From NCBI GenBank assembly GCA_049968255.1, contig JBMFRB010000001.1, forward strand, positions 1 through 64,000: 64,000 nt of DNA, written 5' to 3'. Below are positions 1 to 64,000 of the stretch, one piece after another. The stretch is from Candidatus Sumerlaeaceae bacterium (lineage in GTDB: Bacteria; Sumerlaeota; Sumerlaeia; Sumerlaeales; Sumerlaeaceae). The notes below the pieces were generated by a model, which worked only from the letters and a program-made list of their open reading frames with translations, was not told the DNA's origin and did not search any database. Position 1 is the stretch's first letter. Every line of letters starts with the position of its first letter. Position numbers and translations under genes: made by a program.

Positions 1-430
<430 letters not shown>

Positions 431-431
<1 letters not shown>

Positions 432-2386
432 TGCGACGCAGACAAAGCATCGTTGAGCTTGTGATAGGCGCGGGCTTCGCCCTGCTCGCAAGTCTAGGGG
501 TGGGCCAACAGCCATGTCGAGTGACAGCTGAGATCTCTCCGCGCAATCCTCGTGTGGGGGAGCGAGTCATTTACATCGTGCGCGTGGAGTGCACGACGAT
601 GGAGGAAACGCCGCAGGTGCAGCTGCCAGAGCTGCCGCCGGATTCTGGCCTGAACGATTTTTCTCCTGCTGGTTCATTTCAGCAGATTCAAATTACGAAT
701 GGTCGACAGACGAGGTCATTGGAATTTCGCTACACAACCGCAGCCACACGTGCAGGTCAATTCCGCATCCCCCCTACCACCGTAGCCGTGGATGGCCAGA
801 TTTACGAAACAAATGAAGTTACGCTGAATGTTGGGCAAACTCCGGAAGCATCAACGGATGATGTGCCACCAGATCTGCGTGGTTTTGTTGTTCCGCCACG
901 AATCCCAAACGCTCCGCAGCTTGAAAAGGCTCTCACCGGAAAAGTGTTTATTTTGGCTCTCGCTGAAACCACGCAGCCCCTTAGCGGTCAGCAATTTCTG
1001 CTGAGCTACCACCTCTTTCTCGATCAAGAGGGACTCGCCAGGGCCGGGATTGCTCCCCAAAGGCTTGCTGCCTCTGAACCTCAGCTCCCTCAGTTGAAAG
1101 AATTTCTCAAGGAGGAGCTTTTCCCCCTCCAACCGAAACTGCGCTTTGAGGAGCAGATCGTAGGAGGCCGTCGCTATGCCGTGGCTCCGCTTTATCAAGT
1201 TGCCCTCACCCCCACACGCTTCGGACATTTTATTATCGAGCCGATGCAAATGACCGTGTCCATCCCGTTGCGCAGACAACGCACGGGGAATCCGTTTGAC
1301 GATTCGCTTTTTGACGATTTCTTTGCTATTGACCCGTTTGACTCGAACCGCCTCAGCGTGGCCGTCCAGTCCATTCCCATCGAACTCGAGGTCAAGCCCC
1401 TTCCCACACAAGGCAAACCAGCCAATTTCTGCGGAGCCGTCGGCAAATTTACGCTTACTGCTGCCGTGGACAAAGACCATCTCGTTGCGAACGAGGACGT
1501 AGCTCGCCTGCGTGTGGTGCTTAGTGGCGAGGGCAATGCAAGCGTCGCGGTGCCACCGCCGTTTCCGGAGAACGATGCCCTTAAGCTTCTGGAAGACCCC
1601 AAGAGCAACTTTGAACGAAAAATTGAGAACAACAAACTATTGAGCTCTAAGACGTTCGATTACCTTTTCCGCCCAACACGTGCGGGGAAATTCGTTATTC
1701 CGCCGATTGAAACGTCGGTTTATAATCCTGAAACACAGCGGTTTGAAGTACTTCACACTAAAGAAATTCCGCTTGTGGTCGCTCCGGGCAGCAACGCACC
1801 GGTTTTGGTTGCTCCCATAACTTCCCAGCCCGCTACGGCCTCCACAGAAGCACAGAGCGGTAGCCCTGAGGTAAGAAAAGACCTGCGATACATTCACCGG
1901 CAGTTGAAGGTGAAAACGGGCGAAGATGTGCGGCGGCATCGAGCGGTTCAGAACGCACTTATTGTGGGCGCGACCCTGGTCCTCGCCACGAGCGCCGTAG
2001 CGGCACGACGGCGTCGATTGAACAACGCATCCAACGCGCGAAACCGGCAAAGCAAGTGCTACAATCGCGTGCGGGAGGGATTGCGCCATTTGGCATCGGC
2101 GCACGATAACGAATTTGTTGAAGCGTGCGAGAAGCTCGCCCTTGCACTTCGCGATTATTTTGCCTCGGTTCTCGGTGTTTCTTCGGGCGCGCTCACCACG
2201 GAGGAACTTTGCCAGCTACTCGAGGCTAGAGGTGCTCCCGAACATCTTATCGGTGAGTTGCGTCACCTGCTCGAGGCTTGCGATAGCGTTCGTTACAATC
2301 CGGGTGGGACAGCAGGTGCTTCGCTGCGAGTGAGCAGCACACGCGCAAAAGAGCTGATCGAGGAGATTGCGAAATGCGTCGGCTGA
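431..2386 (+). CDS. batD: BatD-family protein
   Basis: N-terminal signal peptide, repeated Ig-like BatD segments (GQFRIPPTTVAVDGQIYETNEVTLNV; VKPLP...FCGAVGKF; LSGEGN), C-terminal TM plus helical domain. Lies between batC-like and batE-like genes. Confidence 0.85.
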
Positions 2387-3144
2387 CAGTCCTATTCTTT
2401 CTGATGGTGGGGATGACCGTTATGCCGGCCTTCAGCGGGAACGCTTCTGATAAGGCCACGCCAGATTACGATACTGTCTTCGCGCAGGCGAACGAAGCCT
2501 TTCGCAGCAAGGATTTCCGGCGTGCTGCAGAGCTCTACAAGGACCTTGTGACGAGCGGCGTCATTTCGGCCGATCTTTACTACAATTTGGGAACAACCCT
2601 GGCACACATGGGCAAAACTGGAGAAGCGATTCTTTATCTGGAAAAAGCACGGAAGCTCAACCCACATGATCCTGACATCGTGGCAAACCTGGAGCTTATC
2701 GTGCCACCTGGAAGCGAAGAAGCCCCCTTCATCCTTGAGGTGCCTTTTCTCTACGTGCGTGATTTGCTGAGTTTCGACGAGTGGTTTTGGTTGTTTACCG
2801 TTGTGTTCGTCGTCGTCGCAGTGGTGTGGAGCTGGATTTTGTGGCGCGCTGCCACTGTTGCTTCGGTGCGTTGGATTTGGTTTAGCGGTGCGGTTTTGCT
2901 CGTTTTGGTTGGAAGCTTTACGGGCTGGTCGTATTATTCGACGCACGTGCGGCGTTATGTCGTTTTGCTCACAGAGGACGAACCAATTCTCAGCGGGCCA
3001 TCAAAGACTTTCAGCCGCTTGATGACAGCAAAAGAAGGTCAGAAACTCCCCGCCCTCAAATACCCCGACCCAGGGTGGGCGAGCGTTGTGCTCCCAACAG
3101 GCCAGGTAGGTTTCGTGCGTCGTCAGGCAGTAGGCGAAATTTAG
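2374..3144 (+). CDS. batE: BatE-like TPR protein with two TM helices and a C-terminal SH3b-like domain
   Basis: FAQANEAF...LYYNLGT...GEAILYLEKARKLNPHDPDIVANL TPR, two TM segments, SGPS...GQVGFV SH3b-like end; follows batD. Confidence 0.8.
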   Translation: MRRLTVLFFLMVGMTVMPAFSGNASDKATPDYDTVFAQANEAFRSKDFRRAAELYKDLVTSGVISADLYYNLGTTLAHMGKTGEAILYLEKARKLNPHDPDIVANLELIVPPGSEEAPFILEVPFLYVRDLLSFDEWFWLFTVVFVVVAVVWSWILWRAATVASVRWIWFSGAVLLVLVGSFTGWSYYSTHVRRYVVLLTEDEPILSGPSKTFSRLMTAKEGQKLPALKYPDPGWASVVLPTGQVGFVRRQAVGEI

Positions 3145-3160
3145 AGTGGCTCCGGTTTTC

Positions 3161-3178
3161 GTGACAGAATTGTGACAA
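3161..3178 (-). promoter_or_regulatory. Pho-box-like direct repeat (TTGTCAC-AATT-CTGTCAC on the minus strand)
   Basis: Two 7-bp half-sites spaced 11 bp apart with an AT-rich spacer, matching the PhoB consensus CTGTCAT-A(A/T)A(T/A)-CTGTCAC; located upstream of the phoB-like gene. Confidence 0.6.
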
Positions 3179-3291
3179 CGACATTCGAGATGCAGTCACT
3201 GTGCTTTCCGCATTGCGCAAGGACAGAATCGGCTTGTGTCATAAAAAGTGAAAAAAGTGAGGGACGTACAACACTTTGACGAGGAGCCATT

Positions 3292-4077
3292 ATGACCCAC
3301 AATCGGGGAATCCTCGTAGTCGAAGACGAACCTGCCATTGCCAACCTTGTGGCTTTCCACTTGGAACAAGAGGGATGGGAGCCGCTTGTTGTCGCGGAGG
3401 GCCATCGAGCTCTTAGCCTGCTGCAAAAAACTTTGCCGGCTGCCGTTGTGCTCGACCTCATGCTGCCCGACGTTGACGGCATCGAGATCCTGCGGCGCAT
3501 TCGGCAGAATCCTAACACCAAGCTTTTGCCTGTTCTCATCCTCACGGCACGTGGTGAAGAGGCCGACCGTGTGCTGGGACTTGAGGTTGGTGCCGACGAC
3601 TACCTTGCCAAACCATTCTCTCCACGTGAGCTGGTGCTGCGCTTGAAAAAGCTCATCGAGGGAAAAGGTTCAGACGCAAAGCCGCCGATTATCCGCTTTG
3701 GAATACTGGAAGTCGACGAAGGGAAGTTTCGCGTTACAGTGTCGGGCGAAGTCGTCGAGATTTCAGCAACAGAGATGCGCCTTCTCGTAGAATTGCTGGA
3801 AAACCGTGGTAGGGTACTAAGCAGGCAGCAGCTTTTGCAGAAGGCCTGGGGATTCATGCCCAACGTCACTCATCGGACGATTGACACGCACGTCAAACGG
3901 CTACGCCAAAAGCTCGGTCTGGCTGGCAGCTATATTGAAACTGTTCGTGGTGTTGGATACCGATGGGTCGAAGAGCCGCCCGAGGAAACGAATGCCATGG
4001 CCCTCTCCCGAAAGGCATTGAGAAAGACCTCAGCGAACCAAAAGGCACGTGGAACAAATGCGGGAGCAAAGAAATGA
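3292..4077 (+). CDS. phoB: OmpR/PhoB-family response regulator (PhoB-like)
   Basis: Receiver domain (VVEDE, LDLMLP, ILTA, GADDYLAKPFS) plus winged helix (RTIDTHVKRLRQKL, IETVRGVGY); SD GAGGAG upstream. Confidence 0.8.
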   Translation: MTHNRGILVVEDEPAIANLVAFHLEQEGWEPLVVAEGHRALSLLQKTLPAAVVLDLMLPDVDGIEILRRIRQNPNTKLLPVLILTARGEEADRVLGLEVGADDYLAKPFSPRELVLRLKKLIEGKGSDAKPPIIRFGILEVDEGKFRVTVSGEVVEISATEMRLLVELLENRGRVLSRQQLLQKAWGFMPNVTHRTIDTHVKRLRQKLGLAGSYIETVRGVGYRWVEEPPEETNAMALSRKALRKTSANQKARGTNAGAKK

Positions 4078-5162
4078 TTAAACGGGTGAACAAAAGCCTC
4101 CGCGTCGTGCTGGACAGCCTGCCTGAGGAGGCTTGTCTTTACCTGTGGCACCAGGACCGTCTCTACCCTAACGCGCGGTGGAAAGCCGCCTATGGCGAGA
4201 TGAAGTACTTGGATGATCTGAGCCGGCTAGGGCTTGACCCGCAAGCTGTGGCGGAACGGATGGAGGAATCCTCGGGACCAACGGAGAAAACCGTTGCGCT
4301 TTCGCTCGACAAAAGCGGATCGCGCCGCCTCATTCTCGCGCCGATCGTCGAAAGCGAGGGGGACGTGCTGTTTCTCGTGCGTGATGACGCCGAGGTGCGC
4401 CGCATCGAGCAACTGCGGCGCGACTTTATCGCCAACGTCTCTCATGAGCTTCGAACTCCTTTGACCGCGGTCCGCGGATATATCGAGACGTTGCTTGACC
4501 CTAAGTTTCTCACGCTCGATCGCGTGAAGGAATTTTTGCCGATCATTTTCGAGCATACGGAGCGATTGCACAACCTCATGCTCGACCTTCTGAGTTTGTC
4601 GCGTCTCGAAAATCCTAACACGCAGATTCACATCTATCCCGTATGCCTTGCTGATGAGCTGGAAAACGCAGTCGAAGCGACACGCCCCCTCGCAGAAATG
4701 AAGAACATTTCCATGAGGCTACGAAAGCCGAGCACTCGTCTCCACGTGATGGCTAATCCTGAGCATCTGGAACGCATCATGGTGAACCTGCTGGATAATG
4801 CGATTAAATATTCACCAGACGGGGGCATGGTTTCTATTTGGAGTGAGGTTCACGGCCCCTTTGTTTGGACCCACGTGAAAGACCGCGGCCCGGGAATCTC
4901 GTCAGAAGAACTGCCAAGAGTTTTTGAGCGATTTTACCGAACGCGTGGGGCTGTAGGCGGCAAGGAGCGAGGCAGCGGCCTTGGGTTAGCTATCGTGAAA
5001 CATATCGTCCAGCAACTGGGCGGCGAGATCAAGGTGGCGAGCCAGGTCGGTAAGGGCTCCGACTTTTCTTTTTGCCTTCGTTTGGCTGATCATGTGCCTG
5101 CTGCAAAAAATAAGTTACAGGAGAGAACGAGCAGTCCAAGCGCGCACAGTTCTGCTCACTAA
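4074..5162 (+). CDS. phoR: PhoR-like sensor histidine kinase, apparently cytoplasmic
   Basis: H-box RRDFIANVSHELRTPLT, N-box NLLDNAIKYS, G-boxes DRGPGI and GSGLGLAIVKH. ATG 4074 overlaps the regulator stop (ATGA). No TM segment visible. Confidence 0.78.
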   Translation: MIKRVNKSLRVVLDSLPEEACLYLWHQDRLYPNARWKAAYGEMKYLDDLSRLGLDPQAVAERMEESSGPTEKTVALSLDKSGSRRLILAPIVESEGDVLFLVRDDAEVRRIEQLRRDFIANVSHELRTPLTAVRGYIETLLDPKFLTLDRVKEFLPIIFEHTERLHNLMLDLLSLSRLENPNTQIHIYPVCLADELENAVEATRPLAEMKNISMRLRKPSTRLHVMANPEHLERIMVNLLDNAIKYSPDGGMVSIWSEVHGPFVWTHVKDRGPGISSEELPRVFERFYRTRGAVGGKERGSGLGLAIVKHIVQQLGGEIKVASQVGKGSDFSFCLRLADHVPAAKNKLQERTSSPSAHSSAH

Positions 5163-5178
5163 TCAGCAAGATTCTAAT

Positions 5179-6534
5179 TTACAATTCGTGTTTGCGAGTG
5201 CGTTCACCTGTTTTTTTCTCCATTGCAGCCAGGCGCCATTTGCAGCGGGTGCAGTATTCCGTTTTGATTGTCTCCGGCGAGGCATCCGGCTCCCAAGCAC
5301 CTTGACGGGTCTTGGTCAAGTTTGCTCCCCACCGGAGTCGCAAGATATTCCCCGGCTCATGGAGTAACATTGCGGCAGCTACAACCAAATACGCAGCCGA
5401 AAACACCGGATGGATCAGGTCGGCTGGTAGGCCAAAAAGCCATTTCCCATTTTCGCCAACAAACATGGGCGACACAAACTGGCCGAGGAAAAGAAAGAAA
5501 AGTAGCAAAGCTTCACCCAATGTAAAACGCAGATTGGCTAAAATGACAACCCCGAGCAGCGACTGTGCGGCTGTCAGCAGCAGCTCATGAAACTGAAGGG
5601 CAGTGAGAGGAATTGGCGGAGTGAGTGCACCTTGGGCCACTGCATAAACCCAGGGGATCATTCCCACCAGAAGGGTCCACTGATTGAGTTTTGACGACAG
5701 AAGCATAGCAATGGCAACTTCAGGACGGCCGCGCGACGCAAACACCAGTGCAATGAGAAACTCGGGGGTTTCTGATGCCACAGGAGCCAGCCATTGAATG
5801 AGGAAAAACTCATTGATGTGCAGAAGCTTCCCTGAAGCGACTAGCCCCTCGCAAAAGGGTTCGGCACACGCATAAATAGCCACTCCTGCAATGAGGAACA
5901 AGCCTACTGTGATGAGACGACGCTTGCGTGTGGGCATGTGGAGAAGCAATTCGACTGGCCCCTCTTCTTCGACTTCTTCTTGCGGCTTCTGCGAGGCAAC
6001 GTACATGTACCAAACATAGATCCCGAAAAGGACAACGCCGTCATACCAGGCCAGGCTTCCCTTGAGCGGAATAAGAAAGGCATATGCCGTCGCGAGGCCA
6101 AGAAAGAGTACCTCCGTCCGCTGATTTGGCGCGAGCAGAACTGGCCGAATTTTCTTCATCCAGGCGAGAAAGCAAACAACCGACCATCCCACCCCAAGCA
6201 AGAGGCGATTTGCGCCTGTCATATTTGCCACGGCGTAGAGCGAATATGAGCTTCCAGGATGTCGCCCCGCTTGCCAGGTGAAGTACATGTCCACCGCGTA
6301 CTCTGGCAGCACAGCCACGAGCGCGACAAAGGCAAGAGACAGCGAACGATTGATGTCGATTTGAGCGGCCTCGCTCCCCCAGCTGAGCAGGAAGGCGGCC
6401 GCCAAAACGGAAATGCCCGCGACCAAAGCTTCCAGAGGTGCAGGCACTGTGGCGCCTAGAAGACGCAGAAAAATACCAGGACAACAGCCAAGGACTGCGA
6501 GAATGAGCCAAAAGCGAGCTCGCCTAGCTTCCAT
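5179..6534 (-). CDS. Ca2+/cation antiporter (CaCA, Na_Ca_ex family)
   Basis: Many TM segments with two alpha-repeat-like motifs (AVLPEYAVD...NMTGAN and ASETPE...LSSKLNQ) and a central acidic loop; start ATG 6534 preceded by AGGAAGGTG. Confidence 0.82.
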   Translation of the reverse strand: MEARRARFWLILAVLGCCPGIFLRLLGATVPAPLEALVAGISVLAAAFLLSWGSEAAQIDINRSLSLAFVALVAVLPEYAVDMYFTWQAGRHPGSSYSLYAVANMTGANRLLLGVGWSVVCFLAWMKKIRPVLLAPNQRTEVLFLGLATAYAFLIPLKGSLAWYDGVVLFGIYVWYMYVASQKPQEEVEEEGPVELLLHMPTRKRRLITVGLFLIAGVAIYACAEPFCEGLVASGKLLHINEFFLIQWLAPVASETPEFLIALVFASRGRPEVAIAMLLSSKLNQWTLLVGMIPWVYAVAQGALTPPIPLTALQFHELLLTAAQSLLGVVILANLRFTLGEALLLFFLFLGQFVSPMFVGENGKWLFGLPADLIHPVFSAAYLVVAAAMLLHEPGNILRLRWGANLTKTRQGAWEPDASPETIKTEYCTRCKWRLAAMEKKTGERTRKHEL

Positions 6535-6585
6535 TCTTCTCACCTTCCTGCACGGCGCCAATGCGGCCGCGCAATTGTTTGCGCA

Positions 6586-6710
6586 GCCAATAGTCTGGCA
6601 CCCAGCAAGCTCAGCTGGTCGCGCAGGCCAGAAGGCTCCTTGCGCCTCCGGGATTGTTGACCCACACGAGACACTCTAGGCAGAAGAGCGTCTTGCTACT
6701 CCCCATTGGC
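6586..6710 (-). ncRNA. yybP-ykoY (Mn2+-sensing) riboswitch
   Basis: Minus strand reads GCCAAT-GGGGAGTAGC...GTGTGGG-TCAACAATC-stem-TGG-CCTGCGC...GCCAGAC-TATTGGC. It contains the GGGGAGUAGC, UCAACA and AGAC hallmarks with a closing P1 stem, in the 5' UTR of a cation exchanger. Confidence 0.8.
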
Positions 6711-6822
6711 CTCTGATCTGTTGTGGCGTGTGAGAAAAAACCGGATCCCCGCACGCCGCACAGCACCGCTTGCTGGTTACCATGAAAGCGCAGCACTCAT
6801 TTGCAAGAATGATGTGGAAAGT

Positions 6823-7263
6823 TCAGAATTGGTCGTTCGAGAGCGCGGGCTCCTGTGTTCCCTCCCGGATTAGGGGGGAACGCTTGAGGAACTCCAGCGA
6901 TGGCTTATGGAGCAACTCGCGAAGAGCGGGGAGACTCATGCTGGTACGCGGGATGCGAAGTTCGGTGCCAACCGGGGGGGTATCAAGAGAGGAGAGCTTA
7001 TTAACCACTGCGATGGCCCAGGGTGTTGAGTTGTAATTCCGGGCGATATCCTCGAGAGTTTCTCCCGCCTGCACCTGATGCATCACACTGACGTGGACTG
7101 GGCCGCCCTCATAGGTCGGCGGCTGTAAAGGAACCCACACGCAGCTTTGTAAGATCAAAGCTGCCACTGCCAGAAAGAATGCCCCCACATAGAGGCGGGA
7201 AATGGACCTCACAGACGACAATGCCCGATCAATGCTCACCTCCGGTCTCGTCATCCTCAACAT
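6823..7263 (-). CDS. LysM-domain lipoprotein
   Basis: Hydrophobic stretch ending in lipobox-like LQSC; LysM HQVQAGETLEDIARNYNST...NKL...VGTELRIP. Start codon uncertain. Confidence 0.8.
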   Translation of the reverse strand: MLRMTRPEVSIDRALSSVRSISRLYVGAFFLAVAALILQSCVWVPLQPPTYEGGPVHVSVMHQVQAGETLEDIARNYNSTPWAIAVVNKLSSLDTPPVGTELRIPRTSMSLPALRELLHKPSLEFLKRSPLIREGTQEPALSNDQF

Positions 7264-7534
7264 TGCTGACTGGAACTATGAACTCTTTTGAGCGCGAGTT
7301 GTGATGCTAGGTTCAATTGTGCAGTGTTATTTTGAATATTGCACAAGTGTTCTTGGCCGCAAGGCAAGCAAATTCCAGGAGCTCAGCCTTCCAGAATGAG
7401 AGCAGCTGATTCACGTCGAAGACACTTGAAGTAAAGATTTCCGCGAGTGTTCGTATCTGCTGGAACAGTATGAATAAAAAAATGAGTCCAGTGCCAATGC
7501 GAGAAACTCGGCGCGCAAGTCTTAGGGGTAGACC

Positions 7535-9184
7535 ATGAGCTGGATACTGGCGAGATGGAGCGTGCTGGTTGCAATTGTGGTTTTTCTGGTTGGTATTGGT
7601 TTTGCCGGTGACATCGAGCGGGCGGGGCTTGCCAAGCAGCTTGACCAGCTCTTCGATGCGGCCGTTTGGCGTAACGCGCAATGGGGGGTGCAAGTACTTG
7701 ATCTCGACACGAGTGAGGTGCTTTATCAGCGCCAGGCAGAGAAAGCGTTCCTCCCGGCATCGAACCTCAAGCTTTACACCACAGCTGCCGCATTAAAACT
7801 GCTTGGAGCAAACTATCGTTACGAAACGAAAATTTACGCAAATGGCGCTGTGAAAAACGGGACGCTGAAGGGCGACCTTGTGGTGGTTGGAAGCGGCGAT
7901 CCCTCAATTTCGGGCCGATATAATCCGGACCTGCCAACGACCGCTATTCTCCAACGCTGGGCCAAAGCCGTGCGCGATGCCGGGATACGTCGCATCGAGG
8001 GAGCTGTCATCGGAGATGATGATTGTTTCGACGATCAACCTCGTGCAGGAACTTGGCAGCTCGATTATTACCAGGAATGGTACGCTGCCGAGTCGAGCGG
8101 TTTGGCGATGAACGAGAACTGTTGGGATGTGACAATTGTGCCAGCACAAAGGATCGGGGCGAAAGCCCGCCTGCACGTAGACCTGCCGACGAGGTACGTT
8201 ACGTTCAAGAATGAGGTTGTGACAACTGCTCCCACAGGCAAACCTGAGGACGATCTAGATATTCAAATTCAGCGCCCTCTCGACGCCAACGAAGTGTGTC
8301 TCAAGGGTGAGATTCCCTCTGATCATGCCCCGTACAAGCTTTGGGGGAGCGTGCACAACGGCACGCGTTGGACCGTGACGTTGTTCAAGGAGGAACTTGA
8401 GCGCCAAGGTGTGCGGGTGAAGGGCGGTGCAATTGATGTAGATGAGCTACCCGATAAGCAAGGTCGGTTGAGCCGCGGCCCACGGCGCCTTCTCTACACG
8501 CACGTCTCTCCGCCCCTTTGGCAACTTGTGGCGATTGTGAATAAGCCTTCTCAGAATTTCTACGCTGACCAGTTTCTCAAGACTCTAGGATGGGTGAAAT
8601 ATGGAAATGGGAGTTTTGAAGGCGGTCAGAAAGCAGTGAAAGAGTTTCTTACTGCAGCCGGGATCGACACGACTTCGCTCCGCATGGTGGACGGCTCAGG
8701 GTTGTCGCGGCAGAATCTCGTGGAGCCGCGCATGACCGTGGCATTGTTGGCATTCATGGCGTGGCAACCAGAATGGCAGGTCTACCATGATTCGCTACCG
8801 ATCGCGGGTGTGGATGGCACCTTACGCAAACGGTTGAAAGGAACTCCGGCTGAGGGAAGAGTGTATGCAAAAACCGGCTACATCGGCCGGGTGCGCTGTC
8901 TGAGCGGCTATACCACAACGAGGGACAAACATCGATTGGCCTTCTCAATGATGGTCAACAATTACACCGTGGAGACGAAACTTGCTAATGATACGCAGGA
9001 TTCGGCAACCCTGCTACTGGTACAGTTTTCGGAGGGCTTGAAACCCCAGTTCGAAGACCAGCCTGTGACAGCAACAGCGTCGCCCGTGATCAGCAAAACG
9101 GATTACACAATCGAGCAGACAGAGAGAGCACTCCGCGAAGAGGGCGAGCCGGGTGGCCCTCTATCGCTCCACGAGAATCCCTGA
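7535..9184 (+). CDS. dacB: D-alanyl-D-alanine carboxypeptidase/endopeptidase (PBP4, peptidase S13)
   Basis: PASNLK (SxxK), SQN (SxN), KTG, GSGDP and DGSGLSR motifs; signal peptide. Confidence 0.93.
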   Translation: MSWILARWSVLVAIVVFLVGIGFAGDIERAGLAKQLDQLFDAAVWRNAQWGVQVLDLDTSEVLYQRQAEKAFLPASNLKLYTTAAALKLLGANYRYETKIYANGAVKNGTLKGDLVVVGSGDPSISGRYNPDLPTTAILQRWAKAVRDAGIRRIEGAVIGDDDCFDDQPRAGTWQLDYYQEWYAAESSGLAMNENCWDVTIVPAQRIGAKARLHVDLPTRYVTFKNEVVTTAPTGKPEDDLDIQIQRPLDANEVCLKGEIPSDHAPYKLWGSVHNGTRWTVTLFKEELERQGVRVKGGAIDVDELPDKQGRLSRGPRRLLYTHVSPPLWQLVAIVNKPSQNFYADQFLKTLGWVKYGNGSFEGGQKAVKEFLTAAGIDTTSLRMVDGSGLSRQNLVEPRMTVALLAFMAWQPEWQVYHDSLPIAGVDGTLRKRLKGTPAEGRVYAKTGYIGRVRCLSGYTTTRDKHRLAFSMMVNNYTVETKLANDTQDSATLLLVQFSEGLKPQFEDQPVTATASPVISKTDYTIEQTERALREEGEPGGPLSLHENP

Positions 9185-9260
9185 AAGAGCGGCCCACTTT
9201 TTGTTAGCCCGTTGAAAGATGCAAGTCTTCGGAGCCGCCAACGGCCTCCGGCGTTCGTAG

Positions 9261-11183
9261 TTGGGACACACTGTGGGGAGAACTGACACTTCCATTGTGA
9301 CTGACAAATCTGAGCCTCACTTGCCACCGACAAAACAAATTGATGATGATGCAGTGCGCCGCGCGTGGCGGATCGTTTGTTGGGCGGGACTGCTGGGCAG
9401 CATTTACTATCAATTTTGTATTCTCGGGGCGCCCCGCAATAAATGGCTCGTCGATCTTGGAGCTCGTGCAAAAGATTTCGGTCTTATCGCAGGTGCTGGA
9501 GCCCTCGCCATTGCATTCCAAATTCTTGGTGCCCATCTGACCAATTTGGTTGTGCGACGCAAATTGGTCTGGATGAGCATCACGATCACCCACCGGCTTT
9601 TGTATACGGGTATCGTCGTTGCTCCCTTTCTGTTTACTGATCCGCACACGCGCATGATGTGGATCGTCCTGTTCGTCTTTTTGCACGATGCCTTGGCGCA
9701 GACGAGCACCCCCATGTGGTTTTCATGGATGTCGGATTTACTGCCGCGTGACTCGATGAACCTTTTTTGGGGACAGCGCCAACGGTTCATCACCGCGCTG
9801 ACAACGGTGTTTCTCATCATCATGGCATTGGGCTTCGACGTCTTTGAGAAACACGGGCACGTGTTGCTAGGCTACACCATCCTTGCATGCATCGGAATTA
9901 TAGCTGGCATCGTCGACGTTCTCCTTTTCAAATGGGTGCCAGAACCGCCGCATACGCCGCTGAAAGGAACTGTGTTCTGGACCACGCTGACAGAGCCACT
10001 TCGGCATCCAAAGTTCCGGAATTTTTTGTTTTTCATGGCTTACTGGAACTTTGCCATTTTCGTGGCCGCTCCCTTCTTTACTCCGTTCATGATGAAGTGC
10101 CTCAATATGTCGGCCCTCGTTGTCCAACTGATCTCGGTGGCTTCCTCCATCGGGGTGGTTGTTGGGTCGAATTATTGGGGTCTTCTTTGCGACGTCTTTG
10201 GCTTTCGCCGCATTTTGCAGGTGCTGGCCGTTGGAAAAGTCCTCGCGCCGGCGTGTTTCCTCCTCGCACTGCCGGATCAAAGGTGGTCCACCTATCTCTT
10301 GATGCTTCTCATGTTCTTCGATGGATTTTTGAACGCCGGCGCGGTCCTGGCCCCCCAGGGAGTGATGCTGAAATCTACGCCGCGGCGCAATCGCACGATG
10401 TACATTGCATCGGTCAATTTCCTTTCTCTGGCAATCGGTGCCACGGTGGCGTCGGTCATCATGGGTCAATTCATAGATTGGGTGAACGACAAGGGCACAC
10501 TGAGCCTAGGAACTTATCAAGTTACCGGCTACCACTGGGCATTCCTGCTTAGCACGCTGATGCGGGTGGGGGCGATTCCGCTGGCTGCCAACGTCCATGA
10601 CGAACGACGCGTTTCGTGGTCGGAAGTTCTGGGACCGATGATGTCATGGAAATCGTTTGTTGTGGCGCACTTGGTGGCCAGGTTGCAGTCATCAAAATCG
10701 GAATTTGAACGTTACCGCGCAGTCGAACGGCTGGCACACTACCGCACTCCGTTAGTAATCAAACCGCTTGTGCAGGCGCTGAACGATTCGAGCCTTATTG
10801 TGCGAAAGGCGGCCATTGATGCGCTTTCAGAAATTGGAACGCCCGAGGTGATTGAGCCCCTCAGCAAAGCTCTCTTTGATCCGGCGTCACAACTTCACGC
10901 CCGAGCAGCCCAGGCGCTTGCACGGCTGGGGAATCCGGACTCCCTACGCGCGCTCCTGAAGGGGCTGCGTTCTGCGGATCCACGTGTGCTCCGCGTCACC
11001 GCGAAATCTCTGTCCCGTCTTCGCGAGCCGGCGGCACTGGTACCGCTTATCAGTCTTTTTCACGAAGTCCGAGATGAGGACACGCGACGAGTGATTGCAG
11101 AATCACTTGTGCGCATAGCGGAAGTCTCCTCGGTGAAGGAGGTCTACGAGGCGTTGGGGCAGCCCGGTGCCGATCTTCACTGA
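9261..11183 (+). CDS. MFS transporter fused to C-terminal HEAT-like repeats
   Basis: About 12 TM segments (WMSDLLP..., GLLCDVFGFRR loop) followed by PBS-lyase/HEAT repeats (LVQALNDSSLIVRKAAIDALSEIG; AAQALARLG). Start codon uncertain. Confidence 0.8.
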   Translation: MGHTVGRTDTSIVTDKSEPHLPPTKQIDDDAVRRAWRIVCWAGLLGSIYYQFCILGAPRNKWLVDLGARAKDFGLIAGAGALAIAFQILGAHLTNLVVRRKLVWMSITITHRLLYTGIVVAPFLFTDPHTRMMWIVLFVFLHDALAQTSTPMWFSWMSDLLPRDSMNLFWGQRQRFITALTTVFLIIMALGFDVFEKHGHVLLGYTILACIGIIAGIVDVLLFKWVPEPPHTPLKGTVFWTTLTEPLRHPKFRNFLFFMAYWNFAIFVAAPFFTPFMMKCLNMSALVVQLISVASSIGVVVGSNYWGLLCDVFGFRRILQVLAVGKVLAPACFLLALPDQRWSTYLLMLLMFFDGFLNAGAVLAPQGVMLKSTPRRNRTMYIASVNFLSLAIGATVASVIMGQFIDWVNDKGTLSLGTYQVTGYHWAFLLSTLMRVGAIPLAANVHDERRVSWSEVLGPMMSWKSFVVAHLVARLQSSKSEFERYRAVERLAHYRTPLVIKPLVQALNDSSLIVRKAAIDALSEIGTPEVIEPLSKALFDPASQLHARAAQALARLGNPDSLRALLKGLRSADPRVLRVTAKSLSRLREPAALVPLISLFHEVRDEDTRRVIAESLVRIAEVSSVKEVYEALGQPGADLH

Positions 11184-11902
11184 GTCGGCGCAATGGTGGC
11201 GATATTCACTGGCGCAGCGTCGGTGGGGAGGTTATCCCACACCCGCTCGAAGCGTCCGTCTGGATGGACGCGGGCTACGTAAACTGCCGCATTCTGCGGA
11301 ACCCTGTGCCAGATCGCATCGAAGCTCTCGCCACGGCATAAGCTGTCGAGAGCACGGACGATTCCAGAATGGGTTACAAGAAGAACGGTCTGGCCAGCAT
11401 GCGCGGCGGCAAGGTCGAGTAGAAAAAGGCGGAGTCGTTCGCGAACTTCCGCCATGGTCTCACCGCGTGGCGGTGCCCACGTTTCGCGCGAACCGCCGAC
11501 ATCGTGGAAACGTGTGCCTGGGTAAAGCTGCTCGATTTCAGCCGCTGTGAGTCCTTCATAGACGCCATAATCACGTTCTCGAAGAGCAGGGTGTGTGAAT
11601 AAAGAAACAGCGGCATCATCGCCAAGCAGAATGCGCACCGTCTCGAGCGCCCGCCCTGCGTCGCTGGAATAGGCTAGCTGGATGGGATATTCTGCAATAA
11701 TTTTGCGCGCCTCCTGGGCTTGCTGACGACCCAGCTCGGTGAGGGGACTATCGAGGCGCCCCTGCCACCGGCCTTGTTCGTTCCAATGGGTTTGACCGTG
11801 GCGCACGACAACCACTGTCACGGCATGCTCGTGCGTTGCACAATGATCCCGAACGTTTTCCATCGTTTCCGCAAATACGGATAAACACCGCAGGGGATTC
11901 AT
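11177..11902 (-). CDS. Histidine phosphatase (phosphoglycerate mutase family)
   Basis: VVRHGQTHWN...QG, SSDAGRA, LRERDYG, RGET and VTHSG motifs; start may be 11863. Confidence 0.9.
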   Translation of the reverse strand: MNPLRCLSVFAETMENVRDHCATHEHAVTVVVVRHGQTHWNEQGRWQGRLDSPLTELGRQQAQEARKIIAEYPIQLAYSSDAGRALETVRILLGDDAAVSLFTHPALRERDYGVYEGLTAAEIEQLYPGTRFHDVGGSRETWAPPRGETMAEVRERLRLFLLDLAAAHAGQTVLLVTHSGIVRALDSLCRGESFDAIWHRVPQNAAVYVARVHPDGRFERVWDNLPTDAAPVNIATIAPTQ

Positions 11903-11988
11903 TTTTTCAGCGTACTGCCGTTATTTGCACTTTGCATTGTGCCGACCATGTCGTGTCATTGCAATACACAGATGAGCTCTGCTACGGG

Positions 11989-12480
11989 GTGGCGACAGTG
12001 GCGCGACGTGAAGGACAACTTATTTATCGTGAGGTGCAGTTTTTTCCGCTGTGGGCGAATGCGGCGGGAATAGTTGGCAGTGTAGGCGGGGCTGTCGCCA
12101 TCGCTAGCACACCAGGGCTGCCTCTCGCGGCGAAAGCACTGCTCAGTCTGCTCGTGTTTAGCGCGTTTGTTTTCATCTCAAGCATGCGGCTAGAAACCGA
12201 AGTCAGGACCCAAGGCGTGTACGTTCGGCTTCGCCCGTTTTGGTGGATGAGGCTCAATTTGCGTGATTGCGTCTCGCACGAGCCTGTCGTTTACCGCCCA
12301 ATCCGTGATTACGGCGGGTGGGGCATCCGTTATACATGGAAAGGGCGCGCTTACAACGCCCGCGGCAATCGTGGTGTGCGGGTAAATCTTCGCGATGGCC
12401 GTCACATTCTCTTGGGATCACAAAAGCCTGAAGAGCTGGATGCGGCCATAGCTGAGTATCTGGCGAAAGAACAACGCTAA
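11989..12480 (+). CDS. Small membrane protein (DUF6141-like, YGGWGIR motif)
   Basis: YREVQ.F, two TM segments, YRPIRDYGGWGIR...AYNARGNRGV...LLGSQKPEEL; GTG start inferred. Confidence 0.7.
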   Translation: MATVARREGQLIYREVQFFPLWANAAGIVGSVGGAVAIASTPGLPLAAKALLSLLVFSAFVFISSMRLETEVRTQGVYVRLRPFWWMRLNLRDCVSHEPVVYRPIRDYGGWGIRYTWKGRAYNARGNRGVRVNLRDGRHILLGSQKPEELDAAIAEYLAKEQR

Positions 12481-12568
12481 ACCCTACGCACAGGCTTTGG
12501 GACTTGCTTGCTAGCGAAAAGGAGCGTCGGGTGCTCCTCGCGGATATGCCAAGAGTTCAGCCGGTGCG

Positions 12569-13621
12569 TTACCGACGCGCCACGAATTGCCGCAGAAACC
12601 GAACGTCGTTTTCGTAAAAACAGCGGATGTTTGTGATGCCATAGCGAAGCATGGCAAAGCGCTCCACGCCGAGGCCAAAAGCAAAGCCGGAAACTTCTTT
12701 TGGGTCGAGCTCCACGTTTTCGAGCACGTTCGGATGCACCATGCCGGCACCAAGCACTTCGATCCAGCCTGTCCCCTTACAGATGCGGCATTCAGCATTA
12801 TTGCCACGGCAGGCGAAACACTGCACATCCACTTCAGCGCTGGGCTCGGTAAATGGGAAGTAGCTGGGCCGGAAGCGGGTGGCTAAGTCCTTGCCAAACA
12901 TGGCGTGGAGAAACTCGGTGAGAGTTCCCTTCAAGTGAGCAAAGGAAACGTCGCGGTCTACGAGCAATCCTTCGACCTGATGGAACACAGGCGAATGCGT
13001 GACATCTATGTCGTCCACCCGATAGACACGACCTGGCGCGATGATTGCGATAGGCGGCCGATGAAATTTCATGTAGCGAATTTGGACCGGCGAGGTGTGA
13101 GTGCGAAGGATTGTGCCGGGCGCAAGAAAAAACGTATCGTGCATATCGCGCGCCGGATGATCCGAGGGGATGTTCAGAGCATCAAAATTGTAGTACTCGG
13201 TTTCGACTTCGGGGCCAGTAGCTACGCTGTAGCCCATGGAGACAAAAATTCGTTCGATTTCGCGCAGAGTTAGCGTGAGAGGGTGAAGAACGCCCGAAGG
13301 GCGAAGAGGCGGGGGCAGCGTGACATCGACTTTCTCGCCGGCAAGACGAGCCTCGAGTTCCACCTCGCGCAGGTAGTGCAGACGTTGCTCGTACGCATTT
13401 TCGACGCGAGTGGTCGCTTCGTTGATCATGGCCCCCGCAGCGGGACGCCGCTCAGCGTCAAGCTGACCAAGAAGACGCATCAACTGACGCAGCGGTCCCT
13501 TCTTGCCGAGAATTTCCGGCTTCACGCGTTCAAGGTCAGCCACACTCTGTGCTGACGCAATTGCTCGTAGCGCTGCACTTTCTGCTTGGGTCGTTTCTGT
13601 CTTGAGTTGCTCCAAGTCCAT
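12569..13621 (-). CDS. pheS: Phenylalanyl-tRNA synthetase alpha subunit
   Basis: HPARDMHDTF, LRTHTSPVQ, FHQVEGL, RFRPSYFPFTEPS, GFAFGLGVER motifs. Confidence 0.98.
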   Translation of the reverse strand: MDLEQLKTETTQAESAALRAIASAQSVADLERVKPEILGKKGPLRQLMRLLGQLDAERRPAAGAMINEATTRVENAYEQRLHYLREVELEARLAGEKVDVTLPPPLRPSGVLHPLTLTLREIERIFVSMGYSVATGPEVETEYYNFDALNIPSDHPARDMHDTFFLAPGTILRTHTSPVQIRYMKFHRPPIAIIAPGRVYRVDDIDVTHSPVFHQVEGLLVDRDVSFAHLKGTLTEFLHAMFGKDLATRFRPSYFPFTEPSAEVDVQCFACRGNNAECRICKGTGWIEVLGAGMVHPNVLENVELDPKEVSGFAFGLGVERFAMLRYGITNIRCFYENDVRFLRQFVARR

Positions 13622-13854
13622 GGTGGTTGAAATCTCGGGTACGGCGCCCGATGAATTTCAAGTGCTAGATTCGCCGCTATCACCATGAAATCCCGAGAAA
13701 ACGGACAAGTCACGCGGGCGAAACGGGAGAGATGGAAGCAGTGTTCCGATGAGTTGCCGCGCCCGAGTGTAGACCACAAGGGAGTAAGGTGCGAGAAGAG
13801 CGTGCCGTTTGTTTCTCGCGTGAACCGCAATCTAAAAAAAGGACAGTCGCTGAG

Positions 13855-14763
13855 ATGGCTTGGTTCAAAAAGGAAAAGTACACGACGTTGAAGCCTCCGG
13901 TGATGAAAGACCGCATCCCAGAAGGGCTGTGGACCAAGTGCGAGAATTGCTTCAACCTGGTTCTTACGAAAGATTTTGAGGAGAATCTGAAGGTCTGCAA
14001 GAAGTGCAACCACCACCATCGCATGACAGCGCGTGAGCGCGTCGCGATGCTCGCAGATGAGGGAACATTCCGTGAAATGTTCACGAACGTCCAGCCGACG
14101 GATCCGCTGGGCTTTGTGGATTCAAAACCCTATCACGAACGATTGAAGGCCGCGCAGAAAGCAAGCGGACACGATGAAGCCGTGATGGTGGGAACGGCTG
14201 AAATTGACGGCATTGCGGTGGGCCTTGGCGTGATGGTGTTTGAGTTTGTCGGCGGTTCGATGGGAAGCGTGGTGGGTGAACGCATTGCACGCTTGATCGA
14301 ATACTGTAGCGATCACTTGCTGCCTCTCGTCATTGTGAGCGCGTCGGGCGGTGCCCGCATGCAGGAGGGCATTCTGTCGCTTATGCAAATGGCAAAAACG
14401 AGTGGCGCTTTGGCACGACTCGCGGAGAAAAAGGTTCCTTACATCAGTGTGCTGACGAATCCGACGACGGCAGGCGTGATGGCTAGTTACGCAAGCTTGG
14501 GCGACGTGATCATCGCCGAACCGGATGCACTCATTGGTTTCGCTGGACCACGCGTTATTCAGCAGACGATCAACCAAATTCTGCCGAAGGGTTTTCAAAA
14601 GAGCGAGTTTGTGCTCGAGCACGGCTTTCTCGACAAGGTGGTCCACCGCAAGGATTTGAAAAAGACCATCGCCATGTTTCTTCATTACTTCACGGGCCAA
14701 AACCCGAGAAGCTGGAGCGCTGAAGGGACCGCCGAGGCGACAGAAAATAGTATTCCAGCGTAA
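13855..14763 (+). CDS. accD: Acetyl-CoA carboxylase carboxyltransferase beta subunit
   Basis: IPEGLWTKC..C...C..C zinc ribbon, GGSMGSVVGE, SGGARMQEG, IGFAGPRVI; start MAWFKK. Confidence 0.97.
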   Translation: MAWFKKEKYTTLKPPVMKDRIPEGLWTKCENCFNLVLTKDFEENLKVCKKCNHHHRMTARERVAMLADEGTFREMFTNVQPTDPLGFVDSKPYHERLKAAQKASGHDEAVMVGTAEIDGIAVGLGVMVFEFVGGSMGSVVGERIARLIEYCSDHLLPLVIVSASGGARMQEGILSLMQMAKTSGALARLAEKKVPYISVLTNPTTAGVMASYASLGDVIIAEPDALIGFAGPRVIQQTINQILPKGFQKSEFVLEHGFLDKVVHRKDLKKTIAMFLHYFTGQNPRSWSAEGTAEATENSIPA

Positions 14764-14765
14764 CT

Positions 14766-15272
14766 GTGAGCGAACGCAGAGAGAGAACTCCTGATTCTTC
14801 ATTCGGGGAACAAGGGCCGATTCGTCGCATCAAAGTGAGGATCTACGTGGAACCTGATGCGGCCGATCTGCCGATCCCTGAATATATGACTCCGGGTTCA
14901 GCTGGAGCCGATCTACGGGCAGCAGTCAAGGACCCGGTGACGCTTGTCCCTGGCGATTGGGCTATGATTTCTACGGGGCTTCGCCTTGAAATTCCCAAAG
15001 GTTACGAGGGGCAGATCCGGCCACGTAGCGGCCTTGCAGCTCGTCACGGGGTAACATGTCTCAATGCGCCGGGGACCATTGACTCTGATTTTCGCGGAGT
15101 CGTCCAGGTTATTCTCATCAACCATGGCGCGGTGCCGTTCGTTGTGCGGCGTGGTGACCGCATCGCCCAACTCGTTATTGCACCCGTGGTCCAGGCGGAG
15201 TTCGAACGAGCAGAGAAACTAAACGACACCCACCGCGGAGAAGGCGGTTTCGGTCACTCGGGGATGGGTTGA
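14766..15272 (+). CDS. dut: dUTP diphosphatase
   Basis: AGADL, RPRSGLA, GTIDSDFRG, RIAQL, RGEGGFGHSG motifs. Confidence 0.97.
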   Translation: MSERRERTPDSSFGEQGPIRRIKVRIYVEPDAADLPIPEYMTPGSAGADLRAAVKDPVTLVPGDWAMISTGLRLEIPKGYEGQIRPRSGLAARHGVTCLNAPGTIDSDFRGVVQVILINHGAVPFVVRRGDRIAQLVIAPVVQAEFERAEKLNDTHRGEGGFGHSGMG

Positions 15273-16189
15273 GATGCTCGACGATCCGCAAATATTTGCG
15301 CAGAAGTGAAGGCGTTTGCCTTGCAAGCCGCTTCGCGAATGCTGGGAAATGCGAGGTCCAAAACGCTCGCGTGATCCGCGCCAGGAATTTCCGTATAGGT
15401 GATGATGCTCGAAGACTCGGCGGCCATGTGTCGGCTCATGGCTACCGGAACGATATCGTCGGCATCACCGTGGAACAGCCAGACTTTCGGTGGTGGCGTG
15501 CGGCGCGCCAACGCCCTCAGAGTGGAGACGTTGTCAAAGCGGTCGCGCAGAAGATAACACAGCGGCCATCCCACGCTGCGGCGCGCCATATCGAGAAGTG
15601 AGCTGAATGGTGCGAGGAGAAACACTCGCGAAACCTCATAGCGGGTGGCTAATTCGAGAGCTACCGCACAACCTAATGAGATCCCCAGCAAGGATGTGCG
15701 CTTCGCCAGATCGCGAGGCGATTCGTTGAAGAAACGCGCTGCCTTTTCGAACGCGGCAACAGCCGTGGCGACAATTGTCTCACGCGTTGGTCTTCCTTCA
15801 TTTAGCCCATAGCCTGGGTATTCCACAAGCAGCACGCCGCTCGTGCAGGGAAGAATGAGCTCGGCATAGTCAAGCCAATCGAGCGCCAATGACGCGTTCC
15901 CGCCAAAAAACACCCAAAGATGGACGTCGGCCTTTGGGTTCCCCCTCGGACGCAAGAGATAAGCGCGCTGCCGTGTTCCCCTCACTGTGAATTCTAAGAT
16001 GGCTGCTCTGCCTTCTTCCAGGTGCTGGCTCAACAAAGCCTCCGGTGCCACGTGGTAAGCGTGCGGGAGGTAAATGAGGCGACGCTGAAAAATATATAAC
16101 AAAATAGCATAGATACTCAAAATGAGAAAAAACCCGATGCCAAGCCCTTTGACCCAAGGATGGGCTGAATTGAACATGTTCACAAACAT
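15254..16189 (-). CDS. Alpha/beta hydrolase (ABHD12/13-like) with N-terminal TM
   Basis: FQRRLIY, FGGNA, EYPGYG, GISLG nucleophile elbow, HGDADDIVP and catalytic His (GADH). Confidence 0.88.
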   Translation of the reverse strand: MFVNMFNSAHPWVKGLGIGFFLILSIYAILLYIFQRRLIYLPHAYHVAPEALLSQHLEEGRAAILEFTVRGTRQRAYLLRPRGNPKADVHLWVFFGGNASLALDWLDYAELILPCTSGVLLVEYPGYGLNEGRPTRETIVATAVAAFEKAARFFNESPRDLAKRTSLLGISLGCAVALELATRYEVSRVFLLAPFSSLLDMARRSVGWPLCYLLRDRFDNVSTLRALARRTPPPKVWLFHGDADDIVPVAMSRHMAAESSSIITYTEIPGADHASVLDLAFPSIREAACKANAFTSAQIFADRRASQPIPE

Positions 16190-16219
16190 CGCAGCCGTTT
16201 TCCCTCGCGCATTTCGACG

Positions 16220-18001
16220 CTATGGCTTCCTAACTTTTTCGAGTAACTTGCTGGCCAGGCGCCTAAATTCTGCCACATAAAGGCGCATTTTCTCCAGCTC
16301 TTCGTGCTTGCTCGGGAATGGCCCTAGAAACTGGATTGCGGCGTTGCAAACTTCGGAAGACAGGCTGCGCTCAAACTCGAGAAACTGCAGGTACACATTC
16401 TCTTTCTGCTCATCGAGCAAGTCAGGCTCGACAGCGACCTCGGCGAGCTGGCGTTCCGCACTCGCGGAAACAGTGCGTGTCGCAGCCCAAAGACGACGGT
16501 TTTGAATAGCCTCGCGCATCGTGCGCGACAACGGGATCTGTTGCTTGAGCGCGAGAACAACGTCTGCGGTTTCAATATCTTCTTTGACGCCGTAAACGGC
16601 GTAGAGTGCTTCAACGATTGCCTGTTCGATTTCAGCACCGGAATAACCTTCGGAGATTTCCGCCAGATAGCGTAAATCAAAACGACGAGGATCGCGTCCG
16701 CGCTTTTCTAAATGGATCCGAAAAATCTCCACACGCTCCTCGAGAGCGGGTAAATCTACGAAGAAGATTTCATCGAAGCGGCCTTTGCGCAAGATCTCGG
16801 GCGGGAGTTCTTCAATCTCATTCGCTGTGGCCACCACAAAGACGGGCGCCTGTTTTTCCTGCAGCCATGTGATGATGGTGCCGAAAAGGCGCGACGTGGT
16901 GCCAGCGTCGCTGGCACTAGACGACTTGACGCCGCTGAGCCCTTTCTCGATTTCATCAATCCACAGAACAACCGGCGCAACGGTTTCAGCCGTGACCAGC
17001 GCACGGCGCACATTGAGCTCGGTCTCGCCAACCATCTTGCTGAACAAGCGTCCCACGTCCATTCGCAGCAGCGGAAAACCGAGCTCGTTTGCAATGGCTT
17101 TCGCCGCAAGGCTCTTCCCACAGCCCTGCACGCCGACCAGAAGAACTCCGCGTGGCGGCACGAGCCCAAACTCGCGGGCCCCCGGCGACATTGCTTTCTT
17201 GCGTCGCACCACCCATTCTTTGAGGACCTCCAGGCCACCAACTGACCGAAGGGTTTCGGGAGCTTCGATGTACTCGAGCAGCCCACTTTTCCTGATAATC
17301 TGGCGTTTCTCGCTGTACACGAGCGAGGCTTCTTCCTTTGTGAGCCGCTGGCACAGCACAAGGGTTTTGGCGAAAACATTCTCAGCTTCGCTGAGTGTGA
17401 GTCCGATAGCCGCGTCCACAATGGCATCCACGGACTCGGGCGACAGGTCCAGTTTAAGACCAGGGTTGCCTGCAATATCGGTCGCTATTTGCTCGAGCAA
17501 CTTTTGAATTTCTGGGCGGCCAGGCAGCGGGTAGTCTACGATGGTAAGATCTTTTTCAAGCTCCTCGGGGATACGCAGAATCGGCGAGAGAAGGATCACA
17601 GTCGAAAGCGAAACGCGGAGGGCAGCCGCCAAATCTCGGAGTGTGCGCTTCACGTTCGGATCGCTCATGAAGTCATGAAAATCGCGAAAGACAAAGATTG
17701 CAGCCTCTGTGCTCTCGAAAACATCACGCAACGCAACGAGCGGATCTTTTGTCCCCTTCTTGCCCTCGATTGGAGTGGTCACTCCAACTCGATAGCGCGC
17801 CAGCCCCTGGACAATAGACCAGTCGTATAGCTTTTTGCCAAGCACGGCCGCGACTTTAGCAAGCTCGGCCATGACACGGTCTTCCTCCCAGCTCACCACG
17901 TAGACGAGCGGATAACGTGCCCGTATCAGGACTTCGAGCGACGGAAGTGTTTGCGTCCACTTCGGCTGAGAAGCCTTCTGATTTGCGCCGGTTGCTTTCA
18001 T
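16220..18001 (-). CDS. Ycf46-like AAA+ ATPase
   Basis: [17 protein letters not shown]-terminus, [16 protein letters not shown], Walker A GVQGCGKS, Walker [24 protein letters not shown]; start uncertain (18001 or 18049). Confidence 0.88.
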
Positions 18002-18171
18002 ATCTGGAGAAGCTTTTAGCACAAGCAAAGGGGTATTGTCGAGAAGCAAGGCAGAGCGACGAGCAGATTTTGCTTTATTTTGAAAACATCGCTTAGCTTT
18101 ATCGCGGCGGAAGTAAATTCATTTATGCTGCCCGCTGTGGGCAGTGACAGATCATTCTGGGAGGCGGTACA

Positions 18172-19584
18172 GTGAGTGACGCAGCTGCAAACATCGCTGA
18201 TGCATCTGGGCCGAAGCCGAAAACGGAGCGATTATTGTCGTTGGATACCCTGCGGGGCATCACCATCGCGGGCATGATCCTGGTCAACAATCCAGGTTCC
18301 TGGAACTACGTTTGGGGTCCCTTAGGACATGCGCAGTGGGACGGATGGACACCCACTGATCTTGTTTTCCCCTTCTTTCTGTTCATGGTTGGAGTAGCGA
18401 TGACCTACTCATTCGACAAACGGCTCGCGCAAGGAGTGAGCCGGCGAGGCCTGATGGGACACGTGATCTGCCGCGCAGTCGTCCTCTTCCTTTTAGGTCT
18501 CATTCTCACAGGATTTCCGAACTTGCGGCTCATCACGCCCTACATCCTTGGCATCATTGGCCTGGAGATTTTGCTAGAGCGGCCCACGCGCAAGCCTGGC
18601 GCGCCGATTGGTTATCTTTTGCCCTTGGCGCTCCTCTGCCTTGTGGGTGCGGTAGCGTGGTTCGTCTACGATTTCTCGTATTTTCATTCGCCTACCACTC
18701 GTTCGAGTTGGGCTGATCTTTTCCCACGGGCGCCGGATCCTCAAAGGGGTAGCTATATCCGTGTACCAGGGGTGCTCCAGCGCATCGCCATGTGCTACGT
18801 CGTCGCAGCATTCATCATGGTGCTCACATCTAACATTCGCGCGCGGCTGGCCTGGATTGTCGTGCTCCTCAGTGCTTACTGGATTGTGATGACTTTTGAG
18901 GATGCGCCAGCGGGCTATCAGATAGGCGGCGGTGCCCCTAATATCGTCGTCGATCCCCCACCGACTGCACCTTATCCGGGACGGCTCAACGATTGGATTG
19001 ATACGACCTTGCTCGATGGTCACCTTTACCGGCATCGGCCTGATCCGGAGGGGCTTCTCAGCACAATTCCAGCCATCGCAACAACGCTCATCGGAGTATT
19101 GGTAGGCACATGGCTGCGCTCGATCCGCTCTCAACACGAGAAGGTTGCCGGGATGATGGTGGCGGGGTTTGCGCTTCTTGTTCTCGGGTCGGTCTTCGAC
19201 TTGTTTTTTCCTATTAACAAGAAAATTTGGTCGCCGAGTTACACTATTTTCACCGGCGGCTGGGCCATGCTGTGTCTTGGATTCTGCTATTACACGATTG
19301 ACGTGTTAGGATGGAAACGCTGGGCCACGCCATTCTTGGTTTTCGGCACTAACGCCATCACTGCGTTCTTTGCGTCGGGGCTGCTGGCACGAATCATCGG
19401 AATGATCACGTGGACTTTGCCCGATGGGAAACAAACAAACCTTAAAACCTACTCTTTCGAAGCGTTGCACAGCGTGGTGTCACATCCCTACTGGGCCTCG
19501 CACCTTTGGGCACTCGCATTTGTCATTTTGTGGTTTCTGCTTTTGCTGCCACTGTACCGCAAAAGAATCTTTATCCGCGTGTGA
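18172..19584 (+). CDS. HGSNAT/NagX-like transmembrane acyltransferase
   Basis: RLLSLDTLRGITIAGMILVNNPG, HAQWDG.TPTDLVFPFFLF, PGVLQRIA, DPEGLLSTIPA, PINKKIWSPSY, FGTNAI. Confidence 0.9.
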   Translation: MSDAAANIADASGPKPKTERLLSLDTLRGITIAGMILVNNPGSWNYVWGPLGHAQWDGWTPTDLVFPFFLFMVGVAMTYSFDKRLAQGVSRRGLMGHVICRAVVLFLLGLILTGFPNLRLITPYILGIIGLEILLERPTRKPGAPIGYLLPLALLCLVGAVAWFVYDFSYFHSPTTRSSWADLFPRAPDPQRGSYIRVPGVLQRIAMCYVVAAFIMVLTSNIRARLAWIVVLLSAYWIVMTFEDAPAGYQIGGGAPNIVVDPPPTAPYPGRLNDWIDTTLLDGHLYRHRPDPEGLLSTIPAIATTLIGVLVGTWLRSIRSQHEKVAGMMVAGFALLVLGSVFDLFFPINKKIWSPSYTIFTGGWAMLCLGFCYYTIDVLGWKRWATPFLVFGTNAITAFFASGLLARIIGMITWTLPDGKQTNLKTYSFEALHSVVSHPYWASHLWALAFVILWFLLLLPLYRKRIFIRV

Positions 19585-19677
19585 GTCCCGAGACCAACCT
19601 CTAGCTGTAAGTAAAATGAGAACGCCACAGTTCGTTGCGAGCCATGGCGTTCTATATTTTTACGGCAAACGTGCGGC

Positions 19678-22068
19678 CTAGCTCCGAAGTTCGACGCCGA
19701 GTTTAGCCTGGAGATCGGCAATGATTCTGGCGACGAGCTGATTGATTTCTTCGTCCGTGAGGGTGCGGTTGGGAGCGCTGAATTTCATCTGATAGGCGAG
19801 GCTACGCTTGCCTGTTGGAATTCGCTCGCCCTCATAGACATCGAACAGGCGGAGCGATAGCAGCAGCGATTTAGCCCGCTTGCGGATAACGTCCTCAATA
19901 CTAGTGGCAGGGAGATTACGGTCAGCTACCAAGGCGAGATCGCGTGTTACTACAGGAAATTGAGGAATCTCGCGGTAGACTGTGCGATTCTTGAGAAGAG
20001 GGGAAAGGTCGGTAAAATTCCCCCACACAAGAACAACGGGGCGCTTGAGCTCAAAGAGATGCTGGAGCCGAGGGTGAAGTTCGCCAACTTCCAAGACTGG
20101 GCGACCGCCGCTGTCAAGCATCCATGCGGATTTTCCAGGATGGCAAAACGCGCTAAGTCCCTGTGTGGTCGCGCTGGCCTCGGCAACTCCAAGACGATCC
20201 AGCAAAGCTTGCGCAAGCGCTTTGCCTTCAAAGAAATCCGCGTTTCGCGGCTGGTGGCGCCAGGTGCGATCTCCTTGTGCTCCGGCCAGAACAGCAGCGA
20301 ATTGCGTGCACTCGCCAATCCCTGTTTCACATGTGGAATCGGCATGAAAGACCTTTCCAATTTCGAAAAGCCACACGTCGGGTGCGCCGTGATTCTGGTT
20401 GAACAAAATTGACTGCAGCAGGCTCGGCACGAGGCAGGGGCGCAGCGTATCGAACTCAGCTGAAAGGGGGTTTGTCAGCTTCACGCAGGACTCCGGCGTT
20501 AAGCCAAACCTGGAAAGAAACGCCCCAGAGAGGAAACTATAGTTCATGCACTCAGCCAGACCAAACTCGACGCACACCTCGCGCACGATTTGGGCAAGCA
20601 TTTCTTCGTCTGAAAGATCGCGAGCGGAGCTGGTGAGCCGAGGCAGGACGGTTGGAACCTTGTCGTAGCCAATGATGCGCGTCACCTCTTCCACGAGATC
20701 TGCTTCTCGCGTCACGTCGGGGCGACTCGCTGGCGGAATTACATTCAGGACACCGTCGCCATGCCTAACGGCAAAGCCGAGAGCGCGAAGGGACTTCTCG
20801 GCCTCGTCGAGCGTGAGATTCAGCCCAGAGAGCGCGTTGAGGCGAGCCAGGCACAGCTCAATGGCTGCGGGCTGCGCAAGCTGGGGCCCTTCATCGAATC
20901 GGCCAGTGCAGACCTCGCCACCAGCCACTTCTGCAATGAGGGCCGCGGCGCGGTCGACGATACGATCAAGCGCCGACCAATCTGTGCCGCGCTCAAAACG
21001 ATAACTGGATTCCGTGACCTTGGCCAGCCGTTTCGAAGTCCGCCGTATCACACGCGGTGTGAAATAAGCACACTCGAGGAAGACGGAGCGCGTCGCGGGA
21101 TTGATCTCCGTGTTGCCGCATCCCATGATTCCAGCTAAGGCAATGGGCTTCTCCGGATCGGCGATGAGCAGATCGGTTGAAAGCAGCTCGTGCTCCTGGT
21201 CGTCGAGCGTGCGGACTTTTTCGCCGTCGCGGGCATAGCGCACAATGACGCGGCCGGCCGCAACACGATCGAGATCGAACGCGTGAAGAGGATGCCCAAG
21301 CTCGATGAGGATGTAGTTTGTCACGTCCACGACGTTATTGATGGAGCGCATTCCCGCACTTTCCACAGCCCGCTGAAGCCAGAGAGGACTTGGTCCGACC
21401 GTGACGCCGCGAATTACACGCGCGGTGTAGCGGGGGCATGCGTCCGGCGCTTCGACCGTTACCGAAGCAAAGTCGGTGGCTGCTGCACCTTTCTCGGCAA
21501 GAGACGCCTGCGGAAACGAAGGAGGCGGACTTCCAAAAGCTGCTGCCAAGTCGCGAGCTATACCGAGTATGCTGAGGCAATCGGGGCGGTTTGCCGTGAC
21601 CTTAAGGTCAAGCAGGGCGTCAAACGGCTCGCCGATTTTGTAGACCCAATCGGGCGGCAAAATCAGAAGCCCAGATGCATCATCCGACCACCCGAGCTCG
21701 CGGGCACTGCACATCATTCCCTCGGACACTTCGCCCCGAATTTTCGAACGCTTGAGAACGAGTCCGTTTGGCAAGCGCGCCCCCTCCAACGCCAAAACCA
21801 CCGTATCGCCAGCCTTCATGTTCTTTGCGCCACAGACAATTCGCAGTGGCTCGGATTTTCCGGCGTCCACACGGCACAGCACCAGTTGATCAGCGTTCGG
21901 GTGTGGAGCTATTTCTAAAATACGCGCCACAATAATTTTGCCGCTCGCCGCCCCAAGATCCAGAACGTTCTCGACCTCGATGCCGTTCATCGTGAGGCGG
22001 TCAACAATCTCTGCCACAGAATAGGCTGTTCTTAGCAAGGAGGACAACCAACGATAGCTAACTCTCAT
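19678..22068 (-). CDS. pheT: Phenylalanyl-tRNA synthetase beta subunit
   Basis: HPNAD.L, IVCGAKN, RGEVSEGMMCS, TANRPDCLS, INNVVDVTNY, RFERG, DLVEEVTRIIGY, C-terminal FDX-ACB (FDVYEG...KRSLA). Confidence 0.97.
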   Translation of the reverse strand: MRVSYRWLSSLLRTAYSVAEIVDRLTMNGIEVENVLDLGAASGKIIVARILEIAPHPNADQLVLCRVDAGKSEPLRIVCGAKNMKAGDTVVLALEGARLPNGLVLKRSKIRGEVSEGMMCSARELGWSDDASGLLILPPDWVYKIGEPFDALLDLKVTANRPDCLSILGIARDLAAAFGSPPPSFPQASLAEKGAAATDFASVTVEAPDACPRYTARVIRGVTVGPSPLWLQRAVESAGMRSINNVVDVTNYILIELGHPLHAFDLDRVAAGRVIVRYARDGEKVRTLDDQEHELLSTDLLIADPEKPIALAGIMGCGNTEINPATRSVFLECAYFTPRVIRRTSKRLAKVTESSYRFERGTDWSALDRIVDRAAALIAEVAGGEVCTGRFDEGPQLAQPAAIELCLARLNALSGLNLTLDEAEKSLRALGFAVRHGDGVLNVIPPASRPDVTREADLVEEVTRIIGYDKVPTVLPRLTSSARDLSDEEMLAQIVREVCVEFGLAECMNYSFLSGAFLSRFGLTPESCVKLTNPLSAEFDTLRPCLVPSLLQSILFNQNHGAPDVWLFEIGKVFHADSTCETGIGECTQFAAVLAGAQGDRTWRHQPRNADFFEGKALAQALLDRLGVAEASATTQGLSAFCHPGKSAWMLDSGGRPVLEVGELHPRLQHLFELKRPVVLVWGNFTDLSPLLKNRTVYREIPQFPVVTRDLALVADRNLPATSIEDVIRKRAKSLLLSLRLFDVYEGERIPTGKRSLAYQMKFSAPNRTLTDEEINQLVARIIADLQAKLGVELRS

Positions 22069-22280
22069 AAAAAGCGTCCCTGTTTGTCACTGTCGGTAGC
22101 ATTTGCGTATGGACAGTGTGGGCTCGATGCAATGAATTATTTCGTTGGGCACTTGCCACGACGGGGGGCAAGACATTGGCATCGCCAGTGGCAGAATGAT
22201 GTTTCTGACTAGTGGACAAGCTTTGCCAATGAATAAGAGACTGCAAAGTCGGTTTATCGCATTCGAACTAGCTACGGGAA

Positions 22281-22423
22281 AAGAAGAGTTCCGACTCTCA
22301 CCTTTCTGCCGCCGTGGAGCGAGCGTGAAGGGTTCGAAATCATGAGCGCGCTCTGGGCGTGTTGGCAGCAAGGTTTGTGCGCCGGAGAAGAGAGAAGGAG
22401 CTCTTCTCCGGCGCTTGTCGTTT
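22281..22423 (+). ncRNA. Putative L20 leader (infC-rpmI-rplT) with terminator-like hairpin
   Basis: AGAAGAG-TTCCGA-CTCTCACCT small stem, then ACCTTTCTGCC/GGCAGCAAGGT long stem, resembling the AGAAG...CUUCUCACCU...AGGU L20-leader pattern. Followed by a perfect 14-bp hairpin (22379-22414) and a T-containing tail, directly upstream of infC. Confidence 0.62.
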
Positions 22424-22456
22424 AGTGTTAGTTTGCTAACATGGAGGAACAGGCTT

Positions 22457-22966
22457 ATTAAAGAGCAATTACGCATCAATCATGAAATTCGGGCTCGCGA
22501 GGTCCGTTTGATTGACCAGAACGGTCAGCAAATTGGCGTGGTGCCGTTGGCTGAGGCATTGAAGCGAGCGGAGGAAGCTCAGCTCGACCTCGTGGAAGTG
22601 GCACCGGACGCAAAGCCGCCAGTATGCCGAATTGAAGACTACAAGAAAGTCCTCTACGACCGAAAGCGGCGAGCGCGCGAGGCCAAGAAGAAACACAAGA
22701 CAATTGAGGTCAAAGAGGTGAAGATGCGGCTTTCGATTGATCCGCATGATTATCAGACAAAGCTCGTCCATGCGCGCGAGTTCCTCGAGAAAGGCAATAA
22801 GGTAAAGCTCACGATCATGTATCGAGGCCGCGAGCGTGCGTTTCAGGATCGAGCCCAGCATCTCATTGACCAAGTGACGAAGGACCTTGAGGACGTTGCG
22901 GTTCAGGAGTCGGTAAGCCGCGCGAACAATCTGCTTACAGGCGCCGTGTACGCTCACAAAAAGTAG
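22457..22966 (+). CDS. infC: Translation initiation factor IF-3, non-canonical ATT start
   Basis: [44 protein letters not shown]; SD GGAGG at 22443-22447 precedes the in-frame ATT at 22457. Confidence 0.95.
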
Positions 22967-23058
22967 GATCCCCCAGGGAGAGGAGCGGGAAAAATAGTTT
23001 CACAGGCGGTGCGTGGCCGCGTGGCGCACGCCCGCAGAACGAAGGAAAGGACTGTGCG

Positions 23059-23256
23059 ATGCCGAAACAAAAAACCAAACGTTCGGCTGCCAAGCGCTTC
23101 CGCGTGACAGCAACCGGTAAGATCAAACGTAAAAAAGCTTACCTTAGTCACATTCTCACTTCGAAGGACCGAAAACGCAAACGGCGCCTTCGCAAGCCGG
23201 ATTTTGTGGCACCGGTGGAAGCTAAACGTATCAAGAAGCTCATCCCTTATAAGTAA
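23059..23256 (+). CDS. rpmI: 50S ribosomal protein L35
   Basis: [24 protein letters not shown]...HIL; lies between infC and rplT. Confidence 0.98.
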
Positions 23257-23312
23257 GGTGCGCTCCGTCGGATGCGCCAGAGGGAACCCGAACGATAAGA
23301 GGAGTGTAAACT

Positions 23313-23684
23313 ATGCCACGAGCAACGAACAATCCGGCGTCGCGCCGCCGGCGTAAAAAAATTCTCGACCGCGCGGAAGGCTACTATAGCGGCAGACGTA
23401 AGTTATTTCAGAACGCGAAGGAAACGGTTAAGCGTGCGCTGCGCTACGCGTATCGGGACCGTCGCCAGCGCAAGCGCGAATTTCGCGCTTTGTGGATCGC
23501 GCGCATCAATGCAGCCACGCGCGCGGCAGATTTGCCTTACAGCCGCTTCATGGCTGGACTTCGGGCTGCAGGCGTTGAAGTGAATCGCAAGATGTTGGCC
23601 GACTTGGCTGTGCGTGAGCCCGATGTGTTTGCTCAGTACGTGAAGATCGCTCAGGAGGCACTGGCCACAAAAACGAGCGCCTAG
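23313..23684 (+). CDS. rplT: 50S ribosomal protein L20
   Basis: YAYRDRRQRKREFRALWIARINAA, NRKMLADLAV. Confidence 0.98.
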   Translation: MPRATNNPASRRRRKKILDRAEGYYSGRRKLFQNAKETVKRALRYAYRDRRQRKREFRALWIARINAATRAADLPYSRFMAGLRAAGVEVNRKMLADLAVREPDVFAQYVKIAQEALATKTSA

Positions 23685-23702
23685 ACTGAGCAGCACCACG
23701 GA

Positions 23703-23757
23703 AGCAAAAATCGAGCGGCGGTGTGCCTTCACCGGTGGACCGCCGCTTCGCTTTGCT
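23703..23757. terminator. Hairpin between convergent rplT and leuS (probable terminator)
   Basis: GAGCGGCGGT...ACCGCCGCTT stem flanked by AGCAAA/TTTGCT. Confidence 0.55.
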
Positions 23758-23824
23758 CTCCTTGAGATCCCCGCCTGCGACGAGCGAGCAGTCTCAGAGC
23801 TTAGCGACTGGGGCAACTGCCTAG

Positions 23825-26476
23825 TCAGCACACGATGTTCACGAGTTTCCTTGGAACATAGATCACCTTTCGGGGTTGCTTACCCGCAAGTGCCTGCTGA
23901 ACTTTCTCGTCTGCCAGAGCAAGCTCGCGCGCTTGTTCTTCTGTAGTTTCGGACGCGATTGTCAGACGCGAACGAATCTTGCCGTTGACCTGGACCACAA
24001 TTTCCACTTCGTGACGAACAAGAGCTGCGGGATCGTATGTGGGGAATGGTTGATCATCTATCGCGCCGACAAAACCCGCCCGTTGCCATAACTCGCTGGT
24101 GATGTGTGGTGAGAAAGGGAAAAGTAGGAGAAGCAGCGTTTTGAGACCATGGCCAAGCAACGGTGCGCCGACTTCTGACGAAGTAGCTGCTGCTTGCAGG
24201 GCATTCTGAAGCTCCATCGCCGCTGCGATGGCCGTATTGAAATGATGGCGTTCCTCGATTTCGGTCTGCACCCGCTGAATGGACCAATGAATGACATAAT
24301 TGAGCTCGCGTTCGGCGCGTGTCTGCGGCTGATCATTTTTGTCAGCTTGTTGACAAGCTTGCACGTTTGAGAGGACCAGGCGCCACACGCGATTGAGGAA
24401 ACGGTAGCAGCCCTCCACCCCACGATCGCTCCATTCGAGCTCTTTTTCGGCAGGCGCTGCAAAAAGGATAAAAAGGCGTGCGGTATCGGCACCGTAGCGA
24501 TCGATAATGTCCATCGGATCCACACCGTTGCCGAGCGATTTAGACATTTTGGCGTACTTGGGCCGTCCATGCTCGTCCACGGCAAGTTTGCCCGTCTGCT
24601 TATCAATGTAAGTGTTGGTGACCATGCCCTGCGCAAGTAGGCGAGAGAACGGCTCGTGGCAATCCACAAGGCCAAGGTCGCGCAGTGCTTTGACAAAAAA
24701 GCGTGAGTAAAGGAGGTGAAGAATGGCATGCTCGATACCACCGATGTATTGGTCCACGGGCATCCATTGACCCGCCTTTTCTCGCGAAAAAGGCTCGCGG
24801 TCATTGTGCGGATCGCAATAGCGCAGAAAATACCATGACGAGTCGACGAAGGTGTCCATCGTGTCGGTTTCTCGACGTGCAGGCGAATTGCATTTTGGGC
24901 AGGAAGTTTCGACAAATTCTTTCACGCTGGCCAGGGGGTTACCGATGCCAGTGAACTGAGCTTTGGCCGGCAACTCGACAGGTAACTGATCCTCTGGAAC
25001 CGGCAGCGTACCGCACTTTCCGCAATAAATAATCGGAATAGGCGTGCCCCAGAATCGCTGGCGTGAGATAAGCCAATCCCGCAGTTTATACTGAACTGAG
25101 CGCTGGCCGTAGCCCTTTTGCTCAAGGTACTCGACAATTTTTTTCTTCGCACTTTCGCTGTCGAGCCCATCGAAAGGTGCACTGTTGACCATAGTTCCTG
25201 GCTCAATATAGGCTTGCTCGAGCGCATCACCACAAAGGTCGGCCTGTCCGAGGGATGGCGGCGCAATGACGACTTTGATAGGAATACCATATTTCTTCGC
25301 GAATTCGAAATCGCGCTGGTCGTGCGCCGGCACAGCCATGATAGCGCCCGTGCCGTATTCCATAAGAACAAAGTTAGCAATGTAGATCGGCACGACGTCG
25401 CGGTTGAGTTGGTTCACTGCGTAGCGCCCGATAAACAAGCCTTCCTTCTCGCGATCGGCAGCCGTGCGAAGAAACCGATCTTCCACCACGACTTTCGCAG
25501 CGAACTCTTCAACGCGTTTGGCAATGTTTTCGGTCTGATAGGGACGTTGCTGGGGGGCAAGTTTTTCAACCTCTGCCACGAGCTCTACCACACGCGGGTG
25601 CTCGGGCGCAAAAACCATGAACGTGACACCGAAGAGCGTGTCAGGGCGGGTTGTGAAAATCTCGATGTCGGGCAAAGCGCCTAGCTCTTGATCACTTCCC
25701 TGCCACTTCATGCCAGGGCGAAGTGGCGTGTCAGCAGGCAGAAGTTTGAACTTCACGAGAGCGCCTTCGCTTTTGCCGATCCAATTGCGCTGCATGATCT
25801 TTACGCTTTCGGGCCAATCTTCTAGCTTGTCGAGATCGGCGAGAAGCTCCTCAGCGTAGTGCGTAATCTTGAACCACCATTGTTCAAGGTTGCGAACAGT
25901 GACAGGGTTGTGGCAGCGCCAACAGCTCCCTTGCTCGACCTGCTCGTTGGCTAGCACAGTTTGGCACGTGTCGCACCAGTTGATGGCGGCAGCTTTTTTG
26001 TACGCCAGCCCCTTCTCGTAGAGCTTGAGGAAAAACCACTGGTTCCAACGGTAGTACTCGGGCCGACACGTGATGACTTCACGGTCCCAATCCAGGCTGA
26101 AGCCCATCATTCGGAACTGCTGTTTCATTTCCACAATGCAGCGTTCTGTCCAATCCGCAGGTTGAACTTGATGTTTGATGGCGGCGTTCTCCGCGGGAAG
26201 GCCGAAAGCGTCGAAGCCCATGGGGTGAAGGACCGATTTTCCGCGCATGCGAAGAAACCGCGCTAGTGCGTCACCAATCGAATAAACACGGCAGTGCCCC
26301 ATATGCAGGCGCCCCGACGGGTAGGGAAACATTTCGAGAACGTAGTATTTGTCCCTACTTGGATCTTGAGGAGTCGCAAATTGCTTGCGTTGTTCCCAAA
26401 TTCTCTGCCAGCGCTCCTCGATTTCTTTATGCGGATAAACGCTTTCTACCGTCGTGGTTTTTGGCTCTTGCGCCAT
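23825..26476 (-). CDS. leuS: Leucyl-tRNA synthetase
   Basis: [20 protein letters not shown] editing domain, [26 protein letters not shown]. Confidence 0.98.
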
Positions 26477-26744
26477 CGGTGACTCCTCGCTTGTGGCAAA
26501 TGATTCACATGCCAGCTTTGAATTGCGACACGTGCAACTTTCGTATTAGACTTTTGGGTAAAAATGCTTTGCTAGATGATTCAAAACCAAGATCGTGAGC
26601 CAACGAATCGCTACAAGCAAATGCAAGAGCTTCATTGATCAAAAATGCACGACGTCGAGTAGTAGTCTTTTTTTCCTAGAGAAACCCCCCGAGCCACTGC
26701 TACGGTTTCCACGCACCACTCAGAAAAGGAGAAAGAATAAGACG

Positions 26745-27122
26745 ATGGTCGGTCCGGAAGACTTGGGCGATATCACAATAAACGACAACGTCATAGCTCT
26801 CTACGCAAGCATTGCGCTGACGCAGGTGGAAGGTGTGGTCACGCTCAGCGGCAAGAGCAGCTTTAGCGATTACGTCGGCGCGAAAAGTAAAGACGCGGAG
26901 AAGGGCATCAGCGTCTCCATAGATAAGGCGACAAACTTGTGCACCATCAATGTTGAGGTGAACATCTACTATGGCTATAATCTTTACGACGTTGCGCGGC
27001 AAATTCAGCGGCAGGTGAAGAATGCTGTCGAGAATTACACCGGCGTGACGGTGGAGCGGGTCAACGTGACGATCCGCGACGTGATCGTGCCGGATCAGCC
27101 GCGACCCGAAGCAAAGAAGTGA
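26745..27122 (+). CDS. Asp23/Gls24-family envelope stress protein
   Basis: LGDITINDNVIA...VEGV...KGISV...YGYNLYDVARQIQRQVKNAVENYTGVTVERVNVTI; SD AAGGAG. Confidence 0.88.
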   Translation: MVGPEDLGDITINDNVIALYASIALTQVEGVVTLSGKSSFSDYVGAKSKDAEKGISVSIDKATNLCTINVEVNIYYGYNLYDVARQIQRQVKNAVENYTGVTVERVNVTIRDVIVPDQPRPEAKK

Positions 27123-27132
27123 AGAGGAGACG

Positions 27133-28032
27133 ATGATAATGAAGTGGCTTTATCATTTGCTACTGCGCCTGCTGATGGCGATATTACTGATTGCCAGTGT
27201 GCTGGGAATGCTGGTCTCTTTCCCGCTTAAGTCGAAGTGGTTCGATCCGGTGCGGGATTTTGGCAACTGGCTGGTCGAGCGCATTCTTGCTGGTCCGCAC
27301 ATGGTTTTCTGGTTCTGGTTCGGTCTATTCTGGGCAATCATCGCTATCGGTGCGCTTGCATCGCTGCTGCGCCGCCGCACGGAAGGCGTGGCGATCGCGA
27401 TTGAGGACGGCCGAGTGGTCATTCTCGAATCTGCAATTCGCAAGTTCTTGCGAACAGCGTTGCGAGATGTTGCGAATTTTCAGGTGCGGAACATTGACAT
27501 CTACCAAATGCGCAACCGGCTCTACATCGATCTCTACGCACAAGTGGTAGCTCAAGCGCGCGTTCCGGAGGTCGAGGAAACTGTCGTTGGCATCGTGAAA
27601 CGTTCGCTGCGCGAGCAGCTCGGCATCGAACAGGATGCAGTGGTCCAACTTTATGTGACGGATTTTACCGGGACATCAGACAACGACGAGCTCGTCTATC
27701 GTCGCCGCTGGGATGAAAAGGAAGAGACAGCAGGCACAGGCGCGCAAACCGCAGGCGCGGTGGACGTTGAGCCCGAGTCGCTTGCCATGGGTTGGGGGAG
27801 AGAGGAACCAGAATTAGAGCGACCTGTCACGCGGGGCGAAGCAGACGGGGGAGAAACAGCATCGTCCGAGCAATCGCAAACTGGGGCTCCCAAACAGCGG
27901 AGGGGCTTTTGGTCGCTTTTTGGGAAAGGCAAAGACAGCGCAAAAAAGTCAGATCAAGAGACTGCACCTGCTGCTGCGCCGTGTGAAGGAGAGACCTCGC
28001 CAAGCGAAGGCGAGCAGAAGCCACAGGCTTGA
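27133..28032 (+). CDS. AmaP-like membrane anchor protein with acidic disordered tail
   Basis: Two N-terminal TM segments, then an Asp23-like segment (DGRVVILESAIRKFL...VKRSLREQLGI); directly follows the asp23-like gene. Confidence 0.6.
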   Translation: MIMKWLYHLLLRLLMAILLIASVLGMLVSFPLKSKWFDPVRDFGNWLVERILAGPHMVFWFWFGLFWAIIAIGALASLLRRRTEGVAIAIEDGRVVILESAIRKFLRTALRDVANFQVRNIDIYQMRNRLYIDLYAQVVAQARVPEVEETVVGIVKRSLREQLGIEQDAVVQLYVTDFTGTSDNDELVYRRRWDEKEETAGTGAQTAGAVDVEPESLAMGWGREEPELERPVTRGEADGGETASSEQSQTGAPKQRRGFWSLFGKGKDSAKKSDQETAPAAAPCEGETSPSEGEQKPQA

Positions 28033-28093
28033 GCCGCGCCACCACACTTAGTCTCGCCGTGGCATTGAACAAATCTGCAGAAAGGTTAGTGTT

Positions 28094-28609
28094 GTGCTAT
28101 CGTTTCGATCCGAAAGCGACATTCCAGAAATTACACCGTGGGAAACCTTGGCGACGATTTTAGCAGATCTTCGGCGCCAAGATAAGAAAGTGGTTTTCAC
28201 GAATGGAGTTTTTGATCTCATCCATCCCGGGCACGTGCGCTATCTGCGCGAGGCGAAATCGTTGGGCGACGTCCTCGTCGTGGCTCTCAATACTGACGAT
28301 TCCGTGGTGAGAATCAAGGGACCAACGCGCCCGATTCTCTCGTTGGCCGAGCGAGCTCGGATTCTTGCCGCGCTCGAGATGGTGGATTACTTGACAGCGT
28401 TTGCTGAAGATACGCCGATGGAAATCTTGCAGGTCCTTCGGCCCGACGTCCTCGTCAAAGGCGGTGATTATACACCCGATCAAGTCGTGGGGCGGGATCT
28501 CGTGGAATCGTACGGCGGGGTGTGTCGCACGCTGGCTTTTGCCCCTGGCTATTCGACCACAAGCGTCATTGAGCGAATTCTTGAAATGTCGCAAACGAGC
28601 AAGCGCTAA
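28094..28609 (+). CDS. rfaE2: D-glycero-beta-D-manno-heptose 1-phosphate adenylyltransferase (RfaE/HldE domain II, stand-alone)
   Basis: [48 protein letters not shown]. Confidence 0.92.
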
Positions 28610-28654
28610 TTTGTTCCAGCAAAAGGGAATACACAGATTTCGGAGGGTGATAGG

Positions 28655-28879
28655 ATGGAAGTCTTTGAATTTGCAAAGGATGATAAAGTTGAGCATCCTG
28701 TCTTTGGCAAAGGTAAAGTTACGGCCGTGCTCGGGGACGGCGAGAACGCAAAAGTGATCGTGGACTTTGGCAAGGAGATTGGAGAAAAAAAACTTGTGAT
28801 ACGCTTGGCACGCTTGAAAAAACTTTCAGATCGCGTCAAATTGGAAAGCACAGAAGGCCTTGGTGAGCACAAGCAATGA
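28655..28879 (+). CDS. Stand-alone PcrA/UvrD C-terminal Tudor-like domain protein
   Basis: DKVEHPVFGKGKVTAVLGDGENAKVIVDFGKEIGEKKLV closely follows the UvrD/PcrA CTD pattern (V.H..FG.G.V....G.G......V.F...G.K.L); GGAGG upstream; stop overlaps the gatC ATG. Confidence 0.75.
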   Translation: MEVFEFAKDDKVEHPVFGKGKVTAVLGDGENAKVIVDFGKEIGEKKLVIRLARLKKLSDRVKLESTEGLGEHKQ

Positions 28880-29172
28880 GCCGGATTGATCGCGAGACAG
28901 TTCGACATGTGGCGTTGTTGGCACGCCTTGAATTCTCAGACGAAGAACTCGACCGTTTCGCTCACGAGCTTGGAGATATTCTCGAATACGTAGCTAAACT
29001 CGAAGGCCTGGATACGACCGATGTTGCGCCGACGTCGCACTCCCTCCCACTCGCCAATGTTATGCGCGACGACGTCGTCAAACCATCACTGCCCAAAGAG
29101 CAAGCACTCGCCAATGCGCCGGATGCGGAAGACGGATGCTTCAAAGTTCCACAAGTCATTCAGGACTTCTAA
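28876..29172 (+). CDS. gatC: Asp/Glu-tRNA amidotransferase subunit C
   Basis: VRHVALLARLE, LDTTDVAPT, NVMRDD, ALANAP...FKVPQV. Confidence 0.96.
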   Translation: MSRIDRETVRHVALLARLEFSDEELDRFAHELGDILEYVAKLEGLDTTDVAPTSHSLPLANVMRDDVVKPSLPKEQALANAPDAEDGCFKVPQVIQDF

Positions 29173-29235
29173 AGCAAAGTGCGCTCTGTCTTTTCGTTTC
29201 CAAGAATGGAGCCCGACCCGAGCTGCAAATGAACA

Positions 29236-30954
29236 ATGAAAATCGCGCTCTGCCAAATTGACACGATTACCGGCAATATCGCCTATAATCTTCGACGTAT
29301 TATAGAAGAACTCGAGCGTGCGAAGGCTGCAGGAGCGCAGTTGGCTATATTCCCTGAGCTGGCAATCCCCGGTTATCCGCCCAAGGACCTGCTCGAATAT
29401 CATTGGTTCATCGAGGAAGCGGCGGAGGCGCTTAGCCGAATCCAAGCGCGGTGCATTGACCTGGCGCTAGACTGCATTTGCGGCACTGTTCATACCAATG
29501 TGTTCGGTGGCAAGAAGGAGCTGCTCAACGCAGCTGCTTTCGTCAAGGCCAGTGGGGATGTGTTATTTACGTTCAAGAAGCTGCTGCCTACTTACGACGT
29601 TTTTGATGAGCACCGTTATTTCGAGCCCTGCCCCAATGAGTGTAGGTCACCTCTCGCAATTTATCCTGACGAGGGGCTCCACATCGGCGTCTCAATTTGT
29701 GAAGACATCTGGAACGACAATCAGTTTTGGAAAAACGAACGGCTGTATGAATTCGATCCCATCGAGAGTCTCGTGGAGCAAGGCGCAAACGTTATCGTGA
29801 ACATTAGCGCTTCACCCTTCGTGGTGGGGAAACCCATCAAGCGCCTTGAAATGCTCCGCCATACGGCACGCCGGTGGGGTGTCACTGTTATCCTCGTGAA
29901 TCAGGTCGGAGGATGTGATCAGATCATTTTTGATGGCGGTAGCGCCGTGGTACTGCCAGACGGCACAGTTGCTGCCGCGGCTGGTTGGTTTGAAGAAAAA
30001 AACGTCATATGGGAGCCGACGAACACAACACCCCTGGCCGGGTTCGCGAAGATGCAGAGTGCCGTGGTTGACGATGTTCACGCAATCCACGATGCTCTCG
30101 CGCTAGGCCTACGCGACTACTTGGCAAAGACCGGATTTCAGCAAGTCGTCGTAGGCAACAGCGGCGGCATAGATTCGGCGACCGTTCTTGCCCTTGCCAC
30201 GGAAACACTCGGTCGAGATTCAGTGATCAGTGTGTCGATGCCCGGGCCGTTCACCAGCGCCGAAACACGGCGCGATAGCGCGGAGCTCGCACAGCGCCTT
30301 GGCGTGCGGCATTTGGAAATCCCGATCCTCGAGCCCTATGAAGCATTTCGCAGACTTCTTGAGGCGCCCGAAGGCGAGGTGGTTCAGAAACTCTTCGACG
30401 GTAATCCGGCCAGTATTCAGAAGCTCGCGAACGAAAATCTGCAGGCAAGGTTGCGAGGAAATATCCTTATGTGGATCTCCAATGCCATCGCTCAGCCACG
30501 AACGCTCGTGCTTTCTACGGGAAATAAGAGCGAACTTGCTGCAGGTTATTGCACGCTCTATGGAGATATGGCGGGTGGTCTGGCCCTGATCTCCGATGTG
30601 CCCAAAACAATGGTTTATAAGTTAGCACATTTTCTGAATGTTCGGATGGGAAATCCAATCCCTGAAACTATTATCGCGCGCGAGCCGACTGCAGAGCTTG
30701 CGCCGAACCAGAAGGACTCGGACAGTTTGCCGCCCTACCCTATACTCGACGAAATCATTCGTCTTTACGTTGAGGAGTTCAAAAGCGCGGAAGAGATCGC
30801 CGCTGAGGGGGTTGCCGACCTGGATCTGGTGCGAAAAACAATCGCAATGATTGAGCGCGCGGAATACAAACGCGCCCAGGCTGCGCCGGGACTAAAAGTC
30901 ACAAGCAAAGCTTTCGGCTTTGGTCGACGAATGCCGATCGCTCGCGGAACCTGA
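29236..30954 (+). CDS. nadE: Glutamine-dependent NAD+ synthetase
   Basis: CN-hydrolase domain (FPEL..PGYPPKDL, KKLLPTYDVFDE, ICEDIW) plus SGGIDS, ENLQARLRG, TGNKSE, PTAEL...QKDSDSLP. Confidence 0.97.
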   Translation: MKIALCQIDTITGNIAYNLRRIIEELERAKAAGAQLAIFPELAIPGYPPKDLLEYHWFIEEAAEALSRIQARCIDLALDCICGTVHTNVFGGKKELLNAAAFVKASGDVLFTFKKLLPTYDVFDEHRYFEPCPNECRSPLAIYPDEGLHIGVSICEDIWNDNQFWKNERLYEFDPIESLVEQGANVIVNISASPFVVGKPIKRLEMLRHTARRWGVTVILVNQVGGCDQIIFDGGSAVVLPDGTVAAAAGWFEEKNVIWEPTNTTPLAGFAKMQSAVVDDVHAIHDALALGLRDYLAKTGFQQVVVGNSGGIDSATVLALATETLGRDSVISVSMPGPFTSAETRRDSAELAQRLGVRHLEIPILEPYEAFRRLLEAPEGEVVQKLFDGNPASIQKLANENLQARLRGNILMWISNAIAQPRTLVLSTGNKSELAAGYCTLYGDMAGGLALISDVPKTMVYKLAHFLNVRMGNPIPETIIAREPTAELAPNQKDSDSLPPYPILDEIIRLYVEEFKSAEEIAAEGVADLDLVRKTIAMIERAEYKRAQAAPGLKVTSKAFGFGRRMPIARGT

Positions 30955-31011
30955 GCCAAAAAGATAGAATTTCTGGATTTTTCGCACGCTGCCGCTTACA
31001 CATAGTCAATC

Positions 31012-32031
31012 ATGACGTTGACAGAACTGACCCGGCACGTAATAGCGGGAAAACATCTTGGCACTCAGGAAGCAGAAACGGCTGCGCATGTCATTCTTGG
31101 CGGCGAGGCTTCCCCCATTCAGATAGCCGCGTTTCTCACGGCGCTGCATGCTCGTGGGGAAACACCAGAGGAACTCGTGGGTTTCGCCAAAGTTTTACGG
31201 GCCCTGGCGGAGCCATTCGATGCCCCCAACGATATGATCCTCGACACTTGCGGGACTGGTGGCGACCACAGCGGCACTTTCAACATCTCAACGGCTGTGG
31301 CATTTGTTGTGGCAGGAGCAGGAGTGCGCGTCGCCAAACATGGGAATCGTTCTGTCACTAGTCGTTGCGGCAGTGCGGACGTTCTCCAGGAACTTGGTGT
31401 GAACATCGATTGCTCGCGCGCTGTGATGGAACGCGCCCTGCGCGAGGTGGGCATTTGCTTTCTTTTTGCCCCTGCGTATCACAAGGCCATGCGCGTCGTT
31501 GCAGAAATAAGGCGCGAGCTAGGCTTCAGGACTATTTTCAACATGCTCGGACCGCTTCTCAACCCTGCACGCGCGTCTCATCAGCTCATCGGCGTCTTTT
31601 CCCAAGCGTGTGTAGAAATGCACGCCCAGGCGCTCAAGCAACTCGGCTCCAAGCACGCACTTGTTGTGCACGGCAATGATGGACTCGACGAGATTTCAAC
31701 ATGCGACGTGACTTTCGCGGCCGAGCTCCGAGGGGACAAAATCGAACCGATGGTGCTGAAGCCAGAAGATTTCGGCTTTGCACGAGCAACACACGAGCAA
31801 TTGAAGGGGGGAAGTGCACAGGAGAATGCTGCAGATATTCTGGCAATCCTTGGCGGTCACGAAGGACCGAAGATGGATATTGTTGTATTGAATGCCGGCG
31901 CGGCGCTTTATGTCGCGGAAAAGGTCAATTCTATTGGTGCGGGGATAGAGCTTGCTCGTGAAGCTGTTCGCAGCGGTGCTGCTTTGAGAAAATTGGAAAA
32001 GTTACGAAAAGTTGCTTCAGGAGAGGAGTAA
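31012..32031 (+). CDS. trpD: Anthranilate phosphoribosyltransferase
   Basis: DTCGTGGD...FNIST, KHGNRSVTSRCGSAD, RTIFNMLGPLLNP, DGLDE. Confidence 0.97.
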   Translation: MTLTELTRHVIAGKHLGTQEAETAAHVILGGEASPIQIAAFLTALHARGETPEELVGFAKVLRALAEPFDAPNDMILDTCGTGGDHSGTFNISTAVAFVVAGAGVRVAKHGNRSVTSRCGSADVLQELGVNIDCSRAVMERALREVGICFLFAPAYHKAMRVVAEIRRELGFRTIFNMLGPLLNPARASHQLIGVFSQACVEMHAQALKQLGSKHALVVHGNDGLDEISTCDVTFAAELRGDKIEPMVLKPEDFGFARATHEQLKGGSAQENAADILAILGGHEGPKMDIVVLNAGAALYVAEKVNSIGAGIELAREAVRSGAALRKLEKLRKVASGEE

Positions 32032-32039
32032 TCGGCGCA

Positions 32040-32861
32040 GTGATCCTCGATGACATCGTTGCCTATAAACGTGAGTTCATTGCCGCGTGCAAACTCAGGC
32101 GTCCGCTGAGCGAGCTCAAATCCGTAATCGCGGATCTGGAGCCCGCAGCGGATTTTCTCTCAGCAATTAAACGTGGCAGCGAGCTGGTGCCCAGAGTCAT
32201 TGCGGAAATCAAGAAAGCATCGCCGTCGAAGGGCATTATTTGCCCGCAGTTTGCCCCCACAGAAATCGCGCAAAGCTATGCGGCGCACGGCGCAGCGGCT
32301 TTGAGCGTTCTTACAGACGAAGAATTCTTCCAGGGCCACCTCGACTATCTCGCCGCCGTGCATGCAGCGCTCCCGGCAATGCCACTCTTGCGCAAGGACT
32401 TCACAATAGACGAATACCAAATCTATGAGGCACGTGTCGCTGGAGCATCGTGTGTTCTGCTGATAGCCGCAATCCTGGATAGGCACCAGCTTGTGGATTT
32501 TCGAGAACTTGCGCGTGAACTCGGCATGGCTGCTTTGACGGAGGTCCATTTGGAGAGAGAGGCAGATCTTGCAGCAGAGTACGGCGCGCGCCTGATCGGT
32601 ATCAACAACCGCGATCTGCGAACGTTCGAGGTCGATCTAGCGACGACTGAGCGTATCATTCGCCTCTTGGGTGGACCCTCGCTTGATTTCACTTTTGTCG
32701 CCGAAAGCGGAATTAGCAATCCTGAGAACGTCGCTTATTTGGCGCGCCTCGGTGTCGACGCGATGCTCATCGGCGAGAGCTTCATGCGGGCCCCTGATCC
32801 TGGGGTGGCTTTGGCTGAGCTTCTGACGGAGTCCCGGGCGCTGCTGGAAGCCGGAGATTAG
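32040..32861 (+). CDS. trpC: Indole-3-glycerol phosphate synthase
   Basis: IAEIKKASPSKG, LSVLTD, LRKDF, IGINNRDL, AESGI, LIGE. Confidence 0.97.
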   Translation: MILDDIVAYKREFIAACKLRRPLSELKSVIADLEPAADFLSAIKRGSELVPRVIAEIKKASPSKGIICPQFAPTEIAQSYAAHGAAALSVLTDEEFFQGHLDYLAAVHAALPAMPLLRKDFTIDEYQIYEARVAGASCVLLIAAILDRHQLVDFRELARELGMAALTEVHLEREADLAAEYGARLIGINNRDLRTFEVDLATTERIIRLLGGPSLDFTFVAESGISNPENVAYLARLGVDAMLIGESFMRAPDPGVALAELLTESRALLEAGD

Positions 32862-32862
32862 G

Positions 32863-33735
32863 ATGATGGAAGTTCCACAGCCAATTGTGGTGACGGGCGC
32901 AAGTGGACACACAGGAGTCCGCCTGACAAAGCGTTTCCTTGAGAGAGGATGGCAGGTGCGCGCCGTAACGCGTGAGCCGTCGCTGATCCCAGTGGAACTT
33001 CGCCGAGAAATGGAGATTTGTCGGGTTGACCTCACCGTGCCGGAGGAGGCGCGCGAAGCGATGCGTGGCGCGAGAAGTCTCGTAGCAATGACGCATATTC
33101 GCATGGCTCCCCTGATCATTGCGGCGATGCAAGCCGAAGGAGTACAGCGTGCTGTGTTCATGTCCTCAACCCGCCGTTTCACGCGCTTTCCGGAGGAATC
33201 CGCGCGCGCAGTGATTGCCGGCGAAGAAGCCGTCATGCGCTCGGACCTGGACTGGACAATCATGAGAGCGTCGATGATCTACGGCGGCAAACGCGACAAT
33301 AACATCGAGCATCTCGTGCAATGGCTCACGAAGCTTCCCCTTTTTCCGTTACCGGCTGGCGGCCGAATGCTTTGGCAACCGGTATTTACGTGGGATGTCG
33401 TTGCGGCCATCGAGGCCGCGCTTGAGCGTGACATTTCTATTCGAAAGGTTTACACGCTTGCAGGCCCCGCCCCTCTTTCGCTGCGCGAAATGATCGAAAC
33501 CATTCTTCGTGTGGCCTGCAAACGCTGCCTTTTGGTGCCTATCCCAATCCCCCTGATGATGGTGGCTGCGAAAGTTCTCGCGGTCATGATGAGCCGTCCG
33601 CCGATCCGTCCTGACCAAATCCAGCGGCTGTTGGAAGACAAAGTGTTCGATATTTCCGAAGCACAGCGTGATCTCGATTTTCGTCCCATCTCCTTTGAGG
33701 ACGGCATTCGCCGCAAACTATCCGGCACAGCCTGA
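32863..33735 (+). CDS. NAD(P)-dependent epimerase/dehydratase-like (atypical SDR, NDUFA9-like)
   Basis: VTGASGHTG Rossmann motif, SDLDWTIMRASMIYG, QPVFTWDV. Confidence 0.82.
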   Translation: MMEVPQPIVVTGASGHTGVRLTKRFLERGWQVRAVTREPSLIPVELRREMEICRVDLTVPEEAREAMRGARSLVAMTHIRMAPLIIAAMQAEGVQRAVFMSSTRRFTRFPEESARAVIAGEEAVMRSDLDWTIMRASMIYGGKRDNNIEHLVQWLTKLPLFPLPAGGRMLWQPVFTWDVVAAIEAALERDISIRKVYTLAGPAPLSLREMIETILRVACKRCLLVPIPIPLMMVAAKVLAVMMSRPPIRPDQIQRLLEDKVFDISEAQRDLDFRPISFEDGIRRKLSGTA

Positions 33736-33838
33736 ACTTTTCTTATCGCTTTCCGAGCTCGATTGTGCACCTTTGCACATGGAGAGCATACAGCTCAAAC
33801 GTGCTTGAGGTGTCGCCTTTGGGAAAGGAGCGCGGACC

Positions 33839-36800
33839 ATGCAGCGCGTGTTTATAATGACCCTTGCCATTGTTTGGATATGCGTTGTCACCGTTTACGC
33901 ATCAGCCCCAAGCCCACAACCACTCGAGAAGGCACGCCAAGCGCTAAGCGAACAGTCGTACGCGATCGCAGCGCGTTACTTTGAACAAGCGTTTAGCCAA
34001 CAGCTCGACGAGCCAGAACGCCGCGAAGCGACTTATGGCCGCGCGATTTGTACGCTGAAGCTCGGTGAAACCGAGCAGGCGCGGCAGGCTTTCGAAAAAC
34101 TGCTTCAGGAGCCCCGGGAGGACAAATGGCGCGGCTTAGCCCTTTGGCAGCTCAGTGTGATCCAGGCCCGTGACGGCGTTTCGCCCGACGAGGAGACATC
34201 GCTTAGCAAGCAGATCGAAGAGGCCGATCGAATCATAACCCAAAAAGCTTCTGAGTCTTACGGTGAATTCGCGCGCAGCGTGATTGACGATATTTTCCCT
34301 TATTGGTGGCCGACTCGTGCGAGAGAAAAAGAATTTCAGATTCGCTTCTTCGACAAAACAATCGAGGCCACGAAAAAAGAAGCCGACATCGCCGAGCTGC
34401 ACCGACGCCGCGCAGAATTTCGCTACCAGCGCATGGAAAGCGGAGAGCAAATTTATATCCATGACCTGCGGGCAATCGTGCGGGAGTTCCCCAAGACGTC
34501 GGCAGCCCGACAAGCTCAGCTTAGCATTGCTCATTTAGTGACGCAGCGGGGCAAACTGAAAGCTGCGCTGGAGGAATGGAAACGGCTTGTCGAATTGGGC
34601 CCGGAAAGCGCAGAAGCGCGGGAAGCACAACGCAACATCGAGCAAATCACCAAGGAATTCCTTGATCTAGAGATCAACCCATCAGCGCTGCCAGGCCAAG
34701 CAATCCGCGTGGGTGTGGCTGCACGCAATGTCAACTCGTGCGCCATCGTCCTCTATCGCGTGAAGCCGGAGGAAGCACTCCGTGTCCTTCAGGCGGACCC
34801 ATCCGCCCTCGAAAAGCTCATAAAAACTGACGCTCCTATCGTGACAAAACGAGTGGAGCTTCCAAGACGCGACGATTACCGCGGGACCACGACTTCTGTG
34901 ATCTTCGATCCGGCCCGTCCGACCGAGCACTTCGACAGAGGCATGTATGTTGTCGCGTGCCGGGGAGACAACGCGCGGGCTTATCGCCTTGTGGTTATTG
35001 GGAACCTCACACTAATGGCCACAACAAGCGGACGAGAGCTACATTTCTGGACCGTCACGTCAAGCGATGGGAGGCCACGAACACGCGCACGCCTATTGCT
35101 TTGGCTCGAGGATCAAGGGGCTCGCAAGGTGGGTCGTAAACATCCAAAAGCTGAAAGAAATGAAGAGATCGTTGAACTCACAACTGACGAAAATGGTTTT
35201 GCAAAATTTCAATTCGCGGCGGGAGTGACAAGCACACGTTTTGCTGCAGTGGCACTCGATGGCGACGATTGCGCCTTGCTATCACAGCAATCCACTTACT
35301 TTGAGCCACGTGTGGCTCAGGCAACGTGTTACGTGTATACGGACCGCCCCGCCTACCGCCCGGGCGATAGAGTGTTCTGGCGAGCAATACTGCGCGAGCT
35401 GCAAGAGGGAGATTACAAGCTGCCGAAGAATACCCGGTTCAAGGTTACGGTCATAAGTCCTCGCGGTGAGAAGGCATCGGCGCAAGAATGCGTGGCGAAT
35501 GATTTTGGCACAGCCTCGGGCGAGTGGACCATTGCTTCGGGAGCGTCGCTAGGCCTTTGGCGGATTGCACTGAGCGATAGTAAAGGCACGGAAATCGGCT
35601 CGGCGCAATTTCGCGTTGAGGAATACAAAAAGCCCGAATTCATCGTGACGGTGACAGCGCAAGAGAAGCTGGTGCGGTGGGGCACATCGGTCACCGCTCA
35701 GATTTCTGCGCAGTATTTGTTCGGCGCTCCCGTGGCAAACGCTGCCGTCCATTACACGGTCACAGCACGCCCGCGATATTGGTGGTCCCCCTTAGCACCA
35801 TGGGCAAGAGGCCTCTCATGGTTTGATGGGGATGCGCGTCAAGTTCCTCCGCCTTTGTATTTCGGCGACGGTGTCCGCGTCGCGGAAGGCAAGGCGACGA
35901 CCAACGCCAGCGGCATCTGCTCAGTAAGCTTCCTGGCAAAATGTCCCGAGCGCATGGAGAAACATGAGGTGACGACCTATGATTTTGTTATCACGGCCTC
36001 GGTGACTGACCCTAGCCGAAGAGTCATTGATGGCTCGGCGAGCATTGCTGTGGGGAAAAAAGCGCTCAATGTGAACGTTCGTAGTGAGCGCAGCGTGCTG
36101 TCGCCGGGCGACATGGCCGTCGTCACGATCGAAACCAGAAATATCGGCGGCGACATGGTAGGGGCCAAGGGGACAATCGCTGTCGAAAAACTGACGTGGG
36201 ACGAACTCAAGGGGAACGAGATTCCCACAACGCTCTCCCTTGAGAAAATCGAAGTTCCGCCCAGCGGCGAACTCACGTACCAGTGGCGGTTGCCCAAAGA
36301 CTTGGTTGGTCGAGTGCGCATGCTTTTTATTGCCGAGGACCCGTTTGCTGGCACGAGCGTTGACGCGTGCATTATCAATGTCGCCGATGATCAGACACAG
36401 GACTTGGGTATTCGCTATCAGGGTATTCAGCTCATTCCCAACAAGTCTTCGTATGAAATTGGCGAAACAGCGCGCATCCTCGTACTGTCCGAATACCCTG
36501 AGGTATCGGCGTGGTTCTTTGTGGATACGGGGAGCGGGTTCGTCCTAGAGAAACTAGCGCATTTACGCTACCGCACAAATTTTCTCGAGGTGCCGATTAC
36601 CGAAGCGTACGTGCCCAATGTGCAAATCGCCGTAGCGGCAGTTCGTGGACGGCAGGTTCTCTCGCATCATGTCGAGCTGCTTGTCCCTCCGAAGCGCCGA
36701 ATCCTGCAGGTCGACGTACGCACCGATCGTGACAGCTATCGTCCGCGCGAAAAAGGAACACTCGAAATCAAGGTGCGCTCCTGGGACGGGAAGCCTGTGC

Positions 36801-39376
36801 GCGGAGAGTTCTCAGTCAGCGTTTACGACAAGGCGATTGAGTACATCCAAGCTAGTATGCGTGGAGACGTGCGGCAATTTTTTTACGGCCACAAGCGCCG
36901 CATCTCGGTGGAGATCGCAAACTCACTGGTGGCACCGGCTCTCCACCGCAGCACATTACCCCCGCCTGGTCCCTACGACTATGATCTTTTTGCTTCGATG
37001 GGAAGCGAAAGCGAGCTGGGAAACAATGATTTGCGCGACGTTTTTGTGCGGTCGCGGCGAGCTGAGACTACTCTGATGCCAGCGTCTGCCCCTGACGTCG
37101 CCATGATGAGGGCAGCGGCGAGCAAGGAGCAGCCAGCCGAGGCCAAAGAAAGAGGCGGGGCATTCGCACAGCCTGTTCTTCGTACGGACTTTCGCGACAG
37201 TATTGTGTGGCTGCCAAATGTTGTGACGGACAAAAATGGAATGGCCCACGTCACAGTGACCTTTCCTGACTCACTTACCACGTGGCGAATCGAAGTCGTT
37301 GGTGTGGACGAGAAACATCGCGTTGGTGAAGACTCAACGCTCACGTTGGTGCAGAAAAACATCTCGGCCCGACTGGCTTTGCCTCGCTTCCTCGTGGAAC
37401 GCGATCGCGCTACGGTTTCGGCTATCGTTCGCAACGATTACAGCGACACAAAAACCGTGCTCGTGCATTTCAATGTTGCGGGAGTGGAACTTTCGGATAG
37501 GGACCAGCAGAAACGGGAGCAAGAGCTCGTGATTGCGCCAGCGAGTGAAGCCAGGCTCGACTGGCGCGTGGAAGCAACGCGAGCAGGGACAGCGTCGATG
37601 AGTGTCGTGGCGCTTGCCAGAGAAGAAAGCGACGCCACCGAAACCAGTATTCCCGTCATTGCACACGGCCTCGATAAGAAGGTCTTCCGAGTCGGCTCGA
37701 CTAGCGATATCACGACCGGAACTCGTCGCGTGGAGCACAAAGGCGACGTGTGCGTGATTTCTGATGAAATTTTTGTGCCGTCGCAAAGAATTCTGGAGAG
37801 CTCTCGCCTCGCGCTGCGACTGAGTCCCTCGCTTGCGGCTCAGCTCCGCGACGCCCTCCCCTACCTCGTGGAGTACCCTTACGGGTGCGTCGAGCAGACA
37901 ATGAGCCGATTCTTGCCAGCGGCAATAGTGGCGAAAACCTTCCAGGACCTTGAAATTCCGCGCGACCAGTTTCTGGAAGAGCGTTTGCCGGAGGTACTGC
38001 GTGCAGGCATCGAGCGCCTTCGCGATTTTCAACACAACGATGGATCGTGGGGCTGGTGGAAAGAGGGGCCTACTGATGCATACATGAGCGCTCATGTCAT
38101 GTATGGCCTGACGTTGGCTCGCGAAGCCGATTGCGAGATCCCGGACGAGATGTTGAGCCAAGGACTCGAGTTTCTCTCGCGCAGGGCTCATGCTCTTGCC
38201 GATGCAGGCTGGAGCTCATTGCATGGCTCGCATTACGAGAACCTCCAGGAACTTCATGCGTTGGCGTACGGAACGCTTGTGCTGGCGATGAACAATAAAG
38301 CCGATCGAGAAGCGATGAACCGACTGTGGGAGCAACGCGAAAACTTGTCGCCAGTAGGACTGGCGATGCTTGGCAGAGCACTCGCACTGACTGGCCAAAC
38401 CGAGCGCGCCAACATCGTGTTGCGCAATCTCATGAACTTCGCAGTGGAAATGCCGGACAACGACACGGTTCACTGGGAAAGCCGAACTCAGTCAGGCTGG
38501 TACTGGTGGTGGAACGACAACGTCGAGGCAACATGCCATGCGCTCATGGCCTATCTCGACACTTCGCCGAAGGCTTCGGAAATCGATCGTGCTGTGAAAT
38601 GGCTGGTGCTCAACCGTCGCGGCTCGCAGTGGAAATCAACAAAGGACACAGGATTGGCCGTCATGGCGCTAGCCCAATATCTGAAATTGCGAAGGCCTGA
38701 TGCGCAGCCCACACGGATTGTGGCCAAGTTGGGCGCATTTCCAGAACGCGAATTCAACATCGGACGGGAAAATTTCTTTGCAGCCGCTCCAGACATCATT
38801 CTTGAGGGCAAAGCTGTGCCAGACGGGATCATTCCGCTGCGGTTGGAAGTGGAAGGGCCGGCACCTGTTTACTATGAGCTCACAGCCGAGTACTTTACGC
38901 GCGAAGAGCCAATCACAAGTGCCTCGCACGAATTGGTCGTCGAGCGATCCTACGATATTTGCGTGAAGAGCGAAAAACGCGAAGACGGACACATTGAGGA
39001 CATGTGGGAGCCTCTGCGAGATGGCGACGAGATTCGTTCTGGCGACAAAGTGCGAGTGACTCTTCGGGTCCACGCCTATAACGATTATGAATATCTCGTT
39101 TTCGAGGATCCTAAGCCAGCCGGTTGCGAAGCTGTCGAAATACGTAGCGGCTGGACCTGCGACGACGGGCTTTGCTGCTATCGTGAGATGCGCGACCAAG
39201 TGGTGACATCTTTTGTGGGTCGATTGCCACAGGGCGAGCATCGCCTTTCTTACGAGCTGCGGGCCGAAACGCCGGGAAAATTTCACACATTGCCAGCGCG
39301 CGGCTACGCGATGTACTGCCCCGACCTGTATGGAAGCAGCGACGAGCTTCGCGTGACTGTGCTGGACAGGAAGTAG
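33839..39376 (+). CDS. Bacterial alpha-2-macroglobulin with N-terminal TPRs and intact thioester motif
   Basis: YTDRPAYRPGD (MG2), VEEYKKPEF, RTDFRDSIVWLP...FPDSLTTW, YPYGCVEQT thioester (Cys codon 37886), FQHNDGSWGWW, LRAETPGKF..LPA...MY. Confidence 0.93.
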   Translation: MQRVFIMTLAIVWICVVTVYASAPSPQPLEKARQALSEQSYAIAARYFEQAFSQQLDEPERREATYGRAICTLKLGETEQARQAFEKLLQEPREDKWRGLALWQLSVIQARDGVSPDEETSLSKQIEEADRIITQKASESYGEFARSVIDDIFPYWWPTRAREKEFQIRFFDKTIEATKKEADIAELHRRRAEFRYQRMESGEQIYIHDLRAIVREFPKTSAARQAQLSIAHLVTQRGKLKAALEEWKRLVELGPESAEAREAQRNIEQITKEFLDLEINPSALPGQAIRVGVAARNVNSCAIVLYRVKPEEALRVLQADPSALEKLIKTDAPIVTKRVELPRRDDYRGTTTSVIFDPARPTEHFDRGMYVVACRGDNARAYRLVVIGNLTLMATTSGRELHFWTVTSSDGRPRTRARLLLWLEDQGARKVGRKHPKAERNEEIVELTTDENGFAKFQFAAGVTSTRFAAVALDGDDCALLSQQSTYFEPRVAQATCYVYTDRPAYRPGDRVFWRAILRELQEGDYKLPKNTRFKVTVISPRGEKASAQECVANDFGTASGEWTIASGASLGLWRIALSDSKGTEIGSAQFRVEEYKKPEFIVTVTAQEKLVRWGTSVTAQISAQYLFGAPVANAAVHYTVTARPRYWWSPLAPWARGLSWFDGDARQVPPPLYFGDGVRVAEGKATTNASGICSVSFLAKCPERMEKHEVTTYDFVITASVTDPSRRVIDGSASIAVGKKALNVNVRSERSVLSPGDMAVVTIETRNIGGDMVGAKGTIAVEKLTWDELKGNEIPTTLSLEKIEVPPSGELTYQWRLPKDLVGRVRMLFIAEDPFAGTSVDACIINVADDQTQDLGIRYQGIQLIPNKSSYEIGETARILVLSEYPEVSAWFFVDTGSGFVLEKLAHLRYRTNFLEVPITEAYVPNVQIAVAAVRGRQVLSHHVELLVPPKRRILQVDVRTDRDSYRPREKGTLEIKVRSWDGKPVRGEFSVSVYDKAIEYIQASMRGDVRQFFYGHKRRISVEIANSLVAPALHRSTLPPPGPYDYDLFASMGSESELGNNDLRDVFVRSRRAETTLMPASAPDVAMMRAAASKEQPAEAKERGGAFAQPVLRTDFRDSIVWLPNVVTDKNGMAHVTVTFPDSLTTWRIEVVGVDEKHRVGEDSTLTLVQKNISARLALPRFLVERDRATVSAIVRNDYSDTKTVLVHFNVAGVELSDRDQQKREQELVIAPASEARLDWRVEATRAGTASMSVVALAREESDATETSIPVIAHGLDKKVFRVGSTSDITTGTRRVEHKGDVCVISDEIFVPSQRILESSRLALRLSPSLAAQLRDALPYLVEYPYGCVEQTMSRFLPAAIVAKTFQDLEIPRDQFLEERLPEVLRAGIERLRDFQHNDGSWGWWKEGPTDAYMSAHVMYGLTLAREADCEIPDEMLSQGLEFLSRRAHALADAGWSSLHGSHYENLQELHALAYGTLVLAMNNKADREAMNRLWEQRENLSPVGLAMLGRALALTGQTERANIVLRNLMNFAVEMPDNDTVHWESRTQSGWYWWWNDNVEATCHALMAYLDTSPKASEIDRAVKWLVLNRRGSQWKSTKDTGLAVMALAQYLKLRRPDAQPTRIVAKLGAFPEREFNIGRENFFAAAPDIILEGKAVPDGIIPLRLEVEGPAPVYYELTAEYFTREEPITSASHELVVERSYDICVKSEKREDGHIEDMWEPLRDGDEIRSGDKVRVTLRVHAYNDYEYLVFEDPKPAGCEAVEIRSGWTCDDGLCCYREMRDQVVTSFVGRLPQGEHRLSYELRAETPGKFHTLPARGYAMYCPDLYGSSDELRVTVLDRK

Positions 39377-39475
39377 CAGACGCCAGCTAAGGTTACTCTG
39401 ACTTGACGCTACAGGCCTAGCAGACCGCCATCGCGCAAAAAGGAGGTGCGGAGCCCTACCGCCAGCGACGGCATG

Positions 39476-40510
39476 TCACGCTAAAGGTCCGCTGAGCCTC
39501 TTTCGGTTGCCATACATGCGCTCGTAGTAGTTGCGGAACTCGCCGCTGATGATGCGTTCCCACCAGGGACGGTTTTCGAGGTACCACCGGACAGTTGAGG
39601 CTAGTCCTTCCTCGAAGGAAATGAGCGGTTGCCAACCGAGCTCTGTCCGAATTTTGGTGGAGTCTATCGCGTACCGACGGTCGTGCCCCAGCCGATCCTC
39701 GACGTGGCACAGTAGCGATGTGGGCTTATCGAGAATCTGAAGGAGTAAGCGGAGCACCTCGATGTTTGGGCGCTCGTTGACCCCTCCGATATTGTAGACT
39801 TCGCCAACTCGACCGCTTTCGAGCACCAGCTCGATCCCTCGGCAATGATCTGAGACGTGCAACCATTCGCGCCGCTGCATGCCATCGCCATAGACAGGAA
39901 TCTCGCGATCGTGAAGCACGTTGATGATCGACAGGGGCAAGAGTTTCTCAGGATATTGATAGGGGCCATAATTGTTCGAGCATCGCGTAATCAGTACCGG
40001 AAGTCCAAAAGTGTGATAATAAGCTAACGCCAGGTGATCTGCGGCCGCCTTGCTCGCCGAATAAGGACTTCGCGGCGCAAGCGGGGTTGCTTCGGTAAAT
40101 GCTCCGGTCGCGCCCAGGCTCCCGTAAACCTCGTCGGTGGAGATCTGGACAAAGCGCGCGATCCCGTGGCGGCGCGCGGCGTCCAGTAACGTCTGCGTCC
40201 CTAAAACGTTCGTGCGCAGAAAAACGTGCGGATTCTCGATTGAGCGATCAACATGCGACTCCGCCGCAAAGTTCACAACTGCATCAAAACGATGTGTGCG
40301 GAATAGCTCGTCAACAAGCGCCGCGTCAGCAATGTCGCCGTGGACAAAAGTATAATTAGGGTGCTGCTCCACATCGCACAAATTTTCTGGGTTTCCCGCA
40401 TAGGTGAGAAGGTCTATGTTGACGATATGATCGTGCGGATGTTCGCGCAGATGAGCACGTATAAAATTGGTGCCAATGAAACCGCAGCCGCCTGTGACGA
40501 GAAGTTTCAT
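39476..40510 (-). CDS. rfbB: dTDP-glucose 4,6-dehydratase
   Basis: TGGCGFIG, LTYAGN, FAAESHVDRSI, ISTDEVYG, PYSASK, CSNNYGPYQ, DRLGHDRRY. Confidence 0.96.
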   Translation of the reverse strand: MKLLVTGGCGFIGTNFIRAHLREHPHDHIVNIDLLTYAGNPENLCDVEQHPNYTFVHGDIADAALVDELFRTHRFDAVVNFAAESHVDRSIENPHVFLRTNVLGTQTLLDAARRHGIARFVQISTDEVYGSLGATGAFTEATPLAPRSPYSASKAAADHLALAYYHTFGLPVLITRCSNNYGPYQYPEKLLPLSIINVLHDREIPVYGDGMQRREWLHVSDHCRGIELVLESGRVGEVYNIGGVNERPNIEVLRLLLQILDKPTSLLCHVEDRLGHDRRYAIDSTKIRTELGWQPLISFEEGLASTVRWYLENRPWWERIISGEFRNYYERMYGNRKRLSGPLA

Positions 40511-40573
40511 AACGTTCTCCGAACAAACTACCGATTTTCTGTTCTAAGTTACGTAAATGAGACCACTTCAAAC

Positions 40574-41155
40574 ATGAACCCATTGCAAAAAAATTTCATC
40601 GAGTACCACAAACTCCCGGTTATTGTAAGAGCTTTTATTTTTCGGGTTGGTTCCAAACCGTTTCCCGTCACGCTGGGAGCGAACGAGCTTGGCCTTGTTC
40701 AGTGTCGCATAGGCGAATCAGATCTCAGAGAGCTTGCTGCAGATGCACCAGGCGACGAACCACACGGGGCTAGGGTCATCCTGGAAGCTGCAGCCGGACA
40801 ATTGGCTGAGTATTTCGCTGGAAATCTCATTGCGTTCACGATCCCACTGATGCCGCGGGGCACCGATTTTCAACTGCAGGTGTGGCAGGCCACTTGCCAA
40901 ATTCCTTATGGTCAGACTCGCAGCTACTGGTGGGTGGCGGTGCGAATGGGTAATCCTTATGCCACACGGGCAGTTGGCGGAGCTCTGGGCGCCAACCCTC
41001 TGCCGCTCTTCATCCCATGCCACCGCGTCGTGCGCCACGATGGGACGTTTGGTGGCTTTCGGCCAGGGCCGGAGTGGAAGCAATTGCTTCTTGAGCACGA
41101 GCAACGCCACAGGGACAAGCTCTATGAAATTCACTGGCCAACGCGGCATCCTTGA
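40574..41155 (+). CDS. ogt: Methylated-DNA--protein-cysteine methyltransferase
   Basis: GTDFQLQVW, IPYGQTRSY, RAVGGALGANP, PCHRV active site; start ATG 40574 inferred. Confidence 0.92.
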   Translation: MNPLQKNFIEYHKLPVIVRAFIFRVGSKPFPVTLGANELGLVQCRIGESDLRELAADAPGDEPHGARVILEAAAGQLAEYFAGNLIAFTIPLMPRGTDFQLQVWQATCQIPYGQTRSYWWVAVRMGNPYATRAVGGALGANPLPLFIPCHRVVRHDGTFGGFRPGPEWKQLLLEHEQRHRDKLYEIHWPTRHP

Positions 41156-41219
41156 GCGTTGAAATAAAACCAGCCGCGGCGAACATACGCGAAAAATCGA
41201 GCTACCGGACTAAGGCGAA

Positions 41220-42692
41220 GTGACGATGGAACTGTTTCGAATGACAGCGCATGAATTGTCGAGCCTGCTACGTCGGCGCGAAGTGACGAGCTACGAGCTC
41301 ACACGCGCCGTGTTGACGCGCATTGCCGAAGTTGAACCGAAAGTGCAGGCCTACATCAGCGTGACCGGCGAGGAAGCGCTTCGCATGGCCAAAAATGCCG
41401 ACGAGTTGCTGGCGAAGGGCGAGGCCCCAAGTCCGCTTACGGGCATTCCCGTCGCTATTAAAGACAACATGTGTACTCGGGGAACTTTGACGACGTGCGC
41501 TTCAAAAATACTCGGCAATTTTGTGCCACCTTATGATGCGACAACCGTAGCGCGGCTTCGCGCGCGGAGAGCGGTCTTTGTCGGTAAGACAAACATGGAC
41601 GAGTTTGCAATGGGCTCCTCGACCGAAAATTCGGGGATGAAGCCTACGTTCAATCCTTGGGATCTCACGCGTATTCCAGGCGGTTCGAGCGGCGGAAGCG
41701 CGGCGGCTGTGGCTGCGGATATGGCTATCGTGGCCACCGGCAGCGACACAGGTGGCTCGATTCGCCAACCTGCAGCATTTTGCGGCGTTGTTGGTCTGAA
41801 GCCGACCTATGGATTGGTGTCGCGCTATGGCCTTGTCGCGTTTGCGTCGTCGCTCGATCAAATCGGACCTATTACGAAGGACGTTACAGATGCGGCGCTG
41901 CTCCTCAATGAGCTGGCAGGACATGATCCGATGGATTCTACGAGCGCCAAGATCGAGCCGCCAGATTATACGACATTTTTGGGACGCGATGTGCGTGAGT
42001 TGCGCGTGGGGTTGCCGCGCGAGTTCTTTGGCGAAGGGCTCGACGCGGAGGTCGAACAGGCCGTGCGTGGCGCCCTTGCCGAGCTGGAAAACCTGGGCGC
42101 GGAAATCATCGAGGTTTCGCTGCCGCACTCGCCTTATGCCGTGGCGACGTACTACCTTTGTGCGACAGCCGAAGCGAGCTCAAATCTTGCTCGTTACGAT
42201 GGAGTGAAATACGGCCTGCGCGTGGAAGCGGACAATATCGTTGACATGTTTTCGCGCACACGCAGTGCGGGCTTTGGCACCGAAGTGAAGCGCCGCATCA
42301 TGCTGGGCACCTATGCTCTAAGCGCGGGCTATTACGACGCGTATTATCTGAAAGCCCTGAAAGTCCGCACGCTTATCAAAAGAGATTTCGACAAAGCATT
42401 CGAGCAGTGCGATGTCATCGCAGGTCCAACAACCCCTACACCTGCGTTTCGCCTGGGGGAAAAGACCGCAAATCCGTTGGAAATGTATCTCAGCGACATC
42501 TTCACGATTTCCGTGAATCTCGCGGGGATTTGTGGAATTTCCGTCCCATGTGGCATCACCAGCTCGAACCTACCCATTGGGCTTCAGTTGATTGCACCCG
42601 CATTCGAAGAGGGACGCCTGTTCACAGTGGCGCACGCCTATGAGCAGGCGACGGATTGGCACCGAAAACGGGCCCAGCACGTTACTCTGTAG
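41220..42692 (+). CDS. gatA: Asp/Glu-tRNA amidotransferase subunit A
   Basis: [55 protein letters not shown]. Confidence 0.98.
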
Positions 42693-44007
42693 GCACCGGT
42701 GCGAAAGCGTGTAAGTCGAGCAGAAGACGAAGGTAGGCGCCCAGGCGAAGAAGGCTCGGCTGGCCTTGCAGCAGCTCGAAGTTTTGCTGCTTATTCAGCC
42801 ACTGCTCTAATTCCTGTGCCAGGTCCTCAATCATCGGTAGCAACGAGGGATCGCATTGGTGGCGAGAGAAAAGGTGCTCGAGTTTCGCTGACGAAAAGAG
42901 AGAGAATGTTTGATTTTGCGAAAGGTGATCGAGGCATTCCCTGATCGCTTGCCAACAGGCGGCGCTCGAAAACTCTGGGATTTCGTCGCCATCGAGAACT
43001 GCATCCGTCTCAGCGAGGCGAGGAAGCAACGGATCCTTTTGCGATAAAAAAATCACGCCGGTAGTTGCGCCAAGGGGCGGCATCGCGCCTGCTCGCTGTT
43101 CTTCGTGCTCGTCCGCAATCTCTCGCCGCGCGACCCAGAGCACTTTGCGCGAATGGATAACGAGTTGGTCGGTTAATTGTGCTAGGTCCTCCTGGCCAAC
43201 CACTAACCCATCGGCTAGGCCTGTCTCAAGCAAGGCACGCGCGCGATTCCAATCTTCCGTCGTCGCCTGCAAAACAACAAGAGGCGAATCCGCTCCCCGC
43301 CGCGCTCGACTTCGCAGAGTGCGCATAAGCCACTCGATCGCCTGGTCGTGCGGCTCCGCGAAAAAAGCTTCGAATGGTGGCTCGCGAAGCTCGGCCTCGA
43401 GATCATCTTCTTCCTCGGTTTCACGCGGCGGCAGCTCGATCGCATGCTGGCGCGTTGGGCAAGGGACCTCCTTTTCAAGCGCCTGCGGAAGATGCCAGGA
43501 ACGCAACCAGACAGCATCAACTGGATAGGACTGATTCAGTTCGGCCAACAATGATGCAAGGTAGTCGATCACTTTGGGATTCCATGGTATGAGCCAGTTT
43601 TCGTGATAGGCCTTTTCACGTGATTTGATGACCCCACCTGCATTATCCGCTACAAGCCATTGACGCAAACGGCGCCGAAAAGGCGAACGCATAAAGGGGT
43701 CGTCGGGGGCGCCTGCACGAAGCAGGTCCACGATCGCCACTAGCCCTAAACGTTCATCGAGAGCAGCTTCTATGAGCTCTTCCCAACATTCGGGCGAAAA
43801 TCGGGAGGCTATGGGCGGAAGACCAAAATCCTCCCGCACCGCTGATGGGAAAAAGGTGTGGCCGCTAGCATAGGCGATCACCGCCAAGGCGTTGATTCGC
43901 AATTCTCGCGCCTTCGCCACACACCGCTGCGGCTCTTCGAGATCATCGGGACCAACCGTCAAGGCTCGCAGCGGCGGCAAGGCTGCAGTGTAAAGAGTGA
44001 CCGTCAT
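42682..44007 (-). CDS. Divergent GHL10/DUF187-like TIM-barrel protein
   Basis: GHTFFPS...LIEAA..., [29 protein letters not shown] resembles GHL10 motifs; no signal peptide seen. Confidence 0.5.
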
Positions 44008-44029
44008 TTGCGTGGCATTGCCCTCCCGC

Positions 44030-45811
44030 TCATTGGACCATCTTTTGCCAACCTACACGGCGGAGCAAGACAATCAACCCGACTGTGCAAACGCCCCCCA
44101 CCGCCAGGAGGGCTGCAGCCTTGCCATATTGGCCAAAAATCACTGCGCCCGTTGCCGGCAAAACAGTGTAAATGACCATAACGCCGAGCCCGGCGGCAAT
44201 CAGCGACGGAACGAAGATCGCATCGTCGGTCTGTACATCGCTGGCTGCGCGACGAATCGGTCCCCATCCGAAACTGGCCGGCCGCACCTTACGAAAGAAG
44301 TTCTGCAGCGTCTTCTGAGATTCAGGCGGTGTCAGATACATCACAATGAGCCAGACGATAATCGTGGCCAGTGCGATAGCAATTGTCTGATACTCTTCGA
44401 TTGCCAGGAATGAGCCAGGGATTTTCGTAAATCCAAGGGCTCGGATGAGGACAAAGAAGCTGAACGACGCGACCATAGCGGCAATTTCGGCTGCAGCGTT
44501 GATCCGCCACCAGTACCATCGCAAGAGAAACACGGCGCCGGTGCCTCCTCCCAGCGCCAGCAAAAGCTTCCAAGCTTGGTCGACGGATTCAACAAACTGC
44601 GTAGCATAGGCGCCGCAGAAAAGAATGAGAACCGAGGCTGCGCGAGAAACCCAGGCATAATGCTTGTCCGACGCGGACTTTACGACGAAGCGCTTGTAAA
44701 CATCATTAACCAGATACGATGCCCCCCAATTGATTTGAGTGGAAAGCGTGGACATGTAGGCTGCAAAGAAGGCCGTGAGAAGCAGGCCGCGCAATCCTTC
44801 TGGCAGCACGTCTTTCATGACACGCGCATAGCCCACCCCCGCGTCTTGAGCATCGCGCAGTTCGGGATATTTTACTAGGGCCACAAAGCCCACAATAATC
44901 CACGGCCAGGGACGCAAACAGTAATGGGCGATTTGAAACCATAGCGTGGCAAGAAGTGAGTGACGCTCGTCCTTGCACGAGGCCATACGCTGAACGATAT
45001 AGCCCCCGCCGCCAGGTTCTGCTCCCGGATACCACGAAGCCCACCACATTACCAGAATATAGCTGAGAAAGAGAGTGGGACTCAGCCAGCTTTGCGCCGA
45101 CCAATCGGGCACAAAACGCAGAGCATGTTCGCCGCCCTCGGCCACGCTAGCGATTTGCTGATGCAGCGCCTGCACACCACCCACATTGCGAACCGCCAAA
45201 ACCGCCAGCACAATGCAGCCAACTATCGCGATAACAAATTGCACGACATCGGTGATCGCAACTCCCCACATTCCTGAGAGCATTGTATAAAAGCCGGTGA
45301 TGCCAAGCATGATGGCAAGCAAAGTCCAGTCGCTCACCGATTCTCCGACGAGGGTGACTTTGAGAACTTTCAACATAGCAAAATTCACCCACGCGATGAT
45401 GATCGAGTTGATTGGCAGGGCAAGATAAACGGCGCGGAACACCCGCAGAAACGCGGCCAGCTTTCCGCCATAGCGCAGCTCGATGAGCTCAACATCGGTA
45501 AGCACTTCGGCACGGCGCCAAAGACGTGCGTAAAGAAAAACCGTGAGCATGCCGCCCACGGCAAATGCCCACCACAACCAGTTGCCGGCAAGCCCTCTTT
45601 TGACAACAAGGCCAGTGACGGCCAGAGGCGTATCCGCAGCAAATGTGGTGGCCACCATAGAGGTTCCGGCAATCCACCACGGCAACGAACGTGCAGACAC
45701 GAAATACTCTTCGATGTTCCTACCTGCGCGCTTTGAGAACAAGAGACCAATCCCCAACGAAACGACAAAATACGAGACTACCACTGTCCAATCCAATAGG
45801 CCAAAATGCAC
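44030..45811 (-). CDS. Sodium:solute symporter (SSS family)
   Basis: EYFVSARSLPWW.AGTSMVATTFAADTP, GGGYIVQR, AAYMST, many TM segments. Confidence 0.93.
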   Translation of the reverse strand: MHFGLLDWTVVVSYFVVSLGIGLLFSKRAGRNIEEYFVSARSLPWWIAGTSMVATTFAADTPLAVTGLVVKRGLAGNWLWWAFAVGGMLTVFLYARLWRRAEVLTDVELIELRYGGKLAAFLRVFRAVYLALPINSIIIAWVNFAMLKVLKVTLVGESVSDWTLLAIMLGITGFYTMLSGMWGVAITDVVQFVIAIVGCIVLAVLAVRNVGGVQALHQQIASVAEGGEHALRFVPDWSAQSWLSPTLFLSYILVMWWASWYPGAEPGGGGYIVQRMASCKDERHSLLATLWFQIAHYCLRPWPWIIVGFVALVKYPELRDAQDAGVGYARVMKDVLPEGLRGLLLTAFFAAYMSTLSTQINWGASYLVNDVYKRFVVKSASDKHYAWVSRAASVLILFCGAYATQFVESVDQAWKLLLALGGGTGAVFLLRWYWWRINAAAEIAAMVASFSFFVLIRALGFTKIPGSFLAIEEYQTIAIALATIIVWLIVMYLTPPESQKTLQNFFRKVRPASFGWGPIRRAASDVQTDDAIFVPSLIAAGLGVMVIYTVLPATGAVIFGQYGKAAALLAVGGVCTVGLIVLLRRVGWQKMVQ

Positions 45812-46014
45812 GGCTAGACCTCCGCAGTGAAAACATTAGTGGCTGCAACGCCCTGCGCACCTCGGTGTTAGCAACCTGAAAGTGCGACTAGTCTTGCTCT
45901 GAGTGAGTGTCAACCAGGGATGCATTGTGGGGGAAGGAAGTATTTTTCTTGCCGCGGCGACAGCGAAAACGCTAAAATACAGAAATAGCTACAAAACCGC
46001 TTTGCGGACGGAGT

Positions 46015-47259
46015 GTGGTGACCGATGTATGGCGCATGATCGTGTGGGGAGTGTGCCTCTTTGCGGGCTTATGGATGCTGGCCTTTGTTGATGCGTCCAT
46101 CACACGTGTGTTCCTGCCGGGCGATGAGAAGAGGCTTATATCGAGCACGCCCGAGGGAGTGGAATTTGTGGAGGCTCCACCACCATGGAGCAAAAAGCTT
46201 TTAGAACTCCGGCGTGTCCTCGCGAGTTCCCCGCACAATGGCCCATGGCAGCAACGACGCAGCCCAGAATCCGCAGCAAGCGATATTTACTTGCGGGCGA
46301 GCGACCCACTTTACTCCGAGCTACAATGCGCCACAGTGAGGAATGGACGCGTTCGCTATATCCGCTTTCCTGATGGAACGACAACCAAGGTCCTAGGCCT
46401 CAATCACACTTCTCTTGCTCACATTCAGACATTTGCTCCGCCAAGCCTCGCGCGCCCCTTGCGCCGGCTGAGCCTCGTCTTCTTCGGATTTGGATGGGGC
46501 ACAGTTTGGCTGATACCGTGGCGTCGCCGGGCGGAAAATGAACTTTGGTACGCGCGGGGCGCCAGCGTCGTCGGGCCTCTCTTTGTGGGCACAGTGCTCG
46601 GAGGGACATTCTATTTCCTTAGCCTCTCGGTACCCCTTGCAAACGGGTGGGTTGAGGCTTCCACCAATCGCGAAACTTATGCAACACTCTCGCTTATCAC
46701 GTTGTTGTTCACCCTGCCCGCGTGGATCATCTGGACCGTTGCCGCTCATTCCGCAACATTTTCACTAAGGCTTGCTCCAGAAAAATTGTTACTGAAGAGA
46801 TGGGTTAGTCAGCGAGAAATCTCGGCCACGGAATTGAGCGAAGCTCGGCTCGACGAGCGCTCGTGTCCACCGTGGCTGCGATGGATCTTCATCGTTCTTG
46901 CAATTCTCAGACCGCGGTCGGCTGGGCCACTTTTGTTAGCCGTGGAACGCACCGAATACCGGCTCGCTCTGCATACCACGAATGGCGAAAACATCCGCAT
47001 CGGACTCGACTATCTTGTGCCTTTGGACGCACTTTTCGTGTGGTTCAAAACGCACCAGATCCCGGTCGTGAACAATTCTTCGTCGGATGATACCTTGGTA
47101 GAGCAACTCGCGCAAAGTGAGCGAGAACACCAGCGAACTGCCTCATCAGTGGCTGAAAGACGCGACCAGATTCTCAGAATCATCCTTGGGCTAACCGGAA
47201 TCGCCTTTGCCGTCTGGGCAGTCGTCAGTTTGCATCCTGTACCGGCCATTAGCTTGTAG
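46015..47259 (+). CDS. Hypothetical multi-pass membrane protein
   Basis: 414-aa ORF with about 5-6 hydrophobic segments, an extracytoplasmic loop and a possible PH-like soluble part; co-oriented 56 bp upstream of the giant ORF. Start 46015 or 46036. Confidence 0.65.
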   Translation: MVTDVWRMIVWGVCLFAGLWMLAFVDASITRVFLPGDEKRLISSTPEGVEFVEAPPPWSKKLLELRRVLASSPHNGPWQQRRSPESAASDIYLRASDPLYSELQCATVRNGRVRYIRFPDGTTTKVLGLNHTSLAHIQTFAPPSLARPLRRLSLVFFGFGWGTVWLIPWRRRAENELWYARGASVVGPLFVGTVLGGTFYFLSLSVPLANGWVEASTNRETYATLSLITLLFTLPAWIIWTVAAHSATFSLRLAPEKLLLKRWVSQREISATELSEARLDERSCPPWLRWIFIVLAILRPRSAGPLLLAVERTEYRLALHTTNGENIRIGLDYLVPLDALFVWFKTHQIPVVNNSSSDDTLVEQLAQSEREHQRTASSVAERRDQILRIILGLTGIAFAVWAVVSLHPVPAISL

Positions 47260-47315
47260 CGTTGATAAATTAATCATAACTAGTTTTCCTTGTGAAGACG
47301 GGGAGGAATCCTGCT

Positions 47316-50300
47316 ATGAAACGGCGTAGTTTAGTGTTAGCACTCACGAGTTTTGCCCGACATGGGTGGGCAACGTTTTTTCTCTGGGCAGCTGTAACAA
47401 CTTCATCTTTCGCTGAAGCGGAGGTCGAGGCCATTCTCACGGCCTATAAGAACGCTGCCACACCACAGGCCAAAGAGGCAGCTCTGAAACAACTCCTCAA
47501 CAATTATGACGCCTACAAGCACCAAGTCGCGCAGAAGCTTGAGTCGGGCGCTATGACTACGGAATTCAAGAGTCTCGCACGAGAGGTCGACGAAAAAATT
47601 GTGGAGATGACCCAGCAAGCATGGCGCGACGTTGTGCGAGGTGACCCAGACGGCGTCACCCATGTGATTCCCGTCGGCTCCCTAGGCAACCGCCTGACCA
47701 ATCCCGCGTATATTCCAGGCAAGAGCGACAAGGACATGATTCCGATGGGCCCGCGCGCGACGGAGAGTGTCGAGAAATTTCGACGCGCGTTCACCTCGCG
47801 GTTTGGGCTCCCTCCTGAAAAGCTCGATATCAACGTCCTCGATCCCACGAACCCTTCTGAGTGGCCTGGCCGCGTGGAGGCAGTAGCAAATCCAGAAAAA
47901 TACAACACTGTGGGCGGAAACAACTGGCTCCAGCGAGATACTTACACCAGAAACCCCACCGTTTGGAAATTAGATCCCACGACGGGAAAAATCCAAGAGT
48001 CGACGTTTCAGTCGCTTTTTCCTAAGGAGACGAAACCGGCCCCGCTGACCACGCGCGACGCGGCGGGATTTTTCAGCGACAATACACGATTTCGTAACGA
48101 GTTGGCGCGCAAGTACAACGATCCAGCTGAGCTCATCCTCAAACAATCCAAATATGACCTGCGAAATGCGGCGGCGTATGGTCTAGCAGGCGGCAAATTT
48201 ACGCGGGAAGAGCAGGCCCTCATGGAAGCCGCCTCGCTCGCAAGAAATGGTAAACTGGACGAAGCCGTTCGTCGTTACGCGGCAGCCATTGGCGCTGATG
48301 CTAGCACAGAAGCGGGAAAGCAGGCAGCAATGAAGGCCTATCTGGAGGGCATGAACTCCCTGACGGAAAAAATTGGCAAGACTGTGGTGGCAACTCATCT
48401 GGACGAGATTGCCAAAGCAGGGAAGAACAGTAAAACGCTGATTGCTGAGCTGGGAGGAGTGCTCAACAATCTACCGCCGAATGTTCGGGAAAACATTGTG
48501 AAAGAGCTAAGCAACGATGTTGGCCGAGCAAACACATTACGGCTTGCTGACCAGGTTGCCAATACGCTGGCCAAAAATGTGTTCATAAAGAAAGCGTTCG
48601 ACGAGGCTGCGCAAAAGCTTTTCGGAAAGCCGTACGAGCAGCTCACCCCTGCGGAGAAGCTGCTTGTCCACAATGCGGGCGAAGAATCCGCGTCGTCGCT
48701 TTCCAAGTTTGGAAAGGGTGCGGGGGTGACCCTCACTGCTGCAGCCATTCTCATCAGCATGCAGCAAGCTTATGCCTCTGAATCTGCCACTCGCGGCACC
48801 GCCATTGGCGTGAGCGCGGGCATCGGGCGAGGAATGCTCGACCTCATCCAACTCGGTTATCCGCCGCTGATCGCCGCGGAGCTTGCAGGACGCGCTGCTG
48901 CCCTAGGCGTCAGCTTTGGGATCGATTCGTACAAGATGGACGTCCTTGATAAACTCTACGAGCAATACAAGCGCACGGGCAACCTTGATGATGTGCTTAG
49001 CGATGCCGAGTTTCAGAAGTATTTTCCGGGCGGACTGCGCGTTTTCCGCAACGAACTCCGGGAGGCTGCAGCTCGCGAAGGCAAGACGCTCACGGAAGAG
49101 CAACTTGATAGGGCCATTCGGGATTATTTTTTCAACCGAGCAGAAATTGATAAGCAGCAAAAAAAGATCGAGCACGATCTTGCTTGGGCGAAGGCCTTCG
49201 TGACAAACCGGCGAATTCCGCTCGTTCTTGGATCAGATTCTGATGTGGATAACGCACAATTGTCCGAGGCAGAAATGGAGCAGGCTTTGGCTGGCCTGCT
49301 GTTGAGGAAATTGCAATTTGAGCAAATGCTGCGAGCCGACGGCGTTCCGTTCACCAAACAGGATATTCTCAGTCTTCTGTTCATAACGTATCGCGGCACG
49401 CCAGATGAGCTCGCAGCCGCCCTAAATCAACTTTATCGCAACGTGGGCAAGTCGTATCCCCCCGGGGCAAAAAGATCTCAAAAACCCAAGGGGACGACAC
49501 AACTCACTGACGGCAAAACGAGTGCGCCAAAGCAGCTCGACAAGAACGCTGTGAAAATCTTGCACGCGAGAAATGCCACTGTTGTTCGAGGTCCCAAAAG
49601 TCAGCAGGGTTGCTCGCCAGGGCTGCTGCTTGGTGGCGGGGGCTCGTTTCCTGAGAAACGTGTGGATACCCCATGCGATCCGCCAATTTCGCTCGGCAGC
49701 ACCGAGGTCTCTTGCGGCGGCGAGTTGCTGGTTGTCCTGGATGTGGACAAACCCGTGAATTCAGGGTGGGTTTGGAATAGTGACACGGCGGTGCGTGTCC
49801 ATTATCAGGCACGCATCAGCGGAAAACTAGGACAAGACGAGCGTCTCGGGGTAGCATCCGGCAGTCCTCCCGACGGTGATTGCTCGATCACACTGACTCT
49901 GCCGGGTCCTGGCAAACTAAGCGCGTATGCTGAGCCCCCGCGCGGTGCCGGCCCACTCACAACACAATGCCTGGGGCAGGGCTTCAATGCTCGTATTGAA
50001 ATGGTAAAGCCATTCAATGAACTGCCGGCCCTGCAAGAGAATCAGCTTCTTCCGGGCGACAAAATTCGAACTGACGCACACCCCTGGAGCCAAGCTGTCC
50101 TCACCACACAGCAAGGAGAGCGAGTCATCGTGAGTGGCGGAGGCAACCAGGTACGCTTGGCAGAGACGGGACGGCAAAGCCAGCAGCTTGTCGTTGAAAG
50201 CGGGTATTATGGCAGCACAATCCGCTATGCACGGCCGAAAAGCGCTGCTTCGAAGCGCGTCGCCGAGCCGCTGACCATACGCGAAGGGGCACATAGTCTT

Positions 50301-53300
50301 CGGCCATCTGGAACAGATTTTCTCGTTGCCCATTTGGGCGTGACAACGACAGTTGCTGTGCTTGAGGGCCGCGTGGACATCGAGGGTGACGACGGATTCA
50401 CGACAACTGTCGCGGAGGGGACGCGGTTCAACTTGCAAGATCGCGGGGGTTCCCCACTCACGCCGAGAGAGAAGAACGATGCACTGACGATGGATGGCTT
50501 CCCACCGGGGAACCTTCCCGATACTCCGGCCGATCTGCCATCGATGGATGTCGGCGCTTATGTCGATGGCAGCAAGATTGAGCCAGGCTGGTTCGTACTC
50601 GACAAAGATGCTGACGCCAAGGTGAGTGCTGAGGAAAGTTCGGATACCTTGCGGTTTGTCGTACCTCCGGGCAACGAACTAAACCGCCGCGAAGTTTCGC
50701 TGCCGCTTTTGTTGCATGCAGTGACCGGAGACTTTGATCTGGAAGGTGAAGTCGACGTCAACACGACTGCCACGGATAACGCTATGGCCTTGCTTGTTGC
50801 TTACCAGCCAGGAGCTTATCTCGGCTTCCACACTGAGCAGCGAGACGCGGAGTGGTACGCGGCGCATTTCGTTTCTTTCGGTGGTTTACAACTGGTGGAC
50901 AAGGTGTGGGAACTGACGACTTTTGAAGGAGAGACTCGTCGCCCTAATTTCGAGACATCCCCCAGTGCGGTGCGTCTCAAGCTCACACGCCGCGGTCATT
51001 TGTGGAAATCCTACGCGTCAGTAGATCACGGTATCACTTGGCATCTGACGAGACGGATGATCATCGATGCGCAACCGACGCTCTATGTAGGTTGGGGCTT
51101 CCAGCGCGCGGCCTATGATCTCCTCGCTGAAGTTCCCGCGGAGTTTAAGCTGCGCAGAGTGCGGCTTGTGTCCGGAGATGCGTCTAGTCTTTCGCAGCAG
51201 GAATGGGACACAAACGCCCTAACAGGCGCGGCGAGCGCTAGTGAAGAGGGGCTAATAGCCACAGCGCTTGCTGATCAAAAGGGTGCATCGCGCGTGGAAA
51301 CAGCGTCGCCGCTGCCGGGCGACTTCGACCTCTGCGCAGAGTATGAAATCCTTGCTTGGCGAAATGCTCGCTACGAAACCACAAACTTCTGTTTCTACAT
51401 TGCCGATGTTGCGCATCAGAACTTCGCGTATATCGGGCGAAGAGCACCACCCAATGAACCCGACCGCTTCCACACAGATCTGCGCCAGGACGGTACGTGG
51501 GGCCGAGGCTATCAGTGGCTCGAGAATGCGGAGAAGAAGGGTATGATTCGTATCCGTCGCGTGGGGAAAGAAATTTCGACGTATTTCTGGGACCGAGATC
51601 ACTGGGAGCGACTCGACAAGGGATTTAACGGGGGCTGGGATTCGCCCGTTTTCGCAGGACTTCTTGTGGCCAACGAGGGCGATCAGGGGCTGCCGGGCAA
51701 TGCGACAGTGCGGCTGCACCTAGTCGACGCCAAGCAGGAAGAAAAGGTTGCGGAGGTACCGCCACCTTCGTCGGACGAAGTGACGATCGTGCCAGCTCCG
51801 TCACCCGTGGCGTCGGACGTCCAGGTGCCTGCTGGATGGGACGTTGCCGCCGTCGAACTGCCATTTGAATCCTCAACCATTTTTCCGGCAAAAGAGGGGG
51901 GAATTTACGTCGTCTCGAATGACCGCAGATATGCGCGCTTGGCACACGTAGCGCACAATCTGCAAGTGACGGACGCGCTAACGACGGATCTTTTCGCTGG
52001 CATCAACCGCAAGGCAGGTTTGGAAAGAACGGAGAGGTTCTGGCTGCTTATCGACGGGTGGTGGGAGGGCGGAAACCGCTACAGCGGTTTGTATCAAGTG
52101 GACCGCCGCGGGGCATGGTTCCGACGGATTGAGTCTGTGGAGCTCGGCGACCTCAGCGCGATGATGGGGATTGGTGACAAAGTCCTGTTTCTTGCCGATT
52201 TTGGGAGAGGAGGAATCTACGCCTATTATCCAGCTGAGGACAAAATGACCGCGTTAATCGAGGGATCACCTGAGCTGCGCGGTGTGGTGAGCTTGGCTTA
52301 TGATTCCAAGCGGGACCTCCTGCTCGCTGCGACCGCAAAATCCCACGGGGCAGAGCAATCGGCGCTATGCCGGATGGATCTGCGACAGAAGCCAGTGCAA
52401 CCTCGAAAAGTTTTTCTGGCCGGACGCGAAAGTGAGGATTTCGTGGGCGTGGTCTGGGACAATACGACGCAAGATCGCGATAACGTGTTGGTTGCAGTTA
52501 CTGCCGAAAACTCGATCTGGCGCGTGAGCCTGAGCACGGCAAAAGCTGAGGTGGTGGTGCGGGGAATCCCTACGATCGCAGCGTTGCGATGGTCTGGCAA
52601 TGCGCTGTGGGCTATGTGCACCCCACGAACCCTCATTCGGTTGACTCCCCCGCAGATATCCATTGCGCAGAGTGAGACAGCAGGTGTGCCCCCTCAGGAT
52701 GTCGCAGTGGGAAAGCCCACTTCCCTGCCGACACAACCGGAAGCTCCATCAGGGGGAAGGAGAGACGGAGTCACCCAAGCTTCTCCGACTAGCGAACGTC
52801 CGCGTGAACCAGAGCCTGCAAGAAAGACTCCAGCAGCTCCTCCCCCAAGCGAGCCCAAAGAATTTGTTTTTCATTCGCCCAAAGAGAGCGTGCGTCTGCT
52901 GGATTCTTATCCCACATCTGACTTTATGCTGGGGTTTTCTCTGTCTTGGACGAAGAGCGGAAGTGTCTTCGACACCATCGGCATAGATGCGGCGCCCACG
53001 GGATCCTGGTCTGTAAATGTTGAGCCTACGGGGTACCTAACCTTTGGCGTCTACGCCCCACAGGTGTCGAGTGCAGTCCGCGCGTCCAATGGTTGGCATG
53101 TCCTACGCACCGCGAAAACCTTATCTAGGGAACGGCCTGTCCAGGTGCGAATCATTCATCTCCCTTCCGCAACAACACAGATTTATCTCGAGAACGAGTT
53201 GGTGGCAGAAGAGAGAATTCCTGCGCCCCTTTCGGGCAAACCTGTTTATCTCGGTGATTATGCGCCCGATGCCCATTGGGCTCCCCGATATCCCACAGAG

Positions 53301-53906
53301 CGCGGATTTGTGGGCCGGCTAAAAATCTATTATTTGGGTAAGTCGGTGCGTCAGACGGATGCGCCACCTGTGAGGAAGACGCCATATGTTGAGCCAGTGG
53401 GGAGCTTTGGCGGAAAGGCGCAGCCCCCAGCCAGTGGAATAGATCTGAGAGCTTTTGCGGGACTTTGGCAGATTGTTGCCGAAGGGGAACCTTCCAAGGA
53501 AAAGGAGTTCATCGTGCTTCGCGTGGTGGATGGAAAAGTCATGGGGAAGGGAGGCACTCAAGAGGATCTTCTGGAGTTCGACAAATTCGAACAAAATCAG
53601 CTCAGAGGACGCGTGGTTCCGTCAAAGGGGACTGACGCCTTGCCCGTGACGGCATCTTTGAACAGCGATGGAACCGTGCTCACACTGAAAATAGCTCCTC
53701 CCGCCAGCGAGTTCGTGATCGTGCGAGCCATCAAAGTGCGCGACGCTGCTGAGAAAGCTGAACAGAGAAAAAAGCTTCAGCAGGAACTCAAAGAGGCTCA
53801 GGAGCTTTATCGATTGGCGATCGAAAAGGGAACGGACGAGGAGCTCAAGGAGGCTAAGCGAGCAGTGGACGAGATCGAGCGACAACTCCAACGGTTGAGG
53901 GAATGA
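47316..53906 (+). CDS. Giant (~2196 aa) predicted secreted multidomain protein: NTase-like motif, hydrophobic helical segment, FecR-like domain, tentative ConA-like and beta-propeller domains
   Basis: Uninterrupted ORF; SD GGAGG at 47302-47306; signal peptide ending SSFA-E; VGS...SDKD motif; GDKIRT...GTDFLV...TVAVLEGRV FecR signature. Confidence 0.8.
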   Translation: MKRRSLVLALTSFARHGWATFFLWAAVTTSSFAEAEVEAILTAYKNAATPQAKEAALKQLLNNYDAYKHQVAQKLESGAMTTEFKSLAREVDEKIVEMTQQAWRDVVRGDPDGVTHVIPVGSLGNRLTNPAYIPGKSDKDMIPMGPRATESVEKFRRAFTSRFGLPPEKLDINVLDPTNPSEWPGRVEAVANPEKYNTVGGNNWLQRDTYTRNPTVWKLDPTTGKIQESTFQSLFPKETKPAPLTTRDAAGFFSDNTRFRNELARKYNDPAELILKQSKYDLRNAAAYGLAGGKFTREEQALMEAASLARNGKLDEAVRRYAAAIGADASTEAGKQAAMKAYLEGMNSLTEKIGKTVVATHLDEIAKAGKNSKTLIAELGGVLNNLPPNVRENIVKELSNDVGRANTLRLADQVANTLAKNVFIKKAFDEAAQKLFGKPYEQLTPAEKLLVHNAGEESASSLSKFGKGAGVTLTAAAILISMQQAYASESATRGTAIGVSAGIGRGMLDLIQLGYPPLIAAELAGRAAALGVSFGIDSYKMDVLDKLYEQYKRTGNLDDVLSDAEFQKYFPGGLRVFRNELREAAAREGKTLTEEQLDRAIRDYFFNRAEIDKQQKKIEHDLAWAKAFVTNRRIPLVLGSDSDVDNAQLSEAEMEQALAGLLLRKLQFEQMLRADGVPFTKQDILSLLFITYRGTPDELAAALNQLYRNVGKSYPPGAKRSQKPKGTTQLTDGKTSAPKQLDKNAVKILHARNATVVRGPKSQQGCSPGLLLGGGGSFPEKRVDTPCDPPISLGSTEVSCGGELLVVLDVDKPVNSGWVWNSDTAVRVHYQARISGKLGQDERLGVASGSPPDGDCSITLTLPGPGKLSAYAEPPRGAGPLTTQCLGQGFNARIEMVKPFNELPALQENQLLPGDKIRTDAHPWSQAVLTTQQGERVIVSGGGNQVRLAETGRQSQQLVVESGYYGSTIRYARPKSAASKRVAEPLTIREGAHSLRPSGTDFLVAHLGVTTTVAVLEGRVDIEGDDGFTTTVAEGTRFNLQDRGGSPLTPREKNDALTMDGFPPGNLPDTPADLPSMDVGAYVDGSKIEPGWFVLDKDADAKVSAEESSDTLRFVVPPGNELNRREVSLPLLLHAVTGDFDLEGEVDVNTTATDNAMALLVAYQPGAYLGFHTEQRDAEWYAAHFVSFGGLQLVDKVWELTTFEGETRRPNFETSPSAVRLKLTRRGHLWKSYASVDHGITWHLTRRMIIDAQPTLYVGWGFQRAAYDLLAEVPAEFKLRRVRLVSGDASSLSQQEWDTNALTGAASASEEGLIATALADQKGASRVETASPLPGDFDLCAEYEILAWRNARYETTNFCFYIADVAHQNFAYIGRRAPPNEPDRFHTDLRQDGTWGRGYQWLENAEKKGMIRIRRVGKEISTYFWDRDHWERLDKGFNGGWDSPVFAGLLVANEGDQGLPGNATVRLHLVDAKQEEKVAEVPPPSSDEVTIVPAPSPVASDVQVPAGWDVAAVELPFESSTIFPAKEGGIYVVSNDRRYARLAHVAHNLQVTDALTTDLFAGINRKAGLERTERFWLLIDGWWEGGNRYSGLYQVDRRGAWFRRIESVELGDLSAMMGIGDKVLFLADFGRGGIYAYYPAEDKMTALIEGSPELRGVVSLAYDSKRDLLLAATAKSHGAEQSALCRMDLRQKPVQPRKVFLAGRESEDFVGVVWDNTTQDRDNVLVAVTAENSIWRVSLSTAKAEVVVRGIPTIAALRWSGNALWAMCTPRTLIRLTPPQISIAQSETAGVPPQDVAVGKPTSLPTQPEAPSGGRRDGVTQASPTSERPREPEPARKTPAAPPPSEPKEFVFHSPKESVRLLDSYPTSDFMLGFSLSWTKSGSVFDTIGIDAAPTGSWSVNVEPTGYLTFGVYAPQVSSAVRASNGWHVLRTAKTLSRERPVQVRIIHLPSATTQIYLENELVAEERIPAPLSGKPVYLGDYAPDAHWAPRYPTERGFVGRLKIYYLGKSVRQTDAPPVRKTPYVEPVGSFGGKAQPPASGIDLRAFAGLWQIVAEGEPSKEKEFIVLRVVDGKVMGKGGTQEDLLEFDKFEQNQLRGRVVPSKGTDALPVTASLNSDGTVLTLKIAPPASEFVIVRAIKVRDAAEKAEQRKKLQQELKEAQELYRLAIEKGTDEELKEAKRAVDEIERQLQRLRE

Positions 53907-54096
53907 CGGAGTGGTCAGCCACGACTCCCTTCCTGTTCTTCTCAAAAATTGCCACTGCTCCTTCGACTGACAGATAACAAGTTCGTTCTGTATTTAGTGA
54001 GAGCAGCCTTGTTGTGCTCACACGAACAAGCATTCTTTTTGGAAAAAGATTCGGCAATGTCCAAATGAAGTGCCGGAGAAACGTGCAGAACTTATC

Positions 54097-54630
54097 ATGA
54101 GTTTGTGGGTAACCGCGTACTTGGGACTAGGGGCAAATTTGCCTCTCACTCAAAGTCCTGACCGCACGTTGTGTCTTGCGTGTGCGCGATTGCGCTGTAC
54201 CTTTGGGGTACATCTGGCGAAAGTTTCGTCGCTCTACCGAAGCAAACCCTGGGGAGAAACCAATCAGCCCGAATTTTACAACGCGGTGGTCAGGATTGAG
54301 ACGATGCTCTCACCGCGAGAGCTGCTCGGAGCTGTGAAAAACATCGAGCGCGAGCTGGGGAGAACTCCTACATATCGGTGGGGGCCGCGGGTTATTGATA
54401 TCGACATTCTTTTGTATGGCGACAGTGAAATCGATGAGAGTGACCTCATGATTCCGCATCGCCATTTGCTGGAACGCCCCTTTGCTTATGTGCCACTTAT
54501 CGAAATTGCCCCAGAGGCCACATTGCCCGACGGGCTTCCACTCGTCCTTGCTGTAGCCAAAACTCATGCGGACAATGGGGAGCTGGAAAAACTAGGGAGC
54601 TTGGCGCGTGAGGTAGAGAAAATATGTGGG

Positions 54631-54642
<12 letters not shown>
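54097..54642 (+). CDS. folK: 2-amino-4-hydroxy-6-hydroxymethyldihydropteridine diphosphokinase
   Basis: AYLGLGAN, SSLYRSKPWG...QPEFYNAV, IERELGR, WGPRVIDIDIL, IPH...ERPF. Confidence 0.95.
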
Positions 54643-54708
<66 letters not shown>

Positions 54709-54831
54709 ACACGTTGCGTAATCGCATACAGAATTGAGAACACACTATTCGCTAGCCCTAGTGGAGACAAGGGGTGAAGAAAGCTGTAGGAAATGATGAT
54801 GTTTCTGCGGTACTTCGTGTAAGAAGGAAGT

Positions 54832-54942
54832 GTTACGCCGGGGGAGGCCGCAAGGCCTGAGAACGAGCCGGCGCAGAGACATGCCAACGGCTCGAACCCC
54901 TTGAACCTGATACGGGTAATGCCGGCGGAGGGAAGGCGTAAC
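54832..54942 (+). ncRNA. TPP riboswitch
   Basis: P1 GTTACGCC/GGCGTAAC, GGGG...CTGAGA, CCCTTGAACCTGAT.CGGGTAATGCCGGCGGAGGGA core; directly upstream of thiC. Confidence 0.96.
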
Positions 54943-54986
54943 GGAATGTTCCCCCCTGGAAACCGGCCACCCCACACATTGCTTGA

Positions 54987-56906
<1,920 letters not shown>

Positions 56907-56920
56907 TGAAGGGATAAATG

Positions 56921-56958
56921 CAGAGGGCTGTCCTCACTGGACCAAGGACAGCCCTCTG
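56921..56958. terminator. Probable bidirectional terminator between thiC and the gspF/pilC-like gene
   Basis: Perfect 14-bp stem CAGAGGGCTGTCCT/AGGACAGCCCTCTG between convergent genes. Confidence 0.75.
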
Positions 56959-56979
56959 ATGTTTTGCGAGAATGCTCTC

Positions 56980-58176
56980 TTACTCTGGCATGAGCGCCGG
57001 ATTGCGAACAAGGGACACATAAGGTAGGAAAACCGCCACAGCGAGGAATCCAACAGCAAGGCCCAGAAAAATGATGAGAAGAGGCTCAAGAATGGAGCTG
57101 AGCCCTTTGAGCGCCACATCCACTTCGCTATCGTAGGTATCGGCGATTTTCAACAGCATTGTGTCGAGAGCTCCCGCCTCGTCACCGACCATCACCATAT
57201 CAATGACCAGTGCGTCAAAAATTGGCGTGCTGCGCATTGGCTCATCCATTTTGCCGCCTTTTTCCACAGTATCGCGCACTTTGAGAAGCGTGCGGCGAAC
57301 GACTTCGTTGTCCGCTGTGTCTGCGGTGATGGCTAAGGCGTCAATGAGCGGGATCCCTGCAGCCGTGAGATTGCCAAGCGTGCGCGCAAAGCGCTCGACG
57401 TTGATCTTACGAATAAGGGGTCCTACCAGTGGCAGACGCAGCGCGATGGACTGGGTAAATGCGCGGCCTGCCGGTGAACGACGCACAAGCCAGCAAAGGA
57501 TAATGATGCCCACCACAATAAGTAAGACGAGCAGCCAATTCGCTGCAAACCACGAGGCAAACCCCATAAGGGCGCGCGTGATTGCTGGGAGATCCTCCGG
57601 TTTGGGATACGCTGCGACGAGTTTTGGCAGCGCATAGATCATGATGAGCGCGATGATAACGATTTCGAGCATGAGGGCAATGAGCGGATAAATCATCGCC
57701 CCGACGACGCGTCGCCGAATCTCGGCGTTGCGCTCTAACAGGTCGGCCAAGTGGCGCAACGAGATGTCGAGGATTCCGCCTGCTTCGCCCGTCCGGACCA
57801 CACTCACAAAGAGTGGCGAAAACACGCGGGGATGCTGAGCCATCGCCAAGCTCAAGGACTGCCCTTCTTCAAGCCGCCGAGCTAAATCTGCGCTAATGGC
57901 TCGCAGCTTCTTGTGAGCGCTTCGCTCTGCAAGAATTTGTAGCGACTTGACGAGCGGCACGCCGACATCAACGAGGGTAGCTAGCTGACGGCAATAGGCA
58001 GCCATTTGCCTCGCTCCGACCCCGAGAAATCCTCCCCCCGCGCGAGGGGCGCCCTTAGCAGGCGGCGCGGCGGACACAGGGCCTCTCGTCGATTCGCCCT
58101 GCTCTTTGAGCCGCTGTAGTATTTCATCCTTCAGAGATGTACTCGCATTTTTGGCTTCTTGCTTTTTCTCTGCCAT
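56980..58176 (-). CDS. Type II secretion F / type IV pilus PilC platform protein
   Basis: RQLATLVDVGVPL, GEAGGILD, AMIYP, GDEAGALDTML, LEP. Confidence 0.93.
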   Translation of the reverse strand: MAEKKQEAKNASTSLKDEILQRLKEQGESTRGPVSAAPPAKGAPRAGGGFLGVGARQMAAYCRQLATLVDVGVPLVKSLQILAERSAHKKLRAISADLARRLEEGQSLSLAMAQHPRVFSPLFVSVVRTGEAGGILDISLRHLADLLERNAEIRRRVVGAMIYPLIALMLEIVIIALIMIYALPKLVAAYPKPEDLPAITRALMGFASWFAANWLLVLLIVVGIIILCWLVRRSPAGRAFTQSIALRLPLVGPLIRKINVERFARTLGNLTAAGIPLIDALAITADTADNEVVRRTLLKVRDTVEKGGKMDEPMRSTPIFDALVIDMVMVGDEAGALDTMLLKIADTYDSEVDVALKGLSSILEPLLIIFLGLAVGFLAVAVFLPYVSLVRNPALMPE

Positions 58177-58245
58177 TGTTATCCCTCACTGTCTGGTCGG
58201 GTAACGACAAGGTAAGCGACACCTTACCCCGTCCATCTTCCCCGC

Positions 58246-60501
58246 CTAGAATATCGTCACCGCTTTGATCATTTCTGAAGGGGTTGTGATGCCCTTCAAA
58301 ACTTTCTCTAGACCGGCTTCGAAGAGCCGTTTTCCGAACTTGTCGGCTAGTGTGCGCAAGTCGTCTTCGCTCACACCGTCCGCAATTGCGCGCCGAATCT
58401 CCGGGCGCACTTCGATGACTTCGAAAATGCCGGTGCGTCCCTTGAATCCAGTCCGCAAGCACGAGGGGCATCCCTCCCCCCGATAGAAGCGCTTGCGCGA
58501 ATTTTCCGGCAGACCAAGCTCGGCAAGCATCCCCTTGGAGGGCGTGAATGGCTTCTTGCATTGCTCGCAGTTCTTGCGCACGAGACGCTGCGCAATGATG
58601 CCAGAGACAGCCGCAGCGATGAGGTAACGATCGATACCAAGATGCGATAGTGCACTCACCGCCCCGACCGCCGTGTTCGTGTGCAGTGTCGAGAAGACCA
58701 AATGCCCCGTGAGCGCTGCACGAATCGCTGTGGCCGCCGTATCAGAATCGCGTATCTCGCCAACCATGATAATATCTGGGTCCTGCCGCAAAGCGCTGCG
58801 CAGTCCGGCGGCAAAAGTGAGTTCTATGTTCGGATCCACCTGCACCTGTGTGATGCCCGAAAGCTGATACTCGACGGGATCCTCGATCGTTATAATGTTA
58901 ACACCTTCACGATTCACCGTTGAAAGGCAGGCATAAAGAGTTGATGTCTTTCCGCTGCCGGTGGGCCCTGTGACAAGAACAAGCCCATAGGGTCGGGCGA
59001 TGAGTCGTTCGACAGCTTTCAGTTGCTCCTCATCGAGTCCCAACTGATCAAGGCCCGTGAGCACGCGTGTGCTATCGAGCACTCGCATGACAATCGTTTC
59101 GCCATAAATGGAAGGCAAGGTGGAGATGCGAAAATCAAAAGTCCCGTTTTCGGTGTCGAGCGTGAAGTGGCCGTCTTGCGGACGCCGCCGCTCTGTTACG
59201 TTCATCGAGGCTAAAACCTTAATGCGCGATGCAACACTTAGGTGCATTTCCGCAGGAATACGTAGGATGTTATGCAAGACACCATCGATGCGGTAGCGTA
59301 CGCGCACTTCTTCGGCCTGGGGTTCAAGGTGGATATCGGTCGCACCGGCGGCAATGGCGCTTTCCATGATTTGCGTGACGAGCTGAACGGTGGAAAGATT
59401 GTCCACATAGGGCTCGGGCCGGCTGCGCCGTGGCTCCGGCGCGGCAACTGGGGCCCGCTTAGCCTCATAGCCTTCCGCCATCGGGGTTGGGCGAACTTGT
59501 TCGTCTTTCGGCATTGGGCGCACTACTCGTTTGACCGTCGGTGGTGGTAAAGTGGCCAAACGATCGCCACCTTTGGTACCGCCCAGAACTGGCAGCGCCT
59601 CGAACTTTGCCAGAAGATCCTGATGCGGACTGTAAATTGGCGACACGCGCCGATCAGTAAGAAATGCCAGGGTGTCGCAGAGCGACATATTGAAGGGATC
59701 GGCTGTTGCAATTTCGAGGACACGGTCTTGGAATGCTAACGGCAGGAAAAGCTGGCGACGCATGAAGTCCACAGGAAAACGTTCGATAAGTTCGGGCGAA
59801 ATATCGTAAGCCAGAATCTCGATCATGGGCAGCTCAACGCCTTTTTCGAGGGCTTCGAGCAGCTCATCCTGACTCAGCAGGCCAAGTTCTTCGAGTGTGC
59901 GCGACAATGGAGCTTTTGTGATGGCCCGGCTCTCGAGCGCGCGGCTGAAATCTTCTCGCGTAATGAGATTGTTGAAGACGAGAATGTCACCAGCAAGGAG
60001 CATGCGATTGTCCACCGCGAAGTCGGTAGATTTCGCCCTCACCACTTTCTCGAGCGTCTCGGGGGTAACCACTCCTTCTGCCACGAAAACGTCATACACG
60101 TTTAGGGCGTTGCGCTCGGCGCGATCGAGCGCTGCCTCGATCTGCGAGAGTTCCACCAACCCGAGCGAGAGGAGAATCTTTCCGAGCTTGGCAATATCAG
60201 GCTGATTCTGACGAAGGATATGGGCTACTTCGCCCGGATAGATTTTGACAGGTGCGCTGAGTTCCTCCTCAAGTTTGCGCGCGGCTTTGCTTCCCGGCAC
60301 AAGCGCCCGCAAATCCATGTACATGAGATCTTTGAAAGCGGCAAGGGAGACTTCCTGGTTGAGAATCTCCATGACCCCTTTCACCGTACTAAGTCCCGCC
60401 CGTTTGGCGAACCCCTCCCAGTGGGGTTCGTCGAGGACAGTGGCCTCGCGCAGCACCAAGGCGATACGAATGATTTTCTCGTTGGTTCGCAGCTCGCTCA
60501 A
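58246..60501 (-). CDS. GspE/PilB-family assembly ATPase with extended N-terminus
   Basis: ATDIHLEP, RYRIDG, PQDG, Walker A GPTGSGKT, TIEDPVE, LRQDPD, GHLVFSTLHTN, tetracysteine motif; TTG start overlaps the upstream stop. Confidence 0.94.
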   Translation of the reverse strand: MSELRTNEKIIRIALVLREATVLDEPHWEGFAKRAGLSTVKGVMEILNQEVSLAAFKDLMYMDLRALVPGSKAARKLEEELSAPVKIYPGEVAHILRQNQPDIAKLGKILLSLGLVELSQIEAALDRAERNALNVYDVFVAEGVVTPETLEKVVRAKSTDFAVDNRMLLAGDILVFNNLITREDFSRALESRAITKAPLSRTLEELGLLSQDELLEALEKGVELPMIEILAYDISPELIERFPVDFMRRQLFLPLAFQDRVLEIATADPFNMSLCDTLAFLTDRRVSPIYSPHQDLLAKFEALPVLGGTKGGDRLATLPPPTVKRVVRPMPKDEQVRPTPMAEGYEAKRAPVAAPEPRRSRPEPYVDNLSTVQLVTQIMESAIAAGATDIHLEPQAEEVRVRYRIDGVLHNILRIPAEMHLSVASRIKVLASMNVTERRRPQDGHFTLDTENGTFDFRISTLPSIYGETIVMRVLDSTRVLTGLDQLGLDEEQLKAVERLIARPYGLVLVTGPTGSGKTSTLYACLSTVNREGVNIITIEDPVEYQLSGITQVQVDPNIELTFAAGLRSALRQDPDIIMVGEIRDSDTAATAIRAALTGHLVFSTLHTNTAVGAVSALSHLGIDRYLIAAAVSGIIAQRLVRKNCEQCKKPFTPSKGMLAELGLPENSRKRFYRGEGCPSCLRTGFKGRTGIFEVIEVRPEIRRAIADGVSEDDLRTLADKFGKRLFEAGLEKVLKGITTPSEMIKAVTIF

Positions 60502-60956
60502 TGATTGGCCTCCCTTGATGGTTTGGCTGCATCAGCCACGAGTATAGGCGTCGCACCTGGACGGATAGCGTAAAGTGCCACTCGCCCCACGGCCACATTG
60601 CGGCGCTCAGGAACTGCCCGCAGCACCACGAATTGGGCCCCTCGCAGCGACTCATTGTTGGGAACAGCTGATTCGGTACGGGAAGCGACGATCTTCGCGG
60701 CGCCCGCAACCTCACAAATCTCCACCGCGCCCTGCGATTTCGTCACGCGCTCAAACACAGACACATCTTTTGACACCATTTCGGCAGCACTTCGCAAAAG
60801 ATGGGATAGCTCGCGCTGCGCAGCTCGATGCTTAGTGTAACGAAAGGTGAGATCAACGCTCAGCGCTAGGCCGAATACCAGAATTCCCAAGATTGCAAGA
60901 ATGCCTATGGTGGTGAGCAACACGAATGCGCGATTGGACTTTGATTTCATTATCAT
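60498..60956 (-). CDS. GspK/PilX-like minor pilin (short)
   Basis: KSNRA|FVLLTTIGILAIL, a class III-like signal lacking Glu5; ATGA coupling to the upstream pilin. Confidence 0.55.
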   Translation of the reverse strand: MIMKSKSNRAFVLLTTIGILAILGILVFGLALSVDLTFRYTKHRAAQRELSHLLRSAAEMVSKDVSVFERVTKSQGAVEICEVAGAAKIVASRTESAVPNNESLRGAQFVVLRAVPERRNVAVGRVALYAIRPGATPILVADAAKPSREANH

Positions 60957-61594
60957 CGCATTTTCACCCATAACTCGGTCTCAGCGTAACGAGGCGCTCT
61001 TGCTTTCTGCGCCTCTTCGAACGTGGCCATGCCAGGTAGGCGGGGCCACACATGGACAACCACTTTGGCAAGCAGTGGCTCGGTGCTCGTGACATCCCTC
61101 CACTGTGGCGTGAAATCTTTGATCTCTTCGGCGTATGCAAACGACACTTCAGCGCAGAAAGCGTCGCTATTCGTGCCAAGAATCTGCTTCTTGGCGCCTC
61201 TGTCGTCTCCCGCTGTAAGAACAACACGGCGGCGCTCAATATCGTTGGACACATGCACGCTTCGCAGTGCGGCAGGGAGATTCCCTCTTTCTATCGCAGT
61301 GGCTAGTGCAGGCGCTTTTTCTTTTGTCTGAGCTGGCTGAAGGCCAGTGAAGATCACCTCCTCAGCTGCAAATTTTTCGCCTTTTTCCCCTGCCACACGC
61401 GACAGGAAAAGCTTCTCTATCTGCTGGGCGATGGTTTGGGCTTCGCGTGCCGCCACCAGTTGGTCGCTCACTGCATTTGTTGCTCGCACAGTCTCGATGT
61501 AGGCGTCGAGTGCCAGACCTAATATCACGACGGTGAGAGCGACCACTATGAGTGCTTCCACTAACGTGTAGGCTTTGCATTTTTTTTCTCTCAT
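60953..61594 (-). CDS. Prepilin-type protein (GspJ/PilW-like)
   Basis: KCKA|YTLVEALIVVALTVVILG N-methylation-type leader with Glu5. Confidence 0.72.
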   Translation of the reverse strand: MREKKCKAYTLVEALIVVALTVVILGLALDAYIETVRATNAVSDQLVAAREAQTIAQQIEKLFLSRVAGEKGEKFAAEEVIFTGLQPAQTKEKAPALATAIERGNLPAALRSVHVSNDIERRRVVLTAGDDRGAKKQILGTNSDAFCAEVSFAYAEEIKDFTPQWRDVTSTEPLLAKVVVHVWPRLPGMATFEEAQKARAPRYAETELWVKMR

Positions 61595-62013
61595 TGAGCA
61601 CCTCCCCTCAGCACGATGACCCCAACGGCCCTGCCCACCGGAGCACTTGCGGGGTCCTTCGTGCGAACAACAGTGACCTCGGCCACGATCGCGGACTGAT
61701 CGGCCTGCCGCTGCAATTCAGCTGCCCAGCTGAATTGGGCATCGCCTGCCCATTGACGGAAGCCTTTGGCAGGGATTCGCCCTTTGCCTCCCTGGTTGAG
61801 CGCACTTGCCACATCAGCCTTCGCACATTGGAGCAATTCCACCACGTTATTCGCAATGGCCTCTGCTTTCATTGCGCGCAATGCCACCGCCGTCCCAACG
61901 CGGGCGGACTGGAGCCCTGTGGCAATGGCGTAAAGCCCCACGGCGAGCACTCCCACCGCCACGATGATTTCGATCAAACTTGCACCACTATGTCGTTTTA
62001 GACGAGTCTTCAT
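61591..62013 (-). CDS. Prepilin-type protein (GspI/PilV-like)
   Basis: KRHSG|ASLIEIIVAVGVLAVGL leader, A..IA..VVE motif; stop overlaps the next ATG. Confidence 0.75.
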   Translation of the reverse strand: MKTRLKRHSGASLIEIIVAVGVLAVGLYAIATGLQSARVGTAVALRAMKAEAIANNVVELLQCAKADVASALNQGGKGRIPAKGFRQWAGDAQFSWAAELQRQADQSAIVAEVTVVRTKDPASAPVGRAVGVIVLRGGAQ

Positions 62014-62028
62014 CTAGCTTCACCCATT

Positions 62029-63141
62029 ATGAAAAAGAAACTCATGCGCACGATGCTCACTACCCACGGCTCCGTTCACTTGCCATTGGCGCAATCCTGT
62101 GTTTTCACCACGCTGCCGGATTCCCGATCTCAACGACGCCAGATATCAAAAAAAGTTCTTTGGGGTTTGGTCAATAGTATTTTAGCATCATTGTTTTTTT
62201 TATCTCCCTTTTTGGTCAAAGCTGATGATTCGGTTTTCGACGCTGAGGCCGTCGAGACTGTTGTGAGCTTGTTCAAAATCGGATACCTCCCGAACGATCC
62301 GGAAGCGCAGCTTCCGGTGGGTGCGATCTATGAGCTACGAGATTATTTGTTAGCCCAGCCGGAGGTGATCGCGGCAATGAAGGCGGAGGGGATTACCGAC
62401 TTGAGCCTTTTGGCCGTAGATCGCCACGAGGCCATGGTAGAGCGTATGAATCGCAACGAGTTCGATCTGGCGTTTTGCTCCGCGGTGGATTTTGTTCTTC
62501 AAAACGGCGACTACGATGCCCGATTTCAACTGCGTCGGCCGCAGGACAGTTACGATGCCAGACGCGGCCGAGTCTTCCATAGAGGGGTGATTTTCGTGAA
62601 CAATCGGAATCCGTTATTTCGCACGGCTCTTCCGCCAACAGACGTTGCGCGCACGCTCACAACAATGCCGCTAGCAATGGTGAGTCTCAGCGCCGCGGGG
62701 TATTTCTACCCCAGCCTAAAAATCGCCCATTTGGCCGGTGCTCGCGAGCTTCCGCAACAGGTGCTGCTGTGCGATTCTTCGGAGGAAGTCGTCAAGACAG
62801 TGATCAACGGTCTTGGCGAAATGGTGAGTGCCGGCGCTTGCGCCGAGGGAGCGATCGAGCAAGTGCTGGCGGAGAATGGTTTGCTCGAACAAAAGGATCA
62901 GCTCGTGCGCGTCGTGCTGGAGACAGATCCGCTGCCAGGCGAGCCCGTGGCGTTTCACCGCCGCTGGGCGCCGCGCTACAGTTCGCTCGGCCGAGCTCTT
63001 GGCGAGGCAATCCAGCGGTTTTTCTCCCAGGAGCAAGGATTGCCGCGAGTTGAGTTTTCCTCGAACGAAAGCTATCAGGATTTGCGCGCAAACATCCGGG
63101 AATTTTGGTCGCTTGTGGGGCCGCCAAAGCGCAGGCGTTGA
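62029..63141 (+). CDS. PhnD/phosphate-phosphonate-binding-type periplasmic protein (orphan)
   Basis: FKIGYLP, EFDLAF.SAVDFV, RGVIFV, SAAGYFYP, TDPLPGEPVA pattern; real start probably downstream of 62029. Confidence 0.65.
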   Translation: MKKKLMRTMLTTHGSVHLPLAQSCVFTTLPDSRSQRRQISKKVLWGLVNSILASLFFLSPFLVKADDSVFDAEAVETVVSLFKIGYLPNDPEAQLPVGAIYELRDYLLAQPEVIAAMKAEGITDLSLLAVDRHEAMVERMNRNEFDLAFCSAVDFVLQNGDYDARFQLRRPQDSYDARRGRVFHRGVIFVNNRNPLFRTALPPTDVARTLTTMPLAMVSLSAAGYFYPSLKIAHLAGARELPQQVLLCDSSEEVVKTVINGLGEMVSAGACAEGAIEQVLAENGLLEQKDQLVRVVLETDPLPGEPVAFHRRWAPRYSSLGRALGEAIQRFFSQEQGLPRVEFSSNESYQDLRANIREFWSLVGPPKRRR

Positions 63142-63254
63142 GATTTGACGATTTTTTTCTGCATCCGTAAGCAAAGCGTAAGAATGCGAGGGTAATCTAC
63201 TGGCGGAAACTCTCGAATAGAGAGTCCACATTTCAAAGACGAAGGAGAAACGCC

Positions 63255-63920
63255 ATGAAGTCGTTGTCCACCCTCGCTGCAGTTTCGATTGCAGCGTTTG
63301 CCTGTGTTGCACTCCCTCACACCTCGGTGCGAGCGCAAGAGCTGTCGGCCGGCAAGAAGGAGTCGGCCGAAATGAAAGAGAAAGCCGAGCCGGCAGCCAA
63401 AGAAGCAAAAGCGGATGAGGCCGACGAGAAGGAGATCTCTCTCGATGAGGCACCAGCCGCGGTCCGCGCCGCGATTCAAAAGGAAATCGGAGCCGAGGGC
63501 AAACTCACCAAACTCGTGAAAGAGATGGATGAGGGCAAGGAAGCCTATGAAGCCGATTTCATGAAGCAAGGCATCGAGTGCTCGGTAAAAGTTGCGCCTG
63601 ACGGCTCTGTTGTGGAAATTGAAAAAAAGGTTAGCGTCGATTCGCTGCCGGCTGCGGTAAAATCCGCGCTAAAGAAAGAAATCGGCGACGCCAAAGTGAA
63701 AGAAGCTTTGGCGGTCACCCTCCACACGTACGAGTTCGAGATCGAGAAAGACGGGAAAACCCAAGAAGTGAAGGTAGACCCGCTCGGAAATGTTGAACTC
63801 GAGGATGAATCGGCCAAAGAAGAGAAAGAACAATCTGAAGAGAAGGCCGAGAAGAAGGAAATGAAGGTCGAGAAGAAGAGTTCGACCGAACAAGGCGAAA
63901 AGTCGGAAGAAAAAGACTAA
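63255..63920 (+). CDS. Secreted PepSY-like repeat protein with Glu/Lys-rich ends
   Basis: Signal peptide (VRA-Q); two repeats ISLDEAPAAVRAAIQKEIG...YEADF...VAPDG and VSVDSLPAAVKSALKKEIG...YEFEI...VDPLG; SD AAGGAG. Confidence 0.78.
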   Translation: MKSLSTLAAVSIAAFACVALPHTSVRAQELSAGKKESAEMKEKAEPAAKEAKADEADEKEISLDEAPAAVRAAIQKEIGAEGKLTKLVKEMDEGKEAYEADFMKQGIECSVKVAPDGSVVEIEKKVSVDSLPAAVKSALKKEIGDAKVKEALAVTLHTYEFEIEKDGKTQEVKVDPLGNVELEDESAKEEKEQSEEKAEKKEMKVEKKSSTEQGEKSEEKD

Positions 63921-63934
63921 CCTTCACAACTCTT

Positions 63935-63985
63935 GGGGACGCTCCAAGGCTGATGAAAAATAGGTTTGGGAGCGTCCCCTTCTTT
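63935..63985 (+). terminator. Rho-independent terminator
   Basis: GGGGACGCTCC/GGAGCGTCCCC 11-bp stem followed by TTCTTT. Confidence 0.7.
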
Positions 63986-64000
63986 ATCAAGATTGAGAGA

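Follow-up and report, generated by a model that had tools for sequence, protein, structure and literature searches.

The question raised by this locus is why a protein that appears to be exported should carry a nucleotidyltransferase (NTase) motif near its N-terminus. NTases of this type use ATP/NTPs and are normally cytoplasmic, and an exported NTase head is odd because such enzymes normally act inside the cell. The window, a 64,000-nt stretch of the genome of a Candidatus Sumerlaeaceae bacterium, contains a giant gene in a single open frame that extends from a GTG at 47292 to 53906. The likely start is the ATG listed in Table 1, together with the other features of the locus. The gene is present in one copy in the 3.1-Mb genome.

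Table 1. Coordinates of the giant gene, its upstream neighbor and the features discussed in the text (positions in the window).
Feature	Position	Strand	Basis or remark
Upstream ORF, 414 aa	46015..47259	+	several hydrophobic segments visible in translation
Shine-Dalgarno-like GGGGAGGAA	47300..47308	+	7 nt 5' of ATG 47316; read from sequence
Giant gene	47316..53906	+	2196 aa plus stop; ATG 47316 (likely start)
Signal-peptide-like N-terminus, residues 1-33	47316..47414	+	read from sequence
Putative NTase alpha/beta core, residues ~82-235	47559..48020	+	alpha1 with D92, strand 1 HVIPV, VGS, strand 2 D138/D140, alpha3, strand 3 D171
G121-S122, hG[GS] motif	47676..47681	+	start of short helix after strand 1 (AF2)
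D138-K139-D140, [DE]x[DE] motif	47727..47735	+	strand 2; invariant S137 precedes
D171, candidate third carboxylate (LDI, strand 3)	47826..47828	+	hhalign register with third Asp of MNT-type NTases
D176	47841..47843	+	read from sequence
E194-K195-Y196, invariant acidic/aromatic motif	47895..47903	+	loop after core; role inferred
Helical bundle, residues ~243-361	48042..48398	+	invariant K279, Y280, R283 at 48150-48164
Conserved helical region, residues ~362-710	48399..49445	+	all-helical in AF2 models
Gly/Ala/Ser/Thr-rich hydrophobic helical hairpin, residues 455-545	48678-48950	+	inside helical region
Disordered basic, Pro-containing linker, residues ~711-767	49446..49616	+	AF2 pLDDT < 50 at model residues 305-342
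Jelly-roll beta-sandwich, residues ~768-899	49617..50012	+	pre-peptidase C-terminal / collagen-binding-domain / CBM type
FecR-like domain, residues 934-1020	50115..50375	+	PF04773 E 0.0016, 19.3 bits (segment alone); cut-off 24
DUF1349-like (ConA-like) beta-sandwich 1	50607..51098	+	PF07081 E 1e-4, 22.5 bits; cut-off 32.4
Beta-sandwich 2, weaker, same kind	51171..51731	+	BLASTP vs sandwich 1 E 0.037; DUF1583 E 0.08
Beta-propeller-like region, residues ~1506-1779	51831..52652	+	family profile vs PknD sensor propeller 1rwi, E 7.9e-4
Pro-rich linker	52653..52865	+	composition: 16 Pro in residues 1801-1900
LamG/ConA-like segment, residues ~1851-2010	52866..53345	+	aligned region of homolog L004 vs Laminin_G_3, E 6.5e-8
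C-terminal charged helix, coiled-coil-like	53736..53903	+	read from sequence

The N-terminus of the giant protein, MKRRSLVLALTSFARHGWATFFLWAAVTTSSFA/EAE, resembles the Sec-type signal peptide proposed in the first-pass annotation. It is composed of a basic KRR, a WATFFLWAAV core and an SFA/E cleavage-type site, and cleavage would be expected after SFA. The hydrophobic core of this protein is weak, with a best 11-residue Kyte-Doolittle (KD) window of 1.46. By a simple heuristic (K/R in the n-region and an 11-residue window with a KD value of at least 2.0), the trait was found in 38 of the 46 homologs with a complete N-terminus. Tat export is unlikely because the RR of the signal region is absent from the nearest ortholog, although TatC is encoded in the genome. 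From the signal-peptide trait and the extracytoplasmic types of the modules, the giant protein is judged to be exported and modular.

PMC2794190 describes three core motifs for the NTase superfamily: hG[GS], which opens the second core helix, and the acidic motifs [DE]h[DE]h and h[DE]h, which lie on strands 2 and 3, respectively. In the AF2 model of the head (pLDDT 94.0, pTM 0.87), HVIPV forms a strand at residues 116-120, V120-G121-S122 leads into a short helix (121-125) that begins with G121-S122, D138-K-D140-M falls on the strand at 139-144, and L170-D171-I172 is found at the strand at 172-174. The "h" between the two Asp residues is not kept, because this position is Lys here and variable across the family; the positions that follow D140 are hydrophobic (F, M, L, I, or Y, and then I or V). 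In the model, a helical bundle comes after the alpha/beta core, an arrangement also seen in the aminoglycoside and lincosamide nucleotidyltransferases, and this bundle resembles the HEPN-like second domain of the ANT-type NTases. In two structure searches of the head, the top-ranked families belonged to the NTase superfamily; Foldseek returned no match for the head at E <= 1e-3.

In profile-profile comparisons, residues 69-179 scored 26.5 (E 7.5e-4) against 35 GlnD/GlnE NTase domains and 21.3 (E 0.0042) against 21 MNT-type NTases, where GS, SDxD, and hDh line up with their counterparts. The scores of six decoy alignments were 8.0-11.9 (E 0.24-0.78). None of 60 column-permuted templates reached the score of the real profile; in global mode, 6 of 150 did so. 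The hhalign probabilities for the head against NTase families were low (7-25%), and the first full-length run against MNT gave 0.6% in a different register. Sequence methods at accepted thresholds returned no link between the head and any NTase family, and the language-model look-alikes from two queries, which include clusters named nucleotidyltransferase or containing PF01909 at scores of 0.85-0.90, are leads only. By sequence profile, the head comes nearest to the GlnD/GlnE protein-nucleotidylyl transferases. The Pol-beta-type fold and signature claimed in the first-pass annotation were borne out by the AF2 model, the structure matches, and the profile comparison with its controls, and the assignment of this fold to the modeled head is well supported.

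A phmmer search of 1.84 billion representatives returned 43 proteins at E <= 1e-3 that match the N-terminal module. Twenty head-family loci are distributed over Chloroflexota, Planctomycetota, Sumerlaeota, and a Desulfarculus genome. Judged from record titles, the carriers in the first three phyla are free-living and come from metagenomes of sludge, soil, lake water, and the like. Conservation was determined from a 58-row alignment of head homologs, in which the number of rows varies with position. D92 in helix alpha1 is kept in 54/54 rows, G121 in 56/56, Ser or Thr at position 122 in 55/56, and S137, D138, and D140 each in 55/55. E194, Y196, K279, Y280, and R283 are each found in 54/54 rows and K195 in 52/54. 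The invariant set spans four phyla at 20-45% overall identity, and the GS/DxD motif is, on these counts, far beyond chance.

The positions given earlier for GS, DxD, D171, and D176 were exact, and conservation of GS and DxD ranged from near-invariant to invariant. The intervening Lys of the DxD motif, previously entered as a caveat, occupies a variable position (K in 40/55 rows; Y, L, R, V, D, I, or T in the rest). The proposed third Asp in LDINVLD is conserved only in part: D171 is in the MNT register but is not invariant (38/53 rows, with G in 8, K in 4, and Q in 3), so that the classical carboxylate is missing in 15/53 rows, and D176 is kept in 45/55. The invariant E194 might substitute for the third carboxylate. 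The head is the best conserved section: residues 116-700 are 62-87% identical to those of orthologs, versus 34-73% for the body domains and less for the linkers. The helical region that follows the bundle, also at 62-87%, has the highest conservation outside the core.

No Pfam family was matched by 21 N-domain sequences at E <= 10, and the N-terminal domain had no match in NCBIfam and no HMMER sequence match in the PDB. The sole match to the PF01909 HMM in the genome was a GlnD-like gene, not the giant gene. The head therefore falls outside the existing curated families and is treated as a new family within the superfamily.

The head was compared with ANT(4')/KNTase (1kny, 6p06), AAD(9) (6sxj, 6xz0), AadA (4cs6), ANT(3'')(9) (7uy4), and LinB (3jyy). 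These aminoglycoside and lincosamide enzymes are cytoplasmic stand-alone proteins of ~250 aa that lack a signal peptide, unlike the giant protein, and HMMER found no sequence similarity to the head. Relative to the ANT-type NTases, the head has ~80 extra N-terminal helical residues and ~100 further helical residues, its GS-to-DxD spacer is longer, at 15 residues, and it is fused to ~1700 residues of other modules. The comparison also included GlnD/GlnE (GlnE N-domain, 1v4a) and DrrA/SidM, a Legionella effector with a GlnE-like domain (6yx5). Delivery of DrrA depends on a type IV system and not on a signal peptide. GlnD and GlnE act as regulators in the cytoplasm, whereas the giant protein is predicted to be exported; the region after its core has no detectable similarity to theirs (E 0.32), and no PF08335-type domain was found by Pfam scan at E <= 10. 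For the minimal MNTs of the HEPN-MNT toxin-antitoxin pairs (8xeh, 8xeo, 7bxo; PF01909) and 2rff, the PF01909 HMM did not match the head at E <= 10. The giant protein does not belong to a cytoplasmic two-gene module, and the HEPN motif Rx4-6H was not seen in the sequence of its helical bundle.

The body modules named in the first-pass annotation fared unevenly. The FecR-like domain matches PF04773 but below the Pfam cut-off; FecR was matched in 11/21 family members at E <= 0.01 (best E 3.6e-8) and exceeds the gathering score in homologs such as P0028 (42.1 bits). The first of the two beta-sandwiches is similar to DUF1349 at a score below the cut-off (11/21 members match at E <= 0.01), but its likeness to the second is confined to the surroundings of GDFDL (BLASTP). 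The propeller and the LamG-like segment are supported through the family profile and homolog L004, respectively, but Pfam scans of the giant protein's own segments gave no match for either. The Pro-rich linker is evident from its composition. In every case the head is joined to extracytoplasmic modules, and the body types in the family include FecR, DUF1349, PKD, CarboxypepD_reg, Sel1, TPR, PDZ, and TolB-like propeller. These modules are shuffled: in sister genera the body is kept and the head is replaced by a coiled-coil, and in other phyla the head is kept on different bodies. In the helical region, to which no fold could be assigned, the AF2 pLDDT is 37-77 over the hairpin and exceeds 85 at residues ~541-710. 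The best 19-residue KD window of the hairpin is at least 1.6 in 16/37 homologs and at least 1.2 in 31/37, and charged residues are found in all 37.

The giant gene is separated by 56 nt from the upstream ORF, a predicted multi-pass membrane protein for which a Pfam scan gave no match, and the two may share an operon. This ORF occupies the syntenic position in both genomes from the same genus (55% identity, and 24.5% over a contig-end fragment) and does not adjoin the head homologs of other phyla.

The reading that we prefer, with a probability of roughly 45%, is that of an exported modular giant whose head (residues ~40-460) founds a Pol-beta NTase family that acts outside the cytoplasm. Sec export would come first. 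The head would bind NTP-Mg2+ via G121-S122, D138/D140 (plus D171 or E194), and K279/Y280/R283 and would transfer a nucleoside monophosphate to an acceptor hydroxyl outside the cytoplasm, with proteins, glycans, and small molecules as candidate acceptors. The helical region and the jelly-roll, FecR, ConA-like, propeller, and LamG-like modules would anchor the head to a cell surface or polymer or direct it there. Catalysis outside the cytoplasm is what we infer; such activity is unexplained because NTPs are scarce there.

The exported location speaks against NTP turnover and would favor a non-catalytic head, in which the NTase fold would serve a surface or periplasmic scaffold as a purely structural module or as one that binds metal and nucleotide or another phospho-ligand. 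The loss of the third carboxylate in some rows is consistent with this proposal, as is the resemblance of the body to adhesin and sensor scaffolds (FecR/Lsa33-like, TolB-like, TPR). A parallel is offered by the inactive NTase-fold families, perhaps ATP-binding only, that are described in PMC2794190, with MMP37 as the example. According to that source, however, MMP37-type inactive members retain a single carboxylate, unlike the head. The invariance of G-S, S-D-x-D, E194, K279, and R283 over four phyla is what one expects of an active site, not of a relic, and we consider a non-catalytic head to be rather unlikely.

Diphtheria toxin, the large clostridial toxins, and the clostridial neurotoxins are single chains with the order enzyme, translocation, binding. 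What the giant protein shares with these AB toxins is the order of its parts (putative enzyme, helical hairpin region, C-terminal binding-type modules), which is seen directly and on which the AB-toxin proposal is founded. The beta-modules would bind a target, the hairpin region would insert into a membrane, and the NTase would reach the target's cytoplasm, where it would modify a protein by nucleotidylylation or produce a nucleotide signal, drawing on the NTPs of the target. This would solve the NTP supply; the conservation of the hydrophobic hairpin at the lower KD threshold, its low-confidence model, as for a mobile segment, and the interchangeable bodies also fit. Homology of any part to these toxins was not found, however, and no similarity to a known translocation domain was obtained in fold searches that barely covered the helical region. 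Fewer than half of the hairpins reach the higher KD threshold and all are charged, and Pfam scans gave no autoprotease or furin-like processing module. The head-family loci across phyla have no conserved neighbor, immunity gene, partner, or secretion partner, though an immunity gene would be unnecessary if the producer lacks the target; nothing was found by PADLOC. The free-living carriers show no link to a host-associated lifestyle. The toxin proposal is improbable.

Convergent or spurious likeness, with a new alpha/beta fold whose acidic metal site (e.g. a Ca2+ site or a hydrolase) mimics GS/DxD, could account for hhalign probabilities below 26%, the discordant register of the first MNT run, and the permuted templates that matched in global mode, but it is very improbable since four independent lines point to one superfamily: the order and spacing of the motifs are those of NTases, each motif falls on the expected secondary-structure element in AF2, the top families of both structure searches belong to this superfamily, and two different NTase families outscore all six decoys.

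If the toxin proposal were nevertheless true, the giant protein would represent a new, self-delivering, Sec-secreted class of AB toxin from free-living Chloroflexota, Planctomycetota, and Sumerlaeota, with swappable C-terminal modules that would select the target. As an exported NTase, the reading that we prefer, the head reads as a previously unclassified, rare family that forms an exported new branch of the known Pol-beta-type NTase superfamily.

The reading frame of the giant gene is open on the forward strand from 47292 to 53906, and the preferred start is the ATG at 47316, seven bases after GGGGAGGAA, which gives a product of 2196 residues. The gene is present in one copy in the 3.1-Mb, 31-contig genome. 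The first-pass annotation had placed the motifs of a Pol-beta-type nucleotidyltransferase (NTase) near its 5'-end, and all of these coordinates were found to be exact when checked against the gene sequence (Table). Searches of the whole protein against Pfam and NCBIfam returned nothing significant, and the sole match was to FecR at an E value of 0.25.

The N-terminal module, or head, was modeled with AlphaFold2 for residues 40-460 using a 58-row alignment of homologs, with a mean pLDDT of 94.0 and a pTM of 0.87. The placement of the motifs in this model agrees with the published definition of the NTase fold (PMC2794190). A Foldseek search of the PDB with the model gave 0 matches at E ≤ 1e-3. 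The weak list contained CD-NTases, TUTases, NF45/NF90, a minimal nucleotidyltransferase (MNT; probability 0.82), and the Sulfolobus NTase 2rff (probability 0.90). It is highly probable that the head has the NTase fold. The build is like that of the ANT/KNTase-AadA-LinB group of aminoglycoside and lincosamide nucleotidyltransferases, and the mode of action is putatively similar; by core profile the nearest relatives are GlnD and GlnE.

Searches against curated families did not recover this relationship. The 21 N-domain sequences gave no recurrent Pfam family at E ≤ 10, only scattered chance matches, and HMMER searches of the PDB with the sequence and two profiles gave no match for the head. No NTase family and no sorting or anchor signal were found by NCBIfam in 27 homologs, and PADLOC gave no useful output. 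When the PF01909 model was searched against the source genome, only a GlnD-like gene was found; a core HMM of the head detected no paralog, and no weak NTase match, in the six-frame ORFs. Language-model look-alikes of a homolog fragment and of residues 85-345 were clusters named nucleotidyltransferase or carrying PF01909 (0.85-0.90), and these are leads only. No curated family accepts the head by the HMM test, and the head is therefore most suitably treated as a new family within the NTase superfamily.

Profile-profile comparisons were conducted with hhalign without predicted secondary structure, using NTase templates drawn from two phyla only. The full N-domain gave a poor match to 21 MNT-type proteins (probability 0.6%) in a different register. 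In global mode all three motifs were collinear, but this score was equaled by 6 of 150 column-permuted templates; we therefore gave weight to the trimmed comparison and to those with GlnD/GlnE, together with their decoys. The GlnD score climbed with template diversity, from 22.5 with five Sumerlaeota sequences to 30.0 when one planctomycete sequence was added; 35 GlnD/GlnE domains gave 28.9 (E 0.0056, probability 6.6%). The real score was equaled by 2 of 100 permutations for the five-sequence template and by 0 of 60 for each of the two larger templates, for which the permuted means were 15.1 (SD 2.5) and 12.2 (SD 1.8) and the reversed templates scored 11.9 and 13.3, respectively. The signal was located in residues 69-179, which include the D92 helix, strand 1, G-[ST]-x-G-x-R, S-D-x-D, and the next helix; residues 180-369 gave no signal against GlnD/GlnE (E 0.32). 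The trimmed stretch scored 26.5 against the NTase part of GlnD/GlnE (E 7.5e-4, probability 25%) and 21.3 against MNT (E 0.0042), with GS, SDxD, and LDI/VDL in register. The score was 12.2 for the remainder of GlnD/GlnE and 8.0-11.9 for six decoy alignments taken from other regions of the same family of proteins. The profile evidence for kinship with NTases is real but modest.

Conservation was counted in the 58-row alignment with fragments included and gaps left out (Table). The GS and DxD motifs proposed earlier are retained almost without exception. The lysine between the two aspartates had been noted as a caveat; this worry is answered because the residue between D138 and D140 is free to vary. 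The two candidates for the third aspartate, D171 and D176, fared less well than GS/DxD; in the distant clade these positions hold Gly, Ser, Thr, or Ala.

Features of the giant protein, its surroundings and its relatives (nucleotide positions for entries with a strand, otherwise residues; counts are sequences that keep the residue)
Feature	Position	Strand	Remark
Predicted multi-pass membrane protein, 414 aa	46015-47259	+	No Pfam family; 56 nt upstream of giant gene
G121-S122	47676-47681	+	G121 56/56; S/T122 55/56
D138-K-D140	47727-47735	+	D138, D140 55/55 each; K139 (middle of DxD) 40/55
D171	47826	+	38/53
D176	47841	+	45/55
D92			54/54
R126			48/54
Y132			50/55
S137			55/55
E194, Y196, K279, Y280, R283			54/54 each
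N-terminal helices	up to 109		AlphaFold2 model
Strand HVIPV	116-120		AlphaFold2 model
Short helix starting with G121-S122	121-125		AlphaFold2 model
Strand carrying D138/D140	139-144		AlphaFold2 model
Helix	148-163		AlphaFold2 model
Strand with D171 just before	172-174		AlphaFold2 model
Two helices, beta-hairpin, then helices	hairpin 215-230; helices to 459		AlphaFold2 model
Type II secretion/type IV pilus genes (GspF-like, MshE/GspE-like ATPase, prepilin-type N-methylation protein)	56980-61594	-	
Body-sharing protein of L004 (sister genus)	1486-6804	-	1772 aa
Body-sharing protein of L005 (sister genus)	1468-6702	-	1744 aa

The signal peptide predicted for the giant protein was found to be a trait of the family. 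A simple hydropathy rule (K/R ahead of an 11-residue window with a Kyte-Doolittle value ≥ 2.0 within the first 70 residues) was applied to homologs that start with Met and whose motif lies no earlier than position 70, and it was satisfied by 38 of 46. Several of the eight that fail look like truncated start calls. The N-terminal segment of the giant protein itself reaches 1.46, a value explained by its high content of Trp and Phe. Every identifiable module fused to the head is of an extracytoplasmic type. The signal region starts with K-R-R-S-L-V-L (47319-47327), which resembles a twin-arginine motif. Export by Tat is unlikely, despite a TatC encoded in the genome (G000:C2:367067-367882), and Sec is the likelier route, because the twin Arg is not retained at the N-terminus of the nearest ortholog.

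Residues ~362-710 are helical in the AlphaFold2 models. For the helical region 421-710, fold searches with a second model gave no fold assignment, because their matches were taken up by the beta-sandwich. Residues 455-545 form a hydrophobic hairpin rich in Gly, Ala, Ser, and Thr, for which the model confidence is low. Among 37 homologs, the most hydrophobic 19-residue stretch of this hairpin has a hydropathy of at least 1.6 in 16 and at least 1.2 in 31, and it includes charged residues in every case. The hairpin may be buried, may insert into a membrane under certain conditions, or may serve as an anchor. Within it, G-TAI-G-VSA-G-I-G-R-G (48780-48818, residues ~489-501) is a small-residue repeat of the GxxxGxxxG type; 2-12 small-xxx-small-xxx-small patterns occur per hairpin region in the 37 homologs.

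The body that follows consists, in order, of FecR-like, two ConA-like (DUF1349-type), propeller-like, Pro-rich, LamG-like, and coiled-coil segments. Identity to four orthologs is 62-87% for the head (residues 116-700), 34-73% for the body domains, and 11-68% for the linkers. Proteins from two sister genera share residues ~580/737-2010 at 30% identity, and their common body is composed of a jelly-roll, FecR, ConA-like sandwiches, a propeller, and LamG. The L004 protein, the one inspected, carries a signal peptide and ~430 residues of coiled coil in place of the NTase head. Eight distant members of the head family have only residues ~46-376 in common, on bodies that differ (e.g., PKD, CarboxypepD_reg). 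The modules are thus shuffled, and head and body are independent of each other.

A word-indexed search with residues 1-700 returned 21 proteins at 37-100% identity. Exhaustive phmmer with residues 40-760 returned just 43 at E ≤ 1e-3, 24 of them at E ≤ 1e-30, among 1.84 billion cluster representatives, so that the head family is a rare one. With one genome taken per species, a pattern scan located it at 20 loci: 2 in Sumerlaeota, 13 in Chloroflexota (Anaerolineae, Chloroflexia, Caldilineaceae, Leptolinea, and Flexilinea, including Flexilinea flocculi strain TC1), 3 in Planctomycetota, 1 in Desulfarculus, and 1 unclassified. Of 75 Sumerlaeota genomes, 3 are matched by the N-domain profile, and these belong to a single genus. 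The three Sumerlaeota rows group as a starred clade in a tree built from 21 N-domains, and this clade joins the Desulfarculus and unclassified rows, both on long branches; Chloroflexota and Planctomycetota are intermixed in the other clade. This patchy spread suggests that the head family may have been acquired by lateral transfer.

Upstream, the 414-aa membrane protein shows synteny in the two further genomes of its genus (55% identity, and 24.5% over a contig-end fragment), and it is not adjacent to head homologs in other phyla. The other 18 loci have differing flanks, including ROK, GT2, DUF362, RtcB, rhamnosidase, and LacI-type regulators, and no conserved partner, immunity-like, or secretion gene was found across the loci in other phyla. 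The type II secretion/pilus genes 3 kb downstream were not used as evidence, because no gene neighbourhood is conserved across phyla. The gene folK lies downstream of the giant gene. An ORF of 365 aa at 54564-55661 (-) lacks a Pfam match. It overlaps folK and thiC from the opposite strand and is probably not a gene. The window also encodes, at 33839-39376 (+), a 1845-aa bacterial alpha-2-macroglobulin-like protein (MG2, bait region, TED, MG10) with an N-terminal TPR region.

What is established for the giant protein is the predicted fold, the invariant residues, the export signal, and the modularity. NTases of this superfamily require NTPs and are nearly always cytoplasmic. Our leading reading, with a probability of roughly 0.45, is that the head is an exported enzyme that, once outside the cytoplasm, would bind NTP-Mg2+ and pass an NMP to a hydroxyl acceptor, while the body would aim it at a surface or polymer. 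The supply of nucleotide is the unsolved point of this proposal. A head that binds nucleotide or metal, with no catalysis, is unlikely, though still a serious candidate. The earlier suggestion of a self-delivering AB-type toxin would solve the supply problem by using the NTPs of the target, and the domain order fits; direct support is nil, and we consider it improbable. That the head is a convergent look-alike of NTases is very improbable.

Among the literature matches listed, no family of exported bacterial NTases was found to be described, which does not prove its absence from print, and no listed title or abstract opening on Sumerlaeota concerned the giant protein. The unusual feature of the head family is its constant place: an apparently intact NTase active site is found right behind the signal peptide, atop large extracytoplasmic binding scaffolds, across four phyla. 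One carrier, F. flocculi TC1, is recorded under a strain name, which opens the question to experiment. An active head would imply either that nucleotidyl transfer (AMPylation-like or the synthesis of a nucleotide signal) takes place outside the cytoplasm, or that the proteins serve to deliver the enzyme into another cell. Either outcome would constitute a new kind of secreted enzyme and would provide a handle on uncharacterised giant proteins in poorly known phyla.
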